53,148 bases of DNA from positions 1 to 53,148 of IMG/VR virus record IMGVR_UViG_3300044640_000694. One strand, written 5' to 3'. Made by a program: the position numbers and the translations under genes. The DNA is from a virus (lineage: Duplodnaviria > Caudoviricetes). The notes under the pieces were generated by a model. The model ran no database searches. It was not told the DNA's origin and saw nothing but the letters and a program-made list of their open reading frames with translations. Positions 1-53,148 of this stretch are shown piece by piece; the stretch's first letter is position 1, and every line of letters begins with the position of its first letter.

Positions 1-1
1 A

Positions 2-181
2 ACAAACCCATACCTATATGATCCATACATAGGAAATGTTCCACGTAATAGCAATTTAGACAAAACAAAAATAGAAAAAATGCTATTAAGCAAATATTCA
101 AAAGAACTAGATGAAATGCAAGTTAGTATTAATACTTTATATGAGAGATATTACTCAATAAAGAAAAGTTACAATTTATAA
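2..181 (+). CDS. 3' end of a hypothetical protein, truncated by the window edge
   Basis: Open frame TNPYLYDPYIGNVPRN...KKSYNL ending at TAA 179-181; converges on the next gene. Confidence 0.6.
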   Translation, partial: TNPYLYDPYIGNVPRNSNLDKTKIEKMLLSKYSKELDEMQVSINTLYERYYSIKKSYNL

Positions 182-193
182 ATTTTTTCAGAT

Positions 194-376
194 TTAGACC
201 TTATCCCACATCCTGATATCAGTAATAGTCATTCTGATTTTATCAGCGGTATCCTCATCATCAGCTTCAATAACCAATATAGCATTAAACAACTCTATGT
301 CAAATGTAACGGTTTGTCCATTTTGTTTATAGATCTCTAGAGCGATATCTGGTTTAACCTGGTATTTAAATTGCAT
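194..376 (-). CDS. Hypothetical protein (60 aa)
   Basis: ATG-started ORF in a run of co-oriented small genes. Confidence 0.7.
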   Translation of the reverse strand: MQFKYQVKPDIALEIYKQNGQTVTFDIELFNAILVIEADDEDTADKIRMTITDIRMWDKV

Positions 377-388
377 ATGGTTTGCTAA

Positions 389-451
389 CTATTTTTCGGG
401 GGCATCAAGTTTTCTTGAATCGTAAAAGTCATCCTGACTAATCGAAGTCAT
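389..451 (-). CDS. Possible 20-aa micro-ORF MTSISQDDFYDSRKLDAPEK
   Basis: Fills the gap between two minus-strand genes; below the ORF-track cutoff. Confidence 0.25.
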   Translation of the reverse strand: MTSISQDDFYDSRKLDAPEK

Positions 452-457
452 TCTTGA

Positions 458-652
458 CTAATCGATAATACTAACAATACTCTCTTCTACCAAATGGTCC
501 AGAATCTCTTCCTGAATATTAAACAACTGCTGTCTGACTGAATCAGCCATAGCAATAATAGCTGCATCATCCATTCCAGCATTCTTCATAGCTTCTTGAT
601 TATTCTTTTCTGCGATAGCTACCATCTTAGCTACAATCAAATACTTATCCAT
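458..652 (-). CDS. Hypothetical helical protein
   Basis: Likely start at ATG 652, overlapping the upstream stop (TAATG coupling). Confidence 0.7.
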   Translation of the reverse strand: MDKYLIVAKMVAIAEKNNQEAMKNAGMDDAAIIAMADSVRQQLFNIQEEILDHLVEESIVSIID

Positions 653-849
653 TACCATTTTCCCATCGGACACTCCGCTTGCTTAAGCGTACTCTTTAGT
701 TTCATAAAGCAACCACATTTGCGACATTTGACAAGTCGTTTGTCAAACCATTCGCAGGTATTGCATATGGCTAGTCGGGATTCGATAAGCTCTTTATCGG
801 ACCTTGGTTGGTTTGGATCAAATAGATCAAAGAAGGTTACGTCTCCCAT
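652..849 (-). CDS. Small Cys-rich, putative metal-binding protein (DUF6171-like)
   Basis: R-x3-CxxC...CxxCGC...CPxGKW pattern; start moved to ATG 849, 6 nt after TGTTATAAT; paralog of 7640-7894. Confidence 0.8.
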   Translation of the reverse strand: MGDVTFFDLFDPNQPRSDKELIESRLAICNTCEWFDKRLVKCRKCGCFMKLKSTLKQAECPMGKW

Positions 850-855
850 GGATAT

Positions 856-864
856 ATTATAACA
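856..864 (-). promoter_or_regulatory. Extended -10 promoter TGTTATAAT (leaderless)
   Basis: TATAAT 6 nt upstream of ATG 849. Confidence 0.7.
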
Positions 865-977
865 TAAGGTGAGGTTTGTCAATATCAGACATTTGTCAAT
901 ACCTGGCATATTTAGGATACTTGCACATAGGGCACGGGACGTGGGTGGGGTGCAGGGTATCTCTATATACCGCCGAA

Positions 978-1217
978 TTAATTTATCGAACGCTTTATGA
1001 GCGACTCAAATACCGCTCGTTTTAAAACCGAAAGATCTATTTTTGCCGAAGCCTCATACTTGTCTATTTCTTCAAGTGCCAGTAGCGTGAGGTCTTCTCT
1101 AACATAGGCCACTCGCTCGTAGAAGTTATCTAGATCTTCTTCTTTGATGTGTGGACCATCGCAATCCCAGCTGCTCACACAGAATGGACATAGGTATTTC
1201 CCATCATTCAGTTTCAT
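978..1217 (-). CDS. Hypothetical protein with CPFC...C..H motif
   Basis: ORF overlapping the upstream hydroxylase gene; possible Zn ligands. Confidence 0.7.
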   Translation of the reverse strand: MKLNDGKYLCPFCVSSWDCDGPHIKEEDLDNFYERVAYVREDLTLLALEEIDKYEASAKIDLSVLKRAVFESLIKRSIN

Positions 1218-1797
1218 CGATAAACCTTATTCCTTCCAGGTATTCGTTTGGTAAAACATCAAGGATTAGATGAATCCTGTTGTCATCACTAGCATTTTTG
1301 ACACTGTGATACTTTATGTTATTAAGCTCGTACAATATTCCAGTTTTTAAATTTCTAACGTCTATTCCAGAAGAAAACGTAACAAGATAATTTGTTTTAA
1401 TTGGAATATGAAATCTTCTAGCCACATATAGGACATCAGATCTATCTTTGTGTGTCCTTATTCTGCTTCTTGGCTTCATATTGATAAACTCTGCACGGAT
1501 AAGCTTTCCACCTGCCAAAGACTCTACATAGCTAACAATGTCAGCAAATTCTTTTCTGGCTGCATCTGATGACAGGTTTCTTTTAGTTACACAAATACCG
1601 TCTGTTCCAAAGCTGTGGAAATAGTCCAGGGACCTTATCTCAAAAGCAAAGGTATCTTTATGAGTCTCATATGAATTTTGACGACTTGTATCTATCAGCC
1701 ACTCATCATAATAGGATAATACTTCTTTAGATATAGATTCTATAGCTACCTCGCCAAATTCTTCAAAGCACCAGTCATCACGCTTGTTTTTTAGCAT
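1204..1797 (-). CDS. Aspartyl/asparaginyl beta-hydroxylase-like 2OG-Fe(II) oxygenase
   Basis: HKD iron motif, RFHIPIKTN, ELNNIKYHSVKN, RIHLILD. Confidence 0.85.
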   Translation of the reverse strand: MLKNKRDDWCFEEFGEVAIESISKEVLSYYDEWLIDTSRQNSYETHKDTFAFEIRSLDYFHSFGTDGICVTKRNLSSDAARKEFADIVSYVESLAGGKLIRAEFINMKPRSRIRTHKDRSDVLYVARRFHIPIKTNYLVTFSSGIDVRNLKTGILYELNNIKYHSVKNASDDNRIHLILDVLPNEYLEGIRFIDETE

Positions 1798-2443
1798 AAG
1801 CCCACACCTCCAGATCTAACATATTTAAATCTGTTATCAAATTGTTATATTTATTTATAACATTTTGTTCTATAATCGAAGATTCGTTAATCTTAAAACC
1901 ATTTAGATCAATATCAAGTATTTCACTTACCCTGGAATACTTTTCTTTATTGTCAAAATCTACAAGAATTGTTTTATTCTTTTGTATAGTATCTACAATA
2001 GACTCAATTTCAGTACCATAGTTTTTTACAAACCAACAGTTTTCAGCCATTTGTAGTAAATTTGTTATATTTTTGTTATATTTAGGCATATCAACTTCTC
2101 CAGTTAAAAACTTTGAGTTGATATTTACAAAGCTTTCTATTTTATTTGTGGTCAAATAGTATTCAATTAGTTCTTCAAGAGATAGATAGCTATGGAATTT
2201 ATCACGAATATAGTTTATGTAGCTAAAAGTAAGATCTACTGGATTTCTAAAAATTGCAAAATTAGTATCTACATCTTTTATTGGAGTAGTTGCGAAATGA
2301 CCACTAATAAAATCATAATTAGAAAAAGACTCTGGAAGCTCTCTTATGTGACCAGAAAAAACTTTTTTACCTGATTTATTTATTGCAAACTCTCTTACAA
2401 ATACCCCACTGGTCCTGGGTATGTGAAGGTGATAAATAGACAT
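1778..2443 (-). CDS. Sulfotransferase-family protein
   Basis: HLHIPRTSG (5'-PSB-like), ISGHF, FRNPVDLTFSY (3'-PB-like), C-terminal NMLDLEVW; start moved to ATG 2443. Confidence 0.75.
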   Translation of the reverse strand: MSIYHLHIPRTSGVFVREFAINKSGKKVFSGHIRELPESFSNYDFISGHFATTPIKDVDTNFAIFRNPVDLTFSYINYIRDKFHSYLSLEELIEYYLTTNKIESFVNINSKFLTGEVDMPKYNKNITNLLQMAENCWFVKNYGTEIESIVDTIQKNKTILVDFDNKEKYSRVSEILDIDLNGFKINESSIIEQNVINKYNNLITDLNMLDLEVWAYAKKQA

Positions 2444-2450
2444 ACTACAT

Positions 2451-2482
2451 ATTGTATCAGAACTCAAAAAAGCAACTATAAT
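2451..2482. promoter_or_regulatory. Divergent promoter pair
   Basis: TGATACAAT on minus (2459-2451) 7 nt before ATG 2443; TATAAT on plus (2477-2482) 9 nt before ATG 2492. Confidence 0.6.
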
Positions 2483-2491
2483 TGTAGTATT

Positions 2492-2770
2492 ATGTCAATA
2501 GAGTCCTGGATCGGTATTATTGTAGGAATTACTACCATCATCACATCAGCAGGGCTGGGAGTACGTTGGCTAACAAGACATTATTTTGATGAAATTAAAG
2601 CAGAGCTAAAACCAAACAGTGGATCAAGTATTAAGGATCAGATAACAAGACTTGAAGCAAAGCAGCAAGAGCTTGAAAAGAAAATGGATTCACAGCACAA
2701 TAAGCTTGAGAAAAAAATTGACAAGATGTTTGATGCATTAATTGATCACTTGTCATCCAACAACAAGTAA
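2492..2770 (+). CDS. Membrane protein with one N-terminal TM helix and a coiled coil (holin-like or lysis accessory)
   Basis: WIGIIVGITTIITSAGLGV hydrophobic helix, then LKPNSGSSIKDQITRLE; start moved to ATG 2492. Confidence 0.65.
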   Translation: MSIESWIGIIVGITTIITSAGLGVRWLTRHYFDEIKAELKPNSGSSIKDQITRLEAKQQELEKKMDSQHNKLEKKIDKMFDALIDHLSSNNK

Positions 2771-3000
2771 TATACTATATATAATATATTTAAGCATTTA
2801 TATACCTAGATAACTAGATATATTTCTAGCTAGATATATTTATTTAATTAATATATATACTACCAAATCCTGATGCGTTGTCAAGTCTTATTTTGATAAC
2901 ACTTTTGTAACAATTGTATATAATACTTATAACAACCCTTTATTTACTTGACTCGTTATAATTCTGTTATCTTGACTTTTATTTTCTGATATAATTTATA

Positions 3001-3058
3001 TGCTAGTGCTCAGGGTAGTCTCTCATACCCACCATCCTGGGTACTAGCTTTTTTATTT
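3001..3058 (+). ncRNA. Candidate ~55-nt structured small RNA or strong intrinsic terminator
   Basis: TGATATAAT at 2987-2995, then 13-bp stem GCTAGTGCTCAGG/CCTGGGTACTAGC (3 G-U pairs) followed by a T-run. Confidence 0.45.
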
Positions 3059-3080
3059 ATTATGGTTGTATAATATTACT

Positions 3081-3458
3081 ATGTCTTGTTCTCCTGAAAT
3101 CTTTGGTGCTAACCCTGCCAACATTAAATGGCAAGTTGTTAGAGGTGATACCTCATCCTTGCGTATTGAATTCTTTGAAAATGATGAAGTTACACCTTTT
3201 GATATTTCAGATTGGGAATTTGCTGCTACTACTTATGATTTCCGTGGTGATGTTCTAGACGAGCTAGAAACTGATGCTGGAAATGGTTACGTAGATATTA
3301 CTGCATGCTCAGACATTACATCTTTGTGGGGTACTGGATACTCTTCCACAGTTGCAGAGCTAGCTTTTGACCTTCAGGTAACCATTGATGATACAATTTG
3401 GACACCAGTTATTGGAACCATAACTGTTCTTGGTGATGTTACTGGGGGAAGTCTCTAA
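3081..3458 (+). CDS. Virion adaptor protein (BppU N-terminal-like beta-sandwich)
   Basis: VVRGDT...FDLQV...GTITVLGDVT; paralog of 4295-4642 and 9634-10044; ATG 6 nt after TATAAT 3069-3074. Confidence 0.65.
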   Translation: MSCSPEIFGANPANIKWQVVRGDTSSLRIEFFENDEVTPFDISDWEFAATTYDFRGDVLDELETDAGNGYVDITACSDITSLWGTGYSSTVAELAFDLQVTIDDTIWTPVIGTITVLGDVTGGSL

Positions 3459-3544
3459 TGCCAGTTATAAAAATTTCTAACAATACCCCAAGTCTTCCAC
3501 CAGTTGTAAAGATTAAGGGAAAAACTTTTAAGACTTCAAAGTAG
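3458..3544 (+). CDS. 28-aa basic microprotein MPVIKISNNTPSLPPVVKIKGKTFKTSK
   Basis: TAATG overlap with the upstream stop; fills the gap to the next gene; absent from the ORF track. Confidence 0.6.
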   Translation: MPVIKISNNTPSLPPVVKIKGKTFKTSK

Positions 3545-3550
3545 GAAAAG

Positions 3551-4276
3551 ATGGCAATCAGTAAAAGCATGGACTTTCCGTCTAGCAAAAAAACTGGATA
3601 TGCTGAAGTTGCACAACAATCTCAAATTCTAGATCCTCAAATATCATATATACCAGTTCCAGGACCTCAAGGTCCAGCAGGCGATCCAGGTGCTCAGGGT
3701 CCTAGAGGAGAAAAGGGTGAGCGTGGAGAAAAGGGTGACCCTGGTCCACGTGGAGAGTCAGGAAAGCCTGGTAAAAATGGACAGGATGGAAAAACCTATT
3801 TACCAGTTTATGGACAGGATGCAGGGTGGGCAAGGTATTTTGATAAAAAAGAAAAGATAGTTCCTATAGGTGCAACCAGAGGAATCGATGGCTGGGTAAC
3901 TATTAATCTAGATATCTCAAAATCAGATGAGAAATATTTGCCAACAAACTCTGTTAGTCTTTATAATGAGAACTCAAAAAGAATAAATCTAAAATGGTTA
4001 AAGATAGGGTCTCAGGTAGACATTACCTACACATTTGAGGTAGAGACATTTTCAAATAATACTGAGTTGTGGTGTCGAACAATATTCCCAGGCACTGATA
4101 GTCAAACAACGTCTCTCGTTGGAACTCTTAAATATCAATATCTATATGAGTTTTCAATTACTCACAAGGTATATGTTGATAGTGAAATGATTAAGATTAA
4201 TGGAGCAGCTGTACAGCTACGTTCAGATATAGATGCCTTGGCCAGACTAACATCTATAGCAATTTCTGTATCTTAG
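3551..4276 (+). CDS. Collagen-like repeat virion protein
   Basis: 15 consecutive Gly-X-Y triplets (GPQ GPA GDP...GQD GKT), then a beta-rich C-terminal domain. Confidence 0.85.
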   Translation: MAISKSMDFPSSKKTGYAEVAQQSQILDPQISYIPVPGPQGPAGDPGAQGPRGEKGERGEKGDPGPRGESGKPGKNGQDGKTYLPVYGQDAGWARYFDKKEKIVPIGATRGIDGWVTINLDISKSDEKYLPTNSVSLYNENSKRINLKWLKIGSQVDITYTFEVETFSNNTELWCRTIFPGTDSQTTSLVGTLKYQYLYEFSITHKVYVDSEMIKINGAAVQLRSDIDALARLTSIAISVS

Positions 4277-4278
4277 CA

Positions 4279-4287
4279 TGCTATAAT
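4279..4287 (+). promoter_or_regulatory. Extended -10 promoter TGCTATAAT (leaderless)
   Basis: 7 nt upstream of ATG 4295; no SD. Confidence 0.75.
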
Positions 4288-4294
4288 AATAGTT

Positions 4295-4642
4295 ATGGCA
4301 TTTCCAGGAACTTATAACATTAATTATTACGAGGGTGATACCTACGAGTTTAAGATCTACCCAAAAAATTCTGTTGGGGCAACCTTTGACCTATCTGGCT
4401 ACTCTGTTCAGTTTTTTATTGCTACTGCACGTGGCTCAGGGGCAACTCAATACGAGTGTCAAGCATCAATCAGCGTTGATAGCGTTGTAACCTGCAAGAT
4501 TCCTCCAGGAGTTGGAAGACAGCTAACAGCTGGAACTACATATTACTACGATGTTGAGGTTAGAAAGCCTGCAGATGGCACAGTCTACACTTTGCTTACT
4601 GGAACGGTATCGGTAACTGCAGATGTTTCTGGAGCAGCATAA
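4295..4642 (+). CDS. Virion adaptor protein (BppU N-terminal-like)
   Basis: YYEGDT...YYYDVEV...LLTGTVSVTADVS. Confidence 0.65.
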   Translation: MAFPGTYNINYYEGDTYEFKIYPKNSVGATFDLSGYSVQFFIATARGSGATQYECQASISVDSVVTCKIPPGVGRQLTAGTTYYYDVEVRKPADGTVYTLLTGTVSVTADVSGAA

Positions 4643-5220
4643 TGGCAGAAGTCTTACTATCTTCTGACGAGCTAACGGTTCTTGGTGGACCAGCAGAAAT
4701 TAGCGTAGACGTTGATTTTGGACCGCAGGGTGACCGTGGAAGCCTTATTCTTTATGGTTTGGGTAAGCCAGATGACGTAGTTTTGCCAGAAACACCACAA
4801 GTTTATGATTCGTATATTAATCTTTTGACATCTGACGATGAGTATCAGTTTATGTATCAGTTTATTGCTGGACCAAACAGCGGAACCCCAATATGGACAA
4901 AGCTATTTAAGCTTACTCCAAATATTTATTCTGAAAATGTTGTAAGAACTTTTGTGGCTGGTCAAATAGATATAAATATTCCAGTAGCAGCAATTGTACC
5001 AGGCGATCTTGTTGGAAACTACACAGCTGAAAATTTTAACATTCAAGCAAATGTTCTTGGAACATCTCCAATTTCTCTAGGAGTCTCAGTCTCTGAGATT
5101 CAGATTGTTAATGATTTAGTTTCTCTACCAATATCTATTAATGCTATTGAATATTCAGAATCCGAGTGGGTATCGGTAGAAGGTCAAAAAACAGTTCATT
5201 TGCTTATTACTGTGGTATAA
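4642..5220 (+). CDS. Putative virion structural protein
   Basis: Translationally coupled; GPQGDRGS collagen-like stub; beta-rich. Confidence 0.65.
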   Translation: MAEVLLSSDELTVLGGPAEISVDVDFGPQGDRGSLILYGLGKPDDVVLPETPQVYDSYINLLTSDDEYQFMYQFIAGPNSGTPIWTKLFKLTPNIYSENVVRTFVAGQIDINIPVAAIVPGDLVGNYTAENFNIQANVLGTSPISLGVSVSEIQIVNDLVSLPISINAIEYSESEWVSVEGQKTVHLLITVV

Positions 5221-5239
5221 TTTGAACTGGTGATAATTA

Positions 5240-5974
5240 ATGGCTTCTGAAAATATTGGATCTCTCTACCCCACAAAAATGCCAGGGTATGATGATGCAG
5301 CAGACATCCAAGCTGCACTCCGACTATATCACTATGGCTCAGACTCATATGAGCCAGACAATACTAACGAATCTCAGATTCCACCTAACTCTATTGCTGG
5401 CTATTTAAAGGCACTAGACACAAGGGTAGATGCTGTTGAGGGTACTGGAATTGGATCAGAATATTCGGCTACAGAGCCAACAAGTCCAGCAAATGGATTT
5501 ATTTGGGTAGATACAGACAGCGTTGTTCCAATAATTGAAAATCCTACTTGGCAACTTATCGACTCTGGAACTCTTTCTGGGTCTTCTCTTTCAGTTACTG
5601 GAATTTCTGGAGAAAAGTTCTACGTTGTCTTAAAAGACTGGAGTCACTCAAACACAGGCAGCGAGCTTGGCCTAGTGATTAGATTTAATTCTGATTCAGG
5701 ACCCAATTATGTAAACACTGGTGGTCTAATATCTGCTTCTGGACTTTCTTCTCCAACATTCCCAAATACGGCAACCCAAGACTTAACTATTGAGGTGGAT
5801 CTGTCAAATACAGGTGCTTTCTTGAAGCCAGTATCAACTATTGCAGACACTGCTGAAGGACCATATTTTGGATATTACAAGAATACAAATGAAATTACAT
5901 CAGTTCAGCTAACACTTTCTGGATCAGGTAATTTTGATGGCGGAAACTATCAGATTTGGAGCTATCAGGTATGA
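5240..5974 (+). CDS. Putative tail fibre or minor tail protein
   Basis: N-terminal anchor-like segment, SATEPTSPANGFIWVDT motif, C-terminal ITSVQL...NFDGG domain. Confidence 0.65.
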   Translation: MASENIGSLYPTKMPGYDDAADIQAALRLYHYGSDSYEPDNTNESQIPPNSIAGYLKALDTRVDAVEGTGIGSEYSATEPTSPANGFIWVDTDSVVPIIENPTWQLIDSGTLSGSSLSVTGISGEKFYVVLKDWSHSNTGSELGLVIRFNSDSGPNYVNTGGLISASGLSSPTFPNTATQDLTIEVDLSNTGAFLKPVSTIADTAEGPYFGYYKNTNEITSVQLTLSGSGNFDGGNYQIWSYQV

Positions 5975-6606
5975 CAACTATTTCATCTAACTCAAAAGTA
6001 GCCTACATTTATGACGAAGCTACTGATACATGGTATCCAACTGCTGGTCTTGCTAGTACTTCTGCAAACTATTCCTGGACTGGGATTCACAACTTTTCTG
6101 AAACAGTATCTTTTGAAGAGTCTGTTGTTGCAAAAGGCGGAGTTAACAATTTTCAAAACGAAACCGCTCGTGATGCAGCAATGACTGCACCAGTTGCAAA
6201 TGGTACTGTTGTTTTTGTTAGGCAGGATAATCTTGGAAACACAATAAATCAAGTTCAATACTATAGTGGTGGATCATGGATTCCAGCTATGCTAACATTT
6301 ATTGATGAGAAGACTGCTTCCTACACCCTAGCACTACCAGACAATGGAAAGTTAATCAAGGTTAATAGCACATCAGATCTAGAAGTTACCATTCCAGCAG
6401 AAGCATCTGTTGCTTTCCCAATTGGCTCTAGGCTTGAAGTAATACGCTATGGAACTGGAGAAGTTAGCATAGCTGCAGCCTCTGGGTCTGGGGTAACAAT
6501 AAGAAGTAAAAACAATAATAAGAAAATTTCCGTTCAGTATTCTGGAGCAATGCTAACAAAGATTGGCTCTGATGAGTGGCATTTGATTGGTGATCTGAAG
6601 GCATAG
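5971..6606 (+). CDS. Tail fibre protein with C-terminal adaptor domain ending ...WHLIGDLKA
   Basis: ATGA overlap at 5971; C-terminal ~95 aa align by eye with the C-terminus of 13708-15423. Confidence 0.7.
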   Translation: MTTISSNSKVAYIYDEATDTWYPTAGLASTSANYSWTGIHNFSETVSFEESVVAKGGVNNFQNETARDAAMTAPVANGTVVFVRQDNLGNTINQVQYYSGGSWIPAMLTFIDEKTASYTLALPDNGKLIKVNSTSDLEVTIPAEASVAFPIGSRLEVIRYGTGEVSIAAASGSGVTIRSKNNNKKISVQYSGAMLTKIGSDEWHLIGDLKA

Positions 6607-6614
6607 GTGATGCA

Positions 6615-7595
6615 ATGGTAAATGCATTTGGTTACTATGCATCTGCAAAGGGAATGGTTTTGGTTCCAGATCTTTCTGGCCTTTCCTCTGCTGCAGCAAT
6701 TGCTTTGCTAGAGTCTAATGGCTTAAACTACTCTCTAGGTTCCGATGTAGATACAAACAACGGTGCCCTAGACAATCTAGTTGCTGAACAAAGTCCAGCT
6801 TCAAATACCCTAGTTGACTATGAAACAGTTGTTCAGTTTAGACTTTACAACCTAGTTGTAATTCCACCATTCTTCCCATTCTTCCCATCATTCCCACCAT
6901 CTGTGGCACTAACGCTGACCTCTCTTGGTGAAACTTCTGTGAGGGTAGAGTGGACAGCCTCTAACTTTACTCAAACATCCTTCAAAGTTAATCGTAATGG
7001 AAGTATTATTGGACCAAGCAATAGCACAGAGACATCATTCGTTGATAATGGTTTAGATTGTGGCGTTAATTATGCATATACTCTAACACTCTATAGTGGA
7101 CCAGATGGGACTGGAAGTGAAGTTTCAGACATAGAAAGCGTAACTACTGATGCCTGTACAAACCTATATACAGTAAACTATGAATGCAATGGTGGTACTG
7201 GATGTCCAAGCGATACCACTCATAATGGAAGCTTTACTATAACTGGATCAGCACCAACGCTATCTGGTTTTGTATTTAATGGATATCATGTTTACTGTAA
7301 TTCCAGCTTTATTGGAAACTATCAACCAGGTGCAACAGTTTCTTGTGCAGGAAACCTAGAAATCCAGGCACAGTGGTCATCAGCACCACCATTCTTCCCA
7401 TTCTTCCCATTCTTCCCAACATTCCAACCAACAATATATGGAACAGGATGCTGTGCTGATGGGGCGACTGTTACTGATACAAGCACATCAGAGCAGGTAC
7501 TGCTTGACTCCCTAGAAACTAAGTGTCTTAACAGGGGATCTATTCTAGTCAATTCAGCAACTAGCCTTGTTACCTACCCAACACTTAATTGCTAG
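6615..7595 (+). CDS. Multidomain virion surface protein: PASTA + Pro/Phe tract + FN3-like + Listeria-Bacteroides-repeat-like + Pro/Phe tract + Cys-rich tip
   Basis: VPDLSGLSSAAAIALLESNGL...VAEQSP (PASTA); VRVEW...FVDNGL...YAYTL (FN3); YTVNYECNGG...APTLSGFVFNGY...AQWS. Confidence 0.75.
   Translation: MVNAFGYYASAKGMVLVPDLSGLSSAAAIALLESNGLNYSLGSDVDTNNGALDNLVAEQSPASNTLVDYETVVQFRLYNLVVIPPFFPFFPSFPPSVALTLTSLGETSVRVEWTASNFTQTSFKVNRNGSIIGPSNSTETSFVDNGLDCGVNYAYTLTLYSGPDGTGSEVSDIESVTTDACTNLYTVNYECNGGTGCPSDTTHNGSFTITGSAPTLSGFVFNGYHVYCNSSFIGNYQPGATVSCAGNLEIQAQWSSAPPFFPFFPFFPTFQPTIYGTGCCADGATVTDTSTSEQVLLDSLETKCLNRGSILVNSATSLVTYPTLNC
6864..6899 (+). repeat. Pro/Phe coding repeat PPFFPFFPSFPP
   Basis: Tandem CCATTCTTC units. 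Confidence 0.9.
7386..7430 (+). repeat. Pro/Phe coding repeat PPFFPFFPFFPTFQP
   Basis: (CCATTCTTC)x3 at 7389-7415. Confidence 0.9.
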
Positions 7596-7639
7596 TAATA
7601 AGTATTTTGTAGTTACGGCTAAGATGATATAATTTAGCA

Positions 7640-7894
7640 ATGAGTGATAAAAAAAGTGCGTGGGAGCTCTGGAAAGAAAGCCTTGGAGAGACACGTCCAT
7701 GGGATATGCTAAATCCAGCTATACAGCAGGTAGATGCCAGTGTTGCAGAACATAGATTTTCTATATGCAAGTCTTGTCCAGAGCTAATTAAGCCAACAAA
7801 TCAGTGCAAAAAGTGTGGGTGCATCATGAATCTAAAAACTAAGCTTCCACATGCAGAATGTCCTATTGGTCTTTGGGGTAAGCATCAAAATTAA
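7640..7894 (+). CDS. Small Cys-rich protein (DUF6171-like), second copy
   Basis: RFSICKSC...CKKCGC...CPIGLW; TGATATAAT 7625-7633 lies 6 nt upstream. Confidence 0.8.
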   Translation: MSDKKSAWELWKESLGETRPWDMLNPAIQQVDASVAEHRFSICKSCPELIKPTNQCKKCGCIMNLKTKLPHAECPIGLWGKHQN

Positions 7895-7898
7895 AAAT

Positions 7899-8402
7899 CT
7901 AGTTAATGCTTGACTTTGCCAGATATTCGGTAGACCAAGCAGACCAGTTCTTACCACCATTTGACATTTGATATGCAACCTGAGCACTAATGAGTGGATT
8001 GTATAAATCTTCATTAGACTTTAGCCCATACTTTTTTCTACGATCAGGTCCCATTGAACCAGTCATATTAATCTGAAATAGTCCATAGCAATTGCTAGAC
8101 TTGTTTAGTGCCATTGGTCTATTAGTAGATTCATAGAAGACAATGGCTTTTGCCATCTTTAGGCCATTACCAGAAAAACCAGCCTGTCTAAGTATTGAGT
8201 CAAGCTCATCATCAGACAGCTGGGTCTTCCTGTCGTAATTAGCCTCTACAAGCTCATATGAGCCACGATCAAAGCTAATGGCATAATTAGGCACAAAAAG
8301 TGTCTGAGTCGCTGAGAAATGATCCTCATCGCTTTGAGACACATTTGCGGTAGTTAGACTTGTAATCAAGCCCACTGTTGCTGTTATTGCGTATAGTCTC
8401 AT
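7899..8402 (-). CDS. Secreted lysozyme-like or lytic transglycosylase
   Basis: Signal-peptide-like N-terminus; catalytic-type ES (FYEST), YGLFQIN, LYNPLISAQVA, WSAW. Confidence 0.85.
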   Translation of the reverse strand: MRLYAITATVGLITSLTTANVSQSDEDHFSATQTLFVPNYAISFDRGSYELVEANYDRKTQLSDDELDSILRQAGFSGNGLKMAKAIVFYESTNRPMALNKSSNCYGLFQINMTGSMGPDRRKKYGLKSNEDLYNPLISAQVAYQMSNGGKNWSAWSTEYLAKSSIN

Positions 8403-9022
8403 TAGTTTTCGATAACCCTGACAAAAGAGATTTCACTGTTCTTGAATGCTGGTGAGTCAAGAGAAATCTTTTCTGTCTTTGTTCCTTTTCTAAATCCAGC
8501 GTGAATAATTTTATTGTTTCCCACATAGATTCCTACATGGTAGTACTTTTCTGAGTTGAGGTGGCTAAAGGCAACAATGTCGCCTAGCTTTGGGGTCTCT
8601 ACATGGTATCCTGCGTACTTACCCTGCTTAGATGCAGAATGCTCAATCTCAATGCCAAGACCTTCATAAAACCATCTCGTCATTCCAGAGCAGTCCCATC
8701 CTCTAGGGCTAGACCCACTAAAAACATACCAGGTCTTACCGACATGTTTTTGAAGTTCGGCAACCCTGTCTTTCAATGCTTGCTCATTTACAAGCTTTGC
8801 TCTGTTAGCCTCAGCCGCTTCAATTTTTAATCTTAGTGCTTCTGCAGCTTGCTGCTCTAGCATTGTTTGCTCTTTGTGTCTCTCAACAATTTGAGACATT
8901 TGGTTTACCTTGTAAACTGGCTTATATTCAATTATACTTGATGATTTATGGTCATCAGCCACGGTAGCTGCAGAACAGCCAAGTAATACTACTACCGCTC
9001 CTAGTATTGCAACCTTTTTCAA
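8402..9022 (-). CDS. NlpC/P60 cell-wall peptidase with signal peptide (possible lipoprotein)
   Basis: YVFSG...WDCSG, GDIVAF, HVGIYVG...IIHA; LLGC lipobox-like; AGGAGG SD before the TTG start. Confidence 0.92.
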   Translation of the reverse strand: MKKVAILGAVVVLLGCSAATVADDHKSSSIIEYKPVYKVNQMSQIVERHKEQTMLEQQAAEALRLKIEAAEANRAKLVNEQALKDRVAELQKHVGKTWYVFSGSSPRGWDCSGMTRWFYEGLGIEIEHSASKQGKYAGYHVETPKLGDIVAFSHLNSEKYYHVGIYVGNNKIIHAGFRKGTKTEKISLDSPAFKNSEISFVRVIEN

Positions 9023-9071
9023 ATTGCACCTCCTAAAGCAAAAAGACCTTGTTTAAGGGTCTTGTCCTAAA

Positions 9072-9108
9072 ATTATACCACTTTTTAGTCATTTTGTCAT
9101 GCTATAAT
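9072..9108. promoter_or_regulatory. Divergent extended -10 promoters
   Basis: TGGTATAAT on minus (9080-9072); TGCTATAAT on plus (9100-9108) 7 nt before ATG 9116. Confidence 0.75.
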
Positions 9109-9115
9109 TAAATTT

Positions 9116-9619
9116 ATGGCTACTGGCGAATCTCAAACATATGAACTACCATACCCAGAATCTGACGACCCAGTCAACGTTCATGGGGATATCAGGCAAC
9201 TAGTTGAAAAGCTAGAGGCAGTATTGCCACTTGCATCATATTCGCAAATTAGGGTGTCAAATGATAGTGGACAGGCCATCACCGCAGGTGATCCAGTCTA
9301 TGTCACTGGTTATGAAACTGCAACAACGGTTGCTAAGGCAACCTCTTCAACAACACAGCCAATTTTGGGTCTAGCTAAAGCAAACATTGCTAATGGTGCA
9401 AATGGTATTGTTGTTGTTTCTGGAATTCTAGAAAATGTTAATACTTCTGGATTTACTGCTGGAGACATTCTATATGCAGGAACCTCTGGCGGTTTGACAA
9501 CTCAGCAAGATGTTGGTGGTGCAGTAGGAATCGTTGCTTATGCAGCTTCTGAAGGACTTATTATTGTTGAGGCAAAGGGAAATGGAACTTGGGGGGCACT
9601 TAAAGCTGGCTTGGCTTAG
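9116..9619 (+). CDS. Virion protein with capsid-cement/DUF2190-like domain
   Basis: ITAGDPVYV...ILGLA...GIVVVSG...FTAGDILY pattern; LPYP N-terminal anchor. Confidence 0.6.
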   Translation: MATGESQTYELPYPESDDPVNVHGDIRQLVEKLEAVLPLASYSQIRVSNDSGQAITAGDPVYVTGYETATTVAKATSSTTQPILGLAKANIANGANGIVVVSGILENVNTSGFTAGDILYAGTSGGLTTQQDVGGAVGIVAYAASEGLIIVEAKGNGTWGALKAGLA

Positions 9620-9633
9620 TGTATAATAAACTT

Positions 9634-10044
9634 ATGGCTACTACTAGAGGATCTGCTTCGTCTTATGACGTTGGAAACAAACCACCGATTGTTAACTGGA
9701 CAGTCGTTCGTGGTGATACCGCTTCGTTCAGGGTATATGTAACTGATGATGCTAAGCAACCACTTAACATTCCAGACTGGGATATCTCTATGAAGATTAA
9801 GCGACCAAACTCTGTTGCAAACCTTGGAGTCATTACAGATGATGCAACGTTGGTTATGACCCTTACCCCTGAGGCTGACCTTGATGATGCTCCAGGAGAG
9901 TTTACCGTATCTTTAACAGCATCTGAGTCACACGATCTAGAAACTGGAGACATCTTTGATATTCAGTTATCAACAGACAATGATTTAATTGTTTGGACGG
10001 TAGCTCAGGGCAAGATGATCATCCTTGAGGATGTAACTGACTAA
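9634..10044 (+). CDS. Virion adaptor protein (BppU N-terminal-like), third paralog
   Basis: VVRGDT...FDIQL...GKMIILEDVT; ATG 6 nt after TATAAT 9622-9627. Confidence 0.65.
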   Translation: MATTRGSASSYDVGNKPPIVNWTVVRGDTASFRVYVTDDAKQPLNIPDWDISMKIKRPNSVANLGVITDDATLVMTLTPEADLDDAPGEFTVSLTASESHDLETGDIFDIQLSTDNDLIVWTVAQGKMIILEDVTD

Positions 10045-10268
10045 TGGCTAAAGCAGTCATTATAGATGAGCAGAAGGTTAAGACCAGAAAGCTATCATCT
10101 AAACTTTTCCCAATTTTTAATATTGTTCGTCCAAAAAGAACGGTATTGATAAACCAAACAATCCCATTTAGAGTAAAGTTTACTAATATTGGAATTGAGG
10201 GCTACGGTCCTAACAATGTGCCAGGTATTGGCATTCAGGTCATTGGCTACAGCAACTACATCCTATAA
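10044..10268 (+). CDS. Small basic hypothetical protein
   Basis: TAATG-coupled ORF; C-terminal PGIGIQVIG. Confidence 0.7.
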   Translation: MAKAVIIDEQKVKTRKLSSKLFPIFNIVRPKRTVLINQTIPFRVKFTNIGIEGYGPNNVPGIGIQVIGYSNYIL

Positions 10269-10288
10269 AATGCCTGTATAATTAAACC

Positions 10289-10735
10289 ATGGCAAGAACC
10301 TCTATACCCTATGTAAAAACACGCTTTGAGACTGGAGATCGTCCATCTCAGGAAGACTATGCGGATCTTATTGATACCGCTTCTGGTCAGGCTACTGACC
10401 TTGGAACATCTGGCAATAATGAAACCACAATAAATGGTATCGAAAACCCAACTGTAGTAGATAGCTTTGATGCAACGGTATGGAGAATGGTTAAGTATAT
10501 TATTTCATTATCAAAAACTTCTCAGGGAGATAATTACTTCTATGCCACAGAGTTGACCATCCTAGTAGACGGAGAAAATGTTTCCGTTTCTGAGTATGGC
10601 ACAATAGACAACGATGGGAATATGGGCACCATTAGTGTCTCTAGGGCTGGAGATACTGTAGCACTTACAGTTACCCCAGATTCAGTCATAAAGCCAGTCA
10701 CCGTACGTTATGCACGTATGGGACTTAAGGCATAA
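10289..10735 (+). CDS. Virion fibre base or adaptor protein
   Basis: FETGDRPSQEDYADLID N-terminus; C-terminal domain (SEYGTI) similar to the C-terminus of 10752-13112. Confidence 0.7.
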   Translation: MARTSIPYVKTRFETGDRPSQEDYADLIDTASGQATDLGTSGNNETTINGIENPTVVDSFDATVWRMVKYIISLSKTSQGDNYFYATELTILVDGENVSVSEYGTIDNDGNMGTISVSRAGDTVALTVTPDSVIKPVTVRYARMGLKA

Positions 10736-10751
10736 TTAAAAGGAGATAAAA

Positions 10752-13112
10752 ATGGCTACAGTCGTAAAAGACTTTAAAATTAAGAGTGGGCTTATTGTCG
10801 AAGGTACCACTGGTAAGATTAACAACTTCGACATTCTAACCAAGAAGCAGGCAGACCAGGACTTCATCATCGATCTAATCGGTGGAGAAACTCTAGTCAA
10901 GTCTGTAACAGGAAATTTGTCAGTAGATGGTGCAGGAGCACTTTCGCTTGACCAGGTATCACTTGCTGGAGAAATGGCAGGAAATTACCTAACCACTAGC
11001 GGTGACAACCTTGATGTTGATATTGACTCAATTTCAGATGACCTGATTGGCTCTTATGACTTTGCAACAAACTCAGATATCACATTTGCAGTTGGACAAG
11101 AAGCCACAAACCGTGATACTGCAATTTCAAACCACAGCTCTGAGACAACTGGTGTACACGGAGTAACAGGCAACGTTGTAGGAACTTCTGACTCTCAGAC
11201 TCTAACTAACAAGACTCTAGGTTCAGGAACCAACCTCTCTGTAGCTCTAGATATGAACGGTAACAAGATTGAAGATCTTGGAACACCTACTGCTGGTACA
11301 GATGCTACAACTAAGAACTATGTAGACGATGCAGACACCGCAACTCTTGGCTCTGCAAACGAGTATACCGATGACGAGATTACTGCTCTAGACACATCCC
11401 TAAGGACATATGCAGACCAAGCAGAAACAGACGCAAAGGCATACACTGATACTCGTGAAGGTGTTATCACAACAGCTTATCAGCTATATGCAGACACAGC
11501 TGAGGCAGATGCTATTTCAACAGCTGCAGCATATACTGACCAGGCTGAGCTTGATGCAATTGATGCAGCAGCCACTGCTGCAGCAGCTCTATATGCACCA
11601 CTTGCTGGAGCAACCTTTACTGGAGAAGTTCTGCTTCACGCAGATCCAACTCAGGCACTTGGTGCAGTTACAAAGCAGTACGTAGATGCAATTGCAGAAG
11701 GTCTGCACGTTCACGCATCTACAGTTGCAGCTACTACCGCAAACGTAGACCTTGCAACAGGTGGATTGCTAACAATTGATGGCGTAGGTCTGAATGAAGA
11801 TGAGCGTGTTCTTGTTAAGAATCAGTCAAATGCTACTCAGAATGGTATCTATCTAGCCAAGCCTGGTGCTTGGGTACGTGCAGATGACTACAATTCTGCT
11901 GCAGAAATTCAGGGTGGTGACTTTACCTTCGTAACTGGCGGTAATACTTATGCAAGTACTGGATGGGTTCAGACAAACGTTGTAACAACTCTAGGCACTT
12001 CAACAATTAACTTTGAACAGTTCTCTGGTGCTGGTGAGTATGTTGCAGGTACTGGTCTAACTCTAAGTGGAAACTCATTCGCAATTGATGACACCGTTAC
12101 AGCTACAAGGTCCTATGTTGACGGAGAAATCTCAGACCTAGACATCGCTGCTCAGGGCTATGCAGATACTGCAGAAGGTAATGCAAATGACTATACAGAC
12201 ACTCGTGAGGCTGCAATTACTGCTGCTTATGAGGGTTATGCAGATCAGGCAGAAGCAGATGCAAAAACATATGCTGACGGCGTAGCTCTTACTGCAGAAA
12301 ATAATGCAAAGTCTTACACAGATACTCGTGAAACAGCAATTACAACTGCTTACCAGAACTATGCTGACCTAGCTGAAGCTGATGCAAAGCTTTACACAGA
12401 TGACGAAATTGCTGCACTAGATAGTGATGACATTGAAGAGGGTGCAACAAACCTCTACTTCACTAACCAGCGAGCAATCGATGCAGTAGGTGGAACCATT
12501 GGAGACGCTATTGATGCCCTAGACACAGACGACATTGAAGAAGGAGCAACTAACCTATACTTCACTGATGGTCGTGCTAAGACATCTGCAGCAGAGCTTC
12601 TAACTGGTGCAACACTAACTAACATCACAATCACTGGTAACGGTTCTGGTCTTACCATTACTGCAGAAAACGGTGTTGCAGACTCTGACACTGACGACTT
12701 GACTGAGGGTACAAACAATCTTTACTTTACAGATCAGCGAGCAGTAGATGCACTTCAGGGCACTGACTCAATGTTCAACACAGTAAGCATTGATGAGGTT
12801 GCTCTTCAGGTTGCCTCCACTCTATCAGCAGCAACAGCAGGCGTTCAGTCAGCCTACACCTGGAACTCGGCAGACTACAGCTCTGCAGAATTCCTAGTAA
12901 AGGTAGCATATGGAACTCACACAGAGGTATCAAAGGTTCTTTTGACTCTAGACACTTCTGATAACATTGCTATTACTGAGTATGGAATTGTTGGAACCAA
13001 TGGTTCTGCATCTAGCATCTCTGCTAGTGTGGCTGCTGGTGTAGTTAGCCTAGACGTAACTACAGTCAACAACAACTCTACAGTTACCGTAGTCGGTACA
13101 CTGCTAGCATAA
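10752..13112 (+). CDS. Long tail fibre protein (786 aa)
   Basis: DATTKNYVD/AVTKQYVD motifs, RVLVKNQ..QNGIY module, YADQAEADA helical repeats, three DDIEEGATNLYFT-type repeats; AGGAG SD. Confidence 0.85.
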   Translation: MATVVKDFKIKSGLIVEGTTGKINNFDILTKKQADQDFIIDLIGGETLVKSVTGNLSVDGAGALSLDQVSLAGEMAGNYLTTSGDNLDVDIDSISDDLIGSYDFATNSDITFAVGQEATNRDTAISNHSSETTGVHGVTGNVVGTSDSQTLTNKTLGSGTNLSVALDMNGNKIEDLGTPTAGTDATTKNYVDDADTATLGSANEYTDDEITALDTSLRTYADQAETDAKAYTDTREGVITTAYQLYADTAEADAISTAAAYTDQAELDAIDAAATAAAALYAPLAGATFTGEVLLHADPTQALGAVTKQYVDAIAEGLHVHASTVAATTANVDLATGGLLTIDGVGLNEDERVLVKNQSNATQNGIYLAKPGAWVRADDYNSAAEIQGGDFTFVTGGNTYASTGWVQTNVVTTLGTSTINFEQFSGAGEYVAGTGLTLSGNSFAIDDTVTATRSYVDGEISDLDIAAQGYADTAEGNANDYTDTREAAITAAYEGYADQAEADAKTYADGVALTAENNAKSYTDTRETAITTAYQNYADLAEADAKLYTDDEIAALDSDDIEEGATNLYFTNQRAIDAVGGTIGDAIDALDTDDIEEGATNLYFTDGRAKTSAAELLTGATLTNITITGNGSGLTITAENGVADSDTDDLTEGTNNLYFTDQRAVDALQGTDSMFNTVSIDEVALQVASTLSAATAGVQSAYTWNSADYSSAEFLVKVAYGTHTEVSKVLLTLDTSDNIAITEYGIVGTNGSASSISASVAAGVVSLDVTTVNNNSTVTVVGTLLA

Positions 13113-13128
13113 ATTAAATAAAGGTTTC

Positions 13129-13155
13129 TGGTGGGGTTCCTCAAAAACCCCACCA
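13129..13155 (+). terminator. Stem-loop, probable terminator
   Basis: TGGTGGGGTT/AACCCCACCA 10-bp stem, 7-nt loop; weak U-tract. Confidence 0.65.
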
Positions 13156-13182
13156 CTTATAAGTTTTAATTAGGAGAATGCA

Positions 13183-13632
13183 ATGGCTACAACAGAAAAA
13201 GACTTCAAAGTCAAAAATGGGCTAATCGTTACAGACGGCGGTAGCTTTGGAGGGACTGTTGCAGTTGCTGAACCAACAGAATCAACACATGCAGTAACTA
13301 AGTCATATGTAGACTCTAGACTATTGATAGTTCAAGAGACAGCACCAGAAAATCCAACTGTTGGAATGCAGTGGTTGAATACAGCTAATTCTAGAGTACA
13401 CATTTATTTTGATGATGAATGGATTGTGTTAGCAACATACAACGATGTCCTCAATCTGCCTCAGCACATCCACGATACATCAATTGGTGGAGATGGACTT
13501 ATTGTTAGTATTTTCCAGGATGGTGGATTCTACGATGGAGATTTTGTATCTGTTACGGATGCAGGCTATTACAACCTAAATGAATGGGCAATGACCTGGA
13601 ATGGTGGAATAGCAATAGATAACTTTAATTAA
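13183..13632 (+). CDS. Short fibre connector protein
   Basis: N-terminus MATTEKDFKVKNGLIV matches that of 10752; HAVTKSYVD; APENPTVGMQWLN. Confidence 0.75.
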   Translation: MATTEKDFKVKNGLIVTDGGSFGGTVAVAEPTESTHAVTKSYVDSRLLIVQETAPENPTVGMQWLNTANSRVHIYFDDEWIVLATYNDVLNLPQHIHDTSIGGDGLIVSIFQDGGFYDGDFVSVTDAGYYNLNEWAMTWNGGIAIDNFN

Positions 13633-13648
13633 GCGTTCATAAAAGGAA

Positions 13649-13657
13649 TGTTATAAT
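13649..13657 (+). promoter_or_regulatory. Extended -10 promoter TGTTATAAT
   Basis: Intergenic, upstream of SD-led gene 13708. Confidence 0.6.
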
Positions 13658-13707
13658 TATAAAAGAATAGTAAGGGTTAGAGCCCAAATATTAGGAGATA
13701 AAATACT

Positions 13708-15423
13708 ATGGCAACAAGAATGCAGCAACGTAGAGGAACAGAGTCTCAGTGGGGCACTGCTAACCCTATTCTAGCAGCTGGTGAGATCGGTTTTGAAATC
13801 GATACAAATAAATTTAAGATTGGTGACGGAATCAATCACTGGGATGACCTTGACTACTTTACTAGCTCATCTGAGCTACTAGCTATTGTTGATGGTGCAC
13901 CAGAGCTTTTGGATACCCTTAACGAAATAGCTGCAGCAATTGGTGATGACCCAAACTTCTCATCTAAGGTTGTTCCTATTGTCAAGAAGACTACCGTTCA
14001 GTGGACTGCAGACACATCTGCTATCGCAGCAGGAACCCTGGCATATGACACAACCACAGGAAAGTTTAAGATTGGAAACGGTACTGATACCTGGAGCAAT
14101 ACATCCTATCTAATCAATGCTCTAGAGATGAATGAGTCTATTACCTCAGGAATTACAGCTAGAATCGGAAGTCTTACAGTAACAGAGGCTGAGTATCTAT
14201 CTGGTGCTACAGCATCTATTCAGGGACAACTAGATGATCTTGCTGCTGCTGACGTAAGCATTCAAAGTGAGCTAGATGATAAGGCAACAACCTCTAACCC
14301 TACTTTTACTGGAACAGTAGTATTGCCAACAAGCACATCTATTGGCGATGTTTCTTCTACAGAAATTGGCTATCTAAATGGCGTAACTTCTGGAATTCAG
14401 ACTCAACTAGATGCAAAGCTTGCATCAGCTACTGCATCATCAACATATGCACCACTAAGCGGACCAACCTTTACAGGAACAGTAGTTCTTCCAAGCACTA
14501 CCTCGATCGGAGATGTTTCATCTACTGAGCTTGGATATGTAAATGGTGTTACATCTGCCATTCAGACACAGCTAGATGCTAAGGCACCTACAGCAGATCC
14601 AACATTTACTGGAACTGTTTCTGGTGTCACAAAGACTCACGTAGGACTTGGTAACGTAGACAACACATCTGACGCTAACAAGCCAGTATCTACAGCCACT
14701 CAAACTGCACTTGATGCGAAGGCAAACCTTTCTGGTGCAACTTTTACTGGTGATGTAACTGTAGAAACAGACCTAATTGTTGATGGTAACCTAACTGTTT
14801 CTGGTACTACAACTACAGTTTCTGCACAAGACCTAGTTGTTTCTGACCCACTAATCTATATTGGTGAGGGAAATACCGCTAATCTAGTTGACATTGGTCT
14901 AGTTGGATCATTCGACAATGGAACCTATCAGCACTCAGGTATCGTTCGTGATGCCTCTGCTGGAAAGTGGAAGCTTTTCAAGGGCGTAACTGATGAACCA
15001 ACAACTACTGTTAACTTTGGACAAGGATCTCTTGATGACCTTGCTGTTAATAATGTTGAGGTTTCTGGAGTTGTATTCTCTGACGGCACTCAGACAAAGC
15101 AGGGTGTTCCATCTATCACTACAATCAGTGCAAAGACAGACTCATATACACTTTCTAACCTAGATGAACGTGATACAATTGTTGAGATTAATAAGTCAAC
15201 TGCAACTACTTTGACTATTCCAACAAATGCTTCAGTAGCTTATCCAGTAGGAACAACGCTTGATATTATTCAAACTGGTACTGGGCAGGTGACAATTGCT
15301 GGAGCAGGTGGGGTTACTGTAAATGCAACTCCAGGACTAAAGCTTAGAACCCAGTGGTCTTCTGCAACACTTCTAAAGCGAGCAGAAAACACATGGTTGG
15401 TCTACGGAGACCTAACAGCATAA
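13708..15423 (+). CDS. Tail fibre with Mtd-N/hyaluronidase-N-like domains
   Basis: RRGT..W...NPILAAGEIGFEIDTNKFKIGDG...W motif plus a degenerate second copy; PTFTGTVVLP...GVTSxIQTQLDAK repeats; C-terminal ...WLVYGDLTA domain. Confidence 0.85.
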   Translation: MATRMQQRRGTESQWGTANPILAAGEIGFEIDTNKFKIGDGINHWDDLDYFTSSSELLAIVDGAPELLDTLNEIAAAIGDDPNFSSKVVPIVKKTTVQWTADTSAIAAGTLAYDTTTGKFKIGNGTDTWSNTSYLINALEMNESITSGITARIGSLTVTEAEYLSGATASIQGQLDDLAAADVSIQSELDDKATTSNPTFTGTVVLPTSTSIGDVSSTEIGYLNGVTSGIQTQLDAKLASATASSTYAPLSGPTFTGTVVLPSTTSIGDVSSTELGYVNGVTSAIQTQLDAKAPTADPTFTGTVSGVTKTHVGLGNVDNTSDANKPVSTATQTALDAKANLSGATFTGDVTVETDLIVDGNLTVSGTTTTVSAQDLVVSDPLIYIGEGNTANLVDIGLVGSFDNGTYQHSGIVRDASAGKWKLFKGVTDEPTTTVNFGQGSLDDLAVNNVEVSGVVFSDGTQTKQGVPSITTISAKTDSYTLSNLDERDTIVEINKSTATTLTIPTNASVAYPVGTTLDIIQTGTGQVTIAGAGGVTVNATPGLKLRTQWSSATLLKRAENTWLVYGDLTA

Positions 15424-15442
15424 TTAAGGGAAGGCACATAAC

Positions 15443-16210
15443 ATGGCAGCAGGAAAAAGATCAGGAAGAAAGTCTCAGGCATCCAATGACTTTTTGGAGC
15501 CATTGGCACCAACAAGCGTAACTGCAACTGACGTTGGCACTAACAGAGCATTCAACAATGGAGCTGCTTCTGTAAGCTTTTCATTACCAGCACTTTCTCC
15601 TGCAGCAACTTCCTATACAGTAACTGCAACTGCAGCAGGTCAGACAACTAGAACTGCTACTGGATCTTCATCTCCGATTGTTGTAGAAAATCTTTCTTCT
15701 AACGTTACCTATACGGTTAGTGTGACCGCTACAAATGCAGCTGGAACATCTCCAGCATCATCTACTACTACCGTCACAGCTACAACAGTTCCTGCAACTA
15801 TGTCAGCCCCAACAGCTACTGCTCAAACCAATCAGGACAAGCTTGACTGGACGGCTCCAAGCGATGGAGGTAAGTCAATTACACTATATCGCTGGACATC
15901 TTCTGACAATAAGACTGGTACAGTAAATGCTCCTGCTACTACAACCAATATTACTCAGGAAGGCGGAACAGCTCAGACATATCAGATTCGTGCTGAAAAT
16001 GCAAATGGTGTTGGTGTGTATTCTCCTGACTCTAATAGCGTAACAACTATTTCTCCATTTTTCCCACCGTTCTTCCCACCATTTTTCCCACCAAGCTTCC
16101 CATACTTTCCACCGTTCTTCCCGTTCTTCCCGTTCTTCCCAGGGTTTGGACCTTACTTCCCACCTTACTTCCCACCATTCTTTAGGAGTGGAGTGGGTGG
16201 ACCATTCTAA
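15443..16210 (+). CDS. Two-FN3-domain virion protein with a C-terminal 51-aa Pro/Phe/Tyr tract
   Basis: LSSNVTYTVSVTATNAAGTS and YQIRAENANGVG FN3 signatures; tail PFFPPFFPPFFPPSFPYFPPFFPFFPFFPGFGPYFPPYFPPFFRSGVGGPF. Confidence 0.85.
   Translation: MAAGKRSGRKSQASNDFLEPLAPTSVTATDVGTNRAFNNGAASVSFSLPALSPAATSYTVTATAAGQTTRTATGSSSPIVVENLSSNVTYTVSVTATNAAGTSPASSTTTVTATTVPATMSAPTATAQTNQDKLDWTAPSDGGKSITLYRWTSSDNKTGTVNAPATTTNITQEGGTAQTYQIRAENANGVGVYSPDSNSVTTISPFFPPFFPPFFPPSFPYFPPFFPFFPFFPGFGPYFPPYFPPFFRSGVGGPF
16055..16207 (+). repeat. Pro/Phe low-complexity coding tract
   Basis: 19 P, 20 F, 3 Y in 51 codons; mixed synonymous codons. Confidence 0.92.
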
Positions 16211-16226
16211 TCTAAAATAAAAGCAG

Positions 16227-16252
16227 GGGCCTAGGTGAAATATCCTAGGCCC
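16227..16252 (+). terminator. Stem-loop between the FN3 gene and the oxygenase cluster
   Basis: GGGCCTAGG/CCTAGGCCC 9-bp stem; no U-tract on plus. Confidence 0.55.
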
Positions 16253-16254
16253 TA

Positions 16255-16263
16255 TGCTATAAT
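16255..16263 (+). promoter_or_regulatory. Extended -10 promoter TGCTATAAT (leaderless)
   Basis: 7 nt before ATG 16271. Confidence 0.75.
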
Positions 16264-16270
16264 TGAGGAT

Positions 16271-17005
16271 ATGAATACTTGGCTAACAAAAGATAGATCA
16301 GAAACAGACTCAAACAGAATGCCATCTAGGGTAACTCCTAGTGGTATTGTAGTAACTAATCCAGCATTAGGTATTAATGTTTATAACAATGCTATTAGTG
16401 AATCCCTATGTGATTTTATTATTAATACATTAGAAGACAACCTTAATGGTCAAACTAAGTATACTTGGCAGGGTGCTAAGGTTACAGAAGCAGACGATGT
16501 TCTGGAAGAGGCTAGAAAGTGTTTAGACTTTAAGGTAAGTTCTCAAAACCTTGGCCCTAGAGATAACGACAACGCAAAGCTATATGATATGCATGAATTG
16601 GCATTTAGATCAATTCAGCCAAACGTTGATGACTATGGTCGATACTGGGGTGTTGGCGTTAATTTCTTTGAGGCATTTAACTTTGTAAAGTATGATGGTG
16701 CAGGCACACACTTTAAGATACACGCTGACCATGGTCCAGCTTACGTAACTACCATTTCTGTAGTAGCATATGTTAATGATGACTATGAGGGTGGAGAATT
16801 GTACTTTCCAAGATTTAATCTAACCCTTAAGCCAAAGAAGGGCGATGTTATGGTCTTCCCATCAACATATATTTATGAGCATGCCTCTAATGATATGATT
16901 TCTGGCACTAAGTATGCAATTGTTATTATGACTGACTATAATGACCGTGGTGGACTAAGAAACTTTAACTATCGTCAAGAAGACATGAATAGACTAACTT
17001 ATTAA
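16271..17005 (+). CDS. Prolyl-4-hydroxylase-like 2OG-Fe(II) oxygenase 1
   Basis: HAD...NDDYEGGELYF...EH...GTKY; start moved to 16271. Confidence 0.9.
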   Translation: MNTWLTKDRSETDSNRMPSRVTPSGIVVTNPALGINVYNNAISESLCDFIINTLEDNLNGQTKYTWQGAKVTEADDVLEEARKCLDFKVSSQNLGPRDNDNAKLYDMHELAFRSIQPNVDDYGRYWGVGVNFFEAFNFVKYDGAGTHFKIHADHGPAYVTTISVVAYVNDDYEGGELYFPRFNLTLKPKKGDVMVFPSTYIYEHASNDMISGTKYAIVIMTDYNDRGGLRNFNYRQEDMNRLTY

Positions 17006-17015
17006 GGAGAATTTA

Positions 17016-17720
17016 ATGTCTGATCAAGAAGATCTAAATAAAAGAATTCAAGATTTTTACAAAATAGATGAAATTACGTGGTCCTCTATTGAAGATTTTG
17101 GTAACGGCATTATTGTTTATCGTGATGTTCTGCCAAAGAGCATGGATATTATCAATAGGCTTGAAGAAGTTTTAAATGATCCAACAAATTTTTATGAGTA
17201 TCAAGAGGCCATGGTTGGCTACGGTATGAAGATTCCAGAATACCGTGACTGTAAAGATTTTAAATACAAGAAGTCAGATATTGCCGATCACCCAGGTGAG
17301 GCAGCAGAAAAACTACGTCAGTTATGGGATGATGTATACTTTAGACAGCTACAGGCAGTAAAGCACTATTGCAAGATGCACAATATTGGTGAACTTAGGT
17401 ATTGGGAAGCAATGAACTTTATTAAGTATGGACCAGGCCAGCACTTCCAGGAACATCATGACAATGGCTACTCATACAACTGTGTTCTTTCTGCAGTATC
17501 TTATCCAAATGATGACTACGAAGGCGGAGAGCTTTTCTTTAGACTTCAAAACCTCAACATTAAGGCAAGGGCTGGAGACTTATATCTTTTCCCATCTAAC
17601 TTTATGTATCCGCATCGTGCTATGCCAGTACATTCTGGAGTCAAGTATTCAATCGTTACAATGCTTGACTATTCGGACAAATACCACAAACCAGAATTTT
17701 ATATGGAGACGGGTAATTAG
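17016..17720 (+). CDS. Prolyl-4-hydroxylase-like 2OG-Fe(II) oxygenase 2
   Basis: HHD...NDDYEGGELFF...PH...GVKY. Confidence 0.9.
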   Translation: MSDQEDLNKRIQDFYKIDEITWSSIEDFGNGIIVYRDVLPKSMDIINRLEEVLNDPTNFYEYQEAMVGYGMKIPEYRDCKDFKYKKSDIADHPGEAAEKLRQLWDDVYFRQLQAVKHYCKMHNIGELRYWEAMNFIKYGPGQHFQEHHDNGYSYNCVLSAVSYPNDDYEGGELFFRLQNLNIKARAGDLYLFPSNFMYPHRAMPVHSGVKYSIVTMLDYSDKYHKPEFYMETGN

Positions 17721-18430
17721 TGAAAGATATAGCTGTCTATAGACTAGGTAGCAGCTCTGCAAATATAGATCAGCTACCACTTAAAAGAGATTGGATGGAT
17801 CTAACCTTTGATAGACACGCATATCAGTGCTTTCCAGTTTCTTTAGCAAATCGTTTAGGATGGTATGTATCGTTTCCAGAAGACATATCTTTTATTTGGG
17901 ACGGTATAAATGACTCAACCTCTGGACACGTATCAATACTCTCTGGAGAAAGATATGTTCATCCAAATAGAGGTAACAGAACTATAAGCTTTAATACTGG
18001 AATATACTTCTCATCTAAGAAAAATGTGTCACTTTTAACAATGCCAGTGCCAAACCAATTTATAGAAGGCACACAGTGTTTTACCACTTTGCTGAGTACA
18101 TCAGTTCTAGAGAATGATTTTCCAATAGCCTGGATAGTAAACAAGCCAAATGAAGTTATCACTATTCCAGCAAACACACCAATAGCTGCAATTCTGCCAA
18201 TATCTCTAAATGATGTTCAGTCTTATAGTCTTAATGTTATAGACGGAATTCCAGAATTGTGGAAATCATCTGAATGGTCAAAAAGAATGAGCGATAGGGC
18301 AAAAGCTTCTGAAGCAAAAAATTCAGTAGGCGATTGGACACATTATTATCGTGATGCAGTTGATCATAACGGAGATATTGTTGGTGAGCACGAAGCTAAA
18401 AAGATTATAATGAAAGTTACAAATGGCTAA
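17720..18430 (+). CDS. DUF6065-like protein
   Basis: RDWMD...HAYQCFPVSLANRLGW N-terminal motif, TPIAAILPI; GTG start coupled to the upstream stop. Confidence 0.7.
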   Translation: MKDIAVYRLGSSSANIDQLPLKRDWMDLTFDRHAYQCFPVSLANRLGWYVSFPEDISFIWDGINDSTSGHVSILSGERYVHPNRGNRTISFNTGIYFSSKKNVSLLTMPVPNQFIEGTQCFTTLLSTSVLENDFPIAWIVNKPNEVITIPANTPIAAILPISLNDVQSYSLNVIDGIPELWKSSEWSKRMSDRAKASEAKNSVGDWTHYYRDAVDHNGDIVGEHEAKKIIMKVTNG

Positions 18431-19151
18431 GTCTATTAAGTTTATTTCAAATAGATCTTGGTTAACATCAGATAGTCAATCAAAACCAACTCCTACTAGC
18501 AAGTCTATTCCAGTATGGTATAAAGACGCTGATAGATATGCTATGAGACCAGATGGTGAGCCTTGGATAGGACAGGATGGTGGCAGAGTTGTTACATGGA
18601 AAGCTTGTCCTGCACTTTATGACATCATGACAACTGGATATGTTTATCGAACACCATGCGATATTGAATTTTATCTTAATGATTCTGGAGTAATCTCAGT
18701 AAAAATTTTAGATGATCAGTACAAGGATTTTATTCAAGCCAGGGATCCAATGCCACAGTTTGAGGTTCCTTGGGGATATTATGAGAATCACTTTGCTTGG
18801 TGGGCAGACTGGGCAGTCGAACTGCCATCTGGATATAGTGCTCTATACTCACAGCCATTTAATAGATTTGACCTGCCATTTTTAACTACTAGTGGAATCA
18901 TTGATAATGATAAGGTTCATCTGCCTGGAACAATGCCATTTTTTATAGCCAAGGGATTTGCTGGGGTAATTCCAGCAGGAACTCCATATGCACAAATAGT
19001 TCCATTTAAGCGTGAAGACTGGAAGTCAGAAATAGTAATAGAGGACCCTAAAGAGCTTTATACAAAGAATATGGCAAATACTTTTAAGTATAGAAAACCA
19101 AGCGGTGGCATATACCAGCGTGACGTTTGGGAAAGACGTAAGTACGAGTAA
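18423..19151 (+). CDS. Conserved phage protein, DUF6065-related (possible dUTPase-like fold)
   Basis: IPVWYK...TWKACP...GY...TPCD...SGIIDND...IPAGTPYAQIVPFKREDW. Confidence 0.6.
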   Translation: MAKSIKFISNRSWLTSDSQSKPTPTSKSIPVWYKDADRYAMRPDGEPWIGQDGGRVVTWKACPALYDIMTTGYVYRTPCDIEFYLNDSGVISVKILDDQYKDFIQARDPMPQFEVPWGYYENHFAWWADWAVELPSGYSALYSQPFNRFDLPFLTTSGIIDNDKVHLPGTMPFFIAKGFAGVIPAGTPYAQIVPFKREDWKSEIVIEDPKELYTKNMANTFKYRKPSGGIYQRDVWERRKYE

Positions 19152-19153
19152 CG

Positions 19154-19162
19154 TGCTATAAT
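19154..19162 (+). promoter_or_regulatory. Extended -10 promoter TGCTATAAT (leaderless)
   Basis: 6 nt before ATG 19169. Confidence 0.75.
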
Positions 19163-19168
19163 TGATTT

Positions 19169-19852
19169 ATGGAAAATCAATATACTAATAATCATAACGA
19201 GAACCCCGTATCAATAACGCCATCTGGATTCTTTGGAAATGGCCCAGAGATGATAGGAACTCTTGAAAATTTTTTAACGGAAGAAGAGCTTCAGGCATTA
19301 AATGGATTTATTCGCAACAATGAAACTTGGGATGTTACTCAAACACACTATAACGAAGACGGAACTGTAATCTATGATTCTGGATATTGGGACGGTCGTG
19401 TAGCAACCTATCCAACAATTAATCAGACAAGCCCTGAAACGGTACAAATGATTAGATCAATCGTTAAAAGATTGAAGGTTGAGATTGATAAGTTCTTTAA
19501 TGTAAGTGCTTCCCCAACATCGCCAGCACTTGTCCGCTGGCTTCCAGGCAATTTACAGATGCCTCACGCAGACAAAGAATTACATGAGGGAGATAATGCA
19601 GGAAAGCCTAATGACTTTCCTTGGTACGACATTGCTACAATTATCTATCTAAATGATGACTATGAAGGTGGAGAGCTATATTTTCCAAACCAGGGAATCC
19701 AATTTAAGCCAAAGCGTGGAGCTGCTTACTTCTTCCCTGGAGACATGAACTATATTCATGGCATAACTACAATAGAGTCTGGAATTAGGTATACCTGCCC
19801 ATTCTTCTGGACTATCACTGCTCACAATAATTCGGAGGTAGGCAATGTCTAA
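19169..19852 (+). CDS. Prolyl-4-hydroxylase-like 2OG-Fe(II) oxygenase 3
   Basis: HAD...YLNDDYEGGELYF...IHG...GIRY. Confidence 0.9.
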   Translation: MENQYTNNHNENPVSITPSGFFGNGPEMIGTLENFLTEEELQALNGFIRNNETWDVTQTHYNEDGTVIYDSGYWDGRVATYPTINQTSPETVQMIRSIVKRLKVEIDKFFNVSASPTSPALVRWLPGNLQMPHADKELHEGDNAGKPNDFPWYDIATIIYLNDDYEGGELYFPNQGIQFKPKRGAAYFFPGDMNYIHGITTIESGIRYTCPFFWTITAHNNSEVGNV

Positions 19853-20570
19853 TATTATCAATAAAGATAGTTTTATATATTATAAGGATGAGCCAATAGA
19901 GAATAGCATTCTTGGAATCAAAGATAATAGAATCGTAGAGATTCCAAACTTTGTAAGTCCAGAAGATGCAAAAAATATGATTAACTACTTTGAGGCAAAG
20001 GCTGAAATGTGGGGAGATATTGCTTTTTATGGTTCTTCTGGCATGGGGTTGCAACCAAATGACCCAATGCTTGCAGACTATCACTTGCCTGGAGACTTTT
20101 TCGATAACTTGCGTGAGCAGTTTAAGGCAAATGTAGAGGCTGTTTTTGGTAGAGAAGTAAAGGCAAACACTTCGCATGCACAAAAGTGGGATGTTGGAGG
20201 ATTTGCCAATCCACACTCAGACAACTCTGATAACCACGGAGAACCCAATGCCTTTGAGATTAACAAGTATGTGGCAATCCTGTACCTAAATGGAGATTAT
20301 GAAGGCGGAGACCTCTATTTCCCAGATCACGACATTTCGTTCAAGCCAACCCCATATGCACTAATTACTTTTCCTGGTGGGGTAGAGAATATTCACGGAG
20401 TTACAGAAATTACTGCTGGCACTAGATATACTATGGTTTCTTTCTGGGACTTTGCTGACGCAGAGTATTCTGAAGAAAAGAAGACTTGGTGGGAAGAAGA
20501 GACAAGAAAAGTTAGAGAGCAACAAGCTAAGCAAAAAGAGGAGTGGGCTAAGGGCAATAAGCTTGCCTAA
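19845..20570 (+). CDS. Prolyl-4-hydroxylase-like 2OG-Fe(II) oxygenase 4
   Basis: HSD...YLNGDYEGGDLYF...IHG...GTRY. Confidence 0.9.
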   Translation: MSNIINKDSFIYYKDEPIENSILGIKDNRIVEIPNFVSPEDAKNMINYFEAKAEMWGDIAFYGSSGMGLQPNDPMLADYHLPGDFFDNLREQFKANVEAVFGREVKANTSHAQKWDVGGFANPHSDNSDNHGEPNAFEINKYVAILYLNGDYEGGDLYFPDHDISFKPTPYALITFPGGVENIHGVTEITAGTRYTMVSFWDFADAEYSEEKKTWWEEETRKVREQQAKQKEEWAKGNKLA

Positions 20571-20575
20571 TAATT

Positions 20576-21226
20576 ATGGAAAAGATTGTTCATAAACACG
20601 ATATTGTAGAGTTTCCAAACTTTTTATCAGGCGAGGAATGTCAAAAGCTTATAAGCTATTATGATGCTGGAGACTCTTTGTGGCAAGAAACTTGTTTCTT
20701 TAATGCCCGTGTAATGGATCCAAACGGACCAAAGAGCCAGCTTGGCATAGAGTTATTTAATCCAAACTTTTTTGAAGAGTTGAGACAGTCTCTAAAAAAT
20801 ATGGCTGAAGATGTTATGGGTAGACCAGTAAGAAATCTTACACTGAGTGCTCACAAGTGGCTTCCAGGAGCTTACGCAGGAGACCATGCAGACAATGCAG
20901 AGCTAGATGGAACCCCAAATGCCTGGCAAGATAATAAGCTTGTTACAATTATTTATCTTAATGATAACTATGAGGGCGGAAATCTCGCATTTAGAGATCA
21001 TGATATTTCTATTGCACCAAAGGCAGGAACGGTAATTGTATTTGATGTTGGCATTGATAATGTTCATTCAGTAACTGAGGTTACATCTGGAGAGCGTTAT
21101 ACGATGCTTCTATCTTGGGACTATGCAGATATAGACTATCCAGAAGGATTCCTAGAAGAGCTTGCAAGATTAAAGATGGCTGAGCAGCCAAAGCAAGATG
21201 AGCAAAAGAAGCAATGGAAGTCTTAA
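20576..21226 (+). CDS. Prolyl-4-hydroxylase-like 2OG-Fe(II) oxygenase 5
   Basis: HAD...YLNDNYEGG...VHS...GERY. Confidence 0.9.
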   Translation: MEKIVHKHDIVEFPNFLSGEECQKLISYYDAGDSLWQETCFFNARVMDPNGPKSQLGIELFNPNFFEELRQSLKNMAEDVMGRPVRNLTLSAHKWLPGAYAGDHADNAELDGTPNAWQDNKLVTIIYLNDNYEGGNLAFRDHDISIAPKAGTVIVFDVGIDNVHSVTEVTSGERYTMLLSWDYADIDYPEGFLEELARLKMAEQPKQDEQKKQWKS

Positions 21227-21817
21227 ATGTCATCTAAGCCTATAGTGTTTTCAGAAAAAATATTTTACTACGAATCTGTCATTGAAGATCCAAAAGGCCT
21301 AATAGAGGCAATTGAGTTATCAAACAATGACCTGTCCGAAGCCTCGTTAATATCTAGCTGGCATTCCTGGTCATCTAGTAATGGCTCTTATGTATTTGGT
21401 GAAAGAAAAACTACAAATCCAGATGCCTATATTTCAGCAGCTGAAAATGTAAGGCTCATCTTTTCACTATTGAAGGATACCCTTTCAGAATATGGTCAAG
21501 ATTACGCAAATACTCTTGGAATAAAATTAGGAACACAGATGCCAATAAGCATAAGTAAGTATTTTACGGGGGCATCCATGGGACCGCATACAGATTCTTC
21601 ACCAAATCCTACAACAGAGCATATTTCTGCTGTCCTATATCTCAATGATGACTATTCTGGTGGAGAAATTGCCTTTCCAGATCAGGAAGTAGTCATTAAG
21701 CCAACTGCTGGCAGTCTGGTAATCTTTCCATCAATACCGCCATTCTTTCATGAGTCTAGAGAGATTTTGAGTGGAACAAAGTACATGTCGCCAGCCTTTT
21801 GGCATTTGTTGGCTTAG
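21227..21817 (+). CDS. Prolyl-4-hydroxylase-like 2OG-Fe(II) oxygenase 6
   Basis: HTD...YLNDDYSGGEIAF...FHE...GTKY. Confidence 0.9.
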   Translation: MSSKPIVFSEKIFYYESVIEDPKGLIEAIELSNNDLSEASLISSWHSWSSSNGSYVFGERKTTNPDAYISAAENVRLIFSLLKDTLSEYGQDYANTLGIKLGTQMPISISKYFTGASMGPHTDSSPNPTTEHISAVLYLNDDYSGGEIAFPDQEVVIKPTAGSLVIFPSIPPFFHESREILSGTKYMSPAFWHLLA

Positions 21818-21844
21818 TCTATGGTAAACTATAGGTGGTGAACA

Positions 21845-24800
21845 ATGTCTAATCCATCTAATCTTTATGCAGAAAAAGTCTTTTCTGAACACCCCATTGC
21901 CCTTTGGCCACTAGATGATTCTGCTGACTATATTTCTCTAATTTCTGAGGCTCAAAGAAATATGGAATCTTGGCAGATTGATAACGGTTTAGCAGAGCTT
22001 GTAACTGGAATTATTGACGAGCCATTTCCCACAAGTCATGTATCTAAAATAACTGTAGACGATACTTCTGGAAGAGAGTTCTATGTAACATCTGTTAGCC
22101 CAGACATTGTTTCTTTTAACAACTTGAGCCAGGAGCTATCAACAATAAATGTTGGCGTTTTCTTATATTCTAATACACCATATGTTTCTGGATTTGATAT
22201 TGGGTATGAATATTATGATAGCGTTAGTGGAGCTATTGTACAAGACCTAAAGTTTTTCTCTACTGAAATATATGAAAGCTGGATCTTTATATCAGAAACC
22301 TTTACGCCAGTAATCCAGTCATCAATGATGAGACTTGTTATTCGTGCTAGGTTCTATGAGGGTGATGATGCAGAAAACTATAGCTTTTTAGTGAATGGTA
22401 TTTCTCTCGGCCAGTGGTCTGAAGAATTTAATTCATCCTCTTTAGGACAAACCCTTGAATCAATACCATCAAATATTTTTGGAGAGTCTGGGCTTTATGG
22501 AATTCCAGTACAGTCATACGGTCTTCAAAATTTTGACGGGTATTACATTGTAGAAAACTATGCACTTAAAGCTAAAAATAGTGGTTTCCCTATGGTTTAT
22601 GGAACTAACAATGTAACTACTATGCAGGGTGTGGGAAGCAGCAAGCCATCTCTTATATTGCCTTCCCTAGGCTTTTTGAATGAGTCTGGAAAATATAAAG
22701 ACTACACTGTTGAGTTCTGGATCAGGGCTAACTCAGACAGCATTATTGACAAAAAGATTTTTGGTAGCATTAGGGGTACTGATGGTGTTTATGTTGGTGG
22801 ACCATTCATTTCTTTCAAGGTAGGAGATAACTTTATTAAGCACTTTGTTGGTGAGTGGTACAGACCAATGCTTGTTCAGCTCAGGTACTCTCCATCATCA
22901 ATATCAATGATCATTAATGGTGAGCAGGTTGGAGAGGTCTTTATAGACGCTACTGAAATTGAGATGACAGAAATAACTTCCATTATCAATAACATTACGG
23001 TAGATAATGACTGGATGGCATTTTGGTCATACCAAGATGTGTCTCCAGTAGAGATAGATGCAGTTGCAATATATGGATATAAGGTACCACTTCAAGTTGC
23101 CAAGAGAAGGTTTATTTATGGTCAAGGTGTTGAGTTTCCAGAAAACATAAACAACTCTTATAGCGGAAGCTCTGTATTTATAGACTATCCATTCTCTAAG
23201 TATTCCAAAAACTATACCTATCCAAATATTGGCAAATGGTCACAGGGTGCTTATGATAATTTCAGAATAAACGGAAATACTTTAGCATTCCCAGGGTATA
23301 GCAATGCCTTAGCAGTCTTTGATAACAAAACTCAGGATCAGTGGCTTAATGATGTTAAACTAATTCAAAACGGAGATGATAGCATAATTTCTCTTAGGCC
23401 AAACTCTGGGTGGAATAATACAAACGGATATATTTATGTAAACAATTTTTCCCTATCTTCCAGCCAGGCAAAAGCTTTTTATGTTACTTGCAAAGAAGTA
23501 TCATCAGTCCCATTACAAACAAAGCAAACGGTACTTCTGATAGAAGATAATGTATTTGGGTCATACTTTGAAATAGCCATATCTCAGGATAAGATAGAGT
23601 ATATTCTAAAAGATGGAGATGGAATTACTATAGTAGATTCAAAAGAGAGATACTTCTTGGGCGAAGACTTTGCTATTGGTATAGACATACAAAGATTCTC
23701 CGATTACTATGGTGAAAAGGTTGCACAGTTTTTTGGAAGACTTTCAAATATGTCTTTGTATATAGGTGGAAGAAAAGACTTTACTCAAACATTTACTGGA
23801 AACATTTATTCTATTGGTGTATGTTCAGAAAAGAACCTAGCTGAAATACAGTCTATCTTTGGTGAGTCTGGACTAATGTTTACTGATGAATTTGTAGATG
23901 GAAATATTCTTTCTTCAACCGCAGATGCAGAATTTTATAATACTGCTGTGTATGAGTTTCTTTATGATGGCGGATCTCTTGGACAATATGCTAACAGTAT
24001 AATATTTTCTCATATAGCAAGTTATCACCTATCTTTAGTAGACTCTCAAATTTCTGGATTTGGTTTAGCTGTAGGATCAAACTCTTACTGGCAAGACTAT
24101 GTTCCATTATCTACATTTGCCAAGCTAGTTCCTGATGCCAAGGGAGACAGCAGACTGGATTTAGACTTTTTGCAGTTTAATATTGACTACCCAGCACCAT
24201 CGATTTTTATTCAAGAGCAAACAACGGGATCGTGGAGTTACGAAGAGCTGGCTTCTGAATATGCTACGCCAATTCAAAGATCATACGAATCTCTCGACAA
24301 CCATTTATTTACAGGATTTGATAGCTATGAAGATTTAAAAAACAGAGCTGAAAATACCTATAAATATGACACATCTTCTTCAATCGTAAAAACATACGTC
24401 ACATTCCAGCTGATAGAGGATAACCCAAATAAAAACCTAAACTCATTTATTAATGAAGAGAGACCATCAAAGGACGGAATTCTAAAGCCAGGAGATAACT
24501 GGCTAAATACAAAGTATGAGGTAGTAGATAACATGATTATCTACCCACCAAACTCCATACCCTTTGAAGATCTAGCAATAGTAACTCACATAGAAGCAAA
24601 GACATTAAGCATCGCTGACAGCCCAATATCAATTAGAAGGCTAGAGTACTGCTCCCTATCTTTGTCTGAAACTTCGCCAACTGCTATTGGAACTAGGTTT
24701 GGGAATGACATCTATCCATATAGAAAAGATGGATTCTACTTTACATACAATCAGGATAATCCTTTTACAATTTACAAGGGTAGCACACCATACCTTTACA

Positions 24801-25543
24801 TGACAAGAAACAGCGGAATAACCATAAAGGGACAGTACGATCCAATAGTAAACCGTGGAATAGCTGTTCCAATCAACCAGTCAAGATCTGACAATCACAA
24901 GGTAATTGCTATGCAAATGTTTCTTAGATTTGATCAAGACTTTTTCCCATACGCCCCAACACAAATCTTTGAGTTGCAAAGCAAAAACTCGTATATTAAG
25001 TTTTATATGGTTGCCACCCATCCATCTGGAAAACGTGCAAAAATCTATGCCATTAATTCCAGGGGACAAGTAGAAAATGGTTTAGCCTTCTACTTAAATG
25101 GAAAGCTAGTAAAGGATCCAACTATTACGATTAAAGAATGGGCAACTCTTGGAATTAGGTTTGCAAATACTCAAGATTTTAATAACTATGAGGGTGCTTT
25201 GCGTATAAATGGTCCACTAACCTTTAATAGTTTGTCTTATTATAAGTCTACAAACCTACAAGAAGTACAGAACGTTGTTCAAAGACCATGGTTTAAGGTA
25301 GAAAAGGCTGGCTCGCTAACGCTAGATTGGAACTATTGGAATGCAATTCCATATCTTTGGGAAGAGGTGTTGGTTATATCAACCACTAGCTATTACGGAG
25401 TTGACCCTTCAGACATCTACAAGGCTTACACAGGAACCAATAAAATTATCGTAGATGACTCAGTAGAGACAACATTTGGTGACTATGCTTATAAATTCTA
25501 TCAAAATGTTTCATGGAAGACTAATACCTACCAAGCCGTATAA
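21845..25543 (+). CDS. Large virion protein with LamG/concanavalin-A-like domains (1232 aa)
   Basis: YAEKV..EHPIALWPLDD N-terminus, YTVEFWIR, INGEQV, LYIGG; beta-rich. Confidence 0.65.
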   Translation: MSNPSNLYAEKVFSEHPIALWPLDDSADYISLISEAQRNMESWQIDNGLAELVTGIIDEPFPTSHVSKITVDDTSGREFYVTSVSPDIVSFNNLSQELSTINVGVFLYSNTPYVSGFDIGYEYYDSVSGAIVQDLKFFSTEIYESWIFISETFTPVIQSSMMRLVIRARFYEGDDAENYSFLVNGISLGQWSEEFNSSSLGQTLESIPSNIFGESGLYGIPVQSYGLQNFDGYYIVENYALKAKNSGFPMVYGTNNVTTMQGVGSSKPSLILPSLGFLNESGKYKDYTVEFWIRANSDSIIDKKIFGSIRGTDGVYVGGPFISFKVGDNFIKHFVGEWYRPMLVQLRYSPSSISMIINGEQVGEVFIDATEIEMTEITSIINNITVDNDWMAFWSYQDVSPVEIDAVAIYGYKVPLQVAKRRFIYGQGVEFPENINNSYSGSSVFIDYPFSKYSKNYTYPNIGKWSQGAYDNFRINGNTLAFPGYSNALAVFDNKTQDQWLNDVKLIQNGDDSIISLRPNSGWNNTNGYIYVNNFSLSSSQAKAFYVTCKEVSSVPLQTKQTVLLIEDNVFGSYFEIAISQDKIEYILKDGDGITIVDSKERYFLGEDFAIGIDIQRFSDYYGEKVAQFFGRLSNMSLYIGGRKDFTQTFTGNIYSIGVCSEKNLAEIQSIFGESGLMFTDEFVDGNILSSTADAEFYNTAVYEFLYDGGSLGQYANSIIFSHIASYHLSLVDSQISGFGLAVGSNSYWQDYVPLSTFAKLVPDAKGDSRLDLDFLQFNIDYPAPSIFIQEQTTGSWSYEELASEYATPIQRSYESLDNHLFTGFDSYEDLKNRAENTYKYDTSSSIVKTYVTFQLIEDNPNKNLNSFINEERPSKDGILKPGDNWLNTKYEVVDNMIIYPPNSIPFEDLAIVTHIEAKTLSIADSPISIRRLEYCSLSLSETSPTAIGTRFGNDIYPYRKDGFYFTYNQDNPFTIYKGSTPYLYMTRNSGITIKGQYDPIVNRGIAVPINQSRSDNHKVIAMQMFLRFDQDFFPYAPTQIFELQSKNSYIKFYMVATHPSGKRAKIYAINSRGQVENGLAFYLNGKLVKDPTITIKEWATLGIRFANTQDFNNYEGALRINGPLTFNSLSYYKSTNLQEVQNVVQRPWFKVEKAGSLTLDWNYWNAIPYLWEEVLVISTTSYYGVDPSDIYKAYTGTNKIIVDDSVETTFGDYAYKFYQNVSWKTNTYQAV

Positions 25544-25561
25544 TATGGTATACTATTGGTT

Positions 25562-25930
25562 ATGAATAAGGAAAATCTCAATCAAATTGGTAACTCTAAG
25601 GTTACAGTTCTAGACAAAAATTATGATTGGGGTATCTATGTTTGGCAGAGAGAAAACGGTAAATGGTTTACGGATGGTCAGGGAAACATCTTAAACATTC
25701 CGTCTCATAGGGGTGACGAAATACAGCTGCAGAGACTTCGCCAAGCTGCAGCATATCATGGTGAGCCTAACGGCAAGCCGATCTTCTTTCCAGGAATGGG
25801 AAGGGTAACAGATGAAGAATATTCAGAACAAGTAGACAGAATGAAGCAAGGTCTAATTCCAAACCTCAATGACCTTGGTGCAGTTAAGGCAGCACAGGAT
25901 ACACTAAAGCTATATGGAGATGAAGGCTAA
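25562..25930 (+). CDS. Hypothetical protein preceding the portal gene
   Basis: ATG 7 nt after TGGTATACT (25546-25554); coupled to the portal gene by TAATG. Confidence 0.75.
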   Translation: MNKENLNQIGNSKVTVLDKNYDWGIYVWQRENGKWFTDGQGNILNIPSHRGDEIQLQRLRQAAAYHGEPNGKPIFFPGMGRVTDEEYSEQVDRMKQGLIPNLNDLGAVKAAQDTLKLYGDEG

Positions 25931-27558
25931 TGTCAGACGAATTATATATTAGGGATATTGGCCTACCAGAGTTTGGAAGCCAAGAAGACGTTTTCAAAGC
26001 ACAAGACCCATTCAATAAGAACTGGGACGAACTAAAAAACCTTAATGGTCTAGAGAAGAACTTTAAGCGTCGTTCAGAAAGAATGGCTAAGGCTTATGAG
26101 ACTCAGATTCCTAAAGACTTGGATGTAAATAACCCACTATATCTTGACAGTGCTTACTCAGTTAGCCGTGGTATTGATGGTGCAAGGTCTAAAGAAATCA
26201 ATCCAGGAAGTGTATACCGTAATGGCTATGGCATGTTTGACGTTATTACACCACCCTGGAATCTATACGAATTGGCTAATTTCTACGACACATCATTTGC
26301 TAACCACGCAGCTATTGATGCAAAGGTAGAAAACATTGTTGGTCTTGGATATGACTTCCACGTTTCTGATCGCACAATGATGGCCATTGAGGCTAACGAT
26401 AATGATTCAGCACGTGAGAAAGCCCGTCGTCGTATTGAGCGTATGAAGATTGAGATGCGTGACTGGCTAGAGAATCTTAATGACGAAGAGTCGTTTACCA
26501 ATGTTATGATGAAAGTCTTGACAGATTATGAGTCCACTGGAAATGGATATCTTGAAATAGGTAGAACCATCCGTGGAGAGATTGGTTACATTGGTCACAT
26601 CCCTGCAACCACAATGCGTGTCCGTAGACTAAAGGATGGATATGTTCAGATTATTGGTCACAAGGTTGTTTACTTCCGTAACTTTGGTGCTAATAACCCT
26701 AACCCAATTACTGGTGACCCTCGTCCAAACGAAATTATTCACTTTAAGCAATACTCGCCACTAAACACTTATTACGGAATTCCAGATATTATGTCTGCCG
26801 TATCCTCGCTACATGGAGACCAGCTAGCGTCACAATACAATATTGACTACTTTAGCAACAAGGCTGTGCCACGTTATGTTGTAACCCTTAAGGGTGCAAA
26901 GCTATCATCTGAGGCAGAAGACAAGCTATTCAGATTCCTTCAGACAAATCTAAAGGGGCAGTCGCACAGAACTCTGTACATCCCTCTTCCTGGAGATACA
27001 GACCAGAATAAGGTGGAATTTGAGATGAAGCCTATTGAGAATGGTGTCCAGGAAGCATCCTTTAATGAGTATAGACTTCGCAACCGTGATGACATTCTAA
27101 TTGCACACCAGGTTCCGCTATCTAAGATTGGTGGATCTGATGCTTCTAACATTGCAGCTGCACTTGCTCAAGACCGTACCTTCAAAGAGCAGGTTGCGAG
27201 GCCAATGCAGAGAAACATTGAAAAGTTTATTGGAAGAATCATTAGAGAAAAAACAGATATTCTTGAGCTACGTTTTAATGAGCTAACTCTTACAGACGAG
27301 GTTACGCAGTCTCAAATTCTTGAACGTTATGTTAAGACTCAAATTATGGTTCCTAATGAGGCACGTGAAGCTCTTGGTCTGCCACAGCGTCCAGATGGCG
27401 ATGAGCCATTTGAGATGTCTCCACGACAGGCTACAGACGCTAGAGCTAATCTAGCAGACAATCGCCAAAGAGATACAGAGCGTATGAACAATCAATCAGA
27501 TGGTCCAGCAACAACTTCTGGAAGAAATCCTCAAGGTGAGGGAAATTCTTCAGAATAA
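25930..27558 (+). CDS. Portal protein
   Basis: GNGYLEI.R, HIPATTMRV, NEIIHFK, YYGIP, YFSNKAVP, HQVP...IG, PNEAREALGLP; position before protease and capsid genes. Confidence 0.93.
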   Translation: MSDELYIRDIGLPEFGSQEDVFKAQDPFNKNWDELKNLNGLEKNFKRRSERMAKAYETQIPKDLDVNNPLYLDSAYSVSRGIDGARSKEINPGSVYRNGYGMFDVITPPWNLYELANFYDTSFANHAAIDAKVENIVGLGYDFHVSDRTMMAIEANDNDSAREKARRRIERMKIEMRDWLENLNDEESFTNVMMKVLTDYESTGNGYLEIGRTIRGEIGYIGHIPATTMRVRRLKDGYVQIIGHKVVYFRNFGANNPNPITGDPRPNEIIHFKQYSPLNTYYGIPDIMSAVSSLHGDQLASQYNIDYFSNKAVPRYVVTLKGAKLSSEAEDKLFRFLQTNLKGQSHRTLYIPLPGDTDQNKVEFEMKPIENGVQEASFNEYRLRNRDDILIAHQVPLSKIGGSDASNIAAALAQDRTFKEQVARPMQRNIEKFIGRIIREKTDILELRFNELTLTDEVTQSQILERYVKTQIMVPNEAREALGLPQRPDGDEPFEMSPRQATDARANLADNRQRDTERMNNQSDGPATTSGRNPQGEGNSSE

Positions 27559-27625
27559 TCTGATATAATAGTTTCTTATACAAATATAACAATTTAATAA
27601 AAACGTACATTATAATTAAGGTAGT

Positions 27626-28978
27626 ATGACTATATCAAAGGCTCAGTGGGATACAGAGGGGGACAACGTTCGTCTCTCAATGCCCTTTAGTAAGGTAGAT
27701 CAGGAACGACGTATCGTTTCTGGATTTGCCACACTTGACAACGTTGATAAGCAGTCTGACATTGTTACCACAGAGGCATCTCTAAGGGCATTCGCTAAGT
27801 TCCGTGGCAATATCCGTGAAATGCACCAGCCAATATCTGTTGGCAAGATGGTGTCTTTTAAAGAAGATAAGTATTTCGATTCAGAGACTAAGAAGTTTTA
27901 CACAGGCGTTTATGTTTCTGCATATGTTTCAAAGGGTGCTCAGGATACTTGGGAAAAGGTCCTGGATGGCACCCTTTCTGGCTTTTCTATTGGTGGCCGT
28001 ATGAATAAGTACGAAGATGCTTATGATGAAAAGATGGATAAGACTGTCCGCATTATTAAGGAATACGACCTTATTGAGCTATCCCTTGTAGATAATCCAG
28101 CAAATCAGTTTGCTAATATTCTTTCTGTACAAAAGGTTGATGGCGTAGATGTGATTAAGGGCGAAACCCTAGACACTGAATTTGAAAACGTGTTCTGGGA
28201 TAGTTCAAACGGTATCGTAAAGGTATCAGATTCAGACGTAGAGGTAAGCCCTATTGATGGCACTCCGATGAAGAATATTGGTTTCGTTGAAAAGAATGAC
28301 AACGAGAAAACAGAAATGATAAAGTTCTTAGTTGATAGTGCTAAAGGCATTAATCTTTCTAAGATGACGAAGGAGGAAGATCCTATGAACGAAACAACTG
28401 AAGATGTCGTTAAGAACGATGATGTAGTTGAAGAAGCAAAGGTCGCTCCAGAGGCAGATACTGCAACCGAAGATACAGTAGAAAAGTCTTATTCTGAGGA
28501 CAAGACCATGGAAGAGGAGTCTAAGACTGAAAAGTCTGGACACGCCATGGACGAGGAAGAGAAGAAGTCTGACGACATGGATGAGGACGATGAGGAAACT
28601 CTAAAGGCCGATGACATGAAGGAAGAGGACGAGGCTGTAAAGGAAGAAGTATCTAAGTCAGAGGATATCGTTGCATCAGCAGTAGCTGAAATTCGTGACG
28701 GTATCGCAACAGCCTTTAGCGATCTAACATCAGTAGTAAAGTCACTAAATGACGAAGTTGCTGAACTAAAGAAGTCCCTCGGCATGGTTAACGCCAAGCT
28801 AAATGATGCTGAGAGTGATTTCAACAATATTGGAAAGCGTATTGATGCCGTAGAGGCAGATACAGCTTTCCGTAAGTCTGGCGATCTAGGCGAGATCGTA
28901 CAGGAACAGCCTGCAAAGCAGGTTGAAAAATCCCTATGGGGCGGACGTTTCCTCAAAACTGCCGACTTATTTAATTAA
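27626..28978 (+). CDS. HK97-family prohead protease fused to an acidic/coiled-coil scaffold
   Basis: IVSGFAT..VDKQSD, REMH, GFSIGG, LIELSLVDNPAN; C-terminal half E/D/K-rich. Confidence 0.9.
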   Translation: MTISKAQWDTEGDNVRLSMPFSKVDQERRIVSGFATLDNVDKQSDIVTTEASLRAFAKFRGNIREMHQPISVGKMVSFKEDKYFDSETKKFYTGVYVSAYVSKGAQDTWEKVLDGTLSGFSIGGRMNKYEDAYDEKMDKTVRIIKEYDLIELSLVDNPANQFANILSVQKVDGVDVIKGETLDTEFENVFWDSSNGIVKVSDSDVEVSPIDGTPMKNIGFVEKNDNEKTEMIKFLVDSAKGINLSKMTKEEDPMNETTEDVVKNDDVVEEAKVAPEADTATEDTVEKSYSEDKTMEEESKTEKSGHAMDEEEKKSDDMDEDDEETLKADDMKEEDEAVKEEVSKSEDIVASAVAEIRDGIATAFSDLTSVVKSLNDEVAELKKSLGMVNAKLNDAESDFNNIGKRIDAVEADTAFRKSGDLGEIVQEQPAKQVEKSLWGGRFLKTADLFN

Positions 28979-29005
28979 GACACATATCACTTAGGAGGTG
29001 ACAAT

Positions 29006-30136
29006 ATGTCGGAAGAGATTATCAAAAACCAGCCAGGAGAATCTGGCGAACTAGGTGGCACAGCTCCTGGTCTTTACCAAGGTCAGGGTGCATTTGCATC
29101 TGGTGGCATTGGTGGTGTAACAGAGCCAGGTGCTAACACACTTGGAAACATCCCAAATGCTGAATACGGTCTAACAACTGGACCAAACTCTGTAAATCCT
29201 TCGGGTGATGCAGGCAGTGGTATTCTACGCCCTGAACAGGCACGTCGTTTTATTGACTACGTATGGGATGCAACTGTACTCGCCAAGGACGGTCGTCGTG
29301 TAACTATGCGAGCGAACACTATGGAGCTAGAGAAGGTGAACGTTGGTGAGCGTGTTATCCGTGCAGCTGCTCAGGCTGTTGGTAACTACGAGAACACTGG
29401 TGCTCAGTTCTCTAAGGTTGAGCTATCAACCAAGAAGCTACGTCTCGACTGGGAGGTCTCAGCTGAGGCTCTCGAAGATGGTATTGAGGGTGCAGCCCTT
29501 GAAGACCACCTAGTCCGTTTGATGACAAATGCATTTGCAAATGACATCGAAGATCTAGCGATCAACGGAACTGGAACAGGCAACGACGCATTCTTGTCAA
29601 TCATGAACGGTTTTGTAAACCGTGTCACGACTAACGGAGATGCACACGAAGCTGTTGTTACAGTAGCAGACAACGCATGGACACCAGAGGTAATGCAGCA
29701 GATTATTCTTGCAATGCCACGTAAGTACCGTGCAATCAAGTCTAACCTGAAGTTCTACGCAGGTACAGACGCTTTCCAGGGCATCGTTAAGAACAACGGT
29801 ACCCTATCTGACGCTATTGCTGAGGCACTAGGCAAGAATGGTAACACCCAGGCTAACACCCAGGCTTACCTAGATGGCCAGGGCCAGACATTCGGTGGTG
29901 CTCGCACTACCCGTGTTCTAGGCATTGATGTTCAGGAAGTTCCTTACTACCCTGAGGGCTATGTCGACTTGACATTCCCACAGAACCGTGTATGGGGATT
30001 CCAGCGTGACATCACTGTAAACCGTCAGTACCAGCCAAAGAAGGACACCATTGAATACACAGTATTCGTCCGCTTTGGTGTACAGTGGGAAGAAGAGGAC
30101 GCAATTGCGTTCGCTGATGCTGCTGCAGATGACTAA
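29006..30136 (+). CDS. Major capsid protein (HK97 fold)
   Basis: GILRPEQARRFID, EALEDGIEG, DIEDLAING; AGGAGG SD; followed by a terminator. Confidence 0.92.
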   Translation: MSEEIIKNQPGESGELGGTAPGLYQGQGAFASGGIGGVTEPGANTLGNIPNAEYGLTTGPNSVNPSGDAGSGILRPEQARRFIDYVWDATVLAKDGRRVTMRANTMELEKVNVGERVIRAAAQAVGNYENTGAQFSKVELSTKKLRLDWEVSAEALEDGIEGAALEDHLVRLMTNAFANDIEDLAINGTGTGNDAFLSIMNGFVNRVTTNGDAHEAVVTVADNAWTPEVMQQIILAMPRKYRAIKSNLKFYAGTDAFQGIVKNNGTLSDAIAEALGKNGNTQANTQAYLDGQGQTFGGARTTRVLGIDVQEVPYYPEGYVDLTFPQNRVWGFQRDITVNRQYQPKKDTIEYTVFVRFGVQWEEEDAIAFADAAADD

Positions 30137-30158
30137 TCTGTAACAAAAACCATTGAGG

Positions 30159-30190
30159 GGGCAGGGGCATCTAGCCTCTGCCCTCTTCTT
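30159..30190 (+). terminator. Intrinsic terminator after the capsid gene
   Basis: GGGCAGGGGC/GCCTCTGCCC stem followed by a pyrimidine run. Confidence 0.7.
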
Positions 30191-30230
30191 CATTAATCTG
30201 TTATAATTATGAATGACAAAGGAGAATATT

Positions 30231-30746
30231 ATGTCTGAAGAAATCAAGAACGAAGACGTTATCGAAGAGACTCCAGTTATTCCTGCAATGCTTCAGGAAG
30301 GTGAGCCAGTTATTCCAGCCGAAAAGGTAGAGGAATTTAAGGCTGTTATCGAAGAAATTATTGCAAAGAATGCTGAAGAGACTGTCGTTGAGCCAGTAGT
30401 TGAAGATGTTAAGCCAGTAGAGGCTGAAGAACCTAAGAATGTTATTTCTTCTGGTAGCCAGAACCCTGGCAAGCCAGCTGAAGAAGTAGCAGGAATTACA
30501 TCTGTAGAAAACGGTGTTATTGGCACTGGAAAGGTGGCAAGGAAGCCAAAGGCAGCACCAGTAAAGGAAGCTGCTAAGGAAGAGAAGGTTGCCCTACACT
30601 CTACCAAGAATGTAACTTGGAGTGGCGTTGGTAAGGTTTACCGTGGCTACAACATTGTTACAAAGGCTGCAGCTGACAAGTGGTTGACTCGTGATCACGT
30701 ACGACTAGCAACACCAGAAGAGGTTGCTAAGGAGTTCGGCCAGTAA
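30231..30746 (+). CDS. Hypothetical protein with acidic disordered N-terminus and small C-terminal domain
   Basis: TGTTATAAT 30199-30207 and GGAG SD before ATG 30231. Confidence 0.7.
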   Translation: MSEEIKNEDVIEETPVIPAMLQEGEPVIPAEKVEEFKAVIEEIIAKNAEETVVEPVVEDVKPVEAEEPKNVISSGSQNPGKPAEEVAGITSVENGVIGTGKVARKPKAAPVKEAAKEEKVALHSTKNVTWSGVGKVYRGYNIVTKAAADKWLTRDHVRLATPEEVAKEFGQ

Positions 30747-30747
30747 A

Positions 30748-31620
30748 ATGGAAATATTGAGGGTTCCGCCATATCCAGTTCAGGCGGTATTAGAAGTTGG
30801 TGCCCCAGCAGGCACATATGAATATACCGTTATAGATATGGCGGACCTCTCCATAACCACAGGAAGCGTTATATCTTCAAACCAGTCTAAGGTAACTATT
30901 AACCTACCTTCTGACTATGATAACGATTACACCATTGAGATAGATGGTGAAGAGCATCTGGTGACCGTTGTTAGGCCATATGTAGATGCCAATACAAAAG
31001 GAACTACTGCTAGCGAAATAGCAGACTACAAGAAGCATGAAGAGCTTGCTAGAGCCATCATAGACTCTGTAGTAACTGATGGATTTTATTATAAAAAGGG
31101 TACTCACGATACCGTTGGTCTTGGTGCAGATATCCTTCCAATATGGCCAGATCTAAGGCAGATTATAGCTATTTATGAAAACAATGCTCTTGTCTTTGAA
31201 ACAGAGAATGCAGAAGATTATTCTGTTCAGTACGAGCTAAATAAGCTTGGAATTCAGCAGAAGTATGCTGGCGTAATTGATCGAAGTGAGTCAGCACCAA
31301 ACATGCTACCAGCAGGTGGATCAGACATGCTAGATTTAAACTTCGTATATCGTGGTTTTCCAAAGGGATTTGACTATAAGGTAGTTGGCCTATTTGGATA
31401 CAAAAAGCTTCCATCAGAAATTGTTAGGGCAACAGAGCTGTTGATTGATGATATTGCTTGTGGCAAGCTAGATTATTACAAGAGATATATCTCTGACTAC
31501 AACACTGATCAGTTTAAGATTAAGTTTGATCCAGGAGTTTTTGAGGGAACAGGAAACATTTTGGTTGACAAGATACTATCTAAGTATCTTAAGCCAATCA
31601 TAACACTTGGGGTGCTATAA
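30748..31620 (+). CDS. Head-tail adaptor protein
   Basis: ARAIIDS, GFPKGFDYKVVGLFGYKKLPSEIVRATELL; position; start moved to ATG 30748. Confidence 0.7.
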   Translation: MEILRVPPYPVQAVLEVGAPAGTYEYTVIDMADLSITTGSVISSNQSKVTINLPSDYDNDYTIEIDGEEHLVTVVRPYVDANTKGTTASEIADYKKHEELARAIIDSVVTDGFYYKKGTHDTVGLGADILPIWPDLRQIIAIYENNALVFETENAEDYSVQYELNKLGIQQKYAGVIDRSESAPNMLPAGGSDMLDLNFVYRGFPKGFDYKVVGLFGYKKLPSEIVRATELLIDDIACGKLDYYKRYISDYNTDQFKIKFDPGVFEGTGNILVDKILSKYLKPIITLGVL

Positions 31621-32070
31621 ATGGCATGTGGCGATAAGACAGATTTTATGTTCCCAATGGAGGCAGATGTCTACCATCCAATTGTTGAGCAGGGTGCTCT
31701 AGGTAACGTAAAGAAAACTTGGGTATTGGATCGCACAATCGCTTGTAGCCTAAACTCTGCTGGAGCAGCTTTAAAAGAAGATGTCAAGCCAAATGTTAAT
31801 ATTACACAAGAAGGCCTGTTGATAGGTCGTGTAAGAGATGACATTAGATTTTCTAGCAGGGAATCTGGAAATGCAATTACTAACGTAATCATTACTAATA
31901 TTCGTGATAAGAACTGCAATCCAATATACGTAGAAACCTCTGGTCCAAGAGCAGGAAAGTCAACAATCTTTGAGATTGCAACTAATGAACCGTTTATGGG
32001 ACCATTTGGAAACGTAGAGTATTTCAAGTTGGTGGTTCGTAGATCAGAGAACCAGGCAGCTGATATATAA
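31621..32070 (+). CDS. Head closure (stopper)-like protein
   Basis: Size, position and beta-rich pattern. Confidence 0.6.
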   Translation: MACGDKTDFMFPMEADVYHPIVEQGALGNVKKTWVLDRTIACSLNSAGAALKEDVKPNVNITQEGLLIGRVRDDIRFSSRESGNAITNVIITNIRDKNCNPIYVETSGPRAGKSTIFEIATNEPFMGPFGNVEYFKLVVRRSENQAADI

Positions 32071-32735
32071 TGTTGAAGATAACAATAGATGACACTCAGT
32101 TTAATAAGGATATGAGAAATGTCATTCAGTATAGCTTAGGATTCTTTGAGGGTGTTAAGCAAGGCGTTCCAGATTTTTTAAGAGGTACTGGTGTCTCTGT
32201 AGTTGAAAGTCTAAAACAATATATAGACGCTAACGCTAGGGTTTCCCCTCAGCTGCTACACCACGTATATGAGTGGAGTCAAACTGGTTCTCCAAACGCA
32301 AGACTATTTGATGTTGACTTTATAGTTTCTGGAGATAGAATCTCTTTTGTATCTTCGTTTAGACAGTCATCAAGTATTCAAAAAGGATCAAGCACCCCGT
32401 TTATTGATAAAGCAAGAGTCATGGAAGCTGGAATACCAGTAACGATTGTGCCAAAGCGAAGGGTATTGGCCTTTCAGGATGATAATGGTGAACAGGTGTT
32501 TACATCTAACCCAGTAACAGTTGCAAACCCTGGAGGCAATGTTTCTGGGGAATACGAAAGAACATTTAGGTCATTCTTCAATTCATACTTTGCACAGTCA
32601 TACTTGCAATCAGCTGGTATACTTACATATCTAAGAAATCCAGCAGCCTTTGATCTAGGTTTGTCAAAGCGTGGCGGTAGGTCTAAGGGCGTAGCTGTTG
32701 GTAGAGGCTGGATTGCAAAGGCAGGAGATCTATAA
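32070..32735 (+). CDS. Neck or tail-completion protein (putative)
   Basis: Position between stopper and terminator genes. Confidence 0.5.
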   Translation: MLKITIDDTQFNKDMRNVIQYSLGFFEGVKQGVPDFLRGTGVSVVESLKQYIDANARVSPQLLHHVYEWSQTGSPNARLFDVDFIVSGDRISFVSSFRQSSSIQKGSSTPFIDKARVMEAGIPVTIVPKRRVLAFQDDNGEQVFTSNPVTVANPGGNVSGEYERTFRSFFNSYFAQSYLQSAGILTYLRNPAAFDLGLSKRGGRSKGVAVGRGWIAKAGDL

Positions 32736-33298
32736 TGGCTATTTCGTACCCACCTATTTTTATAAATGACTATCTTAAGGAAAAGATTTTAAACATTGCA
32801 GATAACGATGTCCCATTTTTTCCAACTAGCCCATCAACCATTGAGCAGCTAACGCAGACAGCCACACTAAACAATACTGGCAACTTGTTTGCGGTATACG
32901 ACAGAATGTTTAAGATGCGTCGAAAAGCTTTCCCACATATTAAGGATGAGCAACTTTTGTACTACTTCTATTCTTTGGACATTCCTGTAATGGTAGATAC
33001 TACCCAGTACATTGCTGACCTACTAGATCGTGGAGACGAGTCTGCTCAGGATCTAAATTCCTGGATTAGCAGTAAGCTTACTAATGGTGTATACGTAAAG
33101 CCAGACGGAAATACTACTAAAGAATTCTTGCCAGTCTACTTCCATGACATTAAGATTTATCAGCTAGAAGAGACCAGGGACATTGTTGACTTTGGTACTG
33201 CTAGAACATTTGCTGGTAATAAGATTATCATTGATTATTGCTACCACACCAAGGGGTATTCTACAGGAAATACATCCTATAATGACACTACTATATAA
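32735..33298 (+). CDS. Tail terminator-like protein (putative)
   Basis: Immediately upstream of the major tail gene. Confidence 0.5.
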   Translation: MAISYPPIFINDYLKEKILNIADNDVPFFPTSPSTIEQLTQTATLNNTGNLFAVYDRMFKMRRKAFPHIKDEQLLYYFYSLDIPVMVDTTQYIADLLDRGDESAQDLNSWISSKLTNGVYVKPDGNTTKEFLPVYFHDIKIYQLEETRDIVDFGTARTFAGNKIIIDYCYHTKGYSTGNTSYNDTTI

Positions 33299-33303
33299 AA
33301 CCA

Positions 33304-33312
33304 TGCTATAAT
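33304..33312 (+). promoter_or_regulatory. Extended -10 promoter TGCTATAAT
   Basis: Intergenic, upstream of the major tail gene. Confidence 0.7.
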
Positions 33313-33366
33313 TAGCATGAGGAAACATCGCCCACTTATTCCATACAGAAAAAAGAGGTGAAAATT

Positions 33367-33990
33367 ATGGCATATACACGTGGTAACAGCTCCCAGATTA
33401 TTGTTGGTGCAGCTGCTCTATTTACACACGAGGCTGGCGTTCTAGAAGACGCTGACCTTCCAGCATACGTGGAGGACGTATCGTTCAGAGAGACACTTTC
33501 TAACGACGCTGACTTCCGTAACGTTGGTTACACAATGAACGGTCTAGAGATCCAGTTCCAGCCTGACTTCGGTGAGGTCCAGGTTGACCAGGTTCTAGAC
33601 GTTGCAAAGTTGTACAAGCAGGGCATGCAGGTAAACCTAAACACTACATTTGCTGAAGCTACCCTAGAAAACCTTTTGTTTGCACTAGCTGCAAATGATG
33701 GCGACCTAACCACTGTTTCTGGTAACCCAACCCTAAACCTGTCCGCAGGTGACATCGGTGAGTGCCCAGTTGAGCGTGGTCTAGTAGCTGTTGGTCCTGG
33801 TACAGGTGACTGTGCAGCTTCGGACCAGATTGAGCGTGTTTACGTAGCTTACCGTGCTCTCTCTATCGAGAGCGTAACAGTAGGTGCAAAGCGTGACGAA
33901 GCAACAATGTTCGAGGTATCGTTCCGTTTGCTTCCAAACGACAGTGCATCCTACGGTAAGATTGTAGACCGTACTATCCCAGCTGCTTAA
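33367..33990 (+). CDS. Major tail (tube) protein
   Basis: IIVGAAALF, VGYTMNGLEIQF, VQVDQ, FAEATLENL; GAGGTG SD; followed by a terminator. Confidence 0.85.
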   Translation: MAYTRGNSSQIIVGAAALFTHEAGVLEDADLPAYVEDVSFRETLSNDADFRNVGYTMNGLEIQFQPDFGEVQVDQVLDVAKLYKQGMQVNLNTTFAEATLENLLFALAANDGDLTTVSGNPTLNLSAGDIGECPVERGLVAVGPGTGDCAASDQIERVYVAYRALSIESVTVGAKRDEATMFEVSFRLLPNDSASYGKIVDRTIPAA

Positions 33991-34014
33991 TAGCAACTGC
34001 TTATAACTTAATAG

Positions 34015-34053
34015 AACTGCCCTGGCATTAACTTGCTGGGGCAGTTTGCTTTT
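34015..34053 (+). terminator. Intrinsic terminator
   Basis: AACTGCCCTGGCA/TGCTGGGGCAGTT stem followed by TGCTTTT. Confidence 0.75.
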
Positions 34054-34067
34054 GGTATACTATATGA

Positions 34068-34763
34068 ATGCCTAATAAAATTTATGACTCAGAAACCATC
34101 TTTCTGATCGACGGTACTGAAGTCTTTATGACTCCCTTAAAGATTAAATATCTTAGAGAGTTCATGCAACAGTTTGAAAACCTAGACAAAGCCAACTCAG
34201 AAGACGACACGCTAAGCATATTGATAGAATGCTCTAGGGTAGCAATGAAACAGTACTGCCCAAGGCTAAAGACTACAGAAGATGTAGAAGATAACCTAGA
34301 CATCAAGTCAATGTATAAGCTATTAGAGATTGCAGCAGGCATAAAGATTAATGGCGAAGATAAAGAGCCTGTAAAACAACAAGCCCAGGAAAGCTCTCCA
34401 AAGTGGAGCGAGATGGATTTAGTTACTCTTGAGTCTGAAGTATTTTTGCTGGGTATCTGGAAAGACTATGACGAACTAGAAACATCTTTATCAATGCCAG
34501 AGCTAACGGTAACTCTTAATGCTAAAAGAGACTCAGACTACAGGGACAAGAAGTTTATGGCAGCAATGCAGGGTGTTGATCTTGACAAACAAACTGGTAA
34601 GAGTGAGCAAAACGCCTGGGAAAAGATGAAGGCTAAGTTTTTCAGTGGTGGCAAAACAGGTGACTCAAATGATATCACAGCACTACAAGGATATAATGCC
34701 CAGAAGGCTGGCTTTGGTATTGGAATGGGTCTTGGTTACGAAGATTTAACTAAAAAATCCTAG
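34068..34763 (+). CDS. Tail assembly chaperone, long (GT-like) form
   Basis: N-terminal ~100 aa similar to 34808-35134, plus a C-terminal domain (WKDYDELETSLSMPEL); TGGTATACT 6 nt upstream. Confidence 0.7.
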   Translation: MPNKIYDSETIFLIDGTEVFMTPLKIKYLREFMQQFENLDKANSEDDTLSILIECSRVAMKQYCPRLKTTEDVEDNLDIKSMYKLLEIAAGIKINGEDKEPVKQQAQESSPKWSEMDLVTLESEVFLLGIWKDYDELETSLSMPELTVTLNAKRDSDYRDKKFMAAMQGVDLDKQTGKSEQNAWEKMKAKFFSGGKTGDSNDITALQGYNAQKAGFGIGMGLGYEDLTKKS

Positions 34764-34807
34764 ACCTTTGTGCTATAATATACTGTAAATAAAGCTCAGG
34801 AGGCACT

Positions 34808-35134
34808 ATGACTGTAACAGTCAATGAAGAAAAGATCATCAAGTTAATCGATGGAACAGAGATCAGCGTACGACCGCTAAAGATTTCACTATTGCGTGAC
34901 TTCATGAACAAGTTTGCCGACATTGCAAAGGTTGCCGATAATAACGATAAGGCAATGGACGTGCTTATGGCATGTGTACAGATTGCAATGAAGCAGTACA
35001 AGCCAGAACTTGCAGAAGATTTGGCAAAGCTAGAGGAAAGTTTGGATCTTCCGACAGTATACAAGATTGTAGAAGAGGCATCTGGAATCAATCTTGGCGA
35101 TACTGCTCTGATGGGAGCCATTCCTACCGCCTAG
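34808..35134 (+). CDS. Tail assembly chaperone, short (G-like) form
   Basis: Between major tail and tape measure genes; TGCTATAAT at 34771-34779 and AGGAGG SD. Confidence 0.7.
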   Translation: MTVTVNEEKIIKLIDGTEISVRPLKISLLRDFMNKFADIAKVADNNDKAMDVLMACVQIAMKQYKPELAEDLAKLEESLDLPTVYKIVEEASGINLGDTALMGAIPTA

Positions 35135-35156
35135 CCTACAGGAGTAAAATAGGTTA

Positions 35157-38100
35157 ATGGCTGATATAGAATCAAATATTAGATTTGGAGTAGATACTTC
35201 CGATGCTATAGCGTCTATCAAGATGCTACAGGCACAGATATCAGCCTTCCAAAAACAGATGGCCTCGTCCTCAGTTGCCAATGCAGAATCTGCTAGGAAG
35301 CTGAGGCGAGGTCTTATCGATGACCTCAATGCTAGTGGCCAGTGGTCAGCCTCAATAAAAAATATTCAGAGCTCTTCTGAGAGCTTTACCAACGCCCTTG
35401 AAAAGAACAAGCTCTCCATGGGAGAGTACTTTAGATATGGTGCATCTCAAGTTGGTGGGTTTAGAAAAACCTTCACCAAAGAGTTTGATACGATTGAAAA
35501 GGTTGCAAGAGAACGAGTCAAAGACTTACAGACTCAGTACATATCTCTTGGCCGAGATGCTAACGGTGCACTAAAGGCAATTGCTGTAAGACCACTAAAG
35601 CTAGATATGGAAAGTCTGGCTACCCAGACAGCAATCAATGCTCAAAGACAGCAAATATTTAATCAGCTACTAAAGCAGGGTTCTACTAATCTTCTAAACT
35701 TTGGTAAGAACACTCAGTGGGCTGGTCGCCAGCTTATGGTTGGTTTTACAATTCCTTTATCCATATTTGGAACAATGGCTTCCAAAACATTCATGGAACT
35801 AGAGCAGCAAGCAATTAGATTCAAGCGTGTTTATGGAGAGTTGTTTACTCCTCCTGAAGAAGCCGATGAGATGATTGATACTCTTAAGGAGCTTGCAAAA
35901 GAATTTACTAAGTATGGTGTAGCGGTAGAAAAGACTCTTGGTCTAGCAGCTGATGCAGCAGCCATGGGTAAGACTGGAGTGGAACTTCTTGACCAGGTAA
36001 CAGAAGCAAACCGCCTAGCAGTTCTTGGTAATGTAGAGCAGCAGCAAGCACTTGAAACAACCATCTCTCTAACTAACGCATTTGGAACTGCAACTGAGGA
36101 TTTGGCAAAGAAGATTGACTTCCTAAACGCAGTTGAAAACCAAACGGTAGTTAGCATTGAAGACCTAACCATTGCTATTCCTAAAGCAGGTCCAGTTGTA
36201 CAACAGCTAGGTGGAGACGTAGAAGACCTTGCATTCTTCTTGACAGCCATGAAAGAAGGTGGAATTAATGCCTCTGAAGGTGCTAACGCCCTAAAGTCTG
36301 GTCTTGCATCCTTGATTAATCCAACTGGTCAAGCAGCAAACATGCTAAAGGTTTTTGGTATTAATGTCAAGGAAATTGTTGATGGCTCACGTGGAGACGT
36401 ACGTAAGCTAGTTGTAGACTTTGCTTCTGCACTAGATACACTGGACCCGTCACAAAGAGCACAAGCTATTGAGCAGCTATTTGGTAAGTTCCAGTTCTCT
36501 CGTCTATCTACGTTGTTCCAGAACGTAATTCAAGAGGGCACTCAGGCATCTCGTGTTCTAGAGCTAACTAATGCAACAACTCAAGAGCTTGCACAACTAT
36601 CCTCAAAAGAGTTGAAGCGTGTAGAAGAGTCTACAACATTTAGATTCAAGAAAGCCATTGAAGAATTTAATGCAGCTGTTGCTCCAGTCGGAGAGCAGTT
36701 CCTAAAACTAATTACCCCAATTATTGAGTTTGCCACAAAGATCATTGAGCAGTTTAACTCTCTAAGTGACAATGCAAAGGGATTTATTACTGGACTTACT
36801 GTTTTGCTTGGTGCCGTAGGTCCAGTAGCACTTATGACATTTGGTCTATTGGCCAACGGTGTTGCAAACATTATTAAGGGATTTACCTTTGTAAGAGAGC
36901 TATTCCAAAGAACTGGTAAGCAATCAACTATTCTTGGAGAGCAGTTTGACTATCTGACAACAGAGCAGCTTCAGGCAGCTGCAGTTTCAGCGTCTCTTGA
37001 TCAAGTTCACCAGACATTAATTCAGACATTCTCATCAGAAGCAAGTGCTGTAAAGAAGCTTGGCGATGTTTATAGAATGGCATTTAATGAACAGCAAAGA
37101 TTCGATACTGGTAGAGCAATTGCAAAGCAAGCAGGTCTAAAGCTTGCATCTGGAATTGTTTCCGTTCCAGGACCTAAGGGTGCAGGAGATATTGTACCAG
37201 CAGTCTTGTCCCCAGGCGAAGCAGTTATTCCTGCCGATGCAGCAAAGAAGTATGCTCCTATTATTCAGGGTATGATTGCAGGAAACCTTCCTGGATTTAG
37301 CCAAGGTGTAATGCTTGGTATGCCTCGCTCTGGTAAGGGCACTCAGAAGGACAGAGAAGCAGCTGAGCAGATCTATGAAATGTTCCTTCAGAGCTCTTAT
37401 GCCAGTGTTCCTCCTAGAAAGTATGGGCACCAGCTTGCTAAGACTACTGGACACAGCTTCCCAATTTTTGGTCTTGGCGGAGTATACATGTCTCCAGAAG
37501 GCGAAAAGGTATTCGTAAAGCCAGTACTTGATGAAAGAGCTGCAGTTGCAGAAATGAGAGCAACAGAGATTGCTCGTAGGGCTCATGGACTAAAGTCACC
37601 TGAGCAGCGAATTGTGGTGATGCAAGACCCTACAGATGTTAGGAGACAAAGAAGATTCCTTGCCCTTGAGTCACCGCTAGACCCCACATTTGCCAACAAC
37701 CAGCCAATGGCACTATTTAATGAAGAGCAGTACTTTAGACAGTTAGTTGCCTCTCTTCTTCGTGTAGACAAAGACTTGTCAGCATCTAACGTCTTTGGAG
37801 ATGTTGTTGCAGACGTAGGTCCTGCAGGTGTATTTACTAGAGCATCTGGTCTAAGAGACTATGCAGAAAATCTTCCATCTATGGAAGAGCAGGCAATGAT
37901 AAATCTACTTGGAATCAAGGGTGGTGCAAAGAGGGCATTTGCGGAATCAACACTGTCGTTGATGGCTGGACTAACACCACAGCAGTACCAGCAAAGAATG
38001 GTCTCTGAAATTCAAAGGGTTATTCCACTTCTAGAAGAAACAATAGCTAGCTTTAACCTAACAGACCCAAGAGAAGTCAAGGTATACCAAGATATGGTAG

Positions 38101-41100
38101 CTAGACTTCGCCAGGGACTAGGTGTTGATTGGTCTAAGTTCCACGCTATTCACTCTGCTGTAAAGCCAACTCAGCCAAAGCAAACTACAGTTCCAGGCTA
38201 CAAGAATGGTGTTGTTAGCGTACCAGGACCAAAGGGTGCTGGAGATGTTATGCCAGCGATGCTGTCTCCTGGAGAAGCAGTTATCCCAGCAGACAAGGCT
38301 AAAAAGTATGCTGGATTTATTCAGCAAATGATTTATGGAAAGATTCCTGGATATGAAGATAGCAATGTTGTAAAGGTAACTCAAACTAGACTAAGGCAGT
38401 CATTTGGAGATTCTGGAACAACTAGACTGCAGGCAAGTCACTTCCAAGGACTGACTCCAGAAGAAGCACTTGAAACATTAAGAAAAGATTTAGCTCTGCT
38501 TGGCAAAGAGGCAAAAGATTCATCTGTTCTGGTTAGAGAGTATTATGAAGAAGTTGATGAGTCTGGCAAAAAGGTTGTTGTTGCTAAAGATAGCATAATG
38601 ACACTTTCCGAAGTTGTTGAAAAGTTTGCAGATGGAAAAACAAAAATGGCATTTGGAGGTCAAACCTTTGGAGCCTCTACAGTTTTAGAGTCAGCAGTAA
38701 GAAATCAAAAAGCATATGCAAAGATGGAGTCTGCCATGTCTCCAGAAGAACGTGCTACGATTGGAAAATTGGGTGCTCCAGAAACTCTTCAAGACCTAGT
38801 TGTTCAAGGAGATCTTGCTGCTAGAGCCTTGGTACAGTTTAAAGGAAAGCTTACAAAAGAAGTTCAAACGGTTTTAGAGAATATTGTAAATGAAGGAAAT
38901 AATGCTAAGGCTGCCCTAGCCTCCACAAACTCGGCAGAAGAGCAATTGGCATTTGCAATTTCTCAAAGAGAAAAGTCTATTAAAACACACATACAGTATG
39001 CGGATGCTACGCTAACAGCTTCTCAAAAAGAAGAAAAGATAGCAGCAGTAAATCAAGAACTTGAAAATATTAAACAAATGTATGTAAAAGAACTTCAAGA
39101 GGGAATGTCTGAGCAAGATGCACTAAATAAGGCAGTTGCAAGATTAAGAATGTTAGCACTAGAGAATTCTTCATATGGTCCAGAAGGCATGATGGCACTG
39201 CATGTGGGAGATGTGCCTAATAGTGTTATAAAGCAGGCAGCAGGAAACAAGATTTCTGAAACAAGCTCATCTGGTAGAGAGACCGTTTCAAACTTTAAGT
39301 CTTTGCAAAGACTTCCAGTAGGACTTCCAACTACAGCTGTAGTGGCAAATATTGCACAGGATATGATTTTGGCAGGAGCCGAATCAGCAAGAGTTAATGC
39401 AGAAAGTCTTGATGCATTTGCACGACAAGCCGTGGTTGATTACTTAGACAGCTTCTATAATGGCATAACTGATGGAATGATGGACTTTGCACAAATCAAC
39501 TCTCCATCAGACAGAACAGATGACACAATTGGTAAGCCTTTGGTTGAGGGTATGGAGGCTGGTGCCCTATCTGGTAAAGATGACATGCAGCAGGCTGGTG
39601 CTATTTTGGCAGAAACCGCTGCAGATTCCGCTGCAGCAGCTGCAGGTGGAGCAGGAACACGTGGACCATCAGGTGCAGTTAAAGTTGGAAAGAGAAGAGT
39701 TACAACAAATCCAGCAGCTATCGCTGCATATCAAGAAGAGCAGGGACTACAGACACAGACCAAGCCTGGTCCACGTAGAGCATCTAGACCATCAACAGAT
39801 CTAGGGGCAGCAGCTAGAGAACAGGCAATGACATCAGCACTAGTTGCAGAAGCAAACCAAAGTCAGGCAAGAGCAGCCACAGAGTCTGCTGCAAAGATGC
39901 AAGCAATGAACTCCATGATCATGAACGGCACATTTGCACTGAGCTCTTTAACTGGTGTTCTATCGCTATTTGGTGGGGAATTTGCAGAACTGAACCAAAC
40001 TCTATTTGGTATAACCACAGCACTGTTTACCTTAATGCAAGTTACTCAAATGCTTACTCAGGCAAAGGTAGTAGAGATTGCTAAAACTCAATTTAGTGCA
40101 GCTACTGCCAGGGTAGAGGGTTTAACAAGAGCAGCAAATATGGCTGGCAAACCTTTGGTAGGATTTGGAGGTATGCTATTAAAGGCTGGAACTTTTGTAG
40201 CTAGATTCCTTGGACCAATGGGTCTAGCAATAACAGCAGTATCAGTATTTGCTGCCCTTATTGGATTTGCGATTGATAAAGAGAATAAGAGAAGGGCTGC
40301 ACTAGAAGCATTTGCGAAGACTGTAAAGCTTGCAGATGAACAGCTAGATTATTTAGCAAGTAAGTTTAATGTCACTGCAAAAGAGATCTCGTTTGGTGAG
40401 CCAATTGCTCCAGGAGAAGAACCAAGTGGTGCTCCAACATCATCACAGCTAAGATCTGATGAAGACTTCTTGACTAAGTTTGAGGCACAGATTAACTCCC
40501 TAAAGAGTGCTACAGATGAAGCTGCAGTTCAGCAAATTGAAGGCCTCTCAATGAACCTAAGCTCACAGGGATACTCTGCTGCAGCAATTAAGGAAATTAC
40601 AGAAGCTCTGCTTAAAGAGGCTGGCAAGAACCAAATAGAACTTGACATATTTAAGAAAAATCCAGACGGCACACTATTTATTGATGTAGACCCAAAGAAA
40701 ACCGTTGAGGATCTAGTTACAAATATTCAAAAGAGCGGTGCAGAACTTGTAGCTGCCAAGCGAGGCAGTATGGGTGCTGGCAATGCAGAAGACCAGTATC
40801 TGTCAGATGTTGGTTCTGCAGTAGCATATACAGATGCTGCATTGCGTCAAATAAGAGCAGGGCTTGAAGACGGTACGCTAGAAGCTCAAGATTATCAAGA
40901 TCAGCTAGCACAAATATTTACTCCGATCACAGAACTTCAGGGAGATGACTTAACTACCTTTATCGAAAGTCTAGCCGAGTCAATGGACATAGATGTTGAT
41001 GCACTTACCTCAGACTATGACAAAGTGCTTGCAGCTAAGATGGCAGTTGCAGGACTAGAAATCTCAGATGATGATGTTAAGACTCTTAATGCAGGTGGAA

Positions 41101-44100
41101 AAGAAGCAGAAGCGGTCAGAAAGAGACTAAATAAGTTAATTTTAGGTCAGGCTGACAATATCAAGAAGGTTGTTAATGAAAGAGCACAAGAAAAGCTAAT
41201 TGATGAAAACTATGGAACAGCAACCGCAGCACTAAATGACAGAGTAGTTGCACTTCAAAATCAATCTGGTGCATACCAGACCCTGATTGATCAGGGCTAT
41301 GATGCAGAGACAGCGTTTGAACTTGCTGGAGACTCTGCCTTAGCTGCTGGTATTCAAGCTGCTATTGGTGCTGGTGTTGGTAGCCAAGAGTGGAAAGACC
41401 TAAAGGCACTACTTGATCAGGTAATTGATTTAGAGGCTAAGGCACCTAAGGGTCCAGGCGGAGCTGGTGACAAGTCAGATTATCAGAAGTCAATAGAGTC
41501 TTTGCAGGATCAAAGAAAAGAAATTATTAACAACAATGTTGCACTTAATAAGCTAAGGCAGGCTGGTTTTGATATCGCCAGTGCAATGAAGGCAGCAGAA
41601 GACCCAATTACTGCAGCAGCTCTAGCCAGCACTAAGGTCGGAACTGATAAGTGGAAAAACCTAATTAGCTCTATTAGACAGACACAGGCACTGTTGTCTA
41701 AGAAAGAAATTAAGGACTTGCTACTTGGCAAACAGATTGAAATTGCAGACAAGAAGTCACAAGCCATTGTGTCTACTGCACTTTCTAGACTGGGGTACAC
41801 GGCAGAACAGATTGACGATGTTCTATCTAATCAAGAATTTACAAACACTCTAGCTAAAGATCTTCAAGATGGTTCTATTAATTCTAAAGAGTTGCGAGAT
41901 GTGCTTATTGAGATTAAGAAACTAGGAAAGCTAGAGATTACAGCTAACCTTGCAACCAAGGAAGGTGCTGCAGAAGAATTCCAGAAGAGTTACGATAAAG
42001 TTGTTGGATACCTCCAGGCCAAGCAGGAAACAATTGAAATAGGCTTCCAGCTAAAAACTGATGCTGATAGAACTATTGTTCGTGAAGCAGAAGACCTAAT
42101 TGCAGCAATTCAGTACAAGATTGATGACTATGAGGCAGAGCTTGTCGGTATTGAAGAGCAAGAAGAGCTTATTAACAAGAAGTATGATGATAGAAAAGCA
42201 GCCCTTGATAAAATCGCTAAGGCAAATGATAGAATTGCCAAGCAGCAAAAGGGTCAGCTAACTCTTGCAGATGCTCTTAGCAAGGGTGATATGGCTGCTG
42301 CTGCCCAGGCTATTCAGGACATTAGAGCACAGCAAGCAGAAGACAGTGTAGCTGGACAGGGAGACCTTCTAGAAGCTTCAAAGCAGCGAGAACTTGATGC
42401 AGTGCGATCTTCAAGCGGTAAGAGCAGAAAGCAACTTGAAGAAGATATTAAGAAGCTTAAGAAGGATATTTTTGATATTGAAGAAAAGACTCTTGAGCCA
42501 GCTAATGAAAGAATCCGACTTGCAGGCGTAGAAAAGGCAGCAGCTGTAGCTAGTCTAGATTCACAAATTTTAAAGTGGGAAGAACTTGCTGCAAAGGTAA
42601 ATGAGGCAAAACTTAAGCTTACCCCAGAAGAAATGACTGCAATGCAGACACAAGCAGGTCTTATTGCAGATATGCTACAAAATTGGGATGACATTGATAG
42701 TAAGGAAGCTACTCTTACAATTAGAAAGAAAATAATTGGGGATGTCGTAGATGGGCCTAAGCCTCCTAAGCCTCCAGTTGTTCCTGGTGATAGTGGCGGT
42801 GGAAGTGGTAGCGATAGTGATAGCGGAAATACAGATAGTTCTACTAACTTTAGAGATTCTGGTCTAAGTACTGCTGGATATATTAATAGAACAGACGAAG
42901 GCACTTTGGCAAGAATTCCAACAAAGCCAACTTCAGATGCTGGTATTGGTAAGACCTGGCAGCTAGATGCTACAAATACTTGGAGAGCTGTTACAAGTCC
43001 TAAGCCACCGTACAACCCTGGAATTGGAAATACTTGGTATTGGGATACCTTTACGGATACCTGGAGAATTCAGCCAATTGCTGGACCTAAAAAGCTAGCA
43101 GTAGGTGGGTCCGTAACTGGGCCTGGCACATCAACTTCTGACTCTATTCCTGCAATGCTTTCTGACGGAGAATATGTTGTTCGTGCCTCTAGTGTTGACA
43201 AGCTTGGAACAGGATTCCTAAACTTTATTAATGAAAATGGTAAGCTGCCAGGATTTGCTATTGGGGGTGCTGTAAGTAAGCAAAAGCCAAAACCAAAACC
43301 TGGTGATGCAGGATTCTATAAGCCAAGAACCACATCTGAGGCTATCAGCATGGGTATGCAGATGGTTATGGATAACATAACTAGAGGCATGTTTGGTCAA
43401 GCTGGTGCAAATGCTAAGTACGGTGTTAAAAATACAGCTGGAGATGTCGTTGATTCAGTTGCCACAACACTACTAAATGCTTTGCCAATTCCTGCAGTAA
43501 AGGGAGTTATGTCTACTGCAAAGTTTGGTAAAGCAGTTAAAAACTCATTAGATAAAGATTATGTTTTAAGAAGAACACAAATGGTAGATACGCTACCAGC
43601 AATTCCTGGAATGCCACCTCAGAAGGTTACCCCTTACCCAGTCACAAAGAGAGTAGAGGCTCTTTCTCCATCTCTCTATGCCAGCATTCTAAAGGATAAA
43701 AAAGCTGGAACTCGCTCAGCCGATGATTTCTTGCAAACGTTGCCACTAAGAGGGTTTGAAGATTATTCGGTTAGAACGCAAAACTTTATGGGTAACATGT
43801 TGGGGTCCAACCTACCATATCAAATGAGGAGAAAAGTTGAAACTGGAATCTCTAGTTTGGTTAACAAGGTCGCATCTCCTGGGATAAGATCAATTCCAGA
43901 AACGTTAAGACTTCGCCACAGAAGCACTCAGCCATTGCTAGAAGACTTTGTGACCCACCCATCAGCAGTTCCTGTTGCATCTGGTAGAACTTATGGCCCA
44001 GGAACATACTTTGCAAAAGATCCAAGAACCTCTAAAAGGCTTTTCCGTGGCTTTGGAGATAACGTATATAAACCAAAATTGACTATTCAGGGCATGGTAG

Positions 44101-44633
44101 AGCAGGCAAAAAGTAAGGGATACCTAAAACTTGGCGAAGACAGCCTACCACCTTTGGGAAATATGGATTGGAATGATCCATTTATTCAGGATGCCATGAA
44201 GCAGGGGTATATTGGGATAAAGCATAACGATGCGTACACTAACTGGCTAATTGGAACTAGTGAAGACTTTAGTCTAAAGAAGGTTACTAAGTTTAAGTTG
44301 CCTCAATTAGGAAACCCATATGCAATGGGTGGGCTAGTAAAGCCAAAGTACTTTAATGCTGGTGGAATGGTTAAGGGATATGCTATGGGTGGGGACATCG
44401 TGCCATCTATGCTTACCCCTGGAGAATTTGTAATGAGCAAGTATGCTGTTCAAAATTATGGACTAGATAAGATGAAAGCTATAAATTCTGGCACATACAA
44501 CGGAGATTCCATGTATAATTATGAGATAAATGTTAATGTTCAAACAGATGCAAACGCAGATCAAATTGCCAAGGCAGTTATTGGACAAATTAAGCAGATT
44601 GATTCTCAAAAAATTAGGGGGAATAGGTTCTAA
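35157..44633 (+). CDS. Tape measure protein (3158 aa) with embedded accessory domains
   Basis: TP901-like core (GGINASEGANALKSGLASL, EQLFGK), long Ala-rich helices, hydrophobic segments, INSPS motif; position after the chaperones. Confidence 0.92.
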   Translation: MADIESNIRFGVDTSDAIASIKMLQAQISAFQKQMASSSVANAESARKLRRGLIDDLNASGQWSASIKNIQSSSESFTNALEKNKLSMGEYFRYGASQVGGFRKTFTKEFDTIEKVARERVKDLQTQYISLGRDANGALKAIAVRPLKLDMESLATQTAINAQRQQIFNQLLKQGSTNLLNFGKNTQWAGRQLMVGFTIPLSIFGTMASKTFMELEQQAIRFKRVYGELFTPPEEADEMIDTLKELAKEFTKYGVAVEKTLGLAADAAAMGKTGVELLDQVTEANRLAVLGNVEQQQALETTISLTNAFGTATEDLAKKIDFLNAVENQTVVSIEDLTIAIPKAGPVVQQLGGDVEDLAFFLTAMKEGGINASEGANALKSGLASLINPTGQAANMLKVFGINVKEIVDGSRGDVRKLVVDFASALDTLDPSQRAQAIEQLFGKFQFSRLSTLFQNVIQEGTQASRVLELTNATTQELAQLSSKELKRVEESTTFRFKKAIEEFNAAVAPVGEQFLKLITPIIEFATKIIEQFNSLSDNAKGFITGLTVLLGAVGPVALMTFGLLANGVANIIKGFTFVRELFQRTGKQSTILGEQFDYLTTEQLQAAAVSASLDQVHQTLIQTFSSEASAVKKLGDVYRMAFNEQQRFDTGRAIAKQAGLKLASGIVSVPGPKGAGDIVPAVLSPGEAVIPADAAKKYAPIIQGMIAGNLPGFSQGVMLGMPRSGKGTQKDREAAEQIYEMFLQSSYASVPPRKYGHQLAKTTGHSFPIFGLGGVYMSPEGEKVFVKPVLDERAAVAEMRATEIARRAHGLKSPEQRIVVMQDPTDVRRQRRFLALESPLDPTFANNQPMALFNEEQYFRQLVASLLRVDKDLSASNVFGDVVADVGPAGVFTRASGLRDYAENLPSMEEQAMINLLGIKGGAKRAFAESTLSLMAGLTPQQYQQRMVSEIQRVIPLLEETIASFNLTDPREVKVYQDMVARLRQGLGVDWSKFHAIHSAVKPTQPKQTTVPGYKNGVVSVPGPKGAGDVMPAMLSPGEAVIPADKAKKYAGFIQQMIYGKIPGYEDSNVVKVTQTRLRQSFGDSGTTRLQASHFQGLTPEEALETLRKDLALLGKEAKDSSVLVREYYEEVDESGKKVVVAKDSIMTLSEVVEKFADGKTKMAFGGQTFGASTVLESAVRNQKAYAKMESAMSPEERATIGKLGAPETLQDLVVQGDLAARALVQFKGKLTKEVQTVLENIVNEGNNAKAALASTNSAEEQLAFAISQREKSIKTHIQYADATLTASQKEEKIAAVNQELENIKQMYVKELQEGMSEQDALNKAVARLRMLALENSSYGPEGMMALHVGDVPNSVIKQAAGNKISETSSSGRETVSNFKSLQRLPVGLPTTAVVANIAQDMILAGAESARVNAESLDAFARQAVVDYLDSFYNGITDGMMDFAQINSPSDRTDDTIGKPLVEGMEAGALSGKDDMQQAGAILAETAADSAAAAAGGAGTRGPSGAVKVGKRRVTTNPAAIAAYQEEQGLQTQTKPGPRRASRPSTDLGAAAREQAMTSALVAEANQSQARAATESAAKMQAMNSMIMNGTFALSSLTGVLSLFGGEFAELNQTLFGITTALFTLMQVTQMLTQAKVVEIAKTQFSAATARVEGLTRAANMAGKPLVGFGGMLLKAGTFVARFLGPMGLAITAVSVFAALIGFAIDKENKRRAALEAFAKTVKLADEQLDYLASKFNVTAKEISFGEPIAPGEEPSGAPTSSQLRSDEDFLTKFEAQINSLKSATDEAAVQQIEGLSMNLSSQGYSAAAIKEITEALLKEAGKNQIELDIFKKNPDGTLFIDVDPKKTVEDLVTNIQKSGAELVAAKRGSMGAGNAEDQYLSDVGSAVAYTDAALRQIRAGLEDGTLEAQDYQDQLAQIFTPITELQGDDLTTFIESLAESMDIDVDALTSDYDKVLAAKMAVAGLEISDDDVKTLNAGGKEAEAVRKRLNKLILGQADNIKKVVNERAQEKLIDENYGTATAALNDRVVALQNQSGAYQTLIDQGYDAETAFELAGDSALAAGIQAAIGAGVGSQEWKDLKALLDQVIDLEAKAPKGPGGAGDKSDYQKSIESLQDQRKEIINNNVALNKLRQAGFDIASAMKAAEDPITAAALASTKVGTDKWKNLISSIRQTQALLSKKEIKDLLLGKQIEIADKKSQAIVSTALSRLGYTAEQIDDVLSNQEFTNTLAKDLQDGSINSKELRDVLIEIKKLGKLEITANLATKEGAAEEFQKSYDKVVGYLQAKQETIEIGFQLKTDADRTIVREAEDLIAAIQYKIDDYEAELVGIEEQEELINKKYDDRKAALDKIAKANDRIAKQQKGQLTLADALSKGDMAAAAQAIQDIRAQQAEDSVAGQGDLLEASKQRELDAVRSSSGKSRKQLEEDIKKLKKDIFDIEEKTLEPANERIRLAGVEKAAAVASLDSQILKWEELAAKVNEAKLKLTPEEMTAMQTQAGLIADMLQNWDDIDSKEATLTIRKKIIGDVVDGPKPPKPPVVPGDSGGGSGSDSDSGNTDSSTNFRDSGLSTAGYINRTDEGTLARIPTKPTSDAGIGKTWQLDATNTWRAVTSPKPPYNPGIGNTWYWDTFTDTWRIQPIAGPKKLAVGGSVTGPGTSTSDSIPAMLSDGEYVVRASSVDKLGTGFLNFINENGKLPGFAIGGAVSKQKPKPKPGDAGFYKPRTTSEAISMGMQMVMDNITRGMFGQAGANAKYGVKNTAGDVVDSVATTLLNALPIPAVKGVMSTAKFGKAVKNSLDKDYVLRRTQMVDTLPAIPGMPPQKVTPYPVTKRVEALSPSLYASILKDKKAGTRSADDFLQTLPLRGFEDYSVRTQNFMGNMLGSNLPYQMRRKVETGISSLVNKVASPGIRSIPETLRLRHRSTQPLLEDFVTHPSAVPVASGRTYGPGTYFAKDPRTSKRLFRGFGDNVYKPKLTIQGMVEQAKSKGYLKLGEDSLPPLGNMDWNDPFIQDAMKQGYIGIKHNDAYTNWLIGTSEDFSLKKVTKFKLPQLGNPYAMGGLVKPKYFNAGGMVKGYAMGGDIVPSMLTPGEFVMSKYAVQNYGLDKMKAINSGTYNGDSMYNYEINVNVQTDANADQIAKAVIGQIKQIDSQKIRGNRF

Positions 44634-45274
44634 TGGCTACTGAAGCTTACATGATTGGTCGTAAAAAGTATAAGCGTCCACAGGCAATGATGTGGTCAGA
44701 TAACTCTGGCACCCTTATTAATGGACTATTTGTTCCAAACGGTTTTGAGGTTGGATCAGATCCAGGTTCTGAGACTGACGAATCACTGTTCGATCAGTTT
44801 CTAATTTTGTCAGATGACAATAGGTCATCGCTAGAATTTAAGCCAACAAGAATTGAGACTCGTAAGCGAATGGTCAATGGGCGTATGCGTTCTTATCACG
44901 TTGCAGATAAGCTAACAATTTCAACTTCTTGGGATATGCTACCATCAAGATCTTATCACCTAAGACCAGACTTTAGTCAGCAAGACGGCAAGTCAGAGTA
45001 TTACAATAACAGAAGTCTAGAGTATACGACTGACGGCGGTGCAGGTGGTGTCGATATTCTTGACTGGTATGAAAATCACAAAGGTCCTTTCTGGGTATAC
45101 CTTGCTTATGATAAGCATTCAGTATTTGGTGACACCAACGATGCATATTCTAAGCTAGCTCAGTACAATCAGATAGTTGAAATGTATATTTCAGATTTTT
45201 CATATTCTGTCGTAAAGCGTGGTGGGACGAACTATGACTTTTGGAATATCTCTGTAACGCTGGAAGAGGTGTAA
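44633..45274 (+). CDS. Distal tail (Dit)-like protein
   Basis: Follows the tape measure gene; RMVNGRMRS, WNISVTLEEV ending. Confidence 0.65.
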   Translation: MATEAYMIGRKKYKRPQAMMWSDNSGTLINGLFVPNGFEVGSDPGSETDESLFDQFLILSDDNRSSLEFKPTRIETRKRMVNGRMRSYHVADKLTISTSWDMLPSRSYHLRPDFSQQDGKSEYYNNRSLEYTTDGGAGGVDILDWYENHKGPFWVYLAYDKHSVFGDTNDAYSKLAQYNQIVEMYISDFSYSVVKRGGTNYDFWNISVTLEEV

Positions 45275-48200
45275 ATGTTTCAAGATAATGATTTGAAAAA
45301 TCATCTAGAAACTTCTTCAACTATCAGAACTCAGTCAGCGGTTATCGCTGAGTGGAACATGAATATTGCAGAAAATATTTCTTTGGTTGGTAACTATAGA
45401 TACCGTCCTACAGAGGGGCCTGCTGCAAAGTACGGCTTGCCAATAAGTTCTTTTGATGCAAACGATTCTGGGAATTTTTATACTAATGCCACTAACGCTG
45501 ACGTTATTATTGATGGTGGAATTGGTGACGATGATGAAACACCAACTGTGTTCCAAAGTAAGAAAGAAAAAGAAAGACAGCTATACTCCCTTGAGGAATG
45601 CTTTGGAAAGTTCCGTCCACGATCTGGAATAAATAAGCTACGCTATTTTCCTGGGGCATACAGTCATTTTACAAACATAAACATGATTCGTAGACCTAGA
45701 TACTACATGGCACACAAAGATGACTCGTTTAAGTATTGGTCATCTTATAGGACAGAGGATGGTATTGAGAGAGGAATTGCTAATAAACTCGTTAACGGTC
45801 AATACTTTATTGATGATGCCTCTCCATTTATTGTTTACAAAAATTCTGTTCCATCTAATCGTATTGTAGTAAAGATGCAGACAAACGTTGGCGAGGTTGA
45901 CCTTGGACCATTTAGAACTACAGCTGGATCTTTCCAGGACCCCTTCTACGGCAATTCAAGAAAGACAACGCCAACTCGCTGGAAGGTTCAAGTCCTAAAA
46001 AACAACAACTGGTTTGATGCCGTATCCTTTAATTCTGGATCCACAAGATCAGACGGCAGTCCAATTATAGGTCCTGATGGCTATGTAGAGTTATCTTATG
46101 GACTAATTGTTCCAGAAAAATATAGAAGCATTTTTGTTAAGGCAGAAGAGTATTTTACTGAAAGCTTTTTGCCAGAAAAATCTACAAATGGTTATGCTTA
46201 TTTAGTTAAGCAAAATGAATCAGATGTTGGTGTGTTTCATATTTGGATTGATTCTGCACAAGACTATGAGACATTTGTTCCACAGTATAACTGGTATCTA
46301 GAAGAGTCATCGGTAGACAGACTTACCAACTTTGTAACTGACCTAACATCTCCAAATACATATCTAGACACTAACTCTGGAGGAACTAGGTACCGTGAGT
46401 TTGACCAAATTTCTGGTCTAAGAATTGTTGTTGACACAATGAATCGTGTTGATTCAATATTTGATTTGATTGAGCTGTCACCTAGACTTACGGTAAATCT
46501 ATCAGAAAAGGTTGAGTCATTCAGCATTACAAAGGCAGCATCGGATCTTGGAAATAGCGGAATGCCAGTTGGTCAACTTTTAGCAGGTGTGGGATCTCTA
46601 ACCTTATTTGACTATGACTTAGCATTTAGTTCGTTAAACCAGAACAGTCTTGTATCTAAGTATTTGTCTAAAAACATACAGATTAAGCTTTATGAAATTA
46701 TTGTAGATGTAGATGGTTATGATTATTATATTCCACTAAAGACCATGTACTCAGAGGGTATTCCAGAGATAACTAATAATGACAGATCTGTAAGTCTTGA
46801 GCTAAGAGATTTCTTTTTCTACTTTGAGTCTAAGTCAGCACCACAAATCTTAATTCAAAATGCGTCATTGAGTTATGCAGTATCGCTACTTCTAGACTCA
46901 GTTGGATTTTCCAATTATGTATTTAAGAGAATGTCTGGTGATGCAGAGGCAATCATTCCATTTTTCTTTGTTTCCCCAGACAAAACAATTGCTGAAGTCT
47001 TGAATGATATTGCAGTATCAACTCAGACTGCAATGTTTTTTGATGAATACAACAATCTAGTTTTGATGAGTAAAGAATATATGCTACCAGAAAAAACAGA
47101 TGAAAGGCCAACAGACATAACGCTATATGGGTCCAATGACTTTGCTTCTGATGGTCAGATTCATAACAAAACAACAAAACCAAAACTTGCAAACATAGTA
47201 GAACTATCTTCTCAACAAGATTCAATATTTAATAATGGAAAGATTTCTTATACAACAAGATACATTCGAAGATCTATTAGCTCAACAGAACAAGCCAGCA
47301 TGGTTGATAATTATAGAACCTGGGGATATGAAGCTGCACTGATTTGGGAAGTTACTGGAGAAAGTACCGTCAAGTCAATAAATGATGAGGTATCAGACCA
47401 GTCAAAGTTTGTTCTTGCTGCTCTTCCTCTAGAGTCAGATCTATCAAGTGATGTTCCTGTTGTTGAAAATGGCGTTATTAAAAATAACGTTTTTAGTTTT
47501 GGAGAGGCTGCCTATTTCCTAACTAGGTATAATGGATATTTCTATGCAAATGGAGAAATTATTAAGTTTGATGCCGTTGAGTATGAAATTCCAGGTGTAG
47601 ATAGAAGTGTATTCCAAAGAACAGATAATGGGAATGTGGCAGTATCTACCACAAATAGTGGAGCCATTGGAAGGGTTTGGATTACAAGCGTTAGGGAGTA
47701 TCAAAAGTATTTTGCGAAGCTACCGTTTAATGGAAAGATGTATCCTACTGGTCGTGTAAGAATTTATTCTGAACCTAACTATGTCACAGTTAATGGAGTC
47801 GAAAAGTTGGCTAATGGTCCAGTAGCAAAGCATGGCCGTGGACAATTTGGAACCCCAATTGTATCTCACTCTGCTGGTCTATCATCTTATTGGACATCCG
47901 CCTTATCTGTTAGAGGATGTTCCATGAAGTCTTCTCAGCTGTTTGGAGTTCCAACAGAAACTCAAATTAGGGTTGGTCAAGCAGGTCAAAGTAATTCTAC
48001 AGCAACAAATGCTACCAGAACGGGTGTTCTAAAAAATCATATGGCCTATACTCCATCTCTAGAAACGATTGCTCAAAATAGGGTTGCTCCTGGAACAGTG
48101 CAATCTTCTGCTCTTATATTTACAGGACCATCTTTCACAACTACGCAAAAACCCATTGACTTTATATCTTATGTATATAAGCCACTAGATAATAGATACA

Positions 48201-49642
48201 AACATTTTGGTACTAGGCTTAGGATTATTGGAAAGATTGAAAATAACGAAAACAGCGGTCAGACTCCAACTGGTGCATCTCAATACTATGTAGCAAATCC
48301 AAATAGTCCAACTCAGCCAGTTACCATTAATGGTGCATCTGGCGGACTGGGGGTAATGATTAATCCAGAGACCAACAATGGATACTACTTTGAAATTGCT
48401 GCACTTACAGAAAATAACATTAATTCATACGACAATGCAGATAATATTCACAACATTCTTTTCTACAAGGTAGGAAGGTCCCTAGATGACTCGGCAACTC
48501 AGGCAGTGCCAATTAAGCTATGGGGAGGACTGTCTTCAGGAATCACAGTAGATAGTGGAGACTTTGTTGGTCAGTACAGAATGGTAGATGAAAAAATTCC
48601 AACAGTTTACGATCTATCGGTTGAGTATCAAGACGTTGGATCATCAAGAAGGTTCTTTTTATATATAAATAATAGACTTATTGCAACGGTGCTAGATGAT
48701 TCACCGCTACCAGTTTATAATAATATGGCATTGTTTGTTCGTGGCTCTTCCAGGCTAATGTTTGAAAATATTTATGCTATTACAAATAACTATTCTCAGA
48801 ATACAGTCTATGCCCTTGACACCCCAGTAAATGCTGCATTTTCTGATGACGAGATTAACATGAATGAGTCCCTAAGAAGATATGCAATGAGTGGGGTTAT
48901 TCAGTCTAGCTATCTGTCTGGCATTAGCCCTGCAGAATCACCAAAGTATAATATTTACTTTGATGAGTTTGGAACAATTATGCGTGAAGCTTCATACTTT
49001 AATATTAAGTATGACAAAGCATTCCCAGCACTATATGCAAAGCTATCTCCAACCTTCAACAAGATTAAGGGTTATACAACTTCTGGATTTATTGCTAGTG
49101 CTTACGGGGCTGAGTTCATGGTATTTAATGCAACAGATACCATGCTAAGTCTTGATGAAAAAAGCGGAAACTATTTGAGGATTCAAGGAGTGGTATTTAC
49201 ACAGCAATCAACACACGAGTATACTGTTGATGAATACTTTGATAAAAAGACCGATTATTCTAACCCACAATTTTCTGGTGGGCAGCTAGTGTCTTATCCG
49301 ACTAAGGCAAAAAAGGACTATCAGGATATTAAGGTTAGCAGGCTTACTCATGGATCTAAGGAGTTTACTTTGGATGCACCATATATTCAGTCACACGATG
49401 AGGCAGAAAATCTTCTAGGTTGGATGATATCTAAGATTATGAAACCAAGAAAATCTATTGGACTCCAGGTATTTGGAATGCCCATCCTACAACTTGGTGA
49501 TATAGTAGAGATTGACTATAAAGATAATGAAGGAATAAACCAGGCATCTCTTGACGGTGCTAGGTTTGTTGTTTATCAAATAGAGTATGCGAAAACATCG
49601 GATGGACCAGAGATGACAGTATTTTTGAGCGAGGTGGCATAA
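45275..49642 (+). CDS. Baseplate hub or central tail protein (1455 aa)
   Basis: VLNDIAVSTQTAMFFDEYNNLV and PYIQS...GMPILQLGDIVEI hub-type motifs. Confidence 0.7.
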   Translation: MFQDNDLKNHLETSSTIRTQSAVIAEWNMNIAENISLVGNYRYRPTEGPAAKYGLPISSFDANDSGNFYTNATNADVIIDGGIGDDDETPTVFQSKKEKERQLYSLEECFGKFRPRSGINKLRYFPGAYSHFTNINMIRRPRYYMAHKDDSFKYWSSYRTEDGIERGIANKLVNGQYFIDDASPFIVYKNSVPSNRIVVKMQTNVGEVDLGPFRTTAGSFQDPFYGNSRKTTPTRWKVQVLKNNNWFDAVSFNSGSTRSDGSPIIGPDGYVELSYGLIVPEKYRSIFVKAEEYFTESFLPEKSTNGYAYLVKQNESDVGVFHIWIDSAQDYETFVPQYNWYLEESSVDRLTNFVTDLTSPNTYLDTNSGGTRYREFDQISGLRIVVDTMNRVDSIFDLIELSPRLTVNLSEKVESFSITKAASDLGNSGMPVGQLLAGVGSLTLFDYDLAFSSLNQNSLVSKYLSKNIQIKLYEIIVDVDGYDYYIPLKTMYSEGIPEITNNDRSVSLELRDFFFYFESKSAPQILIQNASLSYAVSLLLDSVGFSNYVFKRMSGDAEAIIPFFFVSPDKTIAEVLNDIAVSTQTAMFFDEYNNLVLMSKEYMLPEKTDERPTDITLYGSNDFASDGQIHNKTTKPKLANIVELSSQQDSIFNNGKISYTTRYIRRSISSTEQASMVDNYRTWGYEAALIWEVTGESTVKSINDEVSDQSKFVLAALPLESDLSSDVPVVENGVIKNNVFSFGEAAYFLTRYNGYFYANGEIIKFDAVEYEIPGVDRSVFQRTDNGNVAVSTTNSGAIGRVWITSVREYQKYFAKLPFNGKMYPTGRVRIYSEPNYVTVNGVEKLANGPVAKHGRGQFGTPIVSHSAGLSSYWTSALSVRGCSMKSSQLFGVPTETQIRVGQAGQSNSTATNATRTGVLKNHMAYTPSLETIAQNRVAPGTVQSSALIFTGPSFTTTQKPIDFISYVYKPLDNRYKHFGTRLRIIGKIENNENSGQTPTGASQYYVANPNSPTQPVTINGASGGLGVMINPETNNGYYFEIAALTENNINSYDNADNIHNILFYKVGRSLDDSATQAVPIKLWGGLSSGITVDSGDFVGQYRMVDEKIPTVYDLSVEYQDVGSSRRFFLYINNRLIATVLDDSPLPVYNNMALFVRGSSRLMFENIYAITNNYSQNTVYALDTPVNAAFSDDEINMNESLRRYAMSGVIQSSYLSGISPAESPKYNIYFDEFGTIMREASYFNIKYDKAFPALYAKLSPTFNKIKGYTTSGFIASAYGAEFMVFNATDTMLSLDEKSGNYLRIQGVVFTQQSTHEYTVDEYFDKKTDYSNPQFSGGQLVSYPTKAKKDYQDIKVSRLTHGSKEFTLDAPYIQSHDEAENLLGWMISKIMKPRKSIGLQVFGMPILQLGDIVEIDYKDNEGINQASLDGARFVVYQIEYAKTSDGPEMTVFLSEVA

Positions 49643-50148
49643 TGAGTTCTGTGCCACAATCATTAGGCAATAACACATATAATTCTGATACTAGCGATTC
49701 TGTAAAAATTGCTACACCAGACATAATGTTGGTAGAAGATGTTATTCCTCAACAAATAATGCCAAACCTTGTTTTTGAAGAAATCGGTGGCCAAGAGATA
49801 ATTAATATTTCTAGAAACGATATTATCAATGGACAGAATGTTCTCTATCAGCCAATCAAAAACATAACTAGTCTTTTCTATCAATACAATCCACAAAACA
49901 TTGTGGCATTGCCAAAAACAGATAGGGATTATTTTAAAAACTTTACCGTATCTCTACAATCTCATATTCCAAATTGTGGAAGTGGATATGACATTGTTAA
50001 TGGGGTTCAGGTGCCAAACTGCAAATACGTTTATATTGACCCAGTAACTAGCAACTTGATAATCAATGTTGTAAATATGCTACCTGGTCAAGAAGTAGAG
50101 GTTCAAATAATGAACACTTCTACCGTTCTAGATGATACAATATATTAG
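49642..50148 (+). CDS. Putative minor tail protein
   Basis: Coupled ORF in the tail module. Confidence 0.55.
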   Translation: MSSVPQSLGNNTYNSDTSDSVKIATPDIMLVEDVIPQQIMPNLVFEEIGGQEIINISRNDIINGQNVLYQPIKNITSLFYQYNPQNIVALPKTDRDYFKNFTVSLQSHIPNCGSGYDIVNGVQVPNCKYVYIDPVTSNLIINVVNMLPGQEVEVQIMNTSTVLDDTIY

Positions 50149-50154
50149 GATATT

Positions 50155-51543
50155 ATGATTACTAACACTGGAAAAGGCATTCTTGCCAAATACTTGATCG
50201 GACAAGCACCATCATACGCTTCTTACATTGCTGTTGGCTGTGGGCCCCAGGCACTTACAAGTGGCACAGCCTTCACTACACTGCAAAAAGAAGAATACTC
50301 TGCAAAAAACTCACTAGACTTTGAGATGTTTCGTGTTCCAGTTATTTCTAGAGGATATGTAAATGAGGATGACAATGTAAAGCTAGTCCTTACAGCAGAG
50401 CTTCCAACAGAGGAGCGATATGAAATTACAGAAGTTGGTGTTTTCTCTGCAGGATCTAATCCATCTGCAGGTGCATTTGACAGCAAGAATGTTTATTCGT
50501 TTACTGAGACAGAGGGCTGGGAGTATCATACTAAGACTGGCGTGAAAGCAATTCCAACCATATACTCACCGCTAGACGATAGGGTTGTTAAAATAATTGG
50601 GGCAACGGCATCTGGTGTAAATATAACGTATACTACCGATGCCACACATGGTCTTACTGTTGGAACTGTCATTTCTGTATCTGGAATATCTCCAAGTGCA
50701 TTTAACTTATCTGGAAAAACAATTGCAGCTGTTCCAACTTCAACAACTTTTACACTTATTGCAGACTCTGAAGTAACTGGAACATTTGCATCTTCTGGTT
50801 ACCTAATTAATGATGTTGACACAAACATTATAAATCAGATTTATCCAGTGTTTCATACAAATGCTGACAACAAAACCTTTACAAATACAACAAGGCTTGC
50901 TCGAAATGAACGATGCAGGTTCCTAAATAATATTGTTATGATTGCTGGAAATGATTCTGTTTTGTCTAAGAATCCAGACGGGTCTCTTAATGTCGATTCT
51001 GGAAACCACATTCACATTACAAACGCATCTTTTAATTTTAATAAGAATGCCCCAACAGATGAGCTAAGGCTTGCGTTTTCTGTTGTCAATAAAGATTCTG
51101 CGTATAACATAAATCCAGACAATGTAAAGATTTTAGTAGAGTTTTCATCTTCTGACACATCTTCGTCTGGAGAAAGTGCAAAGTTTTCTGTAAATCTTGA
51201 CAACCAGGGATTCTCTGGAGATGGAGACAAGGCTGTTAATTTTGCTACTAACAGATATTTTGTAGTTTCCAAGCAACTGCAGGAGCTATCATACACATCA
51301 GGATTCAACTGGGGTGTTGTAACAACCGTTAGAGTATATGTTTCTGTAAAAAGTAACGGTGAAGTATCTGACAAATACTATGTAGCTTTGGATGCACTAA
51401 GGCTAGAGAACACATCAACCAGCAATCCTCTATATGGTCTGACTGGATATTCTGTTATGAAAACAGATGGAGCTTTGCCAATTATAAAGCTTGCAAACAC
51501 ATCTAACTTTATAGAGTTTAGAATTGCAGTGGGGGTAGAATAG
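50155..51543 (+). CDS. Minor tail or baseplate protein
   Basis: MITNTGK...YIAVGCG...ITEVGVFS N-terminal domain typical of fibre/baseplate anchors; internal HGLTVG module. Confidence 0.65.
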   Translation: MITNTGKGILAKYLIGQAPSYASYIAVGCGPQALTSGTAFTTLQKEEYSAKNSLDFEMFRVPVISRGYVNEDDNVKLVLTAELPTEERYEITEVGVFSAGSNPSAGAFDSKNVYSFTETEGWEYHTKTGVKAIPTIYSPLDDRVVKIIGATASGVNITYTTDATHGLTVGTVISVSGISPSAFNLSGKTIAAVPTSTTFTLIADSEVTGTFASSGYLINDVDTNIINQIYPVFHTNADNKTFTNTTRLARNERCRFLNNIVMIAGNDSVLSKNPDGSLNVDSGNHIHITNASFNFNKNAPTDELRLAFSVVNKDSAYNINPDNVKILVEFSSSDTSSSGESAKFSVNLDNQGFSGDGDKAVNFATNRYFVVSKQLQELSYTSGFNWGVVTTVRVYVSVKSNGEVSDKYYVALDALRLENTSTSNPLYGLTGYSVMKTDGALPIIKLANTSNFIEFRIAVGVE

Positions 51544-51965
51544 TGGCAGACAAAGGAATAAAGAATGTAGTTATTTTAAAGCAAGACCTGCCTTCTGTAA
51601 ATTCCCAAAACCAGTATAGCGTCAGATATAGGATAGTTACAGATGACAGAAACAGATACTCAGAATGGTCTCCAGCGTTTCTTGTAAACGGTAATGCTGT
51701 AACTCAGGTAACTGCTGAAGCATCTATTTCTGGCAAGGTTATTTTTATTGTTTGGAACGATTCACAGCTAAGAGCTGGATACGATATTTTTGTTAAGTTT
51801 GATAATGGACAATACGCCTACCACGGCAAGTCTACAACCACAAGCTACTCTTTGATTAGCACAGGCACAACCTCTTTTAGATTTTTAATTCAGGTAGAGA
51901 GCATGTCTAAAGAGGTTAATCAATCAATCAAAATCTATGAATCTCAAGTGATTCCTCTGGTATAA
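51543..51965 (+). CDS. Putative minor tail protein (FN3-like)
   Basis: YSVRYRIV...YSEWSP motif; GTG start coupled to the upstream stop. Confidence 0.55.
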   Translation: MADKGIKNVVILKQDLPSVNSQNQYSVRYRIVTDDRNRYSEWSPAFLVNGNAVTQVTAEASISGKVIFIVWNDSQLRAGYDIFVKFDNGQYAYHGKSTTTSYSLISTGTTSFRFLIQVESMSKEVNQSIKIYESQVIPLV

Positions 51966-51982
51966 TTTTCTTAGGAGAAAAC

Positions 51983-52438
51983 ATGGCAAACATTCCAGTA
52001 CCAGAACGTGGTCAGCCACTAGATCTGGCATACATTTATCAGCTAGCAAATGCTGTAAACCAGCTATCGCTTCAAGCTTCTTACTCTGCAAACAAGTTTG
52101 TGTCTATTGAAAGTCCAGGATCTAATATTTCTAGGCAAGACATCAAGATTACAGACAGCAGAATGGTTGGTGGTTTTCATCAGCTTCTTGCACAAAACAG
52201 CAACGTAACTGCAGGATCATCTGTTGACTTTGCTTATGACTTTCCTGGTGCTGACTTTAGGTACCCACCAATCGTAACTGCAACCCCAGTAAATATTTCT
52301 GGGACAGAGGCAGGTAGCGATGTCACAATTATTCTTAAGCTTATTACTACCGCTCGTGTAGAGGGTGTGGTTAAGTTTGGAACAAGCGGTACTGCGTCTA
52401 TAGGCATTAACTTGATTGCTCTAGGTGTGCCAAACTAG
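51983..52438 (+). CDS. Putative minor tail protein (gp53/H-type-lectin-like C-terminus)
   Basis: FRYPPIVTAT...INLIALG; TGGTATAAT 51958-51966 and AGGAG SD. Confidence 0.55.
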   Translation: MANIPVPERGQPLDLAYIYQLANAVNQLSLQASYSANKFVSIESPGSNISRQDIKITDSRMVGGFHQLLAQNSNVTAGSSVDFAYDFPGADFRYPPIVTATPVNISGTEAGSDVTIILKLITTARVEGVVKFGTSGTASIGINLIALGVPN

Positions 52439-52446
52439 GATACCTT

Positions 52447-52977
52447 ATGGCTTTAGTAGACATGAAGTCCTACAATGATGCACCAGTAATTCCTGGTAGC
52501 AAAAAAGTATGGTTTTTAAATGGCGACCTTGTTAGAGTTCATCACCTGAATAAGTCTAATGGAATTATGTCTGTTTATAACATAACAAAAGACCAGCTTG
52601 AAAGTTGCCTAATATCTGACTTTAAAAGAAATAGAGAACGTGCCTATACTGTTGGTGAGACAGCACAGTTAGTAAATAGACACAAGAAGTACTTGCCAAA
52701 CTTAATGAAGCGTGGTATAATTCCACATCCAACAGGATCTCAAAAGGGTGGGGCAACTGGCTGGCAGGTAAGAAGTTATTATTCAGAGTCGCAAGTTCGT
52801 GATATTCGTGATATACTAGCTTCCTACCATATGGGAAGACCCCGTAAGGACAAGCTAATTACAAATGATATAACACCTTCGCCACAAGAGTTGACACGGC
52901 GTATGGGTGATGGTATACTGACTTATACAAGGACCGAAGACGGTCGATTCATTCCAGTATGGTCTGAATCAATTTAA
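52447..52977 (+). CDS. MerR-like helix-turn-helix DNA-binding protein
   Basis: YTVGETAQLVNRHKKYL...RGIIP...RSYYSESQV. Confidence 0.7.
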   Translation: MALVDMKSYNDAPVIPGSKKVWFLNGDLVRVHHLNKSNGIMSVYNITKDQLESCLISDFKRNRERAYTVGETAQLVNRHKKYLPNLMKRGIIPHPTGSQKGGATGWQVRSYYSESQVRDIRDILASYHMGRPRKDKLITNDITPSPQELTRRMGDGILTYTRTEDGRFIPVWSESI

Positions 52978-52993
52978 CAGAAAGAAAACGGGT

Positions 52994-53148
52994 ATGAATA
53001 ACGAAGACACTAAGGTACGTGTAGCACTAGGCTATACTCTTAATCTAGGCAACTTCCAGTCACTGCGTATTGATCTTGAGGTATCAGACAATAAGCGTGA
53101 GGGTGAAAACACTAATGACGCATTTGAGCGTGTGTACAAGTTTGTTGA
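52994..53148 (+). CDS. 5' part of a hypothetical phage protein, truncated by the window edge
   Basis: MNNEDTKVRVALGYTLNLGNFQSLRIDLEV... stays open to the end of the window. Confidence 0.7.
   Translation, partial: MNNEDTKVRVALGYTLNLGNFQSLRIDLEVSDNKREGENTNDAFERVYKFV

Follow-up and report, generated by a model that had tools for sequence, protein, structure and literature searches.

A giant tape measure protein of an uncultured phage as a probable modular carrier of enzyme cassettes bracketed by a repeated motif

Introduction

The Alt protein of phage T4 and the polymorphic toxins fused to MuF are virion-carried ADP-ribosyltransferases (ARTs) or toxin domains that are injected into the host with the DNA. 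Both are packaged in the head, whereas the domains described here are part of a tail tape measure protein (TMP); the T4 ARTs are mentioned in PMC7824862. According to the available text of Iyer et al. 2017 (PMC5512222), polyvalent proteins are giant polypeptides in which ARTs, atypical kinases, GNATs, ParB-like domains and Zn-peptidases are linked, and for which injection with the DNA has been proposed and cassette-like recombination suggested. The present TMP resembles them in several respects, as it combines unrelated effector-type enzymatic domains (kinase-like and ART-like) in one phage protein of 3158 aa, the best viral fold matches of its kinase model are such proteins, and its ART-fold core has ART-PolyVal neighbours in the ESM Atlas. 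It differs from them in that polyvalent proteins, as portrayed in the available text, are head-packaged or transferred by conjugation, whereas here the scaffold is a TMP with slots set by a dedicated repeat; moreover, the word 'tape' is absent from the main text of PMC5512222, and the PF18760 ART-PolyVal HMM has no match here.

Among TMPs, pb2 of phage T5 contains a hydrophobic stretch, an anchoring segment and a cleaved C-terminal piece that is credited with muralytic activity, ends in a baseplate-hub helix and is ejected into the envelope of the host during infection (PMC10038345, available text). Its cargo is small and cell-wall-directed, unlike an ATP- or NAD-using enzyme, and in that same text pb2 shows no bracketing by two copies of a motif and cassette turnover is not described. 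In mycobacteriophage TMPs (TM4, Barnyard and others), small host-derived peptidoglycan-hydrolase motifs are embedded and aid infection (PMC1796659). The TMPs of the mycobacteriophages Aegeus and Douge share with the present one the same motif of ~58 aa, in two copies each, but in mycobacteriophages the cargo targets the cell wall and so works outside the cytoplasm, unlike the kinase-like and ART-like domains found here; neither a bracketing motif nor kinase or ART cargo is described for mycobacteriophage TMPs in the available text of PMC1796659. Finally, the Sle1-type effectors of actinobacterial contractile injection systems are TMP-related, modular proteins with diverse exchangeable domains that are loaded into a tail-like particle, as set out in the available part of PMC13277306; they belong to a bacterial contractile nanomachine rather than to a phage virion, and the likeness drawn here is one of architecture.

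Results

The tape measure gene and its neighbourhood

The window (the whole stretch of 53,148 nucleotides analysed) harbors a TMP gene as its longest ORF, as evidenced by both domain matches and gene order. The PhageMin_Tail family (PF10145) matched aa 245-443 with E 4.5e-27 and 95.7 bits, against a Pfam cut-off of 33.2, and nine PHROG tape-measure families matched aa ~10-660 (best 6.4e-101). Genes for the portal, protease and major head protein lie upstream and a minor tail protein downstream, the position expected of a TMP. The two ORFs 5' of the gene are, from their position, probably tail assembly chaperones. Megablast of the TMP gene returned a sole match, 53 nt in the TMP genes of Streptomyces phages. 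The genes and the backbone of the protein are as follows.

34068-34763 and 34808-35134, + strand: two ORFs 5' of the TMP gene in the tail-assembly-chaperone position; both match phrog_10504
35157..44633, + strand: TMP gene, a single ORF of 3158 aa without internal stop
35889..36485, + strand: PhageMin_Tail domain (aa 245-443; Pfam)
36777..36866, + strand: hydrophobic segment 1 (aa 541-570), ~90 aa before motif copy R1 (Kyte-Doolittle)
38364..43085, + strand: long rod (aa 1070-2643), between motif copies R2 and R3
40191-40280, + strand: hydrophobic segment 2 (aa 1679-1708), inside the rod (Kyte-Doolittle)
44532..44630, + strand: C-terminal 33 residues past motif copy R4, from position and length a putative hub helix
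44633..49642, + strand: tail genes 3' of the TMP gene, namely a 213-aa ORF and one for a 1455-aa minor tail protein (phrog_10359, 4.8e-57)

The hydrophobic segments were called on the Kyte-Doolittle scale with a 19-aa window and a threshold of >=1.5, segment 1 reaching a maximum of 2.08. By analogy with the TMPs of JBD30, T5 and Douge, whose last 33-42 residues form a trimer in the hub, the 33 residues after R4 would be a terminal helix sitting in the baseplate hub.

A repeated motif delimits two slots

Copies of the motif were located by regex and then by HMM, and both methods found each of the following.

37137..37307, + strand: motif copy R1 (aa 661-717)
38190..38363, + strand: motif copy R2 (aa 1012-1069)
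43086..43265, + strand: motif copy R3 (aa 2644-2703), also matched by the PHROG TMP families 3547 and 36688
44343..44531, + strand: motif copy R4 (aa 3063-3125), with phrog_35029 matching aa 3061-3111

The initial annotation had reported four copies, at about 37143, 38197, 43095 and 44379, and all four of these positions fall inside the copies listed; the seven short motifs that it had noted around them (LASG, FSQG, YKNG, LAVGG, FAIGG, YAMGG and FNAGG) are likewise all present at copy edges, and tandem short aromatic-x-x-Gly-Gly units precede R4. In BLASTP within the TMP, R1 matched R2 at E 6e-24 (74% identity over 50 aa), R3 at E 1.7e-6 (32.3 bits) and R4 at E 2e-5 (29.3 bits), whereas, when the residues of the entire TMP were shuffled 200 times, the best match of R1 had a maximum of 28.1 bits (mean 16.9), indicating that the copies exceed chance. 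Pfam yielded only a chance-level match of the copies to PMBR (E 0.2), and a complex prediction with three motif copies, run without controls, gave scores of 0.21 and 0.00 against a mark of 0.42, which speaks neither for nor against a trimer.

The motif recurs well beyond this protein. Of 408 copies, 99% have the Asp and 96% the Pro, which argues for strong constraint on both residues (Gly-Glu reaches 100% merely because the copies were aligned on it), and 482 copies comprised only three sequence types at <42% identity, all represented by the four copies in the window. A profile built from these four also found the motif in two TMP sequences with solved structures (E 1e-18 and E 1.3e-3). The TMP encoded by Mycobacterium phage Aegeus has two copies (E 1.8e-20 and 1.7e-19), one on either side of an NlpC/P60 match that scores above the Pfam cut-off, and two copies were also found in the Douge TMP.

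Cassette A, an apparent atypical kinase

Between the copies of each pair, the initial annotation had proposed non-helical globular domains, and structure prediction agrees, returning a kinase-like domain between copies 1 and 2 and an ART-like domain between copies 3 and 4. The first of these is the following.

37308..38189, + strand: cassette A (aa 718-1011), protein-kinase-like, 294 aa, between R1 and R2

The AF2 model of cassette A (pLDDT 85.8, pTM 0.85) is alpha/beta and has a bilobal kinase fold, as evidenced by its VIA-align match to the CotH kinase 5jda (Z 11.2, rmsd 4.3, 218 aligned). Further matches were MavQ (Z 9.2), PI4KII-alpha (8.9), CtkA (8.8) and HipT/HipA (~8); kinases made up all 50 of the 50 matches listed, with 7 chains at Z >=8. 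The PDB matches listed by Foldseek were all kinases as well, but weak (E 2e-3 and above). Kinases are marked by a beta3 Lys, a helix-C Glu, a catalytic-loop Asp and Asn, and the Mg-binding Asp of a DFG-like motif. This hallmark set was found in cassette A, with roles assigned by sequence order and model secondary structure rather than by residue-level superposition: Arg869, Asp871, Lys872, Asp873, Asn878 and Asp886 were invariant in 17/17 aligned rows, Lys788 was present in all 12 rows covering its position and Glu799 in 13/13.

No Pfam kinase family matched the whole TMP at E up to 1, and the Atlas neighbours of cassette A with a family (PI3_PI4_kinase, HipA_2 or LepB_N, score 0.92) serve as a lead only. 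Among viral proteins, the kinase model was closest in fold to large multi-domain phage proteins, including a Mycobacterium phage Onyinye protein annotated as an ADP-ribosyltransferase (E 2.9e-5), PI3/4-kinase-domain proteins, and portal or head-morphogenesis fusions. The kinase cassette was 54-90% identical in 112/120 relatives and thus more conserved than the rod; such conservation, together with invariant catalytic-type residues against a rod diverged to 20-40%, argues for a selected enzymatic function. Cassette A is apparently an atypical kinase, predicted to be active. Candidate stand-alone relatives of the cassette numbered 10; as nearly all lie on contigs of just 0.8-5 kb, they are probably gene fragments.

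Cassette B, a putative ART-fold domain

The second slot holds the following features.

43266..44342, + strand: cassette B (aa 2704-3062), ~195 poorly predicted residues followed by a putative ART-fold core (AF2)
43872..44300, + strand: ART-fold core (aa 2906-3048), ~145 aa (AF2 model, VIA-align)

The core is alpha/beta, with pLDDT mostly 93-97 and 10-residue block means of 80-97. VIA-align matched it to ParT 6d0h (Z 5.9, rmsd 3.6, 115 aligned), RES toxin 9r35 (Z 5.8), diphtheria toxin 1dtp (Z 5.6) and PARPs (Z 4.5-5.4, with PARP10/15 at 5.2-5.4), and ART folds accounted for 49 of the 50 matches listed, with middling scores (Z 5-6) in a range that, by the program's own warning, can reflect a common arrangement. 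Foldseek matches had E 0.17 or worse.

In the H-Y-E clade (diphtheria toxin, PARP and RES), His lies in strand 1, Tyr in strand 2 and the catalytic Glu in strand 5. The residues conserved in the ART-like family are His2921/Arg2922/Ser2923, Gly-Pro-Gly-Thr-Tyr2951-Phe-Ala and Thr3028, and the His and Tyr of this clade are both represented: His2921 in 31/41 rows (Arg in 7; model strand 217-220), next to Ser2923 in 37/41, and Tyr2951 in 41/43 rows (model strand 247-250). No conserved Glu was found in the candidate strand of the cassette B core (model 323-326), where Thr3028 occurs in 40/43 rows. Since some mono-ART PARPs also lack the catalytic Glu, ART activity is conceivable; the core may act as a weak mono-ART, may serve to bind NAD, or may have no activity.

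Pfam assigned no family to cassette B and its 42 homologues. The PF18760 ART-PolyVal HMM had no match in the window (E up to 10) or in the 43 family members (E up to 0.01); PF18760 is carried by the nearest ESM-Atlas clusters of the core (score 0.86-0.87), which is a lead only. PDB sequence searches with cassettes A and B and with the ART family profile returned nothing useful, and tblastn of both cassettes against 50,697 GenBank phage records found neither domain in any cultured phage.

Slot occupancy and turnover among relatives

The relatives are ~120 giant TMPs, all of them metagenomic predictions. Per protein, the motif occurred in 2 copies in 8, 3 copies in 61, 4 copies in 50 and 5 copies in 2 (n=121), and the 8/121 that consist of backbone only have exactly one copy at each of two sites. 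The initial annotation had envisaged swappable inserts between the repeats, and the relatives bear this out. The C-proximal slot (R3-R4) was empty in 81/119 and carried nine sequence-unrelated cassette types in the other 38; on the tree of the N-terminal domain, its states require at least 27 changes, compared with a possible minimum of 9 and a mean of 36.6 in shuffles, none of which was as low as 27. In addition, the kinase slot (R1-R2) was filled in 111/119 and empty in 8, and an extra cassette stood beside the kinase in 11/119. The regions between the repeats are thus neither invariant nor ordinary helical tape.

Among the 17 closest relatives (85-92% N-terminal identity), 15 had no C-slot cassette, one carried an ART-like cassette (54% core identity) and one an unrelated cassette of 927 aa. 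In P0018, the block from R3 through the cassette to R4 was 78-92% identical to that of the present TMP, while the rod was 12-58% (mostly 20-40%) identical, and the exchanged block takes in both flanking motif copies. In P0054, the ART core was located N-proximally, again between motif copies. The rod is mosaic, with 20-60% identity to relatives, and the equivalent inter-motif segments of relatives measured 1331-2014 aa (n=117). The idea that the repeats act as recombination anchors, also raised in the initial annotation, is weakly suggested by one mosaic breakpoint (versus P0018) at the start of copy 3, whereas breakpoints fall inside the rod too, and the copies within the gene are just 65-74% identical as DNA (R2 being 74% identical to R1 over 146 nt).

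For the relatives' own cassettes, hhalign found no relationship between the ART core and the P0039-type cassette or between kinase A and the P0114-type cassette (probability 2.5-2.9%). Pfam gave only sub-threshold matches on ten cassette representatives (DUF3626, 23.6 bits versus 27; ParB_N, 16.7 versus 26.3; and DUF7416). By eye only, a putative HExxH motif was seen in the P0027 cassette, a putative GNAT-like motif in P0010, a putative ParB-like DGHHR motif in both P0039 and P0049, and P0039 and P0105 may each contain a second ART.

Discussion

It is fairly probable that the TMP of this uncultured long-tailed phage also serves as a modular vehicle for polyvalent-protein-type enzymes, which would reach the host before the DNA. 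Its backbone would run from an N-terminal TMP domain through a long rod to a C-terminal helix and would have two motif copies of its own, the first following the N-terminal domain and the second immediately ahead of the helix. At both of these sites a globular domain would have been inserted along with a second motif copy, so that every cargo would be flanked by two copies; the cargo here would be an atypical kinase in slot 1 and a PARP/RES-like ART-fold domain in slot 2. As TMPs leave the tail first at infection, the cassettes would be incorporated into the virion with the TMP and would most likely reach the host envelope or cytoplasm before the DNA. There they would modify host targets with ATP and NAD+, as proposed for head-packaged polyvalent proteins. 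A difficulty for the carrier model is space: it is not obvious that the lumen of a siphophage tube could accommodate the three folded 33-kDa domains of a trimer, and therefore the cargo would have to travel unfolded or staggered; Linares et al. invoked refolding for T5 too (PMC10038345, available text).

For the motif, the most likely role in the TMP is a structural one, in docking or as a 'hook', and it may also mark cleavage points. That it is purely structural, sitting at a domain boundary without any cleavage, with the duplicate copy arising as a by-product of recombinational insertion from a motif-bearing TMP gene, is a serious possibility, if not the favored one. It accords with the backbone-only relatives, which keep one copy per site, and with the block exchanged with P0018, which includes both flanking copies. 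Moreover, the motif profile matches residues 1018-1056 of the JBD30 TMP, a stretch covered by the hook that the JBD30 authors predicted, comprising two helices and a beta-hairpin, which holds the TMP in the baseplate. However, the motif is resolved in no solved structure (that of the Douge TMP has only residues 1658-1699 modelled), and a purely structural role leaves unexplained why inserts nearly always fall between two copies and not beside one.

A proteolytic processing signal, at which the TMP would be cut at each copy during assembly or ejection and the kinase and ART freed as separate polypeptides, is a more doubtful reading, which the initial annotation had put forward for the repeats. 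It draws on the strong constraint on Asp and Pro and on T5, where pb2 is cut after R1127 and the C-terminal piece stays in the tail (PMC10038345, available text). The T5 cut is immediately followed by an Ala-x-Gly-Gly ... Gly-Glu stretch similar to the motif start, and the resulting pb2C has 92 aa, compared with 96 aa for R4 plus the C-terminal tail here. The resemblance is at the pattern level only, however, because the motif HMM found nothing in pb2 even at E 1000. The JBD30 authors likewise propose a cut, ~10 residues past the motif-matched stretch, but it is a PeptideCutter prediction, and, relative to the motif, the T5 analogy puts the cut on one side and the JBD30 analogy on the other.

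It is improbable that the cassettes work inside the producing cell, for example on virion or host proteins while particles assemble, or are inactive spacer remnants. In favor of this reading, the TMP is synthesized in the producer cytoplasm, which supplies ATP and NAD+, the ART-like family lacks the expected catalytic Glu and the C-slot is empty in 81/119, so that its cargo is dispensable. Against it, the kinase remains 54-90% identical in 112/120 with invariant catalytic-type residues while the rod has diverged to 20-40%, and the fast turnover of nine cassette types is what conflict-driven effectors, rather than spacers, would show.

Returning to the carrier model, cell-wall hydrolase motifs in TMPs and ARTs and kinases in head-packaged polyvalent proteins were already known; the TMP family with motif-delimited slots unites both, combining a conserved kinase with rapidly exchanged cytoplasm-type enzymes. 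How deep a TMP enters the cell and whether it delivers active proteins thereby become directly testable questions. Because cultured mycobacteriophages have a hydrolase flanked by the same motif, tractable phages are available for testing the processing and docking hypotheses, and the slots suggest themselves as a site at which cargo might be added to phage tails. More speculatively, and by analogy, the motif could be a portable docking-and-release module and siphophage TMPs a polymorphic effector-delivery system, in which any globular enzyme bracketed by two copies would be threaded through the tail, cut free beside the motif, much as T5 pb2 is cut ahead of a similar stretch, and released to the cytoplasm ahead of the DNA, an extension that we consider unlikely. 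If it were true, TMP segments would routinely cross the inner membrane with ATP- and NAD-dependent enzymes, and the slots could accept engineered cargo.

Genomic context of the tape measure protein gene

The window (53,148 bases; an IMG/VR virus record estimated to be 47% complete) had its longest ORF at 35157-44633 on the plus strand, encoding 3158 stop-free residues. Residues 245-443 matched Pfam PhageMin_Tail above the cut-off (E 4.5e-27), and nine PHROG tape-measure families matched the first ~660 residues of this tape measure protein (TMP). Genes encoding portal, prohead protease and major head protein, together with two ORFs in the chaperone position, lay 5' of the TMP gene, and a minor tail protein of 1455 aa was encoded 3' of it. 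Both chaperone-position ORFs (34068-34763 and 34808-35134) matched phrog_10504, and the second half of the former additionally matched phrog_10474; instead of the usual pair linked by a frameshift, they may represent a chaperone pair that has been duplicated or extended.

A near-tandem array of six paralogous ORFs (196-256 aa; 16235-17720 and 19169-21817; pairwise BLASTP E 1e-9 to 9e-54) lay just before the head genes, an expansion unusual for a phage, and the two ORFs that were scanned matched PHROG 2OG-Fe(II) oxygenase families. A 1232-aa ORF (21845-25543), located 5' of the portal gene and separated from it by just a 124-aa ORF (25556-25930), had no Pfam or PHROG match at E 0.001. Two tail-fibre-like genes were distant from the tail module. 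One, an ORF of 571 aa at 13708-15423, started with Mtd_N (the N-terminal domain of the major tropism determinant; E 6.5e-18) and matched many tail-fibre PHROGs, and the other, of 786 aa at 10752-13112, matched head-decoration and tail-fibre PHROGs. In addition, a 326-aa ORF (6615-7595) harbored PASTA, fibronectin type III and Listeria-Bacteroides repeat domains.

A motif repeated four times in the TMP

The initial annotation had reported a motif occurring four times in the TMP, and this was borne out: a regular expression for the motif core hit exactly four sites, and an HMM built from these sites delimited four copies (R1-R4).

Motif copies (regular expression, then HMM) and strong hydrophobic segments of the TMP
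37137-37307 (+), aa 661-717: motif copy R1
38190-38363 (+), aa 1012-1069: motif copy R2
43086-43265 (+), aa 2644-2703: motif copy R3
44343-44531 (+), aa 3063-3125: motif copy R4
aa 541-570 and aa 1679-1708: strong hydrophobic segments

Within the protein, R1 matched R2, R3 and R4 with E-values of 6e-24, 1.7e-6 and 2e-5, respectively, and the observed scores of 29.3-81.6 bits exceeded the best match of R1 in 200 residue shuffles (28.1 bits); the four copies are real repeats. Nucleotide identity was 74% between R1 and R2 (146 nt) and 65-73% among the four cores (37 nt), and values this low imply that the repeat is maintained as protein sequence and did not arise by recent duplication. The short aromatic/Leu-x-x-Gly motifs that had been described as bracketing the copies were all found at copy edges.

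Other short elements adjoined the copies. Three tandem units of the aromatic-x-x-Gly-Gly-hydrophobic-Val-Lys/Pro type (44307-44393, aa 3051-3079) ran into R4, and their number varied among relatives at the same place. On the upstream side of R3, a low-complexity Gly/Ser/Asp/Pro linker was followed by two hairpin-like Gly-x-Thr-Trp ... Thr-Trp-Arg units (~42900-43080, aa ~2585-2640), and a similar Thr-Trp pattern was seen in the cassette of one relative, P0031. Only 33 residues remained past R4. In the published accounts of the JBD30, T5 and Douge TMPs, a C-terminal helix of comparable size trimerizes in the baseplate hub, and these 33 residues may be equivalent to it, judging from their position.

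Kinase-like and ADP-ribosyltransferase-like cassettes

The region between R1 and R2 (cassette A, aa 718-1011) was modelled with AF2 from a 17-row alignment (pLDDT 85.8, pTM 0.85) and had a kinase-like fold, in agreement with the non-helical globular domain suggested earlier. A structural search against representatives placed CotH kinase at the top (Z 11.2, rmsd 4.3, 218 aligned), with further matches to MavQ (Z 9.2), PI4KII-alpha (8.9), CtkA (8.8) and HipT/HipA (about 8); kinases accounted for 50 of the 50 matches listed, and Foldseek likewise returned kinases, with weak E-values. Lys788 (12/12 covering rows), Glu799 (13/13) and Arg869, Asp871, Lys872, Asp873, Asn878 and Asp886 (all 17/17) were invariant, indicating that cassette A retains residues that would be expected in an active kinase, and no Pfam kinase family matched it. 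The fold does not identify the substrate, given that protein, lipid and small-molecule kinases are all among its neighbours. Against a viral structure library, the top matches were large multi-domain phage proteins, including an ADP-ribosyltransferase-annotated protein of Mycobacterium phage Onyinye (E 2.9e-5) and, by annotation, PI3/4-kinase-domain proteins and portal or head-morphogenesis fusions, which are of the polyvalent-protein type.

For the region between R3 and R4 (cassette B, aa 2704-3062), 81 relatives were found among 1.84 billion representatives (54 at E 1e-10 or better), sharing the last ~150 residues. A model made with 42 short homologues was confident in these ~150 residues alone (pLDDT 93-97 over most of them). 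This core (aa 2906-3048) consistently matched ADP-ribosyltransferase (ART) folds, namely ParT (Z 5.9), RES toxin (5.8), diphtheria toxin (5.6), MbcT (5.2), a domain of an ejection protein of cyanophage A4 (5.0), and PARP10/14/15 and tankyrases (about 5), and ART folds made up 49 of the 50 rows listed in a second fold search. Because the Z values are middling, an ART fold is likely, short of proof. Conserved His2921, Ser2923 and Gly-Pro-Gly-Thr-Tyr2951-Phe-Ala agree with the His and Tyr motifs that characterise the diphtheria-toxin/PARP clade, and the position expected for the catalytic Glu was occupied by Thr3028 in 40 of 43 rows. Pfam gave no family match for 43 family members, nor did the PF18760 HMM match; in the ESM Atlas, the nearest clusters carried ART-PolyVal (scores 0.86-0.87), a lead only. 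At least one motif copy was present in 40 of the 79 cassette B relatives scanned, and in giant relatives the ART core typically lay immediately upstream of a copy.

The aligned cyanophage A4 domain corresponds to residues 1418-1606 of PDB 9k3a chain B, from the pre-ejectosome. Judging from this structural match, a head-packaged podophage ejection protein may carry an ART-like domain too; ADP-ribosylation does not occur in the main text of the 9k3a paper.

Cassette turnover among relatives

With a threshold of E 0.001, a full-length TMP search retrieved 2546 of 7998 scored candidates, and the 120 listed relatives (2218-4035 aa) were analysed. Across these and the window TMP, the HMM detected 409 motif copies: two in 8 proteins, three in 61, four in 50 and five in 2. 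In 408 copies anchored on Gly-Glu, independent positions hardly varied (Asp and Leu 99% each, Pro and Val 96% each, Ala 91%). Two-copy proteins consisted of the backbone alone (N-terminal domain, motif, rod, motif, end), the upstream flank of the first copy being that of R1; three-copy proteins added the kinase cassette, and four-copy proteins mostly an additional cassette between R3 and R4.

The kinase cassette was present in 112 of the 120 listed relatives (54-90% identity) and absent from 8. The C-proximal slot was empty in 81 of 119 tree rows (two N-terminally truncated proteins dropped) and filled in 38 with cassettes of nine types that BLAST did not relate to one another (four types in 18, 10, 3 and 2 proteins, the other five in one protein each), upholding the expectation of variable inserts between conserved repeats. 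On a FastTree phylogeny of the N-terminal domain, this slot required at least 27 changes (possible minimum 9, shuffled mean 36.6), a value reached in 0 of 200 and 0 of 300 shuffles in two tests, and at least 13 empty/filled changes fell on well-supported branches alone; the N-proximal slot required 7 changes (shuffled mean 19.7).

Among the 17 closest relatives listed (85-92% N-terminal identity), 15 lacked a C-proximal cassette, of which P0025 also lacked the kinase cassette and P0015 had an additional tandem motif copy; one carried an ART-like cassette with a core identity of just 54%, and one an unrelated cassette of 927 aa. The best ART core match among the listed relatives (86%) was in P0018, which was 70% identical in the N-terminal domain and 12-58%, mostly 20-40%, in the rod, rising to 78-92% exactly at the comparison window starting at R3 and through to the end. 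In P0054, the ART core occurred in the N-proximal region, likewise between motif copies. Breakpoints were also found inside the rod (e.g., against P0002), so the TMP gene is mosaic in general.

The motif in other phages

A tblastn search with R3 hit 24 records of the phage collection (hosts Vibrio, Mycobacterium, Gordonia, Stenotrophomonas, Nitrincola and Klebsiella), where the annotated genes matched were usually named TMP. The Mycobacterium phage Aegeus TMP had copies at 938-996 and 1329-1387 (E ~1e-20) with an NlpC/P60 match above the Pfam cut-off between them (1216-1248), indicating that the motif-enzyme-motif arrangement exists in a cultured phage too, the cargo there being a cell-wall hydrolase.

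The four-copy profile also matched two TMPs from tails of known structure, namely mycobacteriophage Douge gp16 (964-1013 and 1410-1472, E 1e-18) and Pseudomonas phage JBD30 gp46 (once, 1018-1056, E 1.3e-3), and the motif region itself was modelled in neither. The JBD30 authors predicted that residues 1022-1066 form a hook in which two helices are combined with a beta-hairpin, likened it to the T5 segment that retains the TMP once the baseplate is open, and used a PeptideCutter prediction to propose cleavage at residue 1066. T5 pb2 is reportedly cleaved after R1127, its C-terminal piece remaining in the tail until expelled at infection (PMC10038345). This cut site directly precedes an Ala-Glu-Gly-Gly ... 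Gly-Glu stretch resembling the motif start, a sequence likeness that is a lead; pb2 had no match to the motif HMM.

Cargo repertoire and possible delivery

Kinase-like and ART-like domains, here as predicted folds, are common to this TMP and polyvalent proteins, whose repertoire, as far as described by Iyer et al. (PMC5512222), matches that of the TMP family; ParB-like, Zn-peptidase-like and GNAT-like motifs in relatives were seen by eye or at sub-threshold scores only. The main text of Iyer et al. does not mention tape measure proteins, and searches of the TMP literature on ART, polyvalent, kinase and effector/toxin domains, mostly at the level of listings and abstracts, found no account of a kinase or ART domain within a TMP, nor of the bracketing motif. 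From their published accounts, the nearest precedents are T5 pb2 (PMC10038345), mycobacteriophage TMPs with hydrolase motifs (PMC1796659), the polyvalent proteins, and the Sle1 effectors of an actinobacterial injection system, which are related to TMPs and exchangeable (PMC13277306).

In the most likely scheme, the backbone TMP carries the motif at two fixed places, where cargo domains are inserted along with a second copy; the motif may act as a hook for docking, mark a cleavage site, or do both. Work on JBD30, T5 (PMC10038345) and Douge describes TMPs as trimers that fill the tail lumen and are expelled first on baseplate opening, and cargo would thus exit the virion before the DNA. Fitting three folded domains per slot into the tube is a problem for this cargo reading. 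A kinase and an NAD-using fold both depend on cofactors of the cytoplasm, and the TMP segment carrying them has to get there if they are to act in the infected cell. Overall, the finding is real and well supported for architecture and evolution, and its mechanism is what we infer.
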